A stretch of DNA of 62,542 nucleotides, filler included, from Sphacelaria rigidula (GCA_964200075.2; 6 parts of 6 records of this genome joined end to end with filler, not necessarily neighbours in it); one strand, 5' to 3'. Shown: positions 1-62,542, counted from the whole stretch's first letter. Numbers and translations: made by a program. The notes: generated by a model from the letters alone, not told the origin.

Positions 1-2
1 GA

Positions 3-71
3 AGATTTTAATCCTCCGGGTTCTCATCCTCAATGAAAAGCACCATCCTCAACATAGATGATCGGCTGTTT
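3..71 (-). mobile_element. Partial MITE, same family as 52205-52308, truncated by the contig end
   Basis: Near-identical to the reverse complement of 52205-52272; includes one TIR (aaagcaccatcctcaacatagatgatcggctgttt). Confidence 0.75.
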
Positions 72-139
72 ATAGCGGGAATCTAAGAGTAAATAGGAGA
101 AAGAGGGGGCAGAAATAGGATGTGAAGTTGGAGAGTACG

Positions 140-3100
140 CATGGACAGGAAAAAGCGGGAGGGACAGAAACACAAGAACACGGGAGCGGGGAGAGTAGGC
201 TTCTTGGACGAGGAATACCTGTGAGACATGATAGAGATGATCAAAGATACGGTATTTGACGACGGCATATAGATAGGGTACCAAGAGAGCCGGGAACGGA
301 AATGTTTTCTTCAAAAATATCTCTATGCCCTCAGGGTCGAAGCGTGCGGTGAAAGATTTACAGAGGAAACTCTGAGAGATAGCAACAGATGTACAGAAGT
401 GTAGAACGGCAAGGTGATGTTTTAATGCAGGGGTTGGAAAAGCAAGCGAACAGACCGATGACATTGAGCAATACGGGTAAACGAAGAATACGAATGGGGT
501 ATATGTCGAAGTTCCTTGACGATAACGACGAGATGAAGACGCTCAACCATAGAGCACAAAAGGCCAGAATCGCAATTGATTGACTGATTTATGATTGTCG
601 CACTTGAACTTTGGACTAGACAATGTATACAAAAAAAGAGGAAGCTCCATTCTTGACTGTACAGTGGTAGAATATGGAAGCAGTAAGGACACAGACGTAC
701 ACGTATGCGCAGCGGAAGCAAGAAGTAGGAATCAGATCAATGCCTAGTGAGGTCAGCCAACAGACGAGCGTCATGGAAATAGTCAGGGGTAGGTAGGTAT
801 ACAAGCATATAATATATGAGCAAGGAATACAAGAAAAACAGCAATAGTTGTATAGAAGGAATCGGGCAGGAGCGAAGATTATGGAAGGATGGGAGCAACT
901 GGTCAAGACCGCGGCGAGTAAAGTACAGAAGCTGATTGTACGCAACATAGCAGTAAAATGGTGGGATAACGAAGTAAAAGTGACCACACGAGCAGCGAGA
1001 GAGGCACATGCAAAATGACATCGAGTAAAACTACGGTAGGGTGGGAGGAGTGTACTGAGCAAGAAGAGAAGAAAAAAAAGGGAATAGGGGAAGATGTAGT
1101 CCGTATAGTAATTAAGGTTTCGATGGCGGGATGAAGAAGATATGGGTAGCGATACAAGGAACACTCGGCAAACGGGCAGGCCAGGCTGACAAGGGAATAC
1201 GCGGATTAAGAGCACAGAACGGTAAAATGGTTAGTAGTTCGAAGGGGAAGAAAAAACCACTAGTTACACATTTCAGCAAACTAGAAACACTAACAACTAA
1301 CAAGAGGTTCGGCGCGAAATTGGAAAAGAAAATCAACGCGTGGGCAGAGGCAAATATAGAGGCATCAAAACTGGAAGGTAGTGGTTCGAAAGAGTTGCAG
1401 AAAGAGCCCACAAGAAATACGCAGCAAATGACTGTGTAGCTAGAGTCAGAAATAGAAAGGCAGCAGGGGGGGGCGTACTCATCTGTTGCTTGCCTTAGTC
1501 GTTTGACCATTGGTCACGCATCCCTTTCGAGATGGAGCACCGTTCCTACTCCTGATAGAGCCACCTACAACATCCCGGCGCTCATTACGTTTCTTCCATA
1601 CATTACACGAGAACTTTTTACATGTCTTATCCCCGACCTGTCTCGCCGTCTCTGGCCACTATCTATCTCCTAGTATAGCCATCGTTTTCTCCCTACTGTC
1701 TAATGCATCGAACGATTCCATGCCCTCTGAAAGTCAGCAGGGGCAGACGAAATGATGAATGAATCGACGAAGTACGGGGGAGAGGGGATGGTTACCATGA
1801 TGATTATGTTGTATAATTGGATCTGTGAAAACGAGTATATACCCAAGAAGTGGAAAGGAATGATGGTCGTAAGCCTTTTCAATGAAGGGCACAAGGCTGA
1901 CCCAGGGAATTATATAGAGATGACGCTACTGGGCACGGCAGGGAAAACATCCTGTAAAATTCTGAGCGATAGAGTGGGAGCGATGCTGGAGAAGACAGGT
2001 AGGGTTGAGGCCAAGCCGTGGCTGCGTATACCATATGTACACATTGGGTGAGATTATTCAAGGTAGGAAAGACGCCGCGCTGACAACGTACTGTTTCTTT
2101 TTACACATACAAAAGACCAATGACACAGTACGGGGAAACAGAAGAATGTGGGAAAAGATGTAGGAACTAGGATCAGAGGAAAGATGTGGAGAGCGGTGAA
2201 AAAGATGAAAAAGTGAGCCCAAAATGCTATGATCCTAGGCGGGGAAATATCTTAATACGTCGATACTTGACAAGGACTTGCACATGGGTGTGCGTTGTCA
2301 CCTACTTTATTCAAGCTATGTATTAACGACATGACGGTAGCAATAAGAGCAGCGAAGCAAGGGGTCAGGGTGGGGGAAGATGCGGTATCAGGGTTGATGT
2401 TCGCGCATGATTTCGGGGAGATAGCAGAAACACCAGAAAGATCACAGAAACAAATAATAGAGAAGGCGCTAGAATATACTATGAAATGGAGAGTGACAGC
2501 GAACGTTACCAAATGTGCGGTACTTGTATGTAACGAAGATAAGAAGAACCCGGTAGAGCTCAAACGGAAGTGGGGAGAAAATAAGTTGCCGATCGTAAAC
2601 CAGTATACATACCTCGGCGTAGAAATTTCGAAAACGTGTTCCCGGGATGCACACATAGATAAAGTAATAGCCAAGGGTAAGGCGCAGATAGGCAAGATGA
2701 ACGTGACCCTCAGAGACTCGCACCTTAACACTAGGATCGAGGTGTGTATTCTGAATGCGATTGTATCGAAGCTAGAAAATGCGGAAGCATGGGAAGGGAA
2801 CACGACGTTGGTAGAGCAGCTGGAACCAATACAGATGACAGCTGCGAAGAAAGTTCTTGGAAGCTCAAAACGACGAGTAATACAGTGTTGAGAGCAGAAT
2901 TGAGAATATACCCTCTTGAATTAAATTGAGACTGGGAAAATTGTCATGGCAATATAACTTAAGGAACGTGTCGAGAGAGAGGTTGCCAGCCATAGTTGAG
3001 AGAGCTGCAGGGAAGAAAGGTAGGGAAAGATAGGTTGGGAAAAGGTGGGATAGCGTAGTCGAGAAAGTATGGAAAGATACAGGACAACTGTTACGGGTAC

Positions 3101-3395
3101 AAGACAAAAGTAGGACGCATGTTGGAAACGAGGAAAAACAAGCGCTACGACGGAAAGTGGACGAGGAAGGATACCTGAAGATATAGGGGAGTTGAGAGAT
3201 GGGGGATAGGGGTAAAAACATATGTGCATGGCCCAATGGACTACGAAAAAAGTTGAAGATGCGAATCCGGGTGGGGAACCTAGACCTCCCAGGAGGTAGA
3301 ACCATCTATACCAGTAGTGGGGTGGAAGAAGAAGGAGATGCACAGAATTCCCCCTACGGCGGAGCAACAAAGAGTAGAACTCATATAATGGGACT
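140..3395 (+). mobile_element. Decayed non-LTR retrotransposon (LINE; APE endonuclease plus RT), with many stops and frameshifts
   Basis: APE-like remnant GD(V)FNAGVG near 413-438. RT N-terminus 'KYGGEG...IPKKWKGMMVVSLFNEGHKADPGNYIEMTLL' (1752-2051). RT core 'QGLAHGCALSPTLFKLCINDM...GLMFAHDF' (FADD equivalent) and 'YTYLGVEI' (2270-2630). Confidence 0.9.
1455..1743 (-). mobile_element. 5'-truncated LINE 3'-end fragment inserted antisense inside the LINE, with a 15-bp TSD
   Basis: Flanked by gaaaggcagcagggg (1455-1469) and gaaagtcagcagggg (1729-1743). Removing it restores the host reading NRKAAG-ADEMMNE. The insert is homologous to 20036-20268 and ends gcaacagatgagtacgcccccccc. Confidence 0.85.
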
Positions 3396-3779
3396 TGATG
3401 GGCAAATGTCCACAAACACCGATTTCGTCGATTTCCGCACTGTCGGCCCTCGCGCAAATGCTTCAGTTCCACCACCCGCGCCAACCCTCCCCGCGCCCCG
3501 CGCCCGGCCGCCACCAACAACACCTACTGCTCCCACGAGCAGCGTAGCACCGGCTCCCCCCAACAGTGCACCACGAGCTTGACAACACCCGCCACACGCA
3601 ATTATCACAACAAGCGCCGAGCTCGCTCTCCGGCGCGCACTACTTCGACAACGCCGCCCTCCGCGGCACCGTCAGTGCCCACCCTCTCTGATGATCCCGA
3701 TGTACATATCGACGTTGGCATCTCCGCCGCGTCGCCTGTTCCACCGCTTCCTGAGCCACCATGTCTGGTCGGCTCTCCG

Positions 3780-6007
3780 GCGGAAGGCCAACTGCGCGAG
3801 TTCCTCGCCAGCACCTCCCGCCGTGATTGGGCTCGTGAAAAACAAGCAGAACCATTATGCCGCGCAACCATGCGGTGCCTCCATGCTGGCTACCCTGCCC
3901 CTATCCCGGCCAATATTCTGGCCCGGTTGGTACACTGCCACCACCAAACGCCTCTGAGGTGTACGAACGCGCACGTAAAGGTACTATCTTCACAGCTGAT
4001 GGCGGTATCCAACTGCTTATCCGCCGCCCTATGCCCCAGCCGTGTGTAACTTCACCCGACACCATTGGACGTCATGCACGCCTACTCGACAATGAACCCA
4101 CCCGGATATATGTCCTATTTTTGATGCGACCGTGGGTAATGAAAGGCTGCCACACTGGCCTGTCTTGCCACCCTGGTGTCACGCGCACATTAGCGTTACT
4201 TGAACGTTTCTACTGGTGGATCGGTTTGAAAGTTTCCACCCGCTTCTGGATTCGGCGCTACTTCAAGTGTCAAGCTCGCAAAACCTCACGGTAGGCAATA
4301 CGTTGGCCAGTCATTTCGATGGCACTTCCCAACGCTCCTGGTCACCTCGTGACTCTCGACTATTTCGGTCCTTTACCGATCACTGACCGTGGGAACACCT
4401 ACATTTTCCTCTTTATCGACCGCTTCAACCGTCATGCGTCCATGTACACAGTCACCGCTGGAGACTTCACAGCGGCGGAGCGGCGGCACAGCTTAGTTCA
4501 CGACAATATCAAAAACAATGGTTGTACGAAATGGCTTCTCCCCGATGATGGTGAGTAGTTTGCTCCGCTCTCTCGGACGATCTGTATACGTTCCTGGGCA
4601 TTCGCAAGATAGCCACGAGCGCTGACCACCCCAAAGGTAACGGTGGTATTGAAAAACTTGACCACACCATGACCCAAATGCTATATATGGTAGTCAACGA
4701 TCGTCAAAACGATTGGGATCTCCATCTTTGAATTGTCATGCTGTCTTATAACAGCTCGGTCAACGCTGCTACCGGTCTCTCTCCGAACGAGTTACATTTC
4801 GGCCGCTACCTCCGTCTGCCCATTACCGTGTTTGAGAGACACGCCTTCGATAGTCACCAAGGCTTGAATCAGGATCAGATATCCTACCATGACCTGGCGC
4901 ATGCACGCCAGCGCAAAGCTTTCACTCTCGTGCGTGAACAACACGCTATCGCGCCTTGAAAGATCTAATGATGCTCCCCACAATTTGATGCACAAACGCC
5001 CTACTTGAAAGGTTGGCGATTGAGTCTGGGTTTACAACAGTTTGTCGACCATCCGCCAAGGCGCCAACAGAGCCGCCGACGAGACAGTCTTAAAGACTAC
5101 GCTATCCCTTAACTGGACAGGGCCATTCAAGATTCTGACCGTAGGGCCCTCGCCATCGTCACCTGATAGCGACCCTGTTGGTGAAAACCTTCTCTATCTC
5201 GATCTCCCTCGCGATCTTCAGGGACATGGCGCCGAATCTTGCGTCTCTGTGCGCCGTTGTAAACCTTGCACAAATCCGCATGACACTAGCGACATGTCCA
5301 AATATCTGCCTGCCCGTCTTACGCAATACGTGCTCAACAGCCGTTCGACCAAGTCATCGCCTGATCACATTACTACGGACGACGTGACGGAACAACCCCG
5401 GCGCCTCGCCGTGTCCCACATCTCTGGTCACTAGATCACCCGTGGTCGAGGAAGTAAGATTGCTGTCATGTACAAAATTCAGTGGCAAGGTCTTCGGAGA
5501 GCGTCCTGGGGACGCGACTCCGAGCTTCAGCTGCACCGCCGAGCTGTTCTCCTGTACTGGACACAACCTCAGGAGCAACATCTTGCTAACAACTAGTAAT
5601 ATCGCAATATGCGCCGCGGCGCAGCAGCACGCGAACTTCACCGTGACAAAGGTTCGCGCTTTGTCGCCGATGGCTATGAATTGGTAGCCACTAAGCATTG
5701 GGGAGAAAACGTCCACGCGAAACATGAAGCCCTCCCAAAAGGCGCCTACCTGTGGTACGGAGGTAGCGACAACTTCTGGTGGCTGGGCCAGACCCACTCC
5801 ACAGACCTGACCGCGCCTGGCACATACATTCTGCGCTTCATCGGTGACCCCGGACCCGTGCAGCTGAAGCTCCGCCCAGAGCTTTACACCACCAGCCCAT
5901 CCGCACCACGAGGATCTTGGTGTCTTCAGCGACTCAAGTCCAAAGGCCTCCGCCGCGGAATCCAACATAACATCGATCGCACACATGATGCCAACGCACC
6001 GCTTTAA
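3780..6007 (+). mobile_element. Decayed Ty3/Gypsy (chromovirus-like) pol fragment: integrase Zn domain, rve core, GPF motif, chromodomain
   Basis: Motifs 'CHTGLSCHPGVTRTLALLERFYWW...KCQARK', 'VTLDYFGPLP...YIFLFIDRF', 'HPKGNGGIE', 'YNSSVNAATGLSPNELHFGR', 'NWTGPFKIL'. Chromodomain-like 'VSHISGH*ITRGRG...YKIQWQGLRRASWGRDSEL' at about 5410-5530. No RT or RNase H visible. Confidence 0.9.
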
Positions 6008-6859
6008 GCTTCCACAGACCTCCTGGTTGTCGACCCACGACATTTCCCTTTTTTTCTCTTTCCTCTGTCGGTTAGATATTTCCCCCTGCTTTCATCATTC
6101 AGGACACACTAGTGCCATCCACCGACTTCTTGAACAGCCTCAATCGGAGCTCCGTCGGCGCACAACCACGGACCACGAATGGAACTTGCCTGGAGTACCT
6201 TCATCCTCGGCTACTGGAGCTTTTCGTATTCTCGCTCTTGATTTGATACAGGAGCTGGACCCCTTGCAGTCTTTGAGTTGCTGATTCCTTTCCTTTCCTC
6301 AGTCACCATGCCCTCGTCGCATGTGATTGACCTTTCGACGCTTGAGTTTGGTATCACCCACGTAGACGTTGTGTCCCTGGTGTGTCTTCCGTTTTCCTTC
6401 TTCACTTTGACTAGCGCGTCGGAGTATTTTTGTGCTCTCCCGTTTAAGTTCGCTAGCCCTCAGCAGCATTGTGTGCTCCTGCGTCTTCAAGCGCACTTGC
6501 GCTTTTCGGGAGCAGAATGTGCTTCCCTTGTTTGAGGTGTGGGAGGATCAGGCAACGGAGTGGATGTTGCCCTCCTGGTCTGGGCTTTACCTTCTCTCTC
6601 AGTCACTACGGCCGAGTGTTGTTACAGCATTTGAGTTCGCCGAGTTCGTCCTCCTTGCCGTTCATGATTTTACGTGGAGTAAATCTTCGATTTGCATTGC
6701 TTTTTGAGACTCCTCATCGCAACTGTAATAAAGGATCGTCGGGATAGGCTAGTCTCATGAGGCTATGAGGCGTTTGTGAACAAATGCGGACCCGTATAGT
6801 TGCGGGTCTGATCAGGCTTGACGAGGTCGGACGTGAAGGTGATAAAGGGGAACAGGTTA

Positions 6860-7054
6860 CGGTGTAATGCGTAAGAGGGTCACGTGGAGAACCGCATCGG
6901 AATATGAACATCTCTATGGTTAGGGTTAGGGTTGAGGTCAGAGGTGTGGTCCCTGCAGGAAATGACCCGATTGCTTTTGAAAAGAGTCGATCCTGAGATG
7001 TCTTGGACTACGACGTGGTCCTCTAAGCACGCGGTCCTCTCACGCATTGCAACG
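6860..7054. mobile_element. MITE with internal TTAGGG repeats and a 5-bp TSD
   Basis: Imperfect TIRs cggtgtaatgcg... / ...cgcattgcaacg; TSD ggtta at 6855-6859 and 7055-7059; internal ggttagggttagggttg. Inverted homologue of 9619-9840. Confidence 0.85.
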
Positions 7055-7818
7055 GGTTAGAAGCACCTTCTGCCGTTTACTCGCTAAGCGGAGCCAACTG
7101 CTAAGCATTGCTATAGCCGATGAGCAACGTGAAAAATCATTGAACAGAGCGAAAACGAATACGAGTGAACAAGAATCTTTTGTATCAAGTGGATAAAGCT
7201 TACTGCGTGAAGCTATTGAGGTGTGAACTGTTTCGGACACGATTATATCCTGCGAGGGCTGACCCCGCCAGGACTGTCAGACTTGACCCCCGTGCACACA
7301 GAGGTGCGCGTTTCACAACCGGGCAGTGCTACGGTAGGGGTGCACTTTTTTCGCGATATTATGTCTAGTTCAGGGGCTCCTAACGGTTCAAGATGCGCAA
7401 AAATATGGGTCAGGACATCCCCGTTTGCAAATTCATTTGGGATATCCCCAGCACATTGAAGTAGTAATCCTTGCGTACTTTCACACATTTTCATATGTCG
7501 CTTTTGCATGAGATAAAGGGCTGCTAGAAATCCCAACCTCAGAAAATATTTGGGCACCCCTACCGTAGCAACACTCAACCCTATCACAGTAGCCCAGGCA
7601 GTGGCGCCCCTGTCTTGTTCTCTAGGTTGTCGACACATTTTCGTGGTTTTAATCCCCAGCCACGTGGATCAGCTGTGCTGTTATCTCCACACTTTGGTCT
7701 TTGGGGCTTCTGCCTTTCCTCAGCTTGCAGTCTCTCGCTTTCTTTGCCTCTTCTTCACTCGTTGCTCTTCTCGTTCCTCCCATATTTGTGGCAGAAGAGC
7801 CAATACACGACGCTTGAC

Positions 7819-7819
7819 A

Positions 7820-7861
<42 letters not shown>
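7819..7861. repeat. (AATC)n microsatellite
   Basis: About 10 perfect AATC units. Confidence 0.95.
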
Positions 7862-8345
7862 CGAATCATCTCATTCTCGTTCTGCACTCCAATCTATGCG
7901 TGTGCGCACATCAGTCCTGCACTGGTATGTGTGGACGCGGATAACCTAGATGTGTGATCAAGAGGAAAACCCACGCGTGAGGGTGTTCGGTGCACCGTTC
8001 TATCCCCGTTAGCATGTGTTTCGCGCATTCTCCTTCTCCTTTCTCCTTTCTCCTTTTCCCTCCTCCTTTCTTCATGCGCTTACGCGCATTCAGTCGTCTT
8101 CATCTACCGACTACCCTCGCTCGACCATTGCGGGGATAGAATATGTAAGACCTGGGATGTAGGAAGCGTGGATTTGCGATATTCACCAAGGTCAGGCCGC
8201 TTCCTTTCCGTATTTTCCCATGGACAGAAACCCCGCGCGGTACGCACGCACGCCAGTTTTCCTCCCGGGCTTGCCCCTTGCTTTAGCGAGTGTTTTCATT
8301 CCTTGGGTGTTTGGTTTCTGGCTTGTCTCTGCCTGCGTCTGTAAG

Positions 8346-8498
8346 GCCTCCTCGAAAGGAGAGCAAAACCGGCTACGGTTGCTCTGGCATGGGATGACCT
8401 ATCCCGACTTGATCGGGCAGTGCCCAGCCACCCCTCACTGCCGACGTATGAAAGATTTGCTACAGCACATGGTGGGGTGCACCGATGAGACGTGCCAG
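8346..8498 (+). CDS. Internal exon, TAZ-type zinc finger (first part)
   Basis: ag acceptor and gtgagt donor; 153 nt, phase 0. Reads 'QNRLRLLWHGMTYPDLIGQCPATPHCRRMKDLLQHMVGCTDETCQ', matching the zf-TAZ pattern of CBP/p300-like proteins. Confidence 0.75.
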
Positions 8499-8869
8499 GT
8501 GAGTATTGCATTCCACAGTACCAGGGCACACGGTTGTAGACGTAATGTCGTACTTACACCGCTTTAACTACTTTTCACGATGGGAATTTGTGGCGAAATT
8601 CCCCATCACCGTGCGTGCATGCGAGTCGAGGGTGTTTATCGGTTCCCCCTCTTCCGCCACCCCATGTTGCCGAGCTTCCGTTTTGAATATCCATTTGGAT
8701 GCTTGTTTGATGCATATGAGCCGTTCGCTTTGAGGTTTGTGCGTTATCTTCTCTGTTTGCGATGGCTGCTTTTCATACTCATCACTTTCTCGAAGGTGTT
8801 AAGCGGTCTACCATCGCTCGTTTTTGCGTCTTGGTGTGTTTCTCGCCCCTGCATCATTTGCCACTGCAG

Positions 8870-8986
8870 GCTCGATGCTGTGTCAAGTCACGCTACGCGC
8901 TACGACACGACGGTCGCTGCAGGAAGAACACGTGCTGTATGTGTGGGCCCGTGCGACCCACCATCGCCGCATTGAGGCGGAAGCAA
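8870..8986 (+). CDS. Internal exon, TAZ-type zinc finger (second part)
   Basis: ctgcag acceptor and gtgagt donor; 117 nt, phase 0. 'ARCCVKSRYALRHDGRCRKNTCCMCGPVR' completes the TAZ domain (SRYxLxH..C....C..CGPVR). Confidence 0.75.
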
Positions 8987-9517
8987 GTGAGTGTTGCGGT
9001 AGAGCGGTAACTTGAGGATACATGATTACCTCTCAGGACCTGATCCCATACGTGTTGTACGCGACTCGAGTCCCACCACTGATACCCGTCACTCGGTCAG
9101 CTCCATGGCGCGGCCATTCTCTTAGTAGAGCAGAGGGGTTCCGCGGCGTCATAGAGGGACCAGGATTGTGCCTCATTGCGACAGGGCTAGATCTCGTCTA
9201 GGTTTCGAAAGCGTCCTTGACGTCCAAGCAGACGCACCTCGTCGAGGCAGACATGCGACTAACGCACAGCTGGTTCAGCAGGCAAACATATCGATGTAGC
9301 GAGCGTTTCTCGTGATGTCGGCGTTTCGTAAGTCGCCGCCGCCGCGCGGTGTATGAGTACGGCCCCGTCAAGAGTAGGCAGCGGGGGAAGTTTGACGCTC
9401 AGCGGCGGATGCGGCAGGCTGAGGTTTGGACCCAAAAATGCTTGCCTGTGGAGTACGTTCACACCGGAAGCATATATTCGATAGCTATCTGTTGATTGCT
9501 TGGAATTCCAGGCCAAG

Positions 9518-9995
9518 TGTTGGTGCGGCGTTGTTCTTTTGCGTTTGTTTACTTTCGGCTCGGTTCCGCTAGTCTGTGTTCGCTACTTTGCTTGTCTCAG
9601 GTTCGGCGTTCTTGTTCTCGTGTAATGCGTGAGAGGACCGCGTGCTTAGAGAACCGCATTGTAGTTTAAAACCCTTCAGGATCGGCCTTTTCCAGAACCA
9701 ATCGGGCCAGCCCTTGCAGGGACCACGCCCCTGACCCCAACCCCAACCCCAACACTAACCCCAACCCTAACCCTAACCATAGAGGTGTTTGAATTCTGAT
9801 GCGGTCCTCTAAGCACGCGGTCCTCTCACGCATTACACTGGTTCCTGACTCGCCGCTTCTGGTCTATTTGGTTTGGTCGAGTCGGGTTCGCATTTGGGCG
9901 GGAGGAAGGCCTCCTTGTTTGGCCTTTCCTGTGAACAAAAGCTCCGGCTTGACTTCGGGTCAGTCTGTGATTGCGACAGTGGGGGGAAAACAACA
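9518..9995 (+). mobile_element. Putative LTR (TGTTG...CAACA) followed by a PBS-like TGG motif; contains a MITE insertion
   Basis: Inverted termini tgttg (9518) and caaca (9991-9995), then aac-TGGTACTAGC. No partner LTR is visible in the contig. Confidence 0.35.
9619..9840. mobile_element. MITE with ~40-bp TIRs and internal CCCTAA/CCCCAA repeats
   Basis: TIR tgtaatgcgtgagaggaccgcgtgcttagag(a/g)accgcat at both ends; TSD gttct (9614-9618) and gttcc (9841-9845). Confidence 0.9.
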
Positions 9996-10060
9996 AACTG
10001 GTACTAGCACGTCGTTCTGCGAGCTTGCAAGTTCGTGAGTTCATGGGTTCGTGGGTTTTG

Positions 10061-10146
10061 TGACGGTTTAAGAGACAACCAACTAGACTACTGACCAGTC
10101 AGCGCTGACTGGTCAGTAGTCTAGTTGGTTGTCTCTTAAACCGTCA
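10061..10146. repeat. Perfect 86-bp palindrome with no spacer
   Basis: Two 43-bp arms that are exact reverse complements, centred on agcgct (10101-10106). Confidence 0.95.
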
Positions 10147-10341
10147 AAAACGTTAGTCGCTGGTTTGCTTCCCATCGGACGCACTTTCTTTGGAGAAAAA
10201 AGAGGAGAGAAAGCCTCTTAAAACATTTTCCCCAAGGAGAGAAAACCTCAGTAAAATTTCAGCCCGAAAGAAAAAGGGTGAGGTATATCCTGGTGGCTAT
10301 GTTTGGAGTAGACTGCTAGGGACCCCAGTGCACACACTCTG

Positions 10342-10441
10342 NNNNNNNNNNNNNNNNNNNNNNNNNNNNNNNNNNNNNNNNNNNNTTAATTAATTAANNN
10401 NNNNNNNNNNNNNNNNNNNNNNNNNNNNNNNNNNNNNNNNN
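10342..10441. other. Artificial contig spacer
   Basis: N44 + TTAATTAATTAA (stops in all six frames) + N44. Confidence 0.97.
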
Positions 10442-11034
10442 CCGTATGCAAGATAATCAATGCGCTTCGTGTGGGACAACTTGAGCAGTATGCAGCTCAC
10501 CCTTCATGCGACTCGCCGAGCACACCACGGCGCTTCGCGCTTGGTGATTGAATGCGAGCCTGAGCCGTCGAAAACCCGGCGTGCTCCGTCCTGGCTTTGA
10601 CGGGACGCGAGGTCGATGACCGTATGACTACGGCATCCATTAATCATAAGGACCCCCCCCCCCTCCCCCTCCGCGCGTGCCGCGCCCTCGCGTTGCGGGA
10701 GTGCCGACCCAATCCGCGGGTCAAAATACAAGGCGTGTATCGGGGAGAGAATGATCCCCTGAACCTACGGACTCGTCCCGAGGAGGGGGCGGGGATGGGG
10801 GGGGGTACTCATTTATTGCCTGCCTTGGTCGTGTCACGATTGAACACGCATCCCTTCCGAAGGGGAGGGATCTCATGTGCGACAAAAAAAAATCATCACT
10901 ACCCCTCCCCCCCTGTCTCATGACTATGGCATGCACGATCATGAGTACACCCTTCCCCCCCTCTCCCCTTTTCCCCTTCCCCTACCTCCACCCCACCACG
11001 TGTGCGCCTCCTTGATGGTGACGTGATTCGGCAG

Positions 11035-11142
11035 ATTCCCTACAAGATCGGTGAACCTAGGGTGGGAGATCTGGGGTGTGTGTACGCCGACCCGACGTTG
11101 GCGAGGGAAGAGCTTGGCTGGAAGGCCGAGAACGGTCTTGAG
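11035..11142 (+). CDS. galE: UDP-glucose 4-epimerase, penultimate exon
   Basis: cag acceptor and gttagt donor; 108 nt. 'IPYKIGEPRVGDLGCVYADPTLAREELGWKAENGLE' matches the GalE C-terminal signature (R.GD....YAD...A..ELGW.A). Confidence 0.88.
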
Positions 11143-11485
11143 GTTAGTCCACACTTGTCTGCCATCGCCTGGCATGCTTTCGCTCACTGAAATGAGGATG
11201 AGTTGTTGGATGGTGGATGGTGGATAATGCATTATCTTTCCCATTACAGGCATCGCTCGCTCGAAACAACCCATTCGGCCTACCGTTTGTTGCTTGGTGT
11301 TTGCCATTTTTCAAATACTTCAAATATCGCTATTTTTTTCAGTTTATTCGCGGTGCTGTGCAACCCTACCGAAGCAGCACACCACAACTATACGCACCCC
11401 TACCCCCAGCAAATCAAGATGTGCTAACTTGTTTCCATTTTTTGTTTTTTCGAAATCCCGCCCATGTACCGCTCCATTAACACAG

Positions 11486-11548
11486 GAGATGATGAGGGAC
11501 ATGTGGGCGTGGCAGAGCAAGAACCCCGATGGCTTTTCGGCTTCGTAG
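11486..11548 (+). CDS. galE: UDP-glucose 4-epimerase, terminal exon
   Basis: cag acceptor, then 'EMMRDMWAWQSKNPDGFSAS*', matching the GalE terminal motif (EM..D.W.WQ..NP.G). In phase with the previous exon. Upstream exons were not found in the contig. Confidence 0.88.
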   Translation, partial: EMMRDMWAWQSKNPDGFSAS

Positions 11549-13299
11549 TGCGGAGGCATTTATGAGGTGTAACTGCTTCCAATCTGCGTGTCACAAGCTG
11601 GACCACGATGATGCGATAGGCACGTCTTCGCTCCCTGTTGTATTTCCAAGACTTCGCAGTTGTGGACATCCGCGAGCGGAGGAGGCGGGCATTGAAAATG
11701 GGAAGTTGAGCTGTGCAAAGTGGGGGGCGGTCCTCGAGGCAAGGGATGAGCGAGGGTACATTAACAACGTGTAGTGAAGATAAATCAGGGCTTTTAACGA
11801 CTCTCTGTTGTAAACGCGGGGGGCATATGTCATTTCCCGTGCTCATGTCAATTATGTTTGCGCTTGCCAGGGTGGCGCTGAGTCTTTCCTAATTTTTTTA
11901 ATTGTCTTTTGTTTTTCTGTTTTGCGAGTCATTGCATGGCGGGTGATATGTATTTTATTCTCCGCATGCAATATTGAAGGAGGGAGAAGAAATCCAAACA
12001 GGTGGTCGTGTGGAAAGGGGACGCGTGTGTGGCGATATTTCATCTTTTCATTGTCTTGCGTTTCTCTCTCTTCTCCCGTGAGGGTGGGTCTTGCTTTCAC
12101 GCCATCGACTTGAGGTTAGACAACGTTCATTTGTAGTTGTGTTGTAGATTCAAACACACTTACTTGTACTACCGCGGCACAGTAAGTGATTTGCGACCCC
12201 CTGTCGAGCGGTTGTCTACCGATTACCTGGGTTCTTGCTGTGTCTACTCTCACTGAGACAAAGCAAGCGTTGTTGTTGCGTACTAGGTCATACAACACCA
12301 AAACGCTGCCGACTAGTGTACTGTAAGACTAGTGTTTCGTGCCTGCATCTTCCGGCGAGCAGCTAGATCAACATGGCATGATGTAGAATACCTTGGCATA
12401 TTTTTCGTTTGTGCGCTTCGTAGTGGCTATTCATATTGCATTCGTGTGCATGTGATGTAAGCGGAGATAAGATGCTGCTTCGTGGTGTCGACTGATAATC
12501 GAGATAATCCCGTGCACTTGGTTGTCGCAACAGTATTGCACATATGGTTTATTTTAGCGGTAGACAGGTGCCGTGTGAAAATTTGCGCAGAGCAGGGGGG
12601 CGCGGGGGGGGGGCCACGAATCTCTCCCTTACGAGAATGTGGCTTGAACCCTAGTCCGTTTCACAACTCTCGTAGTTGCGATCAACTCTCATCCGCGTGT
12701 CAAGACGGTTGAAATTCAAACAGCGCGCAACATTTTGGTGTGGTATTATCGTTCAGGAAAAAAAAACTACTGTAGGCCGTAGACTGCCGTCCAGAATAAG
12801 TGGGATGACAACACAGACAGTACTCTCGGGAGAGATGACACATTTATTGGGGAATGGAGGTACTGTATATGCTCCCATCATACCCCATTTTTTATCACCC
12901 CTCTTAACTACAAGAGCGAGGACGTTCACCTAAAACAATACGTGCGCTTCATCGCCGAACGAAGCGGGACAGCGGGAAAACATGTGTATTTTCGGGTGTA
13001 TCTTTGACGAGGGTGATACAGTAATACTGCCAAACTCGCTCTAGTGCACACGTCGGACAGTATAGATGGGTCACCAAGAGAAAAGCTGATCGAAGTGGAT
13101 TCTTAGCTCATTTCACGGTTCGGACAAAATCATCGTCGGTTTGAATAACGGAATCTACGATTTTCAGGGCTGATTGCTCTGGAGACAAAAAGTCGACCGC
13201 TGGTCAAGGAAGGGCCCTACGCTACATTTGCACCATTCCGTGTGCCTGGGCTGCGCGTACCCGCCTGGGTTACAACGCTGAAAACAAAGCTCGGTGATT

Positions 13300-13505
13300 G
13301 ATTCGTACCGTACGAATCAATGACCCTAGAATCAAGTAATATCGAGACGAATTATTCATTCGTCCGACTCAGGGATCCCTAGTCCAAAAACACAAAATGC
13401 CTGAGAGCGGGCGGGGTCCGAAATTTAAAGTTCCAACTCGACGCTACTCCGCGTGCTCTACATCGAGCGCTGTAGGGAGTAAATACGGGAAAAAGGGATC
13501 AAGTA
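13300..13505 (+). repeat. Dispersed repeat, copy 1 (others at about 17030-17220 and 20300-20480)
   Basis: Shared core ...ctc(c/g)gcgtgctc...gcgctg(t/c)agg(g/a)ag(t/c)aaa... in all three copies. Boundaries approximate. Confidence 0.6.
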
Positions 13506-13510
13506 CTTCT

Positions 13511-14008
13511 TGTAGTCTGAAGACGAATGCTCTGAGAACCACGCTTTTCGAGCCCAGTTACCACGGATTTTTGGCGGAATACGCGGGCCTTGGCGGATTG
13601 GCCCTCCTCAGCAAGATTTGCTATGTTTTCCACGATGAATCTAGCGCGCTTTTCCGATTTTTCATACTCCCAGTCTTACTGTTGGCCGGATTCTGTTTTT
13701 CTCCAGTCGTGCCAAAAACCTTCGAGTAGACGGTAAAAAGCACGTCTTCTCCCCGACAACTAGAAGATCGCCTCTTTTCCGAAAACTGGACGATTATTGG
13801 GGCGACTGAAAAAATCAAGAGTCTTGAATCCTGCCGAAACTAAAACTGGGAGGACGAAAAATCGGAAAAGCGCGCTAGAATCCTCGTGAAAAATATAGCA
13901 AAACGTTCCGAGGAGACCAAATCTGCCAAGGCCTGTATTCCGCCAATCACTCGCGATAAAATGCTGAAGAAGGGCAGTTTTCACAGAAAAGTAGGTTTTC
14001 AGACTATA
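13511..14008. mobile_element. Foldback element with ~240-bp imperfect inverted arms
   Basis: Termini tgtagtctgaa and ttcagactata; for example ttctagcgcgcttttccgatttttc-type sequence pairs with gaaaaatcggaaaagcgcgctagaa. Loop of about 10 nt near 13750-13760. Confidence 0.8.
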
Positions 14009-14380
14009 AATAAGAAGCGGTCTCCATGATGTGATGCATGATCAGCGATTGCAACGCAACAGCAGTGGATAGCAAAAATCTACTGTGACCGACTGTAGTA
14101 TTGGGTTAATGTGGAGATCTCTCAGCCTTGCTTACCCACTTCCTACAATGCGTGCACGAGCACGCACAGACGCACAGGCATCGGCACTATTAATACTTGC
14201 TTCTCCGCCCTGGTCGAGACACGTAGTACGGCCTATCCTGAACAAAGATTCGGAACACCTTCTTCTTCCTGACAAGAGTATGACCAAATTCAATGTTGAT
14301 CCGGCGAGTCTCCCAGAGTCGCAACCAGTGCATAGTACTCGTGGAGACTCTACAGACCACCAACAGCAAGAGCAGCAGCA

Positions 14381-14584
14381 ATGATGCCGCAGTGTGCTGC
14401 CTCCCGGAGGTCGAGCCGCTTCGCTACACCTCATCGCCTGTCACGCCTTGCTCTACTCTCCGCGGTGTTGATTTTAATATGCTTGATTGGGCTCCGGCGA
14501 GTCGATGCCGGAAATTCTGCTAGCAGCAGTGGAGCAGCCATCGTTGATGATGCAGAAGAAATGGTGGTGGCTAGTGATCATCAG
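14381..14584 (+). CDS. Probable first exon with signal peptide or anchor, unknown protein
   Basis: ATG, hydrophobic stretch 'LALLSAVLILICLIGL' followed by 'VDA-G', and a strong donor cag|gtaagg in phase 0. Confidence 0.6.
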
Positions 14585-15114
14585 GTAAGGCTGCGCGATG
14601 CTGTTTTCGGTTATTTCGCCGTGTTCCTTTCGCTGCCTTGCTGCCTCAATTGAATACGGGAACTTCCACCCTTGTTGCTGATTCACGGTAGAGTTGTGCT
14701 CATTTCTCGTCACGGAGAAAAGCTAAGCGAGCCGCACAACAAACACAGCGGAGCCAGAAGCGGAGAAATATCGATTCCTTGTAGGTCACGGTTCCACAGT
14801 ACAGCTTACTACAACAGTGCATGTACTTGCGATATGATGCGTGTGGGTCTCACAGTCGGTGCAGATAGAGTCAGTAGTACAATACAGTTCAGTGAAGCAT
14901 ATCCACGGATAGATAGGAAGGCGTACATACAACATGCCCATTTGTTAGTGAGAAGCCTCGGGATTCCAGGGCGTTGCGTCACATATTTGTTACCTGTGGG
15001 ATTTAGGGGCGTTGCGTCAAAATAAAGTTTTGTAGATATCATGTGTTCGATTTGTCGTCCTGCTTCGCGGTGTCTTTTGTGTTGTCGTTTTGTACAACCA
15101 TTTTCCGGTTCCAG

Positions 15115-15213
15115 TGGGAGGTGCGCATTGACAGATTGCAGAACACCACCCGAAGAAGAATGAATAGAACACTCACCGCCACGCTCGAGTCACGAAGGAA
15201 AGGAGTAGCATCT
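15115..15213 (+). CDS. Possible internal exon (WEVRIDRLQNTT...KGVAS)
   Basis: Pyrimidine tract with ccag acceptor, gtgagg donor, 99 nt, phase 0. Confidence 0.45.
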
Positions 15214-17029
15214 GTGAGGTTGGCTTTTATACCGTCCACTTCTTTAGTGCTCAGGCATTTGTATATTGTAGGATATGAAGGTGAAAATGTCATGTTCCAC
15301 ATACTGCTGGAAAATGGGTCGTGTGCACTGGTGTGCACCTATTCACCAGTACGTTGATACAGAAAAAGTTTTATCATAGGCACCGATGGTGAGTCGTTAA
15401 TCCAAGCAAGATACATGACAGTGAACAATGCTTACGCGTATCATATTGTTGTATGTTCGTTCTTATTGGTCCTGCGGTCAGCCAATCGCGCTTCTCTCCC
15501 CTACCCCCTGGTCAGATGACCACGGCCTGTAGGATCATAGGAATGACGTAACCCCCCTCCCCCCCCCCCTCCCCTCCGCGCCTCCCAGAACACGGTAAAA
15601 TTATTGCGTGCTTGATAGTGCATTACCGCAGTACAGTACTCGTAGAGTCTGAATATGAGTATGCGCGGTTTACGGGTGTGTACGTCTCTAGTTCCTCCCC
15701 AGGTGTTGCAGAGCAGGACATGAGGAAAACACGTCGGGGTTTATCAAATCGGTACGTATAATCTGTGCACGTGTCCGCGTATGCTGCCGTTTCTGTGTCA
15801 AGGGAACCAGCGTCCGGAAGCAGCACGTTGATTGGTCGCCGGGCGGATCCATTGATAATATTATTATTTCCACACATTGGTCCGATCTCGCGAACCCGTG
15901 GTCACAGACGTAGGCTCGCCTTTCCAATACCGTCCCTGCTATTCCTTACAAGACATACTTCCTTTGTCCCATCAGTCTGGGAACTTATGAGCATTCGACC
16001 GTTTGGGTGTTCAAACGTTGACGATCATCCTACAGTTGCGTTCGTTAGAAAGATGAATTGCAAACGAAGATGATGCAAAAAAAGAGAGTTCGTTATCTAT
16101 TCTAAAATAGTAATTAAATATACCCATTCTGACCCTTTTTGATTCATTTATGCCTCATCATTGATCGATTTTGGACGTTTTCACGTCGAGCACTAGCAAC
16201 TACATGCTGGCAAACTGTCGGATGGGGCGTGCGTAGGTCAACGTCACGGGCATGTCCAAAATCAACGGTGGTTTCTCGATTTTTACAGTTTCTGGCCCAT
16301 TTTTCGCGATTTTTCGTGTTCCCGGGTCTCTCATGCTTTCATGGGAAAACGAGCGAAAAATGGCTGTTTTTGGACCGACCTACTTTTTCTCGGCCGCGCG
16401 GCTGCATGGGTCAAGCACCCACGTTATAGAAACAATGTTAGTTCCAGCTCAAAAAATGCCGACGAATGCAAAAACAAGATCGAAAATCAAATATCACACC
16501 GTTAAGGGCTCGTACAACCATAAGTGGCCAGACCTACGGGACAGAGGAAGTATTACCAAAAATGAAAATAAGAAGAGAGACACCACGAAAACCGGTGAGA
16601 AGTAGGTCTATGGTCCGCGACAAATCAACATGGTGGGTTTTGGACGCTTGTTTTCGTCTCGCTTCTTTTTTTAGGTCCCGGTAAGACGCGGCCTACGAGT
16701 AAGATACTAAGTTTCTGCGGCATGTCGTTCGTTGCACTTTCATGGTATACGCACGAATGGTTCGACGCGGTCGGGCTGTGCAATTGCCTGTTTTTTTCTG
16801 TCTTTTTTTTTTTTTTAGTTGCGCGCCCATGGTGGCGTATTACGAGGCCCCGTCTTGTAGAGGGCAAAAAAAACGAATGAGAACGACATTCTGACAATAA
16901 TGAGAATAAGAGTGACGAACTGCCCACGCGTGGCAACCATTTCACGTTCCCTTTCGCACTGTCCTTGTCATTATCATTCAGATCACGATGATGAATAGTT
17001 TTGGACGTCGGACAGATCATGAATCTGTG

Positions 17030-17220
17030 TGATCTGAAATAACTAATCGAAGGAGATTCGGATCTGTTTGGTCCGAAAATACGAAATATGTGACCTGGGA
17101 GTCGGAAGAGCCGGAGCGCAACCTTTGCCTCACTCGGCGTGCTCGGCGTCCGGCGCTGTAGGAAGCAAACAAGGAAAAAGAGGACCAAATGATCCGGATC
17201 ATGATCCGGATCTGTATACT
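17030..17220 (+). repeat. Dispersed repeat, copy 2
   Basis: Clearly alignable to 20300-20480 (cggatctgtttg.tccg.aaa.a.gaaatatgtgacc..ggagtcggaa.agcc). Confidence 0.7.
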
Positions 17221-17914
17221 GAGGGGAAGAAATATATAGACATTTTTTATGAGGACGGAGGAACAAATCCGATGAGAGTGCAGAAGTGGACGTAGACTGG
17301 TTGCCGCATGTGGGCTGTCATTTCATCACTAGTCGCTCTCCCAGCAATGGTGATTCTTATTATATTCTGTCTCGGTAAGCCCGGCATTACCGTAACATCA
17401 AGGCCTATTGCTGTCGTTGTGGAGCTGATATCATGGGGGTGCAGTTGAGCTTCTTCAGCGATCCGTTGCCGAGACGCCGATGGAAAATGTACGACTAATA
17501 TGGTCGTGTTATTGTGACTTGTCATCATTAGTTCGCTCCTTTTTTTTCGGTGATATGTATAAATAAATTATTGACGACGTAGCTCGTCCATAACTCCAGT
17601 GACGGCGGATTGTGGAAGGAGGGAAAACAAAAAAATGAAAGAGAGGGAAGGAAAGTCCGGGATTTTCGTTAATTGCAATGTGCAATGATGGCTGCACCAT
17701 ACGATTTAGGTCTTGATCAGTCGACGTTTTGTTTTCTTGTATTCCGTCGGTGTAAAAAAGTATGCGCGCATGCTTTCTCATGTGTAAATGCTTTCAATTC
17801 TTCAAGGTGGATGGTATAACTGTTTATTTCAATGCCTTGCCCGCTGCTGTCTTTTATGCGGGGGTGGGTGGGGTGGCGCGTGTTGAAAATGCGTTCGATC
17901 CGTCATTCCACTAG

Positions 17915-18130
17915 GCGTGCGCCTCCCCAGACCACATCAAAGCACTGGAGGAGCGCAGCGAAGCCTCCCAGGTCCAGCTGGCGGCAGCCGAGGAAACCGC
18001 GGCATCTCTCAGGGCAGAGTCAGCTGCGGCCGCAGAAAAGAATACGGCTCTCGCGGCCGAAGTTGGCGACCTGCAGAACCGGCTATCGGAGCTGAGCGCG
18101 GCCCTGGAAGGAGCGTCAAAAGCGCAGGAG
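17915..18130 (+). CDS. 216-nt phase 0-0 coiled-coil exon, copy A
   Basis: tag acceptor and gtgtgt donor. Reads ACASPDHIKALEERSEASQVQLAAAEETAASLRAESAAAAEKNTALAAEVGDLQNRLSELSAALEGASKAQE; this frame is not in the ORF track. Confidence 0.8.
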
Positions 18131-18912
18131 GTGTGTATTATGTCATACTCCAGTGTCATACTCCAATACAGCGGAGGGTGATAATGTGGAACCCTCCCCG
18201 ACGTCGAGCTTGTGTAGAAGCAAGACCCCCGTACCGCACTGCCGTTACTATTCCCCGTTTTCTCTCTTGAACGAAAGATGATGATCTAAAACCCTGCCCA
18301 AAACTCGACCTCGTCCAGAAGCACCGTACCGTACGCACCATACCGCACTGCCGTTCCTATTGTTCGTTCTTCTGTTCTCAAACATAAGATGTCAGCGATG
18401 ATCCGAAACCCGCCGCAATCCCGGGCTTGTCTAAAAACAAGATCCTCGCACCGCACTGCTGTTACTATTCCCCCTGCCCCCTCCCCCCTTTTTTTTGTTT
18501 ACACGAAACATGTTGACGGTGAGATGGGTTTTTGCAATGACGCCGGTTGAGACGAGGGTGTAGCCCGTAAGATGGTTTTGGGATGAGAATGGAGGTTCGC
18601 ATACGTTGGACAGAACCGAAGATGGATTATATGGTGGTATTTTCAAATGTATCGTGTGTCTACGACCGGTATATGGGTGGAACATACCTTTTCATGCAGC
18701 TGCTCTGCCAGCTTGGAAATAGCCTCTCCACACATTTGGCAGGGTGTTCTGTCTGCCAGTTTTGGGGTAACGTTCCCGAACTTTAGTGAGTACTCTACCG
18801 CCTGGGGGACAAGTTTTCCACACGTCGGCAAGTATTTGGTCAGTTTTGGAGCAACTTTTCCAAACGTTGGCGCGTATTTTTGGACCAACTTTTCCTTTTC
18901 CTTCGGTAGCCA

Positions 18913-19028
18913 TAGCGTGAGCGTTAGCGGTAACATTTAGCGTTAGCGTTAGCGTTAGCTTCAGCGTTACCGTTACCGTTACCGTTACCGTTACCGTTAT
19001 CGTTTGGCGTTTGGCGTTTAGCGCTAGT
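18913..19028. repeat. Degenerate hexamer repeat (GCGTTA/CCGTTA)n
   Basis: Sequence agcgttagcgttagcgtt...accgttaccgttaccgtt... Confidence 0.85.
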
Positions 19029-19302
19029 GCAAAATCGTAAGTTTCGGGGGAACTTCAATCCTACCAAGTGGTAATATGACCTCACAACAGAAGTGACAAA
19101 ATGAATGTGCGAAAAAAAATGCCTTTTATCTGTATCGTAAATTGCGCTCGCGCGCATACGCACAACGAAGGCAACTATCTAAATACAGGAGGAAGAGATG
19201 ATCATAAATTTCTCATGAGTTGTTTCGTTTCCGTTTTATTTATTTTCATCATGGGGGCGGGGGGCGGGGGGGCGGGAATACGTCTCCGATCCATTCGACC
19301 AG

Positions 19303-19518
19303 GCGTGCATCTCCCCAGACCACGTCAAAGCACTGGAAGAGCGCGGCGAATCTTCTCAGGCCCAACTTGCGGCAGCCGAGGAAACCGCGGCATCTCTCAG
19401 GGCAGAGTCAGCGGCGACAGCAGAAAAGAACGCGGCTCTCTCCGCCGAAGTTGGTGATCTACAGAAGCAGGTGTCGGAGATGGGTGTGGCCCTGGGAGAG
19501 GCGTCGAAGGCACAGGAG
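19303..19518 (+). CDS. 216-nt phase 0-0 coiled-coil exon, copy B
   Basis: cag acceptor and gtgtgt donor. Reads ACISPDHVKALEERGESSQAQLAAAEETAASLRAESAATAEKNAALSAEVGDLQKQVSEMGVALGEASKAQE; paralogous to copy A with many third-position differences. Confidence 0.8.
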
Positions 19519-19750
19519 GTGTGTATTTGTCACGATGCAGTGTTTTGCTGCAGCGTCGTATCATCCGTGGGGATGTGATGGTTCGAAAATCTCTGAGGTG
19601 GCTTGCTCGGTTGTCGTACGTTGTTGCTTTGCTTGTGTTGGCCTAACCAATCCTTGTTCCAGTTTGCAAAAAATGGGGGACAAAAAAAACGGCCCGCTGG
19701 ATTTTGATGCAATCAGTTGCTTCCGATAAGGGCGTGTCTTAGCGCATTAG

Positions 19751-19899
19751 TTTTCGATCGAAAAAGTGCGGTGGAAAACAAAAATCGCGATCTGATAGGT
19801 CGTAATTCCACCCATCGTCGTTAATCTTGGAGATGGTAGAAATCACGACCGAATCAGAATCGGGATTCTTGTTTCCCACCGCACTTTTTCGATCGAGAA
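19751..19899. mobile_element. Small foldback or MITE with ~65-bp arms
   Basis: tcgatcgaaaaagtgcggtgg pairs with ccaccgcactttttcgatcga. Confidence 0.75.
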
Positions 19900-19904
19900 A
19901 TGAC

Positions 19905-20270
19905 GTATGTGCCAAGAGTTGCCCCTGCAAAAGCAACAGAGAGTAGAACTCAGAATAGTGGAAGCATGTGCACTATAGAATGAGGAAAGGGGACGTGTTA
20001 GGGGGGGGAATGTGGGAAGTAATGGGAGGTGGCATGAAATCATTTAGCTCATTAGATACCGGCGAGAAAACGATCGCTGCACTGGAAGTTGGATGGTGGC
20101 CACTGATGGTGACACAAGACGGGGGTAAGATATGTGAAAGGCCATCATGTGATGTATGGAAGAAACGTAACAAGGGCCCAAATGTTGGAGGTGTTTCGAT
20201 CAGGAGCACGAACGGTGCTCCGTCTCGAAACAGATGCGTGATCAATGGTCAAACGGCTGAGGCAAGCGCA
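19905..20270 (+). mobile_element. LINE 3'-terminal fragment, same family as 140-3395
   Basis: agcaacagagagtagaactca (19931-19952) matches 3363-3383. 20036-20268 matches the reverse complement of the 1470-1722 insert. A second terminal motif, gcaacagatgagtacgcccc, lies at about 20532-20551. Confidence 0.8.
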
Positions 20271-20782
20271 CGCCAGACAGATGATGGCCCGTCTGAAATA
20301 ACTAATCTAGTAAAAGGAGAAGACTGTCGGATCTGTTTGATCCGGAAACATGAAATATGTGACCGCGGAGTCGGAAAAGCCAAAGCGCAACCTTTGCGCT
20401 ATTCGGCGTGCTCAGCGCCCGGCGCTGCAGGGAGCAAATATGGAAAGGGGAGGGGTCAAATGATCCTGACCAGTATACAGGGAGGAAGTAATTTTCGGAC
20501 GGATCGTGATCTATCCGACGTGTGGAAGGAAGCAACAGATGAGTACGCCCCGCACCCCCCCCCCCCCTTGGGTGAGGATTGGGTACACGATGACAAGGCT
20601 TCAAATCGCAATCTCGCTGGGGAGGGGTTGGTGAAGTCACGGTAGACTTCGTTGTTTGAGAAAAGTCCCCCTCCCGTTTGTCTGTTTTTCAGGTGTGACA
20701 TGCACTTACTACAGTAGTCAGCGTCAGAAGTATGCAGAATCCGTAATTTCTTAGTTGCTCGAAGATTGTCCAATTTTGTTTT

Positions 20783-20882
20783 NNNNNNNNNNNNNNNNNN
20801 NNNNNNNNNNNNNNNNNNNNNNNNNNTTAATTAATTAANNNNNNNNNNNNNNNNNNNNNNNNNNNNNNNNNNNNNNNNNNNN
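20783..20882. other. Artificial contig spacer
   Basis: N44-TTAATTAATTAA-N44. Confidence 0.97.
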
Positions 20883-22375
20883 AAACGAGCTGCGAGACTA
20901 TGCTCTCACGACTGACTTGCTGAGGACAACACAACCAGTCCTTCCTGCGTCACCGCCCACAACGCTCAGTCGTCAAGAGGGCTGCGCTTCACCCACAGGC
21001 GGGACCTCGTTCGGCGCGGAGGCTCCTCGACGCTGGATGTATCTGCACCATATAGCACAAAAAATAATCAAGAGAGAGAGAGACGAGAAAATCGCTCAGG
21101 ATAGGCAACAACGTTTCCACGCGGAAACAGGCAACACATCGCCGACTGCAACACCCACAGTGCAAGACTCTGGCACTCAATCATGGCTACAGTACTGGTC
21201 ACCCATTCCTCCAGTCTAGAATTGCTGCGCACGTGTTCTTACCGTCTGCACGAACGTTGATCGAATACACGAAACATGTTCGATCTCGGCAGTCAGGTTC
21301 ACAAAGTAGCTGAGACACTTGTTGTTGTACTGTAGTGTACTGTACTATGCGTCGACTAGCGATCTCTCGGGGCACCTGCACCCACGCTGGCACGTGTTGA
21401 TTCTTCGCGTTTTTTCACCCTCATGTCTCTGAGGTAGCTGCGCGTGCCTCGGTTTCCCTTTCAATTCAAACTAGAACCGCACCACGGTGTTTGGACCTTT
21501 ACCACTGAATCCCGCTACGACGCCAACTTGGGGGTTCGAATTTTCGGCGCACCGTTTTTTTTATTGTTACAAGCATCTGATATTCGTCGTTGAAATGTGT
21601 GCACGGGGGTAGCGAACAACCTTCATATGACGGGAGTCGACGCGATGCAGGGGTGCTGATCCAATCTACGATACCAAACTGTCAGGCGGGATCCATTGAG
21701 CTTTCAAGAATACAGACACATCCCGAGGAAGAGAACGGAAACACAGTGTGATACATAAAAAAAACACCTACAGCAACAAACCTCGTAATGCTCACACAGG
21801 ATAAACGACAAACTAGCAGTCGCCCCCTCCCTCTCCTCGTCCGTAACAAACAAACTGTGCTTGGTCGACAGCTTACCGTCTTCGGTCGTTCTTGGGGTCC
21901 CCGTCGCGGTAACGGAAGTTCGCCCCTCCGGCGATGCGCTCTGAGAACACGCCAACATACCATGCAAGCCGAGGAGTGCGGAGGGGGTGGTACCAGATGA
22001 AACACGGGAAGTTGGAGATTGGAGGTGTAACATCACGGAAACATGGGGTGTGCGGGCAGCGAGCGTGTGAACCGACGGGCATGGGGCATGAAGGAAATAG
22101 ACGCAAACGCACGCTGTGCTATGCATGCATGGAGTCTGTGTTCCATGTAGACAGCGATTAATTTCCCACGGGAGATACCGTGACTAGAGGGGCATCACAA
22201 GAAACAAAGCATCCACGCAGGCTTTCCGACGATAGTCCACCACCCTGAAAATAAGTCGAGTAGTTTTTCCATTCGCCATTCGTACGACCCGCGTGCTGCA
22301 TATCACCAGTCCAGTCGGTCGTTCCCACCGCGTTTTTCGCGTGTCAAAACCGCTACCTCCAAGTAATCGAGTTGC

Positions 22376-22530
22376 AAGGTCTCGTCTGTCCCCAGCTATC
22401 GCTGGTACTGTATGATCCGAGCTCGGTATCGCTGCTGTTGATGCAAGCGTCGTAGCGACGGTTACAGCAACAACAGCGATACCGAGCTCGGATCATACAG
22501 CACCAGCGATGGCTATGGACATGTGAGACT
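22376..22530. other. Long hairpin (pre-miRNA-like or tiny MITE)
   Basis: ctgtatgatccgagctcggtatcgctg (22408-22434) is an exact reverse complement of cagcgataccgagctcggatcatacag (22474-22500); 3-nt loop and a few mismatches elsewhere. Confidence 0.7.
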
Positions 22531-24559
22531 TCGCCACTCGATTTCTTGAAGGTAACGGTGGTGACACGTGATGAACGCGGTGGACACGGCCAACCGTACT
22601 GGTCATGTTTTGATTTCGATTTGATTGTCGCACTTCAAGTGACGCGCCATAAATCCAGCCGTGGTCGCATGATAGACGTGCCCAAGACACAACAAAACTG
22701 AAACACTCGCGGGAGGAAAAGAAGGAACAGAAGAAAGAGGAAAGTAGGACAGAACGACATCGTAGACCAAGGCGTACAAAAACATGTGCAGCACACAAAC
22801 CGTATGAACGGCCAACGAAACAACTTCAAGACATCGCATTGCAACAACTCACCTGTGTACAATCATTGCACGACCCGGGCTTCGTATCCGTGCGGGTGCT
22901 GCCGTCCTTGCTGTATGCGTCCGTCACCATGTCCACCCGTGGCGCCTCGACTACCGCGCTGTTGCGCAAGCAGTGCAGAGCGCGAACGCCGTCGACAACG
23001 GATTTGTTGACGTATTCCGTCCGGAAACGTCGCGCGCGCTTGCTCTTCTTCGAGGTCGTCGACAATTTGTCGGCGTAAACACCATCGTCATTACCAACCA
23101 TCCGCGCCCTCTTCTTTGCGCCCTTGTGCCTGCTGATATGGGTGCAGGCATTGCTGCTGCTCACCCATCGTTTGAACCGCCCTAGCATGATCGCGCCGTC
23201 CACTGCGGCCTCCATCTCCTCGTAGGCGTGGAGCACGCTTCTTGTCTTCGCAGAGGAGCGCATGACGCTGTCGGCTGCAGACACATGGTGAACACTGCGC
23301 GTCCTGGCGGAAGAGAACATTGTTCTGTCCGTGATCGCTGCAGCTTTCCAAGTCCACCTGTATCGTAGTTGAGACATCCCGCGAATAGCCACAACAGAGC
23401 GGTTGTGAAATCGGCACTACTCAAATAGGAGGCTGTGGTCACAATCAGGGTTGAGCTCTGAGCGAATCATTCCACGCTGAATCTTTCACACCTGGGTGGC
23501 TCGAGAAAACACCCAACAAGCAACCATTATTTTATCATGCAAACCATGGAGCTTTCAGAAAATTTTCAAAAACCCAACGGCTGGGAGTGCCGCCAACTTT
23601 TCAAAATTATATGTCGACAGTTTAGAACACGATTGTCATGTGCCGTCTACTCGACAACCGCAGCAAAACTCGTGCACGCAGCCGCTCAAGATAGTGTGCC
23701 GAAGGAAAACAATAGCCGAAGACTACTGCCACGTGATACTTTTGTACCATGCAACACAAGCCGTGAGTCTACCGTGTGCGACAGACTGCAGCAGTCCTCT
23801 CACACAAAAAAAGACGCAAACCAGCAGTGGTGGCATATTTTGGTGTCAAAGCTAAATCAGCTGCCACGTGCTTGTGCAGACACATGGAGTACCGCAATAG
23901 GTCACACTAGAACAGAAGGTGTACACTGTGAACAAGTCAGGCTCGTACCGATCGCCTCGCGAGCTGCGGCAGCATACACGAGCGCTACGCAGTGCCATCG
24001 ACAGCCGTTGTTGTATGATGAACGGATTATTAATACCAAGATGTGATGAAACAACAGCGCTCCAAAGACGTGTGATAAGGTGGTATCACACGAAGAAACG
24101 TGCGTCTGCCGAACATGCTTGACGTGCGCTTTCGTTTCGCTCCTCACCTTTTATTGCACGTGCACAGCTACACCCGCGATGTGCATGCAGCCATTCGTTG
24201 GAGCCTACAGCAGGGGAGAGAGCACAAAAGTAGCCCGTTATATTAGACCCGAAGTCATGTGTGGCGTTGGGCGTTGAGTGTCGAATCTTGCCTGCAGTTG
24301 AAAGCTGAAGATGGGCGTTATTGACGTACGTAGCGGTAGATCATGATACACGCTAATGCGATACATTTCGGTATCCTTGTCCAACCAAGATCGTCGACAC
24401 AGTCGCATGATATCATCCAAACAACACGGTGTATGAAGCTCCTCCACTTCGACCGCGGTTCGGGACAGGCTGCGAGACGGTCGCACTTCGTTGTATTAGA
24501 GCTCGAGCAACGGAAGGCTGTAATTTGTGAAACTCGGGTGTCTCACGCCCAGCTTTGAT

Positions 24560-26500
24560 GAACAAAAAATATCATTTTCGATTTTTGAGCGCTTTCATGC
24601 CAAAATCTCCGTATTTCATGTACTGTATTTGCAAAGGTGCACGGTCTTTTTTCTGATCGCGATGCTCTAAACACCATGACGGTTTGGAGGATGGCTTTTG
24701 TAGGCGTAGATGACCATGGGCGCTTGGCATGACTCTTCCAACGGCATGTTCCAGCAAGCCGGTGAGCAGCAGCATGTTGTCATCGTCGAGTGCGGCGAGT
24801 GCACCGTTTCTGGTCCCCGTGTATTTCAGGTGGAAGTACTGTAGTGTTCATGAGTGCTAGAGCGGTGACTACCCCTAGCACACCAATGCTACACCCACCA
24901 TGGTTGTTATCGTACGCACTCAATGACGGATATCCCAATGCTATCGAGGTACAGTCGCTGGCATCAACGTTGGTATGAAGGCTCCTCAACGGGTCAAGAA
25001 CAGACCTCCTACAAAACTGGAGGGCATGTGATTTATCTTGAACGCATGAGGCACTTTCGAAGCAGAGCATCGTTACACCATAAAGTAAAACAGCCCAGAC
25101 TCGTGTTCAACACGAATACCACGCGTTGACTTAATACGAGAGTTTAGAGCCGTGGAGCGTAACATGTTCTTGTTGCTTATTCGAGGTATTGAGCGTTACG
25201 GAGAGCAAAATTACGCACGATTTCGCGAAGCTCACTACGAAACGAAACATTGACCCGTGTTTTCTTTCCGACTTTTGACGAAGAGGAAGCTGATCCACTT
25301 CCATCATACACCACATAACGCCATACTATCGTGGAGTGGATGCCTAGCCAAGACAGATTACTAGAGCCTCGAGCATGGTCAGTGGCGATGCGCCGTCACT
25401 CCAGACAGGTTTTTTGACGCACGGAAGGGGTCCGACACATCCTGCACGTATGTCGCTAACGCCGTACTGCAGTGTAGGACGGATTGTAGCTGCAGGTGAA
25501 CATTTTCTCGGTCTTGATTCTCTCGATAAACGTCCCGCATACCCCAGACCCTGTACGTCGTGAATATCGACAGATCTCCGAGCCACCGTTTCAAAAGCAC
25601 AACATTAGGAGGCGTGACCGCCGCCATCTTCGAGAGAGCACGAGTAGTGTGGGGATGCTCATGACCTGCGGATGTTACACCCAACAACCTACGGAGGTGA
25701 TTCACGAGTACTGAGTGTCGAAACTATGTGGGTACATATCGCCCCAAGGCGCTGTTGAAACGATGTGTGCGGCGTAGCTTGCTCCCTTCATCACAGAAAT
25801 GAACATGTTGCGACACATACGGGACAGTACAGTATTCAATAATAAAACGGACCGGATGACTGTTTTACGTGCAGTCCGTCGACGTGAGCAGATTTTGGTA
25901 GTGGATAGTTCTTTGTGTCTCCATCGCACAAGACTGCACACAGCTCATCCGAAGTTATCCTCACTCGTACATTCGGTGCATCTCCATGCACTGCAATCTA
26001 TATTTGTCCTGTTGACCAAGAACAGAATAACGTTTTACCTGCTCACACATCGCTGTTTCACTCAGACCCGTGGTCAAGAGATACAACAGTACAAGATGTG
26101 AGGGGCAGAAGGCACGACCAGCCAAGGTAGCCCGTTTCGATGGTAAGGTACAACCTCCCGTAGCTGGCTTCATCGGGTGACGCTACGGAAACAAAAAAAC
26201 GAACTCAGTCACTCATCTCGGGTAGGAAATGGTCGAGCAGCAGCAATACCAGCAAAATGACAACAGCACTCAATGTAAGAAAGTGCACGGGGGAAACAAG
26301 CACAAGCACGAGAGATAAAGACGAATAAAATGTGAGGCATAACGTACCGAGTGTGGTTACAGGTACATGGACGTGTGTAAAAAACCCAGGTGTCGGTGTG
26401 CTGGAAAATGACGAGCTCGTCCTTTGCTCTGCACCCGCGAACACTCCCTGCGAAGAGTTGGTCAACGTTTTGACTTCATGGAAGTCTGGTGCGGCTACGA
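24560..26500 (-). pseudogene. Highly decayed candidate KDZ-type (CxC) transposase remnant
   Basis: Minus-strand fragments in the expected order: 'VFYTRPCTC' (~26350), 'C.HAFK...SSFVGGLFLTR*' (~25055-24985), 'G*SP...TLQYF', 'DDN...LLEHAVGR.MP', 'QYMKYGDF'. Requires many frameshifts; judged by eye only. Confidence 0.25.
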
Positions 26501-27018
26501 CGTCATTGAAAAGATCGTTGTATTAATGGTCATTATGACGATGCGCCATTGTGCGAAAATAGCAGATCCTTGTTTGGCAGAGGAAAACGAGGTCGAAAAC
26601 CTGACCGCGTGGCGTGTTATTCTCCGTCACTGGTGATACGGATAGCAAACCAGGCACCATCTGGATGACTTTTGCAGGCGTCGTGGGCGTTTCGTACAAA
26701 TGATATCCCGGATGACGAGGTTTTCAGTGTCTACTTTGCCCCTGGCTGGACGCTGCCCTCGCGTACGATGACGCGTATTGGACAGATCTGTCGCACCGCA
26801 GTTGGCAATATATAATCGGGGTGCAGACGAATGTCAAAACTCGGTACCCGTCAACGCGGTACCAGCATGACGGTTACGCTCCACACTATCGCTAAGACTT
26901 GATATGCCAATCCACTGAGCTAGTCGGTACGCTTGGTAGGAGAGCTGATTCTAGTCATCGGGAGGTGTGGAGAGGTATGTCTTGTAAGAGCGTGTGCGGT
27001 ACTACGGAGGTATGAAAT

Positions 27019-27042
27019 CACACACACACACACACACACACA
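27019..27042. repeat. (CA)n microsatellite
   Basis: 12 CA units. Confidence 0.95.
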
Positions 27043-30000
27043 TGCACACGCACGAACAATCATGCGGGCCGGATCGATACTTGAAGACAACCCAGGTGAG
27101 CAACAGCACCGCGCTGGGGCAGCTGACCAAAATGTTCCAACGAAGGCTCCAGGGAACGGAACTTACACCTGCGTGGTTGCTGCAATTCGAGGGAAAGGTC
27201 GATGGCAACAAACACCCCGATCATCTGGAGTTATGTTTCAATCCCGTCGCCTGCGCACGACCAATACGGGATGCAGACCGGTAGGGTACAAATTTGAAAA
27301 TATACGGCATAAGACGAGCCACACATGATGGTCTGGTGTGCGAGTGGGACTCTGCCGAGATGTAGGGCTGAGTGCTACAGTACCTAGATTCCCGTCATCA
27401 ATTAGCGTGGCTGCAACGATATCGAGGTGGGTGGTGTTCTGTATCGTACTGTAGTGTATCGAGTGTCTTCAACTAGTCAGTGTGGTCCCTGGGTTGAGCC
27501 TGGTAGTTGATGCAGCCCGATTAGAAACCCGGGGAGGACTCCACACATGACCATGGGCGTTCGAGACACGTGAGACGCGGCGCAACTATTATACGCACGA
27601 GCACCTTTAAACGATTCGGTATGCTTGTATGCCAACGCGTGCAGCCTCATACGGGTATCAGACATCGTTGTCGAAACTTGTAGGAGCAAGGCTTGAAAAC
27701 TTCCGCGGCCTAGCGGTGGAAAACAATACTGGTAGCATGTTTCCGGGCACAAAAACCGTGCCGAGACAGCGCAACCATGCAGTATCGCACAGATCACACC
27801 GGGAGTCAGAGCACACAGTGCAACAGGATACTGTTTCAGCATGATATATCGTAGTCAGCACACGGTACGTTACACACTTTACTCCGCAGTTCTGACTTCA
27901 GAAGTGTATTGTAGTACAACAGGAACGCACTACAGGTCAGGGCAGGGCAGATGGGTGCGGTCAACCACAGCGTGACGTACAAGAGGTGCTACTTGATATG
28001 TTGTGAGGCGAAACCGTCGACAAACGCTGGCCGCATTTTACCTCATGCATCGAATCATCGACACAGCAGCCATGTGTGAGACACAGCCAGTAATCATGAT
28101 CATTTTGCCAACGGTCGATGCAAACATAGTGTGCCGAGCTCACAAAAAGAGTCACCAACACGTTTGCCCCATCCGGTCGAGACGAGTCCCACGGACATCA
28201 ACCCAGCCGATGATGAACGCCGCATGTTCTTGAAATAATACCGATCACCCAACTGACAGGGCGGTAGGTTCGGGGTCCCAGAGCTGTTGTTACACTATGG
28301 GTCCGACAGCCCGCCTTTATCCGAAGTTTGGAAGCAGCACAGTCTTTGACGGACACGACAAGCCAGGGGCTGGGAGCCTTCATACAAATCCGTCGAGCAA
28401 CCGTTACTGCACTGACACTCACAGGACGGAAAAAGACTGAGACTTCGAAAGTGCCCTCACCGTCCGCCTCCCAGACACGCTGTGCAAGTATGTTGTTCAT
28501 CAGCTTACGGGACATGCAGCCTGAGCTCTCCGTCGTGCATTCCCCCGTTCTCTCGTCGAGCTTGCACTGTGTTGTGGATGCTTGTGCGGCTTGATGTTGA
28601 CCTCGATCGTGCCATGCTTGACCCCCTCGCCGACTTCACCTCCTGTGGGCAGGACATACAATCCACCAGCAGATGTTATCCGTCTCTTGGCAGGTTGGGT
28701 CAGAAGATTTTTCACTGGTTGTGAGATGCAAGTGTAGCCCTGTCTGTAATGCGCGATTCCAGCTGATGCCCCGTGTAGAATGTCACCGACTAACCCCCAC
28801 TACGCACCCGTGTTGAGGGTAGCAGATCCGGTCCACAAGCAGGTATCACACACGATATCTTGTATCTGATGAAAGTATTCCGAAATTGAGATGCCATTTC
28901 TCAGCAGTTTTCGGCTCAAGCTCTCCTTGTGATTTCACCCATGTACTACTCACTGCCTTGACGATTCTAAGTAAGCGCAGAGCGATAGTGCACGACACGC
29001 TCGGGCTAGGTATCCTAGTTACCCGCATCCTGAGAAGGGCCGTATACTACAGCAGAACTGCACGATACAAGCAGCAAAACAGCTTCGTCCATTGCCGCAA
29101 TTGACTGGGCAACACAACGGTCAAGATCGCGTACCACAAACGTTCTTCTCTTCAGAGACCCCACCTGCTCACGAAATCTAGTGGCACGAGAGACGGCGAA
29201 GGCATACTGATACAACGACACAGGGGAAAATGTCGCCCCAGGAAGACGACTGGGACGCGGTCATACGCTCGCGTGTTGATTGCGAGAGACACGAACTATC
29301 GGACGGTGCAATGAGTACCGTGTCGCGTCTGTACTGGTTGCTGGCTCACCTGTGTCACCGGAGGACGCAGGTGTGTCGTTCTTCAGCAACACCCGCCGGG
29401 GCTCCTCTCAGCAGGAGCACTTCTTCATGTCAGGAATATGGCCAACTAGTCACGCCTTACGAAAGACACTGAATTCCAACAGCGCCTGTGCGGTGGTGTC
29501 TCTTGAAAAGGGGTAGGGGCATGCCGAGGTGTTGATTGTGATTTCGCCTGATCCCCAGGAAGATCCATCAATCGTCAACACTGACGGTTTTGAAGTGCAA
29601 TGGTGCCCCTCTAGCCGGCAAAACCGAAAAACGTCTACGACCGCACTCCCAGCCGTTCGCAGTCCCGCCGCATCGCGCACCCCGACATCAGAAGCACCAC
29701 ATGTAGTTCTCCAACACCAGCCTGGGCATCGAATGGGTTGCTGTGTTCCCAAGTGCGCCTTGTGAGCAAATGGATTTCTACCATAGTGCCCGGCTGCTTT
29801 GTTCTGCTTCTGCTCGCCGTCTGGTCTAGAGTGGGTACCGCCGTTTCAGCACAATGTGTAACGGGCCGGCGCCGCTCAGCCAGCCTCTGGTGTTGACCTT
29901 CCGCTGTCCATGCATGTCCACGAGCGCAGTCACGTCATGAGGATACGCAACCGTTGTTGGCCCTACAGATGATATCAAACCACCATGGCCTGACGAGACT

Positions 30001-31222
30001 CGTGACTCTTACATGGGAATCAAGCTGGGCAACTCAAGGCACATGATGCGTAGGCATACTGGCTTGCAGTGCAGTCGACGCAGCAACTGTCTTATGTATG
30101 GGTCACATGAATGTACAGGCAACTTTGGTGCAGCACACAGCCTGTTGGTGGCTTGAGGTCGGCCGTTGCGGTGCGCTTGATTGAGGGCTGGTTGAGATTT
30201 CGGGGCGTCCACCGAGGATATTCTGTCCGTATACATGCTCATGAACCTTCAGACTCTGGATGGGCAAGGCAAGTTGAGAAGCTTTGCTGCAGCCGTGTTT
30301 TGGAGGGCCGGAAAGTAATCGTGCTTGCATGTTGCCCGCGTTACCGGTCAAACTTCAAACTTCGGAGTCGGCGCACCGGCCTGGCGTGGGGTTTCAGCTA
30401 CTTGTTCGAAGCGGCGATAAGGAGGGTCCAGCTGGGTGACGGAGAAGCAGGGAGGAGGAGTAGGCTGTGAAGGATGATTCGCCGTCAGGAGAGTGTGCAA
30501 CGCGATTGCGTGGCGCCAGGCTTTGTCACGTGAGGTATCTGCGGTACGATAGTAACTACTAGTACGCGCATGTACAGCTTTCATTTTAGTTCCACTGGTA
30601 CAATATGTTCCCCTTTCCCGCGGTGGCAGTCCAGTCCATCACCGCGCTCGGAGAGCTTATTGCTCTGTTGTCTGTCTGGGTCGCATATCTGTACAACAAC
30701 TTTACTTTCGGTTATACAGGGTGCATACGAAATGTTCCGGTATCGTGTATGAGTCCCTCTCGGGCCTGGAGATATCCATCCATGGTCGCCTTTCCACCTG
30801 CTGACGGCGCTGCCCGGCGACCATGACAGTCTAGCGCATGTTTTGCGTTCGCCCGGTCAATCTCTCGTGTTTCCTCTACAAGAATATGGCTGTTCAGAAT
30901 TTGAGGCTCATAAAAATCAAAACTCAAGAATTTGCCTCTAAGAACACGTGCTCAGATCGAACGTGCTGTTAAGACCCACTTTTATGGCAAACGAATCCCG
31001 ATTTTTTTTATCGGGGTGACCATTTTATGGCACAGACGGTACAGTATCACAGATTTGTGAAACGGTTCTGTACACAGACGGTAATTTTTTGCATGAGTGT
31101 GGTGCTGCGTCCTCATGCATGAAGCCGAAGAGCAGGCAGGCGGGAAACAATCCTTCGAGCACATGAAATATCACTATCGCCGTAGGGTATGGCGTCAGCA
31201 CTTATTATCCGCTTGTCAAACC

Positions 31223-31322
31223 NNNNNNNNNNNNNNNNNNNNNNNNNNNNNNNNNNNNNNNNNNNNTTAATTAATTAANNNNNNNNNNNNNNNNNNNNNN
31301 NNNNNNNNNNNNNNNNNNNNNN
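31223..31322. other. Artificial contig spacer
   Basis: N44-TTAATTAATTAA-N44. Confidence 0.97.
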
Positions 31323-31505
31323 TGTGTCGGCGTCATACCCCCCACCCAACAAAACCCAGACTAAATCGGAGGATGTGTTGTGTGCGGGGGGGGGGGGGGG
31401 GGGGGGGGGGGATTTTCGGGCCGCTGACGCGACGCCAGCAAAATATCAAACTAGGTCTCCTAGATCTTGAGTGTATGCGAGGGGCTGTCAAGTGCCGTGG
31501 ACCGT

Positions 31506-31820
31506 CCGCACGAGAAGCAGAAGCAGCAGTATCAGTATCAGCAGCATATTTATTGCCAGTAAACGTACGTTGCTGGGGGTGAGTCTGAATCAACCGGCGC
31601 CGATGCTGCTGCTGCTGCTGCTCTTGATCGGAGACGGTCCGCATTTCGACCGTGCGACAACACCCACGCACCTTGCGAGTGATAGCCACCGTGCTGGACA
31701 GCGCTGACACACACACAAGTCGGCACCGGCTGACTTAGACCCACCCCCAGTCGCGTACATCTACTGGCAGTAAAGATGCTGCTGGTACTGCTGCTGTTGC
31801 TTCTTCTCCTTCTCGTGCGG
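31506..31820. repeat. Imperfect inverted repeat with ~100-bp arms (31506-31603 and 31720-31820)
   Basis: ccgcacgagaag...ccggcgccga versus tcggcaccgg...cttctcgtgcgg. Confidence 0.75.
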
Positions 31821-33110
31821 AACACGGTCCGCGTTTCGACCGCGTGTTAATACCAATACCCCCTTGCGTGTAATTGCCGCCCTCCTTGAAGTCGCTGGTC
31901 CGTTCGCGTGCTGTTTTACCGTTTCTGTACCACTTGTTTCCCACCCTAGCATACTCGATGAGAACGGCCTATGATCTCTCGTGATTCTGCAGAACTGCTG
32001 TGTTGTCTTGTGTTGAGTGAAGTACTCCGTACTCCATACGCCACGCAAGAATTGTCTTGTATTGAGTGTAGTACCTCGTACTCCATGTAATGGGGTCATG
32101 GTTTGAGCAGTTTTTTTTCAAGTTCTCGTTTTTTTTTCAAGTATTCCGAAAACAACCAGAGTGTTTTCTGTCACAGAAATCTAATGCCGAATCTGGATTA
32201 GCCTGAGACAACAACCAACTTGAAAATTGGAAAACGCGGCACGCGCTCTTGTTCGGGGGTACAAACACCGCTGAAGAGAACAACATTATTGTACGCATTG
32301 CACAATCAGTCGAAACAAATTGCGAACCATTACACATTAAAAAGTCACACAGTGCGCTCACAGTTCGTCGAGTCGCCGACTAATGCTGAACGCATCACTC
32401 TCGGTCAGCTCTTGGCACCCCGCCGTTGAAGGATACGGGTAACACAAGCACGACAACGGCGCCTCGGTCTCCAGTGCAATATGGTACGGGGGTGGAACAG
32501 GGTTTCACCAGATGAAGTCGAGCGTTGATAAGGGCAAGTCTACGATTAGCTCAAACTTGACCAATTCTCATGTGCGCGTTATGCCGGTAAAGATGTCGTG
32601 CGCTTATAGCTCCACGATAAGATCCTATTCGGGGATGTCAGGGGCTTCAGTTGCAAGCTAGTACAGAGAGCGTATGCAGTCCGGACGGGCATTTCAGAAC
32701 TTGAACTATTTCGGGTAATAATCAGCCATTGCTCGGAATCCAGAGTTTCAGATTTCTGCTGATTGATAATGCCAATAAAAGAATATACATGAGGCGCATC
32801 CCACGGCCAGGAGCGTTCATTCGAGCTGCTTCTTGCTTGCCTCGGCGCAGAACGTATTCCCGAACACCAGTCGATGAGTTGAATAAGATTTGCTACTCCT
32901 TGAGTTCTCACTCTCAATTGAAAGTCAGGCTCTCAATCTGACGAAGCCCCTGTTACCAGGACCTCATACACCTCACGAACTGCTTCGCATTAATAGAAAC
33001 GAGAACACCGAGTCGACCGATTGCCGTTTGCGTTATCAACATAAGCGAGTACACATCGACACACTCTCCCTTAATCTGAGCAATGACATCGGTGGGAAGA
33101 ATGGTGCCAT

Positions 33111-36100
33111 CTAATATGTATCGGACGTCCGAAGAGACGGACTAGATACCCCGAGCTCGAACTTCACGTTCGAGTCCTCCTTCGCCCCTTCAAAAGCTAC
33201 ATCATCACATGCGTCTGGGTCTCCAGGTACCACTTGCAGCGAATCACAGACACGTCCCGTTTTCCCACCACCACTGCTAATAGAGCCACCACGATCACGT
33301 TTGCTGCTCCAAACGCTTGAGCGGGCAGCCTGCTCGCGACACGCCCTCACCCTATCGCCATCGTGTGTAGGAGAAGGCGCTGCGCTCTCCACTTTCAATC
33401 CCGCTCCTGCTCCTGCTCTCAAAAGTGACTCACCCTCAGCCCTTGACATTGGGTATACTGAGAGCAAAAGTGAGCTCCCTGAAAGCAACGGCGTTCTCGC
33501 ACCCTGCCTAGAACCGACGCACATACTCTCGGGAAGATCAACATCGTTCACAACGGGGCCAAACAGTGCTGCGCGCTTGCGCTTCGCTCTTCGTACACTA
33601 GCAACGCTTGCTCCACCACCCTCCGCCGGGCTAATGTCGCCGGAGGCCTCTGCAGTGTTGGGTTCCGTGGTGTCGAACATCGCGGCTGTACCGTGCGCAC
33701 TGACATGCTGTGTGCAAAAGGTCGCTCCCTCAACATCATCCTTCTTGTCCCTTACATCCACCACTCCCGCCCTGGCATGCTTGGAACAGAACTCTGGCTT
33801 CGTGCTTCCCGCTACCCCATATGTCGGATGCGAGGAGCAGCCCTCGTAGCTGCACGGCATCTTCTTCAAATTCACAATTCCCGTCCTGGCATGCTCGGAA
33901 TAGAACTCCGCCTTCTTGCTCTCCGCCACACCATACGAGGGATGCGAGGAGCGGCCATCAGAGCCGCACTTCTTGTTCACCACATTCACCATTCCCGTCA
34001 TTGCATGGTTCAAACAGAACTTCGCCTTTTCCCCTCCCGCTTCCCCATACGACGGATGCGTGGAGCAGCCCTCGTGGCCGCATTTTTTGCGTACAACATT
34101 CACCATCCCCGTCCTGGCATGCTTTGAACAGAACTCTGGCTTCGTGCTTCCCGCTACCCCATATGTTGGATGCGTTGAGCAGCCCTCGTAGCTGCACATC
34201 TTTTTCAACATCACCATTCCCGTCGTGGCATGCTTGGAACAGAACTCCGCCTTCTTGCTTGCCGCAACCCCATACGACGGATGCGAGGAGCACCCATCAG
34301 AGCCGCACTTCTTGTTCAACACATTCACCATTTCCGTCATGGCATGCTTGGAGCAGAACTCTGCCTTTTTGCTTCCCGCCACACCATACGTCGGCTGCGT
34401 GGAGCAGCCCTCGTGGCCGCACTTCTTGTTCATCACATTCACCATTCCCGTCCTGGCATGCTTGGAACAGAACTCCGCATTCGTCGTTCCCGCTACCCCA
34501 TACGACGCCCGCGTGAAGCAGCCCTCGTAGCCGCACTTCCTGTTCTTCACATTCACCATTCCCGTCGTGGCATGCTTCGAGCAGAACTCGGCCTTCGTGC
34601 TTCCCGCAACCCCACAAGACGGATGCGAGGAGCAGCCCTTGTAACTGCACGGCCTTTTCCTCACATTCACCATTCCCGCCCTGGCATGCTTGGAGCAGAA
34701 CTCCGCCTTCGTGCTTCCCGCCACACCAAAGGATGGCACCTTGGAGCAGCCCTCGTAGCCGCACTTATTTTTCCCCACATTCACCATCCCATTCTCGGCA
34801 TGCTTGAAGCAGAACTTTGCTGTATTGCCTCCCGCCATAGCATAAGACGGATTCGAGGAACAGCCCTTGTAACTGCACAGCGTTTTCCTCACATTCATCA
34901 TTCCCTCCCTGGCATGCTTGGAGCAGAATTCCGCATTCGTGCTTCCCGCCACACCATACGTCGGCTGCGTGGAGCAGCCCTCGTGGCCGCACTTCTTGTT
35001 CATCACATTCACCATTCCCGTCCTGGCATGCTTGGAACAGAACTCCGCCTTCTTGCTTCCCGCCACACCAAAAGACGGCAATATGGAGCACCCCTGGTAG
35101 CCGCACTTCTTGCTCACCACATTCACCATTCCCGCCCTGGCATGCTTGAAACAGAATTCCGCCATCTTGCTTGCCGACACTGCATACTTTGCCCGGGTGA
35201 AGCAGCCCTCGTGGCCGCACCTCTTGTTCAACACATTCACCATTCCCGTCATGGCATGCTTGAAACAAAACTCCGCCTTCTTGCTTCCCGACACACCATA
35301 CGTCGGCTGGGTGGAGCAGCCCTCGTGGCCGCACTTCTTGTTTTTCACATCCGACATTCCCGTCTTAGCATGCTTGGAACAGAATTCCGCATTCGTCGTT
35401 CCCGCTACTCCATAAGACGGCCCCGTGAAGCAGCCCTCGTAGCCGCACTTCTTGTTCTTCACATTCAACATTCCCGTCGTGGCATGCTTGGAGCAAAACT
35501 CGGCCTTCGTGCTTCCCGCAACCCCATAAGACGGATGCGAGGAGCAGCCCTCGTAGCCGCAAATCTTGTTTATCACATTCACCATTCCCGCCCTGGCATG
35601 CTTGGAGCAGAACTCCGCCTTTGTGCTTCCCGCCACACCATAGTATGGCATCATGGAGCAGCCCTCGTAGCCGCACTTCCTTTTCCCTACATTCACCATC
35701 CCATTCTCGGCATGCTTGAAGCAGAACATTGCCGTATTGTCTCCCGCCTTAGCATAAGACGGATTCGAGGAACAGCCCTCGTAGCCGCACGTCTTGTTCA
35801 CCACGTTCACCATTTCCATCCTCGTATGCTTGGAGCAGAACTCCGCATTCGTGCTTCCCGCCACACCGAAGGATGGCACGGTGGAGCACCCCTGGTAGCC
35901 GCACTTCTTGTTCACCACATCAACCATTTCCGTCCTGAAATTCTTACAACAGAACTCCACCTTCTTGCCTCCCGCTGAAGCATACGACGACGTCGAGGAA
36001 CAGCCCTCGTAGCCGTACTCCTTGCTCTTCAGATCCATCAATCCCGCCCTGGCATGCTTGGGACAGCACTCCGCTCTCGCGCTTCCCGCCACACCATACG

Positions 36101-36269
36101 AGGGATGCGAGGAACAGCCCTCGTAGCTGCACTTGTTGTGCACCACACCCACCATTCCCACCCTGACATGCTTCGGGCAGAAGTCCGCCGTTGTGCTTCC
36201 CGCTACACCATGCGACGGCCTCTTCGCGCAGCCCTCGTCACTACACAGCCGTCTCTTTACATTCAACAT
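33111..36269 (-). CDS. EsV-1-7 domain tandem-repeat protein A (1052 aa; 22 C-x4-C-x16-C-x2-H repeats plus low-complexity tail)
   Basis: Uninterrupted ORF with consensus MVNVxxKKCGxEGCSxxPSYGVAGSKKAEFCSKHARxG, the EsV-1-7 Cys-rich repeat. Tail carries KRKR and a terminal VKFELGV. True 5' end uncertain. Confidence 0.93.
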   Translation of the reverse strand: MLNVKRRLCSDEGCAKRPSHGVAGSTTADFCPKHVRVGMVGVVHNKCSYEGCSSHPSYGVAGSARAECCPKHARAGLMDLKSKEYGYEGCSSTSSYASAGGKKVEFCCKNFRTEMVDVVNKKCGYQGCSTVPSFGVAGSTNAEFCSKHTRMEMVNVVNKTCGYEGCSSNPSYAKAGDNTAMFCFKHAENGMVNVGKRKCGYEGCSMMPYYGVAGSTKAEFCSKHARAGMVNVINKICGYEGCSSHPSYGVAGSTKAEFCSKHATTGMLNVKNKKCGYEGCFTGPSYGVAGTTNAEFCSKHAKTGMSDVKNKKCGHEGCSTQPTYGVSGSKKAEFCFKHAMTGMVNVLNKRCGHEGCFTRAKYAVSASKMAEFCFKHARAGMVNVVSKKCGYQGCSILPSFGVAGSKKAEFCSKHARTGMVNVMNKKCGHEGCSTQPTYGVAGSTNAEFCSKHAREGMMNVRKTLCSYKGCSSNPSYAMAGGNTAKFCFKHAENGMVNVGKNKCGYEGCSKVPSFGVAGSTKAEFCSKHARAGMVNVRKRPCSYKGCSSHPSCGVAGSTKAEFCSKHATTGMVNVKNRKCGYEGCFTRASYGVAGTTNAEFCSKHARTGMVNVMNKKCGHEGCSTQPTYGVAGSKKAEFCSKHAMTEMVNVLNKKCGSDGCSSHPSYGVAASKKAEFCSKHATTGMVMLKKMCSYEGCSTHPTYGVAGSTKPEFCSKHARTGMVNVVRKKCGHEGCSTHPSYGEAGGEKAKFCLNHAMTGMVNVVNKKCGSDGRSSHPSYGVAESKKAEFYSEHARTGIVNLKKMPCSYEGCSSHPTYGVAGSTKPEFCSKHARAGVVDVRDKKDDVEGATFCTQHVSAHGTAAMFDTTEPNTAEASGDISPAEGGGASVASVRRAKRKRAALFGPVVNDVDLPESMCVGSRQGARTPLLSGSSLLLSVYPMSRAEGESLLRAGAGAGLKVESAAPSPTHDGDRVRACREQAARSSVWSSKRDRGGSISSGGGKTGRVCDSLQVVPGDPDACDDVAFEGAKEDSNVKFELGVSSPSLRTSDTY

Positions 36270-36547
36270 GACGGCCCTGACGTGGTCGGGGCGAAACCCC
36301 GCCCTGTAGCCCTGAGAACCTTGAGATGGTGGGTTGGAGCAGCACTCGTTGATTCACTTATTCCCGCGACGTCTACCGTCAGCTTCTTCGGTGGCGCTGA
36401 TCCAAAGCCGTACTGCTCATCATAGCACAGATACGAAGACAACGGGAACATCTCGTGAGTCATAGGCGAAAACCAGTTGAAACGTTTTGAAGAACGAATG
36501 GCCGTGTTATGCTCCACATACTCCGTAGAGTACGCACCCACCACAGG

Positions 36548-36868
36548 CACCGTAGGTAAGGTACCATAACGAGCGTACCCCTGGTATTTACCGGGGCATC
36601 CCATACCGTGGTATGCGTCGGTAATGTTGGTGTGAGTTTGGAAATAACGGATTGGACGGTTCGGTAGGTATTGAAATCTCGAAATACCGTGGGATCATAG
36701 GCATCGCAGGTGTGACATTTGAAAATACCGGGCTTGGCGGGTACGGTTGGTACTGAAATATCGGAATACCGTGGTGTCGTAGGTATGGCATTTGGAAATA
36801 CCCAATTGGGTCGGTATCGGTAGGGTATGACATGTCCCAAATACCGGCACCGGTTACCTGCCTTACCC
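36548..36868. repeat. TACCG/CGGTA-rich element (MITE or transposon subterminal repeats)
   Basis: Dense (a)taccg and cggta(t) motifs in both orientations, between gene A and the hAT transposase. Confidence 0.55.
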
Positions 36869-37023
36869 TCTTAACCCAATTCAAAACTGTCCTCTGGCGG
36901 TGCGAAGCGTTTCAGGTCTGTGTGCAAGTTGGGCAGTCAAAGTTTTGATGTGCCCAATGTGGGAAGTCGCCCCCCATACGAACACAATGCACCCCGGACC
37001 TCAAAGCACAGCAGAACCTCATC

Positions 37024-40000
37024 ATGAGTGACACCAGTAGTGTAAATGTGATTGCGGGCAATGCCCAACCAGCTACATCAGCCTCATCACCTGTACCAGC
37101 ACCTGCCAGCGCAGGTGGGACGCAGCCGTCAATTTCTAGTGCAGACTCTAACTCTAACACCACACGACAGCCCATGATTGTAGATGTCAGCGGTGTTACC
37201 GCTGCACGGGAGAGCGATTACCTCGCGCTTTCGAAAAAGACTTATTCTACGACCACGCAAGAAGAGGTCATCGTTCCTGAAAACGTTAGAAAAGCAGTGG
37301 AGAGCTTCCTTGCGCCGCAAAACATGGAGATATCAGGTAACGTTAAGCAGGGCTTCATTTACTCGTGGGGTGCTTTTTGCATTGGTACCGTTGGCGCGCG
37401 AGGCATGGAGCCTCATTTCTACCGTCTCGCCTGCCCAGCGTGCCACGAGGACAAGGTCGTCATTCCCTGCAAGAACGGACAGAGACAGGAGCAACGTCAA
37501 CAAACATCTCAAGAGTGCCCACAAGCTCATACGCAAAGCTAGCGTCTCGCGACCCGAGAACGCTGCGAATGTGGAACAAGGCGCCGCACAGCTGACGAGC
37601 GCAGGACGCATCCTTGGTGTCGGAAGAAAACGATCGGTTACAGTGTGTTGCGTTTTCGTTTTCTTCCCATCTATCCTGTACGTCGGTGTATGCCGACAAT
37701 ACGTTTTTCCGTGTGATAGCCTACACTGTTGTCAAGCCGGGGTCACATGGGATGGAAAAAGCACGCGGGCTTCTTCCCCCTCCATTATCTGTAATGCCCC
37801 ACCTTCCTCCTACGGTGCTTGCCTTCCTTTTTATGTGAGAAGAGTCCGACCATCCCTTTCCTTGGTTTTGTGTACGATCCTATACATGGGTATAAGTAAA
37901 GGATGCAGTCAGTATACAGTCAGGACTGGCTTTGTGCAGTAGTACTACGTACCAATTCTGTGTCACTGACTCTTGACTGGCTGTACGATGTGTTGCTGTC
38001 ACAGTTTATGATACTATAGTCAGTCGTACACACCATTTATTGGGGCAAGTTCATGGACAGTAGTGGTTGACGCGTTCATGCTCGTGCTTTTAGCTTGCTT
38101 CCCTGGTCTCTCTTCAGTCTTGTGTGAGGACACTGATTGAACTACAGCGGACGCGGATGTTTGCAACAGGCTGATGTACCTGTATAATGGAAATAAATGA
38201 CGGTAAACAGTTACAGTGAAAATGAACAGACAGTACAGTACTTGTTTCGTCTGCGCTTGCGCCTGCTGATTCCCCTGTTACCATGGGATAGTTTTTATTC
38301 CTGTTATTTGTGTTTGATCCTATTTTAGCCCGTCCTGCTCCGACCGCGGGTCTGAGAGAGAGGGCTCATGTGCAGATGTGAGGATATGAGCATACTGCGT
38401 GTGAAGCTGCAGCACTGAAAAGGAACTATCGTCTGCTATACACACTACTTGCGTAAATGTGTGCAGTCTCGACGTGGATCCGTGGATGAAGCGCCGCAGT
38501 CGTGCTTATCGTACTGTCTACCCTGGTATGTCCGATGGCTGTCTTGCTCAAATCACTAGAGCTGCAGTACTTGCGTGTGCTAATCAAGAAGCTTTTGTCG
38601 TTGAACTTCACTGAGGATGCTGAGTGGCGCAGTCTACTGCAAGGATGTCGAAAGGCGTATTTCCCAACTCTCAGCGTGAAGCGCGTCAAGTACATCATCG
38701 TGGAGATGCACGAGGCTACGAAGCAGGTTTGTGTACAAGTAATTGAAAACACACAACACAGTACAACATGTAAATGCACCGTGGTGTTTGGTTCAAATGT
38801 TTGTTTTTCCGACACTCTCTCTTGTCACTGTTCGTGGAAGTACCGTACTCCACGGCTTTACACTACTGCCTGTTGCAGTTCGTCCTAGGGGGGGGTGCGA
38901 CTGCATCGGGGAGATGGCAGGATACGCCTGATTCGTTACAAGAGAGCGGCAGCTCCTTCCACTTCGGCCCACGGGCTGAATTGCTGCAATCGGCTGTTGA
39001 GAAATCATCAATCCCTTGGGCAAAAATGATACGCACGCATTTCACATCTGCTTTGTTTCTCGGGGTTTTTTTTTGCCGATCATCTTGGGACGTGGCAAAT
39101 AACGATTTCAAAAAAGGTCGTGAGGGGACGTAATTTGCACAGTGCGACATAGCAGTGCTCAGTGCTCATCGCCACTCCCTTACCGTGCATTCTGTGCTGC
39201 TCACAGAGAATATTGGACGGGCTGGAGGCCAAGATCGAGGTGACCGATCTGCCTATCTTGCACTTCACCGTTGATTCATGGACTTGCAAGGTGTCTTGGT
39301 GCAAGTACTTGGGCATCTTATGGGTGGACCGCATATTTTCCTTCCACCACGCACTACTGCCGTTGAGTTCGGTTCAGAGTTCCACACGTCGGACGAGCAC
39401 GAGTGTGACTCGTGGCACTCGCAATCGTTGGGCTGCTCGTTGGCCGTAAAAATGAACAGGGCGAGCACTCGAGTCATTGCTTGTTGTGGAAACAAACTAA
39501 TAAGGCGGGCACTCGAGTCATCGTCCGTTGTGGAATAAAGGTAATACGGCGAGCACTCGAGTCGTTGTTCATTGTGGGAAAAATCATACGGCGAACACTC
39601 GAGTTATCGCTCGTCGTGGAAAAAAAATCATAGGGTGAACGCTCGAGTCATTGCTTGTTGTCGAAAACATCACTAGGGCGAGCATTCGAGCCATTGCCCG
39701 TTGGGGAAAAAATGAATAGGGCGAGCACTCGATTCATCGATCCTTGTAATAAAAAGTACTGACTCTAGCACACGAGTCATCGCTCGTTGTAATATGAAGT
39801 AATGCCTCGAGCACACGAGTCATGCTCGTAATGTTCTCAAGAAATATCCACGAGTGCACTCGATTCGACGAGTAATGACTCGTCCGAGGCGTGCAAAGTT
39901 CGACGGTCGCAACTTTGCTCCGTCGAGCTATCGTGTTTTTATGAAGATCGTCGCCTGCTGTGTCGACTTGTATGCCTTCCTCCATTGAAAATCAACCACG

Positions 40001-41435
40001 ATCATGGTCAAAACGGAAGCAGCTCAATCGTTTTTATTTTCATGCCATCACACACAGATCAAGCTCTACTGTACTGACCTCGACGCGGTGGGCACTACCA
40101 AAGCCGCTAAGCTACTGTGGAAGATTTTCACGTCTACAGTACAAGATTTCGGCCTTAACGTGGGGGCTTCGCCTCGTGCACGACTGACAGCGGCTCCGAC
40201 GTCAAATCGATGTACGTGAATCACGCAGGCAGAGTTAGGATTGAGTGGGACTGGTGCATATCGCACATGGCCAATAAAGCATGCGAGCGCGGTTTCGGCA
40301 CGGCCGCAGACCCAGCCAAGTCGAAGAACCCGGCAGCACGCAAGTTGATGCAAAAGGTCATCAAGGTGGTACGGAGTCTCAACAAGTCTTCGACGTGGCG
40401 GGCGAAATTTGAGGACATTCATGTGACGCCACCTGATGTAATAGTGCACATTTTATTTTTCCCTTTCACCCGGCATATATTTTTTCTCGTGATTTTGTCA
40501 TGTCTTGTCCACTTTCAACAATGTTTTCAAGAGATTCGAGAGTAGGGTATACGATTGAGAGTGAGGGGCTGATATCCTTGAGGAAGACATCGGCGTGTAG
40601 CTGTAGCACACGCCAATGTTACAGGCAACGGAGCGCAAGCGAATGATAAAATTCACTCTCAATCAACGCCCTACTCTCCGTCTCACGAAAACCTCGTTTC
40701 TCATGTTTTGTGGTCGTACGTAATCTTTCATCATTTGCTCCGTGTTTTGTCTTCGTTTCACCCTTGAATATGTGTTTCGTCACATGAATTTTGCCGTAGT
40801 CTGTTTTGCGTATTGTTGCATTTTCTCGTGTCTTTTTCGTCTCTTCTTTCATCTCAGACACTTCCGTTTCACCTGGTTGTTGTATGAATTGATTTTTGCG
40901 AACTAACGTCTCGGGGTTGCGGGCGACGATAACCGCACAAGCGAAGGGTGCCATCGAGACGTGAACCAACGGATTTCGCCAAATTGTATGACGCTTTGGT
41001 GTACCTCTAGTCGTGGAATAGTCAAGGAAGGATGCCTCACTGCCTCACCGCTGACGTGCAGCACTGCTATCCCTCTACGACTCTGGATGATGTTGACGCT
41101 GAGAGATTCGGCTGCTTTTGACAGATGGAGGACTTGGGGATATTCCGGAAGGTCGTAAAGTACGCACCGCAGCGGTGGCTGAGTCTCAACAGGTCTCCGG
41201 GGTTATGGTCCGTCTGTGGCTCCAGCTTCGGAAGGTGTTTGCTCTCAAGGGCGAGGTCTTCCCCCTGAACCAGGGCAGCAACCGGGACGGCATCCTTCAG
41301 CTGTACACCAATATGGAACCCGCCGTGAACATCACGAGTGACGGGCAGCACGATAACGTTCCGATGACAGGAGAGATGCACATGGCGCTCAGCAAACTCC
41401 AGGCTACGACGCTTGCTTCAACCAAGCCCTTGAAG
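37024..41435 (+). mobile_element. hAT-superfamily transposase pseudogene with spliceosomal introns (exons about 37024-37630, 38520-38726, 39207-39360, 40058-40422, 41195-41435); 3' end off contig
   Basis: BED-like finger 'FYRLACPAC...IPCKNG/DRSNVNKHLKSAH' (frameshifted); 'LSLNFTEDAEWRSLL'; first catalytic Asp in 'HFTVDSWTCK...YLGI'; second Asp and CxxH in 'TTDSGSDVK...WDWCISH'; 'LQLYTNMEPAVNITSDGQ'. Several pieces have GT/AG boundaries. Confidence 0.85.
39374..39901. repeat. Insertion with ~43-45-bp tandem units (gggcgagcactcgagtcatt...) inside the hAT gene
   Basis: About 8 degenerate units containing ctcgag; loosely inverted ends cacgtcggacgag and ctcgtccgaggcgtg. Confidence 0.75.
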
Positions 41436-41662
41436 GTAGGTACACCATTTCTCTTTCGTTTCCGCTATGGTTGTAGCATGGCGACATGAACACATTTCAC
41501 GCCTCCACTTGAGTCAAGTGACTTTGGCGCAGCATCAACGACCACGCGGGCGCTCAGCACGCAACACTTTGGTACTCCCAATATTTCAACACTTGTTGCA
41601 AAAATAATGCTGGCAATGATACTGATACCAAGATCAACATAATCTTTGAATGTGCAAGGTAA

Positions 41663-41762
41663 NNNNNNNNNNNNNNNNNNNNNNNNNNNNNNNNNNNNNN
41701 NNNNNNTTAATTAATTAANNNNNNNNNNNNNNNNNNNNNNNNNNNNNNNNNNNNNNNNNNNN
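41663..41762. other. Artificial contig spacer
   Basis: N44-TTAATTAATTAA-N44. Confidence 0.97.
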
Positions 41763-42559
41763 CCCCCCCTCCCCAAGGTCGCCAAATATCAATCTGGGGC
41801 TGTAGGAGGGGGGGCAGGGAGTACCCTACTTGAGGAGGGGGGGTACCCCCTGATCGATGGATGGTGGCGATAGTAGTTGCTGTACTGCACCGAACATGCA
41901 TGTCGGCAGCATTCGCCTGCGCAAGGTATACCGAAACGGTAGATGGTACGGGTACGTCGAAGCAAGTAGAGAAGAACATGTCCGTAGAGACAAGGAGTGG
42001 CGAAGAAGCGAGGCGGCGAAAACGGTGATCTTTCCCGCACAACACCACCATTGGCAAATATGGCTTTGCAATTTGTTGGCAACGAATCAGCCGACACAGG
42101 CCAGAGCTGTACTGTCTGTACTGCCTGCATGTTGAATACAACTAAACAAGTACCGCTTTACGTAGATTCCCTCGGGAACTGCCACTACCTCAATGTTGGA
42201 TGTTCCTTTTGGCCACACCACGTCCTCTCCCTGTGTTGTGTCGCAGTTTAGTATGACGGCGACATGTAGATACACGCGTTGGATGAACACGGCTGTCTGT
42301 CCAAACGCGGGCAAAGTACCTGATCATGCGCCATTCACATCTCTTCCATGTCTACAATTTGATAATATTATATGTATTCTCACTCAAGACTTCGATTTGA
42401 GATGTCATAACCCCACAAACTCGCGAGTTCCTCCGCATCGAGAGAGCAAACCATCCGTACCAGCCATCTTCCGTTCGAGGAAGAGGGTTATGCAAGGTGG
42501 CGTTCAGCATACTCCCCGCGTAATCTAGACAAAATCAAGGCAACGAGCAGCATCATCCA

Positions 42560-45500
42560 TCATCTGTCGGACGCCACCCCTAGATCAAACTTCACGCTTG
42601 AACCCTCCGACGTCTCTACTGATTCCGCACCAACAAACCCGCCAACAGACCCACATACAACTGCCGGTGAGGCATATAGCCGTCCCGCATTCACACCACG
42701 ACTGCTGCTGCTGGAGCTACTTTTAGCACCTGCACTGCTCCAACCCCTCGAAGGGGCCGTATGCTTGCTACACTGTCCCATTCCAGCGCCACCGTGTGTA
42801 GGAGAAGGAGCTGCCACCTCTACCCTCACAGAAGACACCTCACGATCAGTCCCTGGAGGAAGCTGGCCCGAGAGCAACGGGGGTGTTACACCAATCCGCC
42901 TGGCAACAGGGTACACACTACGTCGAGTATCGACAACGTCGCTTGTGCCAGAACTCAAGCATGGTTCGCGCTTGCGTTTTGTTCCTCGCACGCCAGCAAC
43001 GCTTCCTTCACCACCCTCTGTTATGCTACGGGTCGAGGTGGCCTCCCCAGTGCTGAGCTCTCCCGTGTGGTACACTGTAGCTGCTTCATGCGCAGTGGGA
43101 CGCTGCCGGCACAATTTTGCCTCATCACGGTTGTCGTTCTCCAGAATTTCCAACTTCAAGCGTCCCTCTTTGCTAGACTTGTAGCTCACCACATTCACCA
43201 TTCCCGCCCTGGCATGCTGAGGGGAAAACCTCGCGTTCTTGCTTCCCGCCACACCATATGATGGCTTTTTCGAGCAGCCCTCACTGCAACACGTCTGGAA
43301 CCGCACGTTCACCATTCCACCCCTGGCATGCTGAGAGCAGAACTCCGCCTTCTTGCTTCCCGCCACTCCATACGACGGCTTTTTGGAGCACCCCTCGTCG
43401 CCGCATTGCTTTGACACCACATCCACCATCCCCGCCCTAGCATGCTTGGAGCAGAACTCCGCCTTCTTGCTTCCTGCTACACCATAAGATGGGCGCGTGG
43501 GGCAGCCCTGGTGGTCACATTTCTTGTACTCCACATTCACCATTCCCGCCCTGGCATGCTGAAAGCAGAACTCCGCCTTCTTGCTTCCTGCTACACCGTA
43601 CGATGGATGCTTGAGGCAGCTCTCGACGCTGCATTTCTTACTCACCACATTCACCATTCCAGCCCTGGAATGCTCCGAGCAGAAGTCCGCCTTCTTGCTT
43701 CCCGCCACTCCATACGACGGCTTCTTCGAGCAACCCTCGTCGCTGCATTTCTTTGTCTTCACATTCCCCATTCCCGCCCTGGCATGCCGAGAGCAGAACT
43801 CCGCCTTCTTGCTCCCCACTACACCATACGACGGCTGCCTGGAGCAGCCCTCGTCACCGCACTTCTTGCCCCATATATTCACCATTCCTGCCCTGGCATG
43901 CTTGAAGCAAAACTCCACCTTCTTGCTTCCTGACACACGATACGACGACGTCTTGGAGCAGCCCTCACTGCAACACGTCTGGAACCGCACGTTCACCATT
44001 CCAGCACTGGCATGCTGAGAGCAGAACTCCGCCTTCTTGCTTGCCGCTACACCATACGACGGGTTCTTCGAGCAACCCTCGTCGCTGCATTTCTTTGTCT
44101 TCACATTCACCATTCCCGCCCTGGCATGCCTGGAGCAGAACTCCGCCTTCCTGCTTCCCGCTAAACCAAAAGACGGCCTTCTGGAGCAGCCCTCGTCACC
44201 GCACTTCTTGCCCAAAACATTTACCATTCCTGCCCTGGCATGCTTGAAGCAAAACTCCACCTTGCGTCCTGACACACGATACGACGACGTCTCGGAGCAG
44301 CCCTCACTGCAACACGTCTGGAACCGCACGTTCACCATTCCAGCCCTGGCATGCTGAGAGCAGAACTCCGCCTTCTTGCTTGCCGCTACTCCATACGACG
44401 GCTTTTTGGAGCACCCCTCCTCGCCGCATTGCTTTGACACCACATCCACCATCCCCTCCCTGGCATGCTTCGAGCAGAACTCCGCCTTCCTGCTTCCTGC
44501 CACACCATACGACGGGTTCTTCGAGCAGTCCTCGTCGCCGCACGTCTGGTGCACAACATCCACCATTCCCGCCCTGGCATGCTGAGAGCAGAACTCCACC
44601 TTCTTGCTTCCCGCTAAACCAAAAGACGGCCTTCTGGAGCAGCCCTCGTCACCGCACTTCTTGCCCAATACGTTCACCATTCCCGCCCTGGCATGCTTCA
44701 AGCAAAACTCCGCCTTCTCGCTTCCCGCTACACCATACGATGGCCTTTTGCAGCAGCCCTCGTCGCCGCACTTCTTGCCCAAAACATTCACCATTCCCGC
44801 CCTGGCATGCTTCGAACAAGTCTCCGCCTTCTTGCTTCCCGCTACACCATACGATGGCGCCCTGGAGCAGCCCTCGTCGCCGCACCTTTTACCCAATACA
44901 CTCACCATTCCCGCCCTGGCATGCTTCAAGCAAAACTCCGCCTTCTTGCTCCCCGCTACACCATACGATGGCCTTTTGCAGCAGCCCTCGTCGTCGCACG
45001 TCTGGTGCACCACATCCACCATTCCCGCCCTGGCATGCTGAGAGCAGAACTCCGCCTGCTTGCTTCCCGCTACACCATACGACCGCTTTTTGGAGCAGCG
45101 CTCGCCACCGCATTTCTTGTTCACCACATTCACCATTCCCGACCTGACATGTTGAGAGCAGAACTCCGCCTTCTTGCTTCCCGCCACACCAAACGACGGC
45201 TTCTTGAAGCAGCCCTCGCCGCCGCATTTCTTGTTCAGCACATCCATCATTCCCGCCCTGGCATGCTTCGAGCAGAACTCCGCCTTCTTGCTTCCCGCCA
45301 CACCAAACGACGGCTTCTTCGAGCAGCCCTCGCCACCGCACGTCTTGTTCACCACATCGACCATTCCCGCCCTGGCATGCTGAGAGCAGAACTCCGCCTT
45401 CTTGCTTCCCGCCACACCAAACGACGGCCTCTTCGAGCAGCTCTCGTCGCCGCACGTTTTGTTCACCACATCCACCATCCCCGCCCTGGCATGCTGAGAG

Positions 45501-45592
45501 CAGAACTCCGCCTTCTTGCTTCCCGCCATATCAAACGACGGCCTCTTCGAGCAGCACTGTTGTATGCACTCTCTCCTCGCCACGCTGGCCAT
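42560..45592 (-). CDS. EsV-1-7 domain tandem-repeat protein B (about 1010 aa from the first ATG; 21 repeats plus 1 degenerate unit plus tail)
   Basis: Uninterrupted ORF with the same 38-aa CCCH repeat; tail homologous to protein A (KRKR, AAPSPTH, VKFDLGV). The ORF-track start at 45655 is GTG; the first ATG is at 45592 and an upstream exon is possible. Confidence 0.93.
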   Translation of the reverse strand: MASVARRECIQQCCSKRPSFDMAGSKKAEFCSQHARAGMVDVVNKTCGDESCSKRPSFGVAGSKKAEFCSQHARAGMVDVVNKTCGGEGCSKKPSFGVAGSKKAEFCSKHARAGMMDVLNKKCGGEGCFKKPSFGVAGSKKAEFCSQHVRSGMVNVVNKKCGGERCSKKRSYGVAGSKQAEFCSQHARAGMVDVVHQTCDDEGCCKRPSYGVAGSKKAEFCLKHARAGMVSVLGKRCGDEGCSRAPSYGVAGSKKAETCSKHARAGMVNVLGKKCGDEGCCKRPSYGVAGSEKAEFCLKHARAGMVNVLGKKCGDEGCSRRPSFGLAGSKKVEFCSQHARAGMVDVVHQTCGDEDCSKNPSYGVAGSRKAEFCSKHAREGMVDVVSKQCGEEGCSKKPSYGVAASKKAEFCSQHARAGMVNVRFQTCCSEGCSETSSYRVSGRKVEFCFKHARAGMVNVLGKKCGDEGCSRRPSFGLAGSRKAEFCSRHARAGMVNVKTKKCSDEGCSKNPSYGVAASKKAEFCSQHASAGMVNVRFQTCCSEGCSKTSSYRVSGSKKVEFCFKHARAGMVNIWGKKCGDEGCSRQPSYGVVGSKKAEFCSRHARAGMGNVKTKKCSDEGCSKKPSYGVAGSKKADFCSEHSRAGMVNVVSKKCSVESCLKHPSYGVAGSKKAEFCFQHARAGMVNVEYKKCDHQGCPTRPSYGVAGSKKAEFCSKHARAGMVDVVSKQCGDEGCSKKPSYGVAGSKKAEFCSQHARGGMVNVRFQTCCSEGCSKKPSYGVAGSKNARFSPQHARAGMVNVVSYKSSKEGRLKLEILENDNRDEAKLCRQRPTAHEAATVYHTGELSTGEATSTRSITEGGEGSVAGVRGTKRKREPCLSSGTSDVVDTRRSVYPVARRIGVTPPLLSGQLPPGTDREVSSVRVEVAAPSPTHGGAGMGQCSKHTAPSRGWSSAGAKSSSSSSSRGVNAGRLYASPAVVCGSVGGFVGAESVETSEGSSVKFDLGVASDR

Positions 45593-48009
45593 TTGCTCTG
45601 TCGCGTGATTTTTGTTGAGGAGTGACTGCCCGCTGTAACACAATTGGCATAACACCGGAGGGTTCTGATGTCAGCTCACCAGACAGCGTTGAAAGAAACA
45701 CCATCGTCGCACATGAACGGGAAGGGCAGGAGCTACCCGAACTTACTGAAATCACACTATACATGAACGTGACTAACACCCTAGTGCACAAGGTAATCCA
45801 AGCGAATGGGACTTCCTCACCAATACGGCAATATGGATCTGAAGCATATACAGCATAGATGGAGTATAAGAGGCAAATGAAAGCAGAAACTCTTGAGCGC
45901 ATAATACCAAGTCGTGGTTCACCGGGCGTGATGATACATGCAGTATCATACAATTCAGGGCCTGTAGAACACCTGCCAAACCTTTTATAAAGCTGCTCTA
46001 CACTGGCAGAATACCTGACAACGTTGGAGGAGATCATATATAGATACCTACAAGTACGGGAAAATCGTGCTGACCTCAAAGATGCGTGACCAGGTTCCGA
46101 ACTACTGGCCTGGTTTGGTCCTGTTCCATTTCACTGCTAGGAATATAAATTGATGAGGGATGACTTTTGTTCTCACAGCGGCACACGCGACCGTGGAAAG
46201 CAAATGAAATCAATATTCATGCCGAACCTGGTATGTGCACACGCGCAGAACGGTTTACATATCTGCCGGATCTCAATACACGGCACATGTGCTCTCATGC
46301 ATAGATGTCTTCATCCCTTTTGCCTTATCGGGTACCGTCGGAAACAAATGTAGTGTATTGCTATGGCTTCCACTTCAACCACAAGTGAGTTCATATGTCG
46401 AGTTACCTGATGTTTGCATTAGTCACTTGTACGTCATAATCTTCGGCTTGTATCGCGTATACATGGTGTGCATGGTAGTACATGCTTGTTGTCGCCAGGG
46501 TCAGAGTGTCACGTCAGGAAAGCGCTGGAAGTTGAGCGGAGCGAAACACTGTTGGGAGAAACATCGAGGCTTTCAGTACAGTGCATTGCACATCTGTTGG
46601 ATGAGCATATCACGACTGTACACGATTGGTGCAAACACTCTAGATGACGCCGACATGACGATAATAGTCACCGTAACGATCCTTCCCTTTACAGTCCTTG
46701 CGGAAACCGGCAGACGCCTGAAAGGGTGAAGTTTCGAAACGCACTCATATCTGACCAGCGGTTGGGGAAACGTTTTCAACACCACCAGAATATCACCATT
46801 GTTAGACGTACCTTCAAGCGTGATAAGGAATCATCTCGCCTGTGTCAGACATACATCCTACGGTGAACACGTACTATTTTACCTGTCGTGAACACATGCG
46901 TTCTAAAATGAACACGCATCTATATATGACGCGCAGATAAATGCTGCATAAACGGGAGACGTACGTTAGTTGGGCACACACGTTTTGAAGGAAACAGGTA
47001 TTGCACACATGTGTGGCACATGTTCTTTCAAGTGAGATGTTTGATGTTCAGTACTGCCTAACGCGTGGGATACTGTGGTCGTCGTCGTTCGAGGTCAACT
47101 GTTAATGTTTGGTGAAAGTTGACGAAGAAAGTGCTTAAACGGATGGAAAGGGCCGCCGTTTATTCGCTGCTACTGTGACATCTGATACCATTTCATATTT
47201 CTGTGACATGTTGCTTGTCTTCCCAATCATCATAGCTACAATAAACGAATGTTCCATTACCCTTCAAGCACCCTTCAAGTGTGCACCAGGCACGCCATGT
47301 GCAAAGGCGGACATGGAACCTATGGGCAGTGCGCCTGCGCACGCTTGTCAATGGTCGGGTTCTCCCGTGAAAGACTCGCAAATCCAGACCCGCGATCAGG
47401 CAAAATACAACAGTTTACCCTCCATTTCGGTCATATGCGGTCCGGGGCAGCTGTGTCTTGAAAGCCGAAAAATTCCCACTAGCAGCACGGCCGGGTGTTT
47501 TAGGGTCTTGATTGAAGGGGGAACGGGGTTACGCATACTCCCGAGACACTACAGGCTGGGCCACCTAAGAAGCGGACTTTCTTTCAGCCGGTTCTGACTG
47601 ACAATATATCGCGAGTTATGCCTACTATGACACCTCGTGGTAATCTGCAAATCAACGCGCGTCTTTCACTTCACGTAGCACTGCGATCTGACAAATTACC
47701 ATCGAACGAAATACCAAACTGCAGTCAGCTGCGAAGTGAAGAGAGTTGAGGGTGGCATGTGCGGCGGAATAAGGGGGAAAAACGGCTGTAACCGCATTTA
47801 CGGTTACAGTCAGTTATGCCGCGGCCGCAAAGTGATGGTGCAGCACTAGTTGTGGTTGTACAACAAGGCAGGTCGTACTGTAGGCGCGCAGTGTCTGAGA
47901 TGGCACGCAAAGGAAACCTCCAGCGCGCCAAGGCGTCGCGCTTGTAGAAAACGTCCAAGTCCCGGCTGAGATTTTTGTACTCTAAAAGCATGTGAACCAG
48001 TTCTCGACA

Positions 48010-48609
48010 GAAAATAGCGATTTCACTGCTCAACTTGAAGTTGTTTTCCATGGAATTTTGAAACGACATACATGGAGTATATGTGAAGCCCCTACCGTGT
48101 GCCCCTCTTTCTTCTTTTTTCCTCGTGTACTATTGGTGATCCGAATTGCGGAACCGTTTTTCTGGTACAAAAGCGTCGACAACTCATGAAAAAAAAAACG
48201 AAAATGTCAAGGGGGGACGATAGAAACTTTGAAAGATACCTTATGCGCATCGTGTCGAAGTTTCGTGACAAAATATTTGAAGTTCAACAGCAAAACCGCT
48301 CTTCATTTTAGACACGAACACGCGATTCAACAGCTGAATTTCAGGTCGTTTTCAATGAAATTTTGACAAGATGTACAGGATGTATGTACCAAGACGCCAC
48401 GTTTTCCACTCTACATTATATTTCTTTTCTCCGTGAGTTATCGGCGACCAAACATTTCAGAACAGCTTTTTTCGGAACAAAATCGTGAATAACTCAAACA
48501 AAAAAGGAATGTAGGATGGAAATAATGGCGTCTTCGCACATACATCCTGTACATCGTGTCAAATTTTCATACAAAACGACCTGAAATTCAGCTGCTTAAT
48601 CGCGTGTTC
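48010..48609. mobile_element. Foldback element (48316-48609) preceded by a diverged tandem copy (about 48010-48305)
   Basis: gaacacgcgattcaacagctgaatttcaggtcgtttt pairs with aaaacgacctgaaattcagctgcttaatcgcgtgttc; arms about 130 bp. Confidence 0.75.
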
Positions 48610-49644
48610 AAATCCCTGTCCGCGTCTTAGGCGGCCCAGCCTGTAGATGGTGTGAACTGGTGAGGACGCTTGGGTCAAACACGATCGCTTGCAGAGACGT
48701 TCGCTAATGCTTTCTGCGTGTGCTAGCCTGTATATTATTATGTTCTATTGCCAACAACACAACGCTGTGTTTCGTATGGGCACGTTCACCTCAGTGAATT
48801 TTGGGTGTGCTCACATCGAGATGCATTGAAACAATCAATCAATCCATCTGACGCGTGTGTCAAGCTCTCGCGTGACCATCTTTCGGCCAGGCTGAGGTCT
48901 CGAGTGACTGAGAACCGGACGGCACAAATGAACATCTCACAGGAACCTCGTTGAATCGCTTCAAAAAGATGGACGCGTGGCCATATGAAAACTGTCCATC
49001 ACGTGTAGTACGCACTTTCACATTGTCATGTGCCTGGAATGGCACAAACAGTAAACAAGGATTGACTGTGAAAACCTCAAACCCTCATGGGTGATGTGCC
49101 CCCATCACGATGGCGGGATCCACGCACCACTCCAATCACATGTGCCGTGTACGTGCTTCGCGTGCCGATAAAGCACGCCATGCTTGCAAACGTTCGTGAA
49201 CAGATGTCCAGTCCTACTTGGTGTCTGCCCATTACTCCGTTCAAGTACCGCGGCTACATGGTGAAGGTGGTACCTTCCGAAGACAATTATAGCAGTCCCG
49301 GATACTGGTGTTGGAATTTCTAGGAGACATTTCTCAAGTTGTCGGCATCCACGACCATTCCATTCTTGATTCCAGACTACTCTTTCCACGTAGCTCCTAT
49401 CGCGAGACATGTTTCAAGTTGCGGAAATACTGTGTCTGGGGGGGGGGGGGGGGGGTGCAGGTGGCTCCCGAACACATCTTAAATATCACGCACGCGTCCA
49501 CGTGCACATGAACCATCACAACCATCACTGTCAAACAAATAGCACAACGACACGTGTGGTGTGCAACTCGCTCGCACCATGTGAACGGGACAGCTCTACT
49601 GAACCACATTGTAGGGAGAATAAATGTTTCACACGTCGGACAGG

Positions 49645-50140
49645 TCATGAGCTAGCTCACCTGCGGGCTGTAGCTCACTTGTAGTCAAACATGTACATGT
49701 GAGCTACGTCCGATAGCTCACCCTGGACATATAAGAGCTGATGAGCGACGAGTTGGCAGCTCGTCCAGGACAAACATGCGTAGCTCATACAGCTCTCATA
49801 GCTCACCCAGGACGAATATGAACTGATGAGCTACGGGTTGGCAGCTCGCCCAGGACAAACATGCGTAGCTTATACAGCTCCCATAGCTCACTCAGGACGA
49901 ATATGAGCTGATAAGCTACGGGTTGGTGGCTCACGTAGGATAAACATGTGTAGGTCATGTAGCTCTCGTAGCTTATCCCGGGCAAAGATGTGTAGCTTAC
50001 GCATCTTTCATAGCTCACTCAATAGCTCACCCGAGGCAAAGATGTGTAGCTCACGCAGCCCTCACAGCTCACCAGGGCAAAACATAAGCGGATGAGCTAA
50101 GCCCGGTAGCTCACCGTAGGGATACATGCTCGTAGCTCAC
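49645..50140. repeat. Degenerate ~85-bp tandem repeat rich in TAGCTCA/TGAGCT, block 1
   Basis: ccaggacaaacatgcgtagct recurs at 49765 and 49850. Confidence 0.85.
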
Positions 50141-50332
50141 TCACGTCATGTGCCTAGAGCGCCGCTGACCAACCCGTGTCGCTCATGATTTAACATTCTC
50201 GTTCGAACGAATGACATCACATATCACTAGGTTGTGGTACTTTGTCTTACTCTTCGCGATAGGAAGAAAAAAAGTCGACACATACCCTCGTTCATTTCCG
50301 ACTAGAGCGGCACTAGAGCTGCTGCCCCCCAT

Positions 50333-50333
<1 letters not shown>

Positions 50334-50370
<37 letters not shown>
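50334..50370. repeat. (GT)n microsatellite
   Basis: About 18 GT units. Confidence 0.95.
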
Positions 50371-50371
<1 letters not shown>

Positions 50372-50549
50372 TGGCTAAGATGCGGATGACTTGTGATGCA
50401 GCCATGTTGATGTTTACAAAAAGCAAATCAATCGCTATCCGAAACGGAACACAGGTGTGCGCACATCAAACCGTCGTCACGTACGTACAATACCAACGTG
50501 CATGAGCATCGGAACAGAACATCTCCAAGATCGAAGTAGATCCCGCAAC

Positions 50550-51020
50550 TCTTTAGCTCAGCCGAGGCAATCATGTGTAGCTCATGTAGCTTTCATAGCT
50601 CATCTAGGGCAAACATGTGCTGATGAGCTACGTCCGGTAGCTCACCCAGCGCACACATATATAGCTCATGCGTCTCTCATGGCTCATCGAGGGCAAGCAT
50701 GTGTAGTTCATGCAGCTCTCATAGCTCATCCAGGGTGAACATACGTAGCTCATGCAGCTCTCATAGCTCACCCAGGACGAATATGAGCTGATGAGCTACG
50801 GCTTGGTAGCTCACCGATAGCAAACGTGCGTAGCTCATACAGCTTCTATAGCTCACTAAGGAATAGAGTTAATGAGCTACGATTGGGTAGCTCACGTAGG
50901 GCAAACATGTGAAGCTCATATAGCTCTCGTAGCGTACCCAGGGAAAACATGCGTAGCTCATGTAGCTCTCATAGCTCTCTACGAAGCTACGCAGAATGGG
51001 AGCTAGCTCGAGCTACAGGG
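50550..51020. repeat. Degenerate ~85-bp tandem repeat, block 2
   Basis: Same unit as block 1, for example ctcatagctcacccaggacgaatatgagctgatgagctacg at about 50760-50800. Confidence 0.85.
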
Positions 51021-52102
51021 AGCTGATATGTCCGACATGTGATATATTTGGTGGTCGGTCAGGACCAGTGAATATGACTAACCGTACTGGCCGCTTCAAG
51101 GTGAACACCCCAAATACATTCATCAGCAGATCCCTTTCGCAGCCCTCATCGAACATGTGCATACATGGCATCAAACTGTCCATGGCCGAATGACGAAAGT
51201 GACGAAGCCGGAGTTTTGTTCAGGGCCGTATTGGTGGCGCTACGGGGCGAACATGTGCCGTGACCAATCAGCGGCATCCAAATTGCTCTCAAAATGAAAT
51301 ATATGACGTTTTTACGCGCCGCCGCGCCCTTGTAACCCCTCATGCGTGCTCAGGGAGTTGTGCCGTCTCTACAGCAGAATTTGACTTCGTGAGAAGAAAC
51401 TGGCTTAATGGGCGATGACCACGCACAGCCGACATGCAATGTTTTTTTAATTCCGTAGGCCGTGTGGGATGACGAACTACGGCACCTGTCAGGTATGAAG
51501 CTCTTCTCACAGGCACTGCACCGACACGGGTATCACGTGTGCATTCGTAGTAGGAGTCGAGAAGAGAGCTACGACCTCACTTCTGTTGTTACAAGATGAG
51601 GCATTGAGTGTGTTGGAGCCCTTTTTGTTACGAGATAATTGTTCAGGTGTTTTGGCGTCCGTAACCCTTTCAGTACCGACCCCCGACCAAGACGCGGTTG
51701 ACCATGTGTCAGTAAAACAGTAACAGATTTGTCAGGAAACGACCTGCCCAATCACGGCGAGGCGAAATTTATCGACCACACCCGAACAACCAGCGCGGGG
51801 ATTGTTACCGAGTTTGATGTCACTGCCAAGATCGTGTGGGGGCCTTGTCCCTGGCCCAGATAAAACGCATTCGCAGGTATGCAAAGCCCGGATGCTCGGG
51901 GAACGATTTCTCGTTTTAGTTGCATTCAGCATAGCGCTCCCGTGATTTCCCGCATGTTTTCTCGGGTCGCCAGCCTGTACTAAAGCGAAGTAATTACACT
52001 TACACATGATTGGGGGGGGGGGGGGGGCGTCCTATTTTTTTTTTTGCTTTCGTCGTTCGCCCATTGATAACGAACCCCTTTATGAACGGGGACACCAAGG
52101 GG

Positions 52103-52202
52103 NNNNNNNNNNNNNNNNNNNNNNNNNNNNNNNNNNNNNNNNNNNNTTAATTAATTAANNNNNNNNNNNNNNNNNNNNNNNNNNNNNNNNNNNNNNNNNN
52201 NN
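52103..52202. other. Artificial contig spacer
   Basis: N44-TTAATTAATTAA-N44. Confidence 0.97.
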
Positions 52203-52204
52203 CA

Positions 52205-52308
52205 AAACAGCCAATCATCTATGTTGAGTATGGTGCTTTTGATTGAGGATGAGAACCCGGAGGATTAAAATCTAAAGCACCATCCTCAACATAGATGATT
52301 GGCTGTTT
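52205..52308. mobile_element. 104-bp MITE with 35-bp TIRs
   Basis: aaacagccaatcatctatgttgagtatggtgcttt (52205-52239) and aaagcaccatcctcaacatagatgattggctgttt (52274-52308), one mismatch. Confidence 0.85.
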
Positions 52309-52501
52309 CAAAATAATATGTCTATCATGAAGAGATCCTCATTCGTGTTCTCACTCACGCCCCATTTGTTGCTGCACCTGGTACGATAAACTCAGACGGA
52401 GTGGAGCACCCGTAAAAGAACGTCCGTGACAGTCCGAATTGGTGTCGGGGTACGAGCTGGGCTGGCCTAGACCTGAATTTGTGGCTTGCAGACCCCGCCT
52501 C

Positions 52502-52750
52502 ACCTCAATTTTGAGAGTTGGACTTTCGAATTTGATACGAAGAAAGAGCAGGGCGTGCTAAAAGATGTCAAGCGGGACACGAAGTTTGCTTGTTTTTTCC
52601 CGTGAGAAAGTGGCAATGATCAGTGCCTAGCTATCAGGAAAATGCCGTTAACTCATGAGAAAAAAAGTTAGTGTTGCGCTTGATATTTCTCTAGCATGTC
52701 CTATTCTTTCTCCGTTCCAAATTTCAAAGTCCAACTCTCAAAATCGAGGC
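52502..52750. mobile_element. Foldback element with ~115-bp imperfect arms
   Basis: cctcaattttgagagttggacttt pairs with aaagtccaactctcaaaatcgagg; similarity continues inward to about 52620 and 52640. Confidence 0.7.
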
Positions 52751-54393
52751 AAGACGACGAGGCGATTTAGAAACCGGGCCGGGCGAAATTCTCAACAATA
52801 TTTTCCAGGCCATTTATCGCCCTCGGTTTGGTACTTGTGTTTTGAATCTTTGTGTGGGACCTCGCTAGGTCATATACAGAACAAAAGAAGTGAGAAATGT
52901 TGGTGTTTTCACTTGTTTAGGACGTTTCAGTATGGTCAAGACCATATTTTCACGAGAACGCCCATGCCTCTCCAACAAAAAACAATCTTCGACATGCATT
53001 TGCCATTCTCCATTATACGCTTCAAATCTCAGTTCTAAAAATTGAGATGAAAAACTGAGATGAGGTCCAAAAGCATTCTCCATTTTTTCCCTAGAAGTTC
53101 CCTATATAAAGGAAGAAAACGAAACATGCTGATTTTTTTTCATCATGCAGTAGCGATTCTCCATACATACGAAATTTCACAGCACAACTCTCAAAAACTG
53201 AGACGCAACATCCAGATTTGGTGCATTTATTGCCTCTGCTCGAAATATATTGATTTTAGTATGTAAAATTAAATGCGCCATAGCTCGAGATGAATAACAA
53301 ATCAGGCGAAAGTGAGGGTATCGATCGTTTCCCCGCGCTCCAGGGAATGTGCATACCGAAAATCGTCACCTCCTGCTGTATATATCGTCTGGAGTTTCAT
53401 AGTGACTTTAGTATGGACATTATCTCCGTACGGTATAGGAATTAATAAAGATCGGACTGAATCAACGAGAAAAGAGTTATCAGACTTTTGAGCACATGGG
53501 CACCTTCCTCTAGAGCAGACGATTAATACGATATGCAGATCACGGCTCAACCCGTCTGCGCCGATGAGATATTGCTTTGAGATATTAAACCCGCGTCTAG
53601 GCCGGCCCAGCTCGTAGGGGTGCATGCACGAAATTTCTCGGATCTGAATTAGTAAGATCCCTTAATCTCATAAATAAAAATGACTCATAAAATACGTGAG
53701 AGCGCACCACGATTAGTATTGCAATGCGCAACGGATATCCCGAATGAATTATGTAACGAGGATGTCCCGACCTGTGTTCTTGTGCAGCTTCTAACTTTGG
53801 GAGCCCCTCAATGAGAGAAATAACTGGGCCCAAATGTGCAACCCCGACCGAACGGTGATCGACAGAAGGTGGGGAAATCGAGGAGGTCGCCCCAATCCCG
53901 GGTTATACGGCATGCCATTCTACGTGGCTTAATTATCGTCTCCACGTTCGAGTGATGCAAAGTTTGGGCGGGGGGAGGGGGGACTTTTGGCCATTTCTTG
54001 CACGAAATTCCACCTCAAACCGTCATTGAAAGCATCAATATCTGTTCGAACGCGCTTGTTACCACCAAGACACCCTCATTCATACCACTTGACACCGTTT
54101 CTACCCAAAAGCAAACGCACCGCGAGTACTTACGTCTTCTGACACACCCGCGAGCCCCTGTTTTTTGTGGAATCGAACACCCCCCTCCTATCGTAGCACT
54201 TGTTGATTGAACGCTTCGGGAGGTAGAAGCAAAGATCGAACTAATGGCTGACGGTTCGCAGCATTTTCTGCTCTTTTGCAGCGGCAAAAGACGATGCAAT
54301 ACAGAGGTGCTCTCTGCACAGCGTTCTCATCGCGATGAACTTTCTTCATGCTTCTGTTTCGACTTCCAATCACTCACGTGATTCATCTCTCAG

Positions 54394-57300
54394 GCAGCTA
54401 ACAGCAACGGTCTTTTCAGTCCTCCCGAGAAGATTCTCGGCGTTTCGACAAACGATGCGGCGCCTTCGATCGCTGGATTAACGGCGTCTCCCATGGACGC
54501 ATCAACAAACGCCACCACAGTCTTCATTTCTATGGACGCTCTGGGTGTAGAGTGTCGGGTGTGGTACACGATTCTACCCTTGATAGACGCGGTTCATCTT
54601 CAGATCGCGCCACAAACAGCGGACGAAATATCTGATGGTGCCAAACCAGATAACGTTGTCGCACTCCCACAGGTGGGTACTACCAAGAATTAGGATCCAG
54701 AAAGCAATGTTTCGCCCCCCCTCACTTGTGCTCTCATCTGCATAGCTTCCACATGTGATGCAATATCATCGGGGTTTGCAATAGCTACAAGTCAATACCG
54801 CACGGCCAGGGCATGTCCCAATGCCAACGTCACCGACCCACTGTTCTCGCGGCTCTCAACCTAGTCACCTGCCTTGGGAAATACCAGTACCTGTCCTCAG
54901 AGGCGCTTGAATATGCCACGCCGCGAACATGAATTTACTGTCAGCAATGTCGAACTACCGAAGTCTGCTGCTCGCCTCGAAATTTCGTTTGTGAAGGTTC
55001 TCAAGGGGAACCGCTCTCCTGGCACCATCATCAACAATCTCGAAGATGACACGTGGTATCAGGTTTCGGCGGTTGCAGAGCGTGCCGAGGGAGTTTTCTC
55101 GGAGCCAGTGTTTGCCGTTGTCAAAACTCATCGAGAGCCCGCCCCCGTCACAGAAACGACCGCCAAGCCGCTCCAGGGAACAATCGATTCTTTAACGTTG
55201 TTCTTCAGGCTTGACTGCTCCGCTGCACTTACGGGCGAGGTGTGCGGACTTCTCAGGTTTGAAATTTGTCAACGCGGGATGACAACACTGCCGTGGCAAT
55301 TGGTTTGTCACACCGTACACCGTAAAGTAGAGAACATGCGGCCAATAGGATATCACATGCGTATCCGTTCATCAGTCAAAACCTTTTATTCGCCCTCGCC
55401 CGTCACCTGCTGCATGGACATCGTTGAATAAGCGCGTGTGGGTGACGTGGGTGCCGCGCGTACATCACGAGGCAGTCGTCATAACATGCAGGGTTATCCG
55501 ACCACCTTCTTCGCCGACGTTTTCGCGTCAGGTATCAAATCTTGGAGAAGCTACCCCCCAAATCACCACCGCATGCCAAGCCCCGACAAGTCGCCCAGGG
55601 TAAACTGGCCGTCCTAGACGGGCGGGCAATGGGCCACGATGTCTCCGGGTTGTCACCTGGAAAGGCAAGGGAAGAGTTGCTGATCGCCACAGGGCTATCC
55701 TTGTCTGCGTCTTTGATCGTTCTCGGAGACAGCACCATGTTTTCATGACAGACATGGTTCGCTCTGATTTTATCTCCGTAGCTGGGGACACTTGACCAGC
55801 TAATGGAGGATTCCCTGCTTCCGATGTAGCTGATTCACACATGAAAGTTACGTTACCTTTATTCAGTACAACCACATCGTTTGACAGGCTTTCGATGAAG
55901 CCACGTCCAAGACTTCGTAGTCCAGCATACGTAGCAAGACCCTGGAATGCGTCGGACACACCAGCGCTCTCTTACTTCCGCCCTGAGCATGGTGTACAGT
56001 TGAAGCAGGATGCAAGTGTTTGTCGCAAGGTCGATTCGGATGTTGCACTTGTCAAGAAGCTCTCAGTAGCCTAGTTCCACAAAATGTCTCGCGTCGTCAG
56101 CCGTGTCAACTTTTCGCAGAGTGGGAAGAGATATTTTCCTGTCATTCGTGTGCATGCATCGCAGTTGCCCCTGACGAATCCGACTGTAGACGAATGAGCC
56201 GCTGTTCGGGCGAGGCCTGATCTTATGTTCAGTCTCACTGGTTATCCTTCTGTATGATTATATCGGAGCTGCTACCCCGTTCATGTGTGCTATCCTTGAA
56301 ATTGTCGGTGGCAGACTCACTCTATTGTCATGATCGTGGAGACGCCAGGCTCCAATGGAGCGCTTGGTCCGGCGGTAGAGGTAGAAGCCACAACATTCCA
56401 GGCCGCACCGCGGCTCGTTAAGCTGGAAGCAACTAGAAATGCTACCGATCCATCGACCGTGATGGTTCGTTACAAGCTTTCCGAGGTGAGGCGCCCATGT
56501 GTCACAACATAGCCATTCTACGGCTCGCATCCTGGCGACTGAAGTACGCTGATATTTATCGATATTTCCTCAGATTATTGTAGCAGCGTGGTCTTGGTGT
56601 GTTATCTATTTTGGCGCTGTTAATCAGGGTAGCAGGTTCAGGGTTATGAGTGAATACCTAGCGGGCAAAAGAAAAACACAGATGGGTTAAAAGTTGGTTA
56701 TGAGTGAATATTGTATGGCGGACATCATCCGTTGAGGTAAGACAGAGTGAAGTTGGCTGCGAATACGTTGATCTGACCGGGCGAAACCCACTACAATGAA
56801 AGGAAACACCACGGAACCACGGAGCCAATTCTTTACTCCTAACAACGTTGTCGTGAGATTGAGAGTAGAGTGCTGATTGAGAGTAGCTTTCATCATTCGC
56901 TTCAACTTAGCCAATTTGTCATCCCGTGTGTGCTTTTCTTGCCTTTATCACCGGCGTGTACTTACAACTACACGTCGATATTCTACTCAGGGATATCAAG
57001 GGCCTCAGTGGCAAGCTAATACACGAAACATGCAGGGTCTCGTGGTGTGGAATTTCGGAACTGAAACGATTAATTTATTCATTGACCGCTTTTTACTCTA
57101 AATCGTATCCTCTACTCTCAATCTCACGAAAACATTGTTTCCTTCGGTCACCTCATTCTTCGACGACTCACGTTTGATATCAGCCGGGCATCGTACATAT
57201 CAGTGTGGCAGAAAGAATTGGTCACCCAGTCACCATGCAAGCTGTCTTCGTCGGGAACCAGCACGGCGTAAATTTTTTTCACGACGTGGGGATCCGAGCA

Positions 57301-60300
57301 CGCGGTGACGAGGACACGGAGAAGGCTGCCTTGGTGCTAGAGGGGTCACAGGTGAGATGACTGGGGTGAGTTGTTTTGACGGCGAAGGGATAAAATAGGC
57401 GTTTCGGACTTCGTTGAAATTCAGCCTGCCTTCAAGACCTTTAACTTGATGAAAGCACTATGTTACAGAGTACATGGTTGCTCACGCATCGCCACGCCAC
57501 CCACGAGTCACCCTCGCGCGATCGCCCATGACACAATATCAACCTGCAAAATGCACCCGTACTTTGCATTGGCGTTTTCATATGATTAGCTGCTCATGCG
57601 CGACTCCATCCGAAGCAGAGACGAAACGAACCGATATTTTTGACGCTGTCATCAACGCCACAAAGACATCCCAAAACCAGAATACAGACCCGAGAGCGCA
57701 CACAGAGCCTCAAGTGTCCGTCGAACTCTTGGCCTCTGCAACAGGAGCTCCAAGGTATTGCGGCGGGATCCGCGTTCGATGTCACTGCGTGTACAGAATC
57801 CGTCTCCATAGGACACTCAAGCGGAGTGTTCGGAGAATCCTCGTATCGCACGATCGATGCCGTGCCTCCCGCACTCGTCAACGTAAGAGCACGCCCTCCG
57901 GACGCAACGACAACGGAACTACTGGTGGAATACGAGATCCTAGGCACAACGGGTAGGCTGCACTACGCCCTTGCTGAACAACCGGAGATGGATAAGGGCG
58001 GAAAGGTCAGCATGGCCGACCTTTGAACGTTTCCAGCCATCCATTGCTCCTGCGAAATTCATACCTGATACGCGATGAAGCCGACGGTTGTCGTTCGGCC
58101 TATCTTTTGCTTCAGGGATCTACGCGAGCGGTCTCCCCGAACAGCACCCTCACCAGCTATTTCAGCCAGGACAGGATGATCACCCCCTGCGATTGGAGTC
58201 TATGGGACCCAATCCCGTGTCGATTAGCGCTTCTTGTTTGCTTCTTCTAGCCAGTCCATCCGCAATACTCAAGTGCATTTGCCCCTTGCGTATGTTTCCA
58301 TGGTAACCAGGGGGACCTCTCCGCAGAGGATATTCGGTCGGCCGTGCAAGGTCAATCTGGAGTAGTTGCTGCCGGCTCGACCGTTGTTTCCCCCGGATCG
58401 GGCGGGAGCACGAGTTCCAGTGAGGGGCAGTTTGTTCCAAGACATTTCCACATCCGGGGACTTTCACCGCAAAAGGGGTATGCCGTAGTGATGTGCACGG
58501 AAGGAAATAGCGGAACTCTGTCCGCCGTGGTCACGACATTTGCGCAACCCCACGCGGAGGCTCCCTTGGTGAGTGCCACCAAAGCGTCAACCCACCTGCT
58601 CTTCTTACCTTGCAAACTGCGGAGCACACATAGCGAGGGGGGTCGTTTGATTTTCTCGCAGCGCACACTTCTATCTATTTGCAAAGTGTAGTCCGACGTG
58701 CGTTGTACCGGCGGTCTCTTATGTCCTTAAATCTCAGCAGTCGTCCATCAATTTCCATGATCGGGTACGTAGTCGACTCGCAAACCTATCAAATTTCCCA
58801 TGTAAGACAAATAGCGTCGGCTTTTATATCGACTTTGAAGATGAGGCACCAAGTTGTGTTCATCTATGAACTCAACATGTGTGACCTTGCTACGTGACTG
58901 TCAGGCCTACAATACTTCCCACTTGCTCACACTCCTTTGGTACCCACGTGCCCACCGTAGACTACGTCCGCATGGGAGAAATCCACGCTACAAGTCGCGC
59001 AGCTCCTTTCCCGACATCCATGATGTTTTCCGGAATCAGATAGCCGACGTGACGGCGGCGCCAGCGGATCGATTATCCGGAGCCCTCTGTCTCACCGTTG
59101 AACTGGAGTCGGCAGGTCTGGTGCACTTTGTCGTGCGTCGGGCGGGAAAACACGGCGACGGCGTGATTTCGGATCACGTTATTGTCTGTAAGGGGGTTTT
59201 GGACGTGAATGAAACCGTTCACCCAACAATCGCTCCTGGTGGTGCTGCGGCGACTGGAGTTGTTGGCGACAATGTTGCTGCCGTGGAGACTATCGAGGGT
59301 CTGGAACCCGGTGCTACGTATGAGGTGGGCGATTTCCGTTGGATCTGCCTTGGCTACACGGCTCTTGTGTAGGTCATCGGGATAGCGGAATATCAATACC
59401 TCATGTACATTAGCCATCCCGAAGTGATGGTGGAGTCTGAGGCATCTACAACTCGCACTGCCATACTGTGATTGCAGCAGAGAAGATTACGATCTGGCGA
59501 CCGGTGAAGATAATTCAAGTAGAGTATATTCTGTTTGAGAACGTTGGAGAATGGTTCTCACTACGATGATTATCCCCAAGAACACGCACTCTGACTACCT
59601 TCTCTGACTACCTTCCAGCCAAAGAGCGATCTTTCAAAACGATTGTGCTGGGTCAGGTGCCGGAGGTTTCCCGACAGAGAGTGTATGCCATGTAGACCGT
59701 AATAATAATGTACGCAAGGTGGTGCTGACCCTGCTGGGTTGATCTTTGGGTACACCACTCAGAGAGTCCGCCACGACAGTGCATACTTCATGGTAAAATT
59801 ATTCCGGAGTGTTCAACAGTGATACAAGTCGGTAGTTGTCGCTGGATTCTGTATCCCGTGCTGTCGTGATATATCGACTCATGTCCGACTTGCGTTGTCG
59901 TACTCCTTTCAACAGCTACCGCGAAGCCAAGGTAACCTAATCGCCGTGTTCTACACCTTATTTTCCAGATTTTTCTCGCGACGGAAACGAAGAACTCGAA
60001 CGGGGTCTACCGTGCGAGGCCCGAGGCCATGGTGGCCACCACACACCCGGTACCCCCGGTTTTCCTACAGGCTCGCGCTGGCGCCGCGGATGCCTCTGCC
60101 TCCGCTCTCGTAGTGACGACTTCACTGCCGTCACCCGCATTTGTACATTATGCGATCTTTCCAGCAGCATCATTGCAAAAACTTCCATCTCGTAATGGAA
60201 AAGACGGAAGTCCAGCAGTATCGGGCGCGAGGCCACAGAACGGAAATGAGGCAGCGGAAGAATCGGAGTGGACGGTGAGGCACGACGTCAAGGATGGTTG

Positions 60301-62026
60301 CGCTAACGCCACCGGTTCTGGGAGGGGGGCGATCGCGCTGAACGAGACAGCGGGTTTGGTGACGAGTGGGGTTATATCGGCATCGAGAAATAGCACCTCC
60401 GGCAATGGTATTCATGCGGCTGCACCAACGGTGGCGGCGACAGTAGAAGCAGAAGTCGCTAAACCATTGCCGATTTCAAATGCTGTGGGGTTGGAGGCAG
60501 GACAATCGGCGATGGATGAGGGTGAACCAGTCGAGGTGGTTTTTGATGTGGGAGGGCTTAAGGCGTCTGAGGCCTACGACTTGTGCCTCTTCTCGGAAAC
60601 TCCGGGGTCTAACGGGTGAGGGGACCGGTGCTCACAGCAAGCCATCCGTTGTCCTCGAGGTTAACCAGAGGAGCAGAGACAATAATCTATTATTTTGCCA
60701 CCTTCGCGTCGAAATGCCTTGTGATTAAGCATGCTGTTTGATCGCCGCCACAGTTTACACGAGGTAATACTCTGGCACGCAGCATACAAGGCCGCGGTGT
60801 TGATGTCAATCATGGACACTGCGAAACTTCGCCATCTTGAGACGATACCATCCCCCTGTCGTCCTCATGCGTCGCCAACTACATACATACGTATTCTGTT
60901 AGCCTGCTTGGAGCGGTGTATACGTTGCGGGAAGTGAGTACCCACGCCCCCGTTCCGGAGTTGGCCTTGGAGCGCGTGGCCTGTACGCTCGACTGCCGTG
61001 GGCTTAATCGCGACCCATGTTGGCTGAAGGCCAACAAATGCGGAGAATGTTCAGAGGGGTTTGTCGGAAAGGCTGGACACGTCAACAGCCTCTGTGGAAA
61101 GGTGAATGCGTTCCTCTGTTTAGAGCACGAGACTGCAGCACAGTGTCATTGAAACACGCCGGGTTGCTTCTCCCCCATCCCAACGATTTGTCCTAAAATC
61201 GGCCAACACCGGCGATTGACCGCCGCTCGACGCAGATTGGGCCAAATACCTAGATTTCTGACGGAACAGAGCAATGTTTCCCAGGTTGGTGATATATCCG
61301 GAGAGGTCAACAACGCATGCCACCTATTGTCGGTTTCACTTGCGCTCGTTTGAGTTGTTTTCGATCATATTACATCGCTCCTGATAACACTCAATGAAAT
61401 AATACCGACCAGGATAGGTTCCATCAGTTACTCACCAGCGAAAAAAACACAAAACACAGGCATCGCTATTGACGGAAAAGGACATGGCGCAAATGGCGGA
61501 GAGAGAAACGCAGGAAAGGCTAGAAGAATATGCCGCCAATTCTCAACAGGAAATCGCGAACAACGAAGCCATCGTCTCTCAGGGTGATGTTTCCGCCGCA
61601 AATGTTCAAACTGACGCCCAAGGAATCTCCTTGCCAGGGAATGGTACAGACATCAACGTGGGCGACATCATTGGCTCGAGCCCTTCGCGACAAACCTCGT
61701 CCGATAATGGCTCTTTGGAGGTCGGCGTAGCGGGGGCTAGTCATGGGCAGGGGGTATCAAACTTGCTCGGCGTGCCGGTAGCGGTAGGACCCAACGTCAC
61801 GAAATTTCTGTATGTGAACGTGCCCAAGAAGGGAGAAGCAGCGGCGAACAACAGCGGGACAATACAGTTTGACGCGAAAGAGGCAGCGTCGGAGCTTTGT
61901 ATCGAGCTGCACGGTCAAGTGGCGGTAGCAGCAGGGAAGGAGGAGGCGAAGGTGTGCTTAGCGTCTCTCGCTGTAGCTCTTGCGTCCAGGTGCGCGACTA
62001 TAACCACCTATGCTTCCACTTGCTGA
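54394..62026 (+). CDS. Multi-exon gene for a protein with FN3-like repeats and a Cys-rich module; 5' end not resolved. Exons: 54394-54672, 54997-55256, 55532-55664, 56315-56485, 57184-57351, 57745-58005, 58311-58568, 59040-59324, 59969-60615, 60903-61101, 61460-(61989 or 62026)
   Basis: All junctions are phase-compatible with AG acceptors and GT donors (one GC). Repeated motifs G.(V/L)HY/F, GL.P...Y, ET..SNG and TH..P. Cys module 'CRGLNRDPCWLKANKCGECSEGFVG...NSLC'. Confidence 0.8.
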
Positions 62027-62542
62027 AATCTGCGTTGCGGATTACGCTTTTTAATTGCCCCATGGAACCACGGAATGACAAGACTCCGTTTTCAAGAACC
62101 CAGGTCTAAGGGTTCTCTCCTCCCGGTGTGTGCCAGTAGCAGTTCGGTGCCTCACTTCCGTAGGGATCATGAGATGAAAAATTCTCACCCAATCCAGCTT
62201 CTTGTTTTTCGATTGGGTTTGAACGTGTGCTTTCCACCGAAGCCATGTTTTTGTTATTGTCCTTGTTCTTTTTTATTTTTTTATTTTTTCTCGGTCTACT
62301 CTGTGTTGTTGTTGTCCTACCTTTCCTGTTGTCTGCACTTTTCTTCAGCGAGTGTTCCCATTTTGTGCTATCACGGGTACGTCCATCATGTCACCACGCT
62401 TCAATTCCTGGGGGTCAGCTAATGTACGATAATTAATCAATCCACAAATCCATCAAGTCTAGCCGGAAGCACAAAATGAGTGCAACCCGACTTAAGAGTG
62501 GATTCTCGAAAATGGGGTTGAAAAAGAAAATGAGGTTCAACT

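Follow-up and report, generated by a model that had tools for sequence, protein, structure and literature searches.

Two unusually long EsV-1-7 repeat arrays of Sphacelaria rigidula as candidate nucleic-acid-binding proteins

Two genes of Sphacelaria rigidula, here called A and B, were found to encode new members of the known family of EsV-1-7 proteins, with unusually long arrays. A DNA-binding role of both genes is plausible from their sequences and from structure models. Our preferred explanation, to which we give an about even chance, is that A and B are old paralogous brown-algal host genes for arrays of zinc modules that bind nucleic acid, most likely double-stranded DNA. For A and B, binding to zinc and to DNA, a nuclear location and any specificity are inferred only.

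The window, i.e. the whole stretch of 62,542 nucleotides that was analysed, consists of six pieces of approximately 10.34 kb with N spacers between them. Gene A is on piece 4 and gene B on piece 5, and because of this the preliminary description was right in placing the two paralogues on different contigs. The coding sequence of gene A (33111..36269, minus strand, stop codon at 33111-33113) is one open frame of 1052 amino acids with 22 PF19114 stretches. Gene B, also on the minus strand, encodes 1010 amino acids from its first ATG onward (42560..45592). This ATG, at 45592 in the context caaATGG, is where the preliminary description had the region end, and the open frame extends further upstream to a GTG (ORF 42560-45655, minus strand). 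Both ORFs stay open over 3.0-3.2 kb, and their open frames together with a dN/dS below 1 among the units speak for A and B as real genes and not decaying repeats. The nearest named relatives were S. rigidula proteins.

Contigs of several runs gave a weak hint of untranslated regions of gene A. Contigs of runs X3 and X6, which belong to one study and are only guessed to be RNA, suggest a possible 5' UTR at 36270..36414 and a possible 3' UTR at 32824..33110 (both minus strand). At the 3' side these contigs span 32824/32825-33790/33791. At the 5' side they fit to 36414 and then continue with 201 and 151 unlike letters, and the upstream edge coincides with a cag| 3'-splice-like site (36413-36415) after a pyrimidine-rich tract. 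In runs X1 and X9 the contigs extend past 36414 as far as 36578.

The array of gene A (33741..36245, minus strand) has 22 EsV-1-7 units of 38 amino acids, with A18 being 37, and the array of gene B (43178..45568, minus strand) has 21 such units, with B12 being 37. Tandem Repeats Finder detected a period of 114 in both (A: 33741-36218, 21.8 copies, 77% matches, score 2496; B: 43186-45555, 20.8 copies, 80% matches, score 2630). Pfam PF19114 (EsV_1_7_cys, gathering score 25 bits) matched 22 stretches in A (960.6 bits, E 6.6e-298) and 21 in B (1028.2 bits, E 0). In A, 20 of the 22 units conformed to the strict pattern C-x4-C-x15-17-C-x2-H, and in B 20 of the 21 did so. The units that this pattern missed are in register and have lost ligands: two of the four ligand positions are lost in A03 (35904-36017; Y1, N26) and in A21 (33855-33968; R6, Y23), and the third ligand position is Ser in B21 (43178-43291; S23), all on the minus strand. 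The uninterrupted arrays of 21-22 units with C-x4-C-x16-C-x2-H spacing that had been described before were in this way confirmed by ORFs, Tandem Repeats Finder, Pfam and pattern. The earlier series of di-residues was also reproduced exactly (22/22 in A, 21/21 in B).

The proposed membership in the EsV-1-7 family was borne out by the PF19114 matches and by likeness to EsV-1-7 itself (Q8QNQ2), which the array model matched in Foldseek against BFVD with E 3.3e-27 and 50% identity over 228 columns. This family (PF19114 / IPR043822), with EsV-1 gene 7 and Ectocarpus IMMEDIATE UPRIGHT (IMM), has the same 38-aa unit in tandem, and its host lineage is brown-algal, as for A and B. A and B differ from it in their longer arrays and in a tail that is common to a small Sphacelaria subfamily; the highest CCCH motif count among 176 sampled relatives was 16. 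IMM is said to have five repeats, as in the work of Macaisne et al. from 2017. It is the only genetically studied member and the literature calls it a protein of unknown function. In agreement with the preliminary description, no demonstrated biochemical function of the repeats was found in the accessible literature. One preprint describes the family as large, with as many as 335 genes in a genome that often lie in clusters, and as possibly a new zinc-finger class (10.1101/2024.02.19.579948).

A model of eight units was predicted with a pLDDT of 85. Its strands and helical turns are all just three residues long, and it has no helix of at least four residues. Of 49 Foldseek matches to solved structures with E<=10, none had E<=0.001, and a VIA-align 2 re-check of Foldseek's matches retained 0 of 48. 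In the wide VIA-align 2 search 2 of 48,161 PDB representative chains reached Z>=2. These were both RING matches, the best to 2yhn_A (Z 2.4 over 47 residues, below the useful threshold) and the second with Z 2.2. As modelled, the array is without a solved structural neighbour.

Relatives of A and B offer a link to DNA. A pattern search of the 176 sampled relatives found the motif [RKH]P[DK]...E-x-D-E...H / ...R-[FYWI]-N in 100 of them, on the C-terminal side of the last unit, so that an array with a motif-bearing C-terminal domain is by pattern the commonest architecture. A nuclease-like fold was modelled in one of these fusion proteins (P0015, pLDDT 77.4), the other 99 being assigned by motif pattern. 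Residues 411-557 of P0015 had their best matches in I-Bth0305I, a homing endonuclease (3r3p_B; Z 8.9, rmsd 3.1, 95/98 residues), and in Vsr (1cw0_A; Z 8.8, 113/155 residues), and PD-(D/E)XK nucleases headed the Foldseek list. The modelled domain therefore looks like a nuclease-like fold of the Vsr/I-Bth0305I type, with a match barely over the tool's caution line of Z 8, where an unrelated mitoribosomal chain scored 8.1. A sequence search of the domain gave no match to any solved nuclease, and Pfam gave DUF2726 and Hjc, both sub-threshold. Of the 29 significant matches to viral structures, depositors had named four 'Endonuclease'. The giant-virus fusions of EsV-1-7 with Vsr / I-Bth0305I ('EDxHD')-like domains have arrays homologous to those of A and B, with about 7-16 units in which the same columns are free. 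A and B, in contrast, have no nuclease domain and are host-type genes without viral neighbours on these pieces. As described in a further source, an Ectocarpus Tc1/mariner transposase (TcMar-2_Ec32) has an N-terminal EsV-1-7 domain where transposases usually carry a DNA-binding domain (PMC12477816). There the domain sits on a transposase, whereas A and B are long arrays without a catalytic domain. Both kinds of fusion are distant relatives of A and B (approximately 30-40% identity), and their arrays could in principle serve something other than DNA.

The arrays are strongly basic, with a net charge of +60 and pI 9.2 in A and +72 and pI 9.4 in B; 42 of the 43 units are net positive and B10 is 0. 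This charge and the nuclease-like and transposase fusions support the earlier suggestion that the arrays are Lys/Arg-rich and may bind nucleic acid, probably in a Zn-dependent manner. The arrays are followed by homologous C-terminal tails of 209 amino acids in A (33114..33740, minus strand, without a Pfam family) and 205 in B (42563..43177, minus strand). The tails are of low complexity; they contain a KRKR motif that resembles a nuclear-localisation signal, and two conserved motifs of the psi-K-x-E type. On the minus strand the A tail has RRAKRKR (33573-33593), LKVE (33387-33398) and the terminal VKFELGV (33147-33167), and the B tail has TKRKR (42968-42982), VRVE (42818-42829) and the terminal VKFDLGV (42575-42595). 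The tail motifs VRGTKRKR, [LMI]KVE and terminal NVK[FLI][ED]LGV align in four further proteins, and the terminal motif was found by pattern in seven further proteins; four of the tail-bearing relatives are S. rigidula proteins. Neither the nuclease motif E-x-D-E-x-x-H nor another known domain was found in the tails of A and B by Pfam and sequence inspection.

The unit scaffold is under purifying selection. Among the 43 units dN/dS was 0.55 over all columns and fell to 0.42 when the hot ones were left out, and over 12 young duplicate pairs it was 0.48. The preliminary description had claimed that variation concentrates in two patches with a TALE-like layout and a per-repeat code. In such a code each unit would recognise one base or a few by means of the two residues that precede the conserved Pro and the four that precede the first Cys, and the order of units would spell the target sequence. 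The concentration held for the ranking of columns, since five of the six most variable (9, 36, 35, 3, 8 and 38) are within the patches, and failed for the amount of variation, as the six patch columns carry only 30% (A) and 35% (B) of the summed column entropy and the top two only 13% and 16%. Variation was also seen in columns 3, 29, 18, 28 and 24-25. In the young duplicates the per-site nonsynonymous rate was 2.7 times higher in the patches (0.153 vs 0.056 elsewhere), and on the unit tree all 25 changes at column 9 were nonsynonymous, with none synonymous, which would suit a code. However, column 9 was the sole column to reach nominal significance (P 0.018, uncorrected) and its signal was lost after correction for 38 columns. 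Also, nonsynonymous changes in the young pairs touched 32 of the 38 columns, and the N:S ratio did not differ significantly between the patches and the rest (Fisher P 0.10). The dN/dS in the patches was 0.98-1.15 on the unit tree and 0.67 in the 12 young pairs, as compared to 0.40-0.42 outside, and with values of only about 1 or lower the expected diversifying selection confined to the patches was not found. The hot columns of A and B are the columns that are generally free in the family, nuclease-linked arrays included (Spearman 0.54-0.64).

The recurring di-residue labels follow block duplication. In A, each of units A05-A09 (35220-35789) has its best match in the corresponding unit of A13-A17 (34308-34877) and vice versa, at 89.5-93% nucleotide identity (block 34308..35789, minus strand). 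In B, units B11-B13 and B14-B16 (43748..44428, minus strand) are likewise 89.5-93% identical in pairs, and B11 is 96.5% identical to B20. Units with the same label were also closer in their scaffold, both in A (0.835 vs 0.794, P 0.026) and in B (0.872 vs 0.846, P 0.02), as were units with the same tetrad in B (0.896 vs 0.848, P 2e-4); the labels therefore recur by descent and without a re-used alphabet. Two further points fit a modular code, namely that the patches adjoin around the first zinc knuckle and that related arrays sit on a nuclease-like domain in need of aiming. With entropy spread over the unit, dN/dS near 1, labels copied in blocks and columns that are free family-wide, the TALE-like layout and the per-repeat code were not upheld, and we regard such a code as improbable. 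Like the TALEs of Xanthomonas, A and B have long arrays without interruption, with some 20 units of comparable length in a single exon, and some of their columns are far more variable than others. TALE units have 33-35 amino acids. A and B differ from them in having 38-aa zinc-ligand modules, with strands and loops instead of helical repeats in the model, and no sequence relation; their variability is graded, whereas that of TALEs is confined to two residues, and their labels are coupled to scaffold descent. Membership among TALE repeats was rejected on the 38-aa units without helices and on the small entropy share of the top two columns.

Three other explanations compete with nucleic-acid binding of the preferred kind. 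The modules could make up a protein-protein scaffold, binding proteins in the manner of LIM, RING and PHD domains and having no direct contact with nucleic acid. The only weak likenesses of the array model point in this direction, i.e. the two RING matches and Foldseek matches to PZP/PHD, LIM and the nsp13 zinc-binding domain (E 1.5-10), and in the accessible literature no nucleic-acid binding was found reported for any EsV-1-7 family member. However, all of these structural matches are under any useful threshold, and the strong uniform positive charge and the nuclease-like and transposase fusions fit DNA better, making a protein scaffold unlikely in our judgement. An RNA-binding array, like many CCCH fingers, would agree with the CCCH ligand set and the Lys-rich array. 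RNA-binding zf-CCCH fingers have the spacing C-x7-8-C-x5-C-x3-H. The x4/x16/x2 spacing of A and B is unlike this and no Pfam zf-CCCH match was obtained, on which grounds membership in that class was rejected; DNA is moreover what the fusion partners act on, one being a nuclease-like domain of the Vsr/homing type and the other a DNA transposase. Binding of RNA thus has a low probability, similar to that of the modular code.

The least probable explanation, and a very unlikely one, is that the arrays are a non-functional or selfish expansion, either by runaway tandem duplication in a genome rich in repeats or as integrated giant-virus genes rather than genes of the host. High-copy repeats are found on the flanks of gene A, three units are degenerate, the family has been described as virus-linked, and neither full-length product is present in the public protein collection. 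Against this, both 3-kb frames are intact with a dN/dS of 0.42-0.55, and the non-repeat tail is conserved among paralogues. No Pfam match was obtained in the 18 other ORFs of at least 110 amino acids on pieces 4 and 5 (part of a scan of 90 ORFs), and no giant-virus marker was seen among them. A comparison of A and B showed no nucleotide similarity outside the arrays, and they are therefore old copies that have been retained.

For the preferred explanation, old host genes for nucleic-acid-binding zinc-module arrays, a poly-zinc-finger family that has expanded within a lineage serves as a closer working analogy than a TALE. As an analogy only, A and B share with C2H2 poly-zinc-finger/KRAB proteins the lineage-specific expansion, basic tandem zinc modules, duplication of units and an effector region outside the fingers. 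They differ in ligand pattern and spacing and in the model being without a beta-beta-alpha unit. Pfam gave no zf-C2H2 or KRAB match in A and B (E<=0.01), and the classical C2H2 class (C-x2-4-C-x12-H-x3-5-H) was rejected based on the CCCH ligand set, the differing spacing and the lack of a zf-C2H2 match. KRAB zinc-finger proteins (KZFPs) are known for positive selection at contact residues, whereas dN/dS in A and B did not show it at the candidate contact residues.

Each gene has, in a single exon, the coding sequence for a short N-terminus, 21-22 head-to-tail EsV-1-7 modules and a tail of about 205 amino acids. In the proposed mechanism each intact 38-aa module would hold one zinc ion via C1, C6, C23 and H26, and the basic modules would together form a multivalent binder stretched along nucleic acid, of which double-stranded DNA is the likeliest kind. 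Columns 35-38, 2-3 and 8-9 flank the first zinc knuckle and adjoin across the unit boundary; as the residues flanking this knuckle are the freest, they would be the best candidates for adjusting what the array binds. The tail may recruit or regulate nuclear partners. The arrays grew as blocks of units were duplicated, the blocks ranging in size from three units to five or more.

In a wider reading, which we consider unlikely, EsV-1-7 arrays might be an unrecognised natural DNA-reading scaffold in giant viruses and brown algae. If it were true, giant viruses would aim Vsr-type homing nucleases with short arrays, and in brown algae this module would have multiplied into a nuclear family of KZFP-like proteins that read the genome. 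The proteins with 21-22 units would then be the longest readers, covering a few base pairs per unit through contacts by the residues around the first zinc knuckle of each unit, and they would recognise long targets, possibly repeat-derived or virus-derived.

The window consists of six pieces, each ~10.34 kb long and separated from the next by an N spacer. Two genes carrying EsV-1-7 units lie on the minus strand, gene A on piece 4 (ORF 33111-36269, 1052 aa) and gene B on piece 5 (ORF 42560-45655 with a GTG start, or 42560-45592 from the first ATG), which agrees with a preliminary description of two array genes on different contigs. Tandem Repeats Finder detected a period-114 array in each of them. 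That of gene A is at 33741-36218 (21.8 copies, 77% matches, score 2496), that of gene B at 43186-45555 (20.8 copies, 80%, score 2630). The Pfam model PF19114 (EsV_1_7_cys) matched gene A in 22 stretches (E 6.6e-298) and gene B in 21 (E 0), and cutting the proteins into units gave the same counts (A01-A22 and B01-B21), with no spacer between units. The earlier observation of uninterrupted arrays of 21-22 units of 38 aa was thus confirmed; one unit per gene, A18 and B12, has 37 aa. The strict pattern C-x4-C-x15-17-C-x2-H was present in 20 of the 22 A units and 20 of the 21 B units; A03, A21 and B21 have lost ligand residues and kept the register. Within the window such units are confined to these two genes. 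The nucleotide likeness between A and B is restricted to the arrays and amounts to ~74-78%, and the genes are therefore old paralogues. Open frames on the opposite strand or in other frames were also seen over both arrays, up to 582 aa in length (e.g. 34230-35978 and 44693-45625, both on the plus strand); these seem to be side effects of the periodic codon pattern rather than genes.

The columns of the 38-aa unit were numbered from its first cysteine, which puts the ligands at C1, C6, C23 and H26. Over the 43 pooled units the most variable columns were 9 (3.0 bits), 36 (2.8), 35 (2.6), 3 (2.4), 8 (2.2) and 38 (2.0), followed by columns 29 and 18. The preliminary description had listed the variable di-residue of every unit, and this series was reproduced exactly in 22/22 A and 21/21 B units. 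It had also placed the variation in two patches. The six patch columns (8, 9 and 35-38) held 30% (A) and 35% (B) of the summed column entropy, and the top two columns 13% and 16%, so the variation is enriched in the patches and far from confined to them. As columns 35-38, 2-3 and 8-9 neighbour each other across the unit boundary, the two patches, when read across that boundary, lie on either side of the first zinc knuckle (C1-x4-C6). The 13 columns running from 35 to 9 account for about half of the entropy (per-column values summed by hand).

Selection was analyzed on the 43 units of genes A and B, with changes counted by parsimony on an IQ-TREE tree in a SLAC-like method. In total 153 synonymous and 309 nonsynonymous changes were counted, giving a global dN/dS of 0.55. 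The ratio was 1.15 for columns 8-9, 0.98 for columns 35-38 and 1.10 for the six hottest columns, as compared to 0.42 for the remaining 31 columns. Column 9 alone reached P 0.018 (0 synonymous, 25 nonsynonymous), and this would be lost under correction for 38 columns. Twelve reciprocal-best pairs of young units had an overall pN/pS of 0.48, with 0.67 in the patches (9 synonymous, 27 nonsynonymous) and 0.40 elsewhere (35 synonymous, 50 nonsynonymous; Fisher P 0.10), and nonsynonymous changes were found in 32 of the 38 columns. Diversifying selection confined to the patches is thus not demonstrated by values of 0.98-1.15 on the tree and 0.67 in the young pairs, and the pattern at the patch columns fits relaxed constraint. 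In 12 relatives of the eukaryote type and 8 of the nuclease type, the within-array variability profiles also correlated with those of A and B (Spearman 0.54-0.68), and the hot columns are general free columns of the EsV-1-7 family. Ten differences between sequencing runs and the window within gene A (5 synonymous, 5 nonsynonymous) are too few to conclude from.

A TALE-like code, with the variable residues of each unit as its label, had been proposed from the enrichment of variation in the patches. The history of the arrays bears on this proposal. Units A05-A09 are pairwise best matches of A13-A17, at 89.5-93% identity, B11-B13 match B14-B16 in the same way, and B11 is 96.5% identical to B20; the arrays have therefore expanded by duplicating blocks of units. 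We then excluded the hot columns and compared what remained of each unit between units with the same and with different labels. Units sharing a di-residue were more alike in both A (0.835 vs 0.794, P 0.026) and B (0.872 vs 0.846, P 0.02), as were B units sharing the four-residue label of the other patch (0.896 vs 0.848, P 2e-4); for the four-residue labels of A, with just 3 same-label pairs, no significant likeness was found (P 0.29). Since same-label units are closer in the scaffold too, the recurrence of labels is largely explained by common descent, unlike in TALEs, where the di-residue varies independently of the scaffold. The tests of variability, selection and descent therefore all leave the code unsupported, and we consider it improbable for these arrays.

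Eight units of gene B (B02-B09, 304 aa) were modelled with AlphaFold2 on an alignment of 33 rows, with a mean pLDDT of 85.3 and a pTM of 0.42. In each unit, strands of three residues were predicted at columns 12-14 and 31-33, with a spacing of 19 residues, and in some units a three-residue helical turn at C23-x2-H26; the model had no helix of four residues or longer. In a Foldseek search of the PDB none of the 49 matches at E<=10 reached E<=0.001, the best being weak matches to zinc modules, and a re-check of Foldseek's matches with the structural aligner VIA-align 2 gave 0 of 48. VIA-align 2 over PDB representatives gave Z>=2 for 2 of 48,161 chains, the best one a RING (Z 2.4). No solved structural neighbour was thus found for the eight-unit model. 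Among predicted viral structures 29 matches at E<=0.001 were obtained; one is EsV-1-7 itself (50% identity, E 3.3e-27), and four others were deposited under the name 'Endonuclease'. The ESM Atlas gave no usable match.

Many of the first 37 homologues share a C-terminal domain with the motifs R-P-D, E-x-D-E-x-Q-H, R-M and I-R-Y-N-P-D. In an alignment of 21 such proteins D449, D464, E465, R479, R496 and N498 were invariant. Pfam gave sub-threshold matches to DUF2726 and Hjc only, and a profile of the 21 proteins found just three chance-level rows among PDB sequences (E 1.5-1.9). The model of one relative with this domain, P0015 (pLDDT 77.4), gave a Foldseek list headed by PD-(D/E)XK nucleases, whose best E was 0.013, with no match at E<=0.001. 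When Foldseek's matches were aligned with VIA-align 2, I-Bth0305I (3r3p_B) was the best (Z 8.9, rmsd 3.1, 95/98 residues), followed by Vsr (1cw0_A; Z 8.8, 113/155 residues). Three of 998 chains had Z>=8, the third being an unrelated mitoribosomal protein at 8.1. By our own motif pattern the C-terminal domain follows the last unit in 100 of 176 sampled relatives. A study of Ectocarpus transposons reports that a Tc1/mariner transposase carries an EsV-1-7 domain at its N-terminus (PMC12477816). Taken together, the nuclease-like and transposase fusions suggest, by association only, that the ligand is DNA. Arrays were also seen with helicase-associated (HA) plus nuclease-like, retrotransposon gag and ETF domains and with EF-hands (P0013, P0029, P0024 and P0031), and some of these gene models may be merged.

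Both arrays are strongly basic, with a pI of 9.2 and a net charge of +60 for A and a pI of 9.4 and +72 for B. The ~205 aa following each array, here called the tail, matched no Pfam family. The two tails could be aligned to one another and to four further proteins, and have in common VRGTKRKR, [LMI]KVE and a terminal NVK[FLI][ED]LGV. The first of these appears to be nuclear-localisation-like, and the latter two fit the psi-K-x-E sumoylation consensus. They lie at 33147-33167 and 33387-33398 in the A tail and at 42575-42595 and 42818-42829 in the B tail, the second with R in place of K; they recur in the four further proteins and may be sumoylation sites. The terminal motif was found by pattern in 7 further proteins. 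Four of the tail-bearing relatives are named as proteins of Sphacelaria rigidula, and the window therefore probably belongs to that lineage. Of the mechanisms considered for A and B, a putative nuclear array that binds DNA in a zinc-dependent way has the best support, and we regard the chances that it is correct as evenly balanced.

The surroundings of the genes were also inspected. Among 90 other ORFs of at least 110 aa in the window, three had Pfam matches, to a reverse transcriptase (RVT_1, E 2.4e-6, under the gathering score), an integrase zinc domain (Integrase_H2C2, E 1.5e-10) and a TAZ zinc finger (E 1.5e-6); all three are on piece 1 and none is near A or B, and no giant-virus marker was among the matches. 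Piece 1 thus holds retroelement remnants, the TAZ ORF and a short CCCTAA-like repeat (2271-4291, 8163-8564, 9729-9778). The flanks of gene A at 32000-32400 and 36422-37024, which had no Pfam match, showed a summed contig depth of 4.8e4-1.6e5 in DNA-type runs as compared to ~65 nearby, and are probably high-copy dispersed repeats. Tandem repeats were present 3-5 kb upstream of both genes, at 39448-39823 for A (43-bp units) and 49713-50977 for B (42/84-bp units), and their consensus units are unlike each other.

Nine sequencing runs from three studies matched the stretch, none of them recorded as RNA. We guessed four runs of one study to be RNA, and compared two of these with two DNA-type runs. 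Contigs of the two presumed RNA runs covered 32824-33791 and 35766-36414 and then continued with 201 and 151 unlike letters; those of the DNA-type runs extended to 36578. On the gene strand the break falls at cag (36412-36415) after a pyrimidine-rich tract, and its resemblance to the 3' splice site of an intron in the 5' UTR of gene A is a weak hint. The presumed RNA runs had no cover at 32402-32803 and over most of 37025-38000, and the DNA-type runs covered 30/30 bins; we did not count the missing cover as evidence. In all four compared runs a contig joined 34588 to 36191, skipping 1602 bases and carrying 6 letters at the junction; the difference is exactly 14 units, in frame. With sides of at most 29 letters, this could be a shorter allele, a paralogue or an assembly-graph artefact.

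Few gene families have expanded as much in brown algae as that of the EsV-1-7 domain, to which the developmental regulator IMMEDIATE UPRIGHT (IMM) belongs, and the family, its expansion and its lack of an assigned function are already in print. An exhaustive representative search returned 6475 clusters with E<=1e-3, of which 1019 had E<=1e-30, and the family is therefore large. In the 176 relatives sampled (the 150 best-scoring of the representative search and the first 37, which overlap) we counted a maximum of 16 CCCH motifs per protein, as compared to 20-22 in A and B by the same loose pattern. A and B are the longest arrays encountered in this analysis. The sole exact public product found for either locus was P0040, a 289-aa fragment of B (42563-43429, the last 289 codons). 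As full-length A and B products are absent from the public protein collection, long arrays may be under-called in annotations. The accessible parts of the literature on 'EsV-1-7' or PF19114 contained no binding assay, structure, code or biochemical activity.

A and B add two new and very long proteins to a family that was already described. As the longest arrays encountered, strongly basic, with one exon each and a conserved tail, they are convenient for a first test of zinc binding, DNA binding and structure in the domain. Should the EsV-1-7 domain turn out not to read DNA, the finding amounts to two large additions to this family and no more. If it does read DNA, both the nuclease-like and the transposase fusions of the domain would be explained, and it would offer a handle on gene regulation or repeat policing in brown algae.
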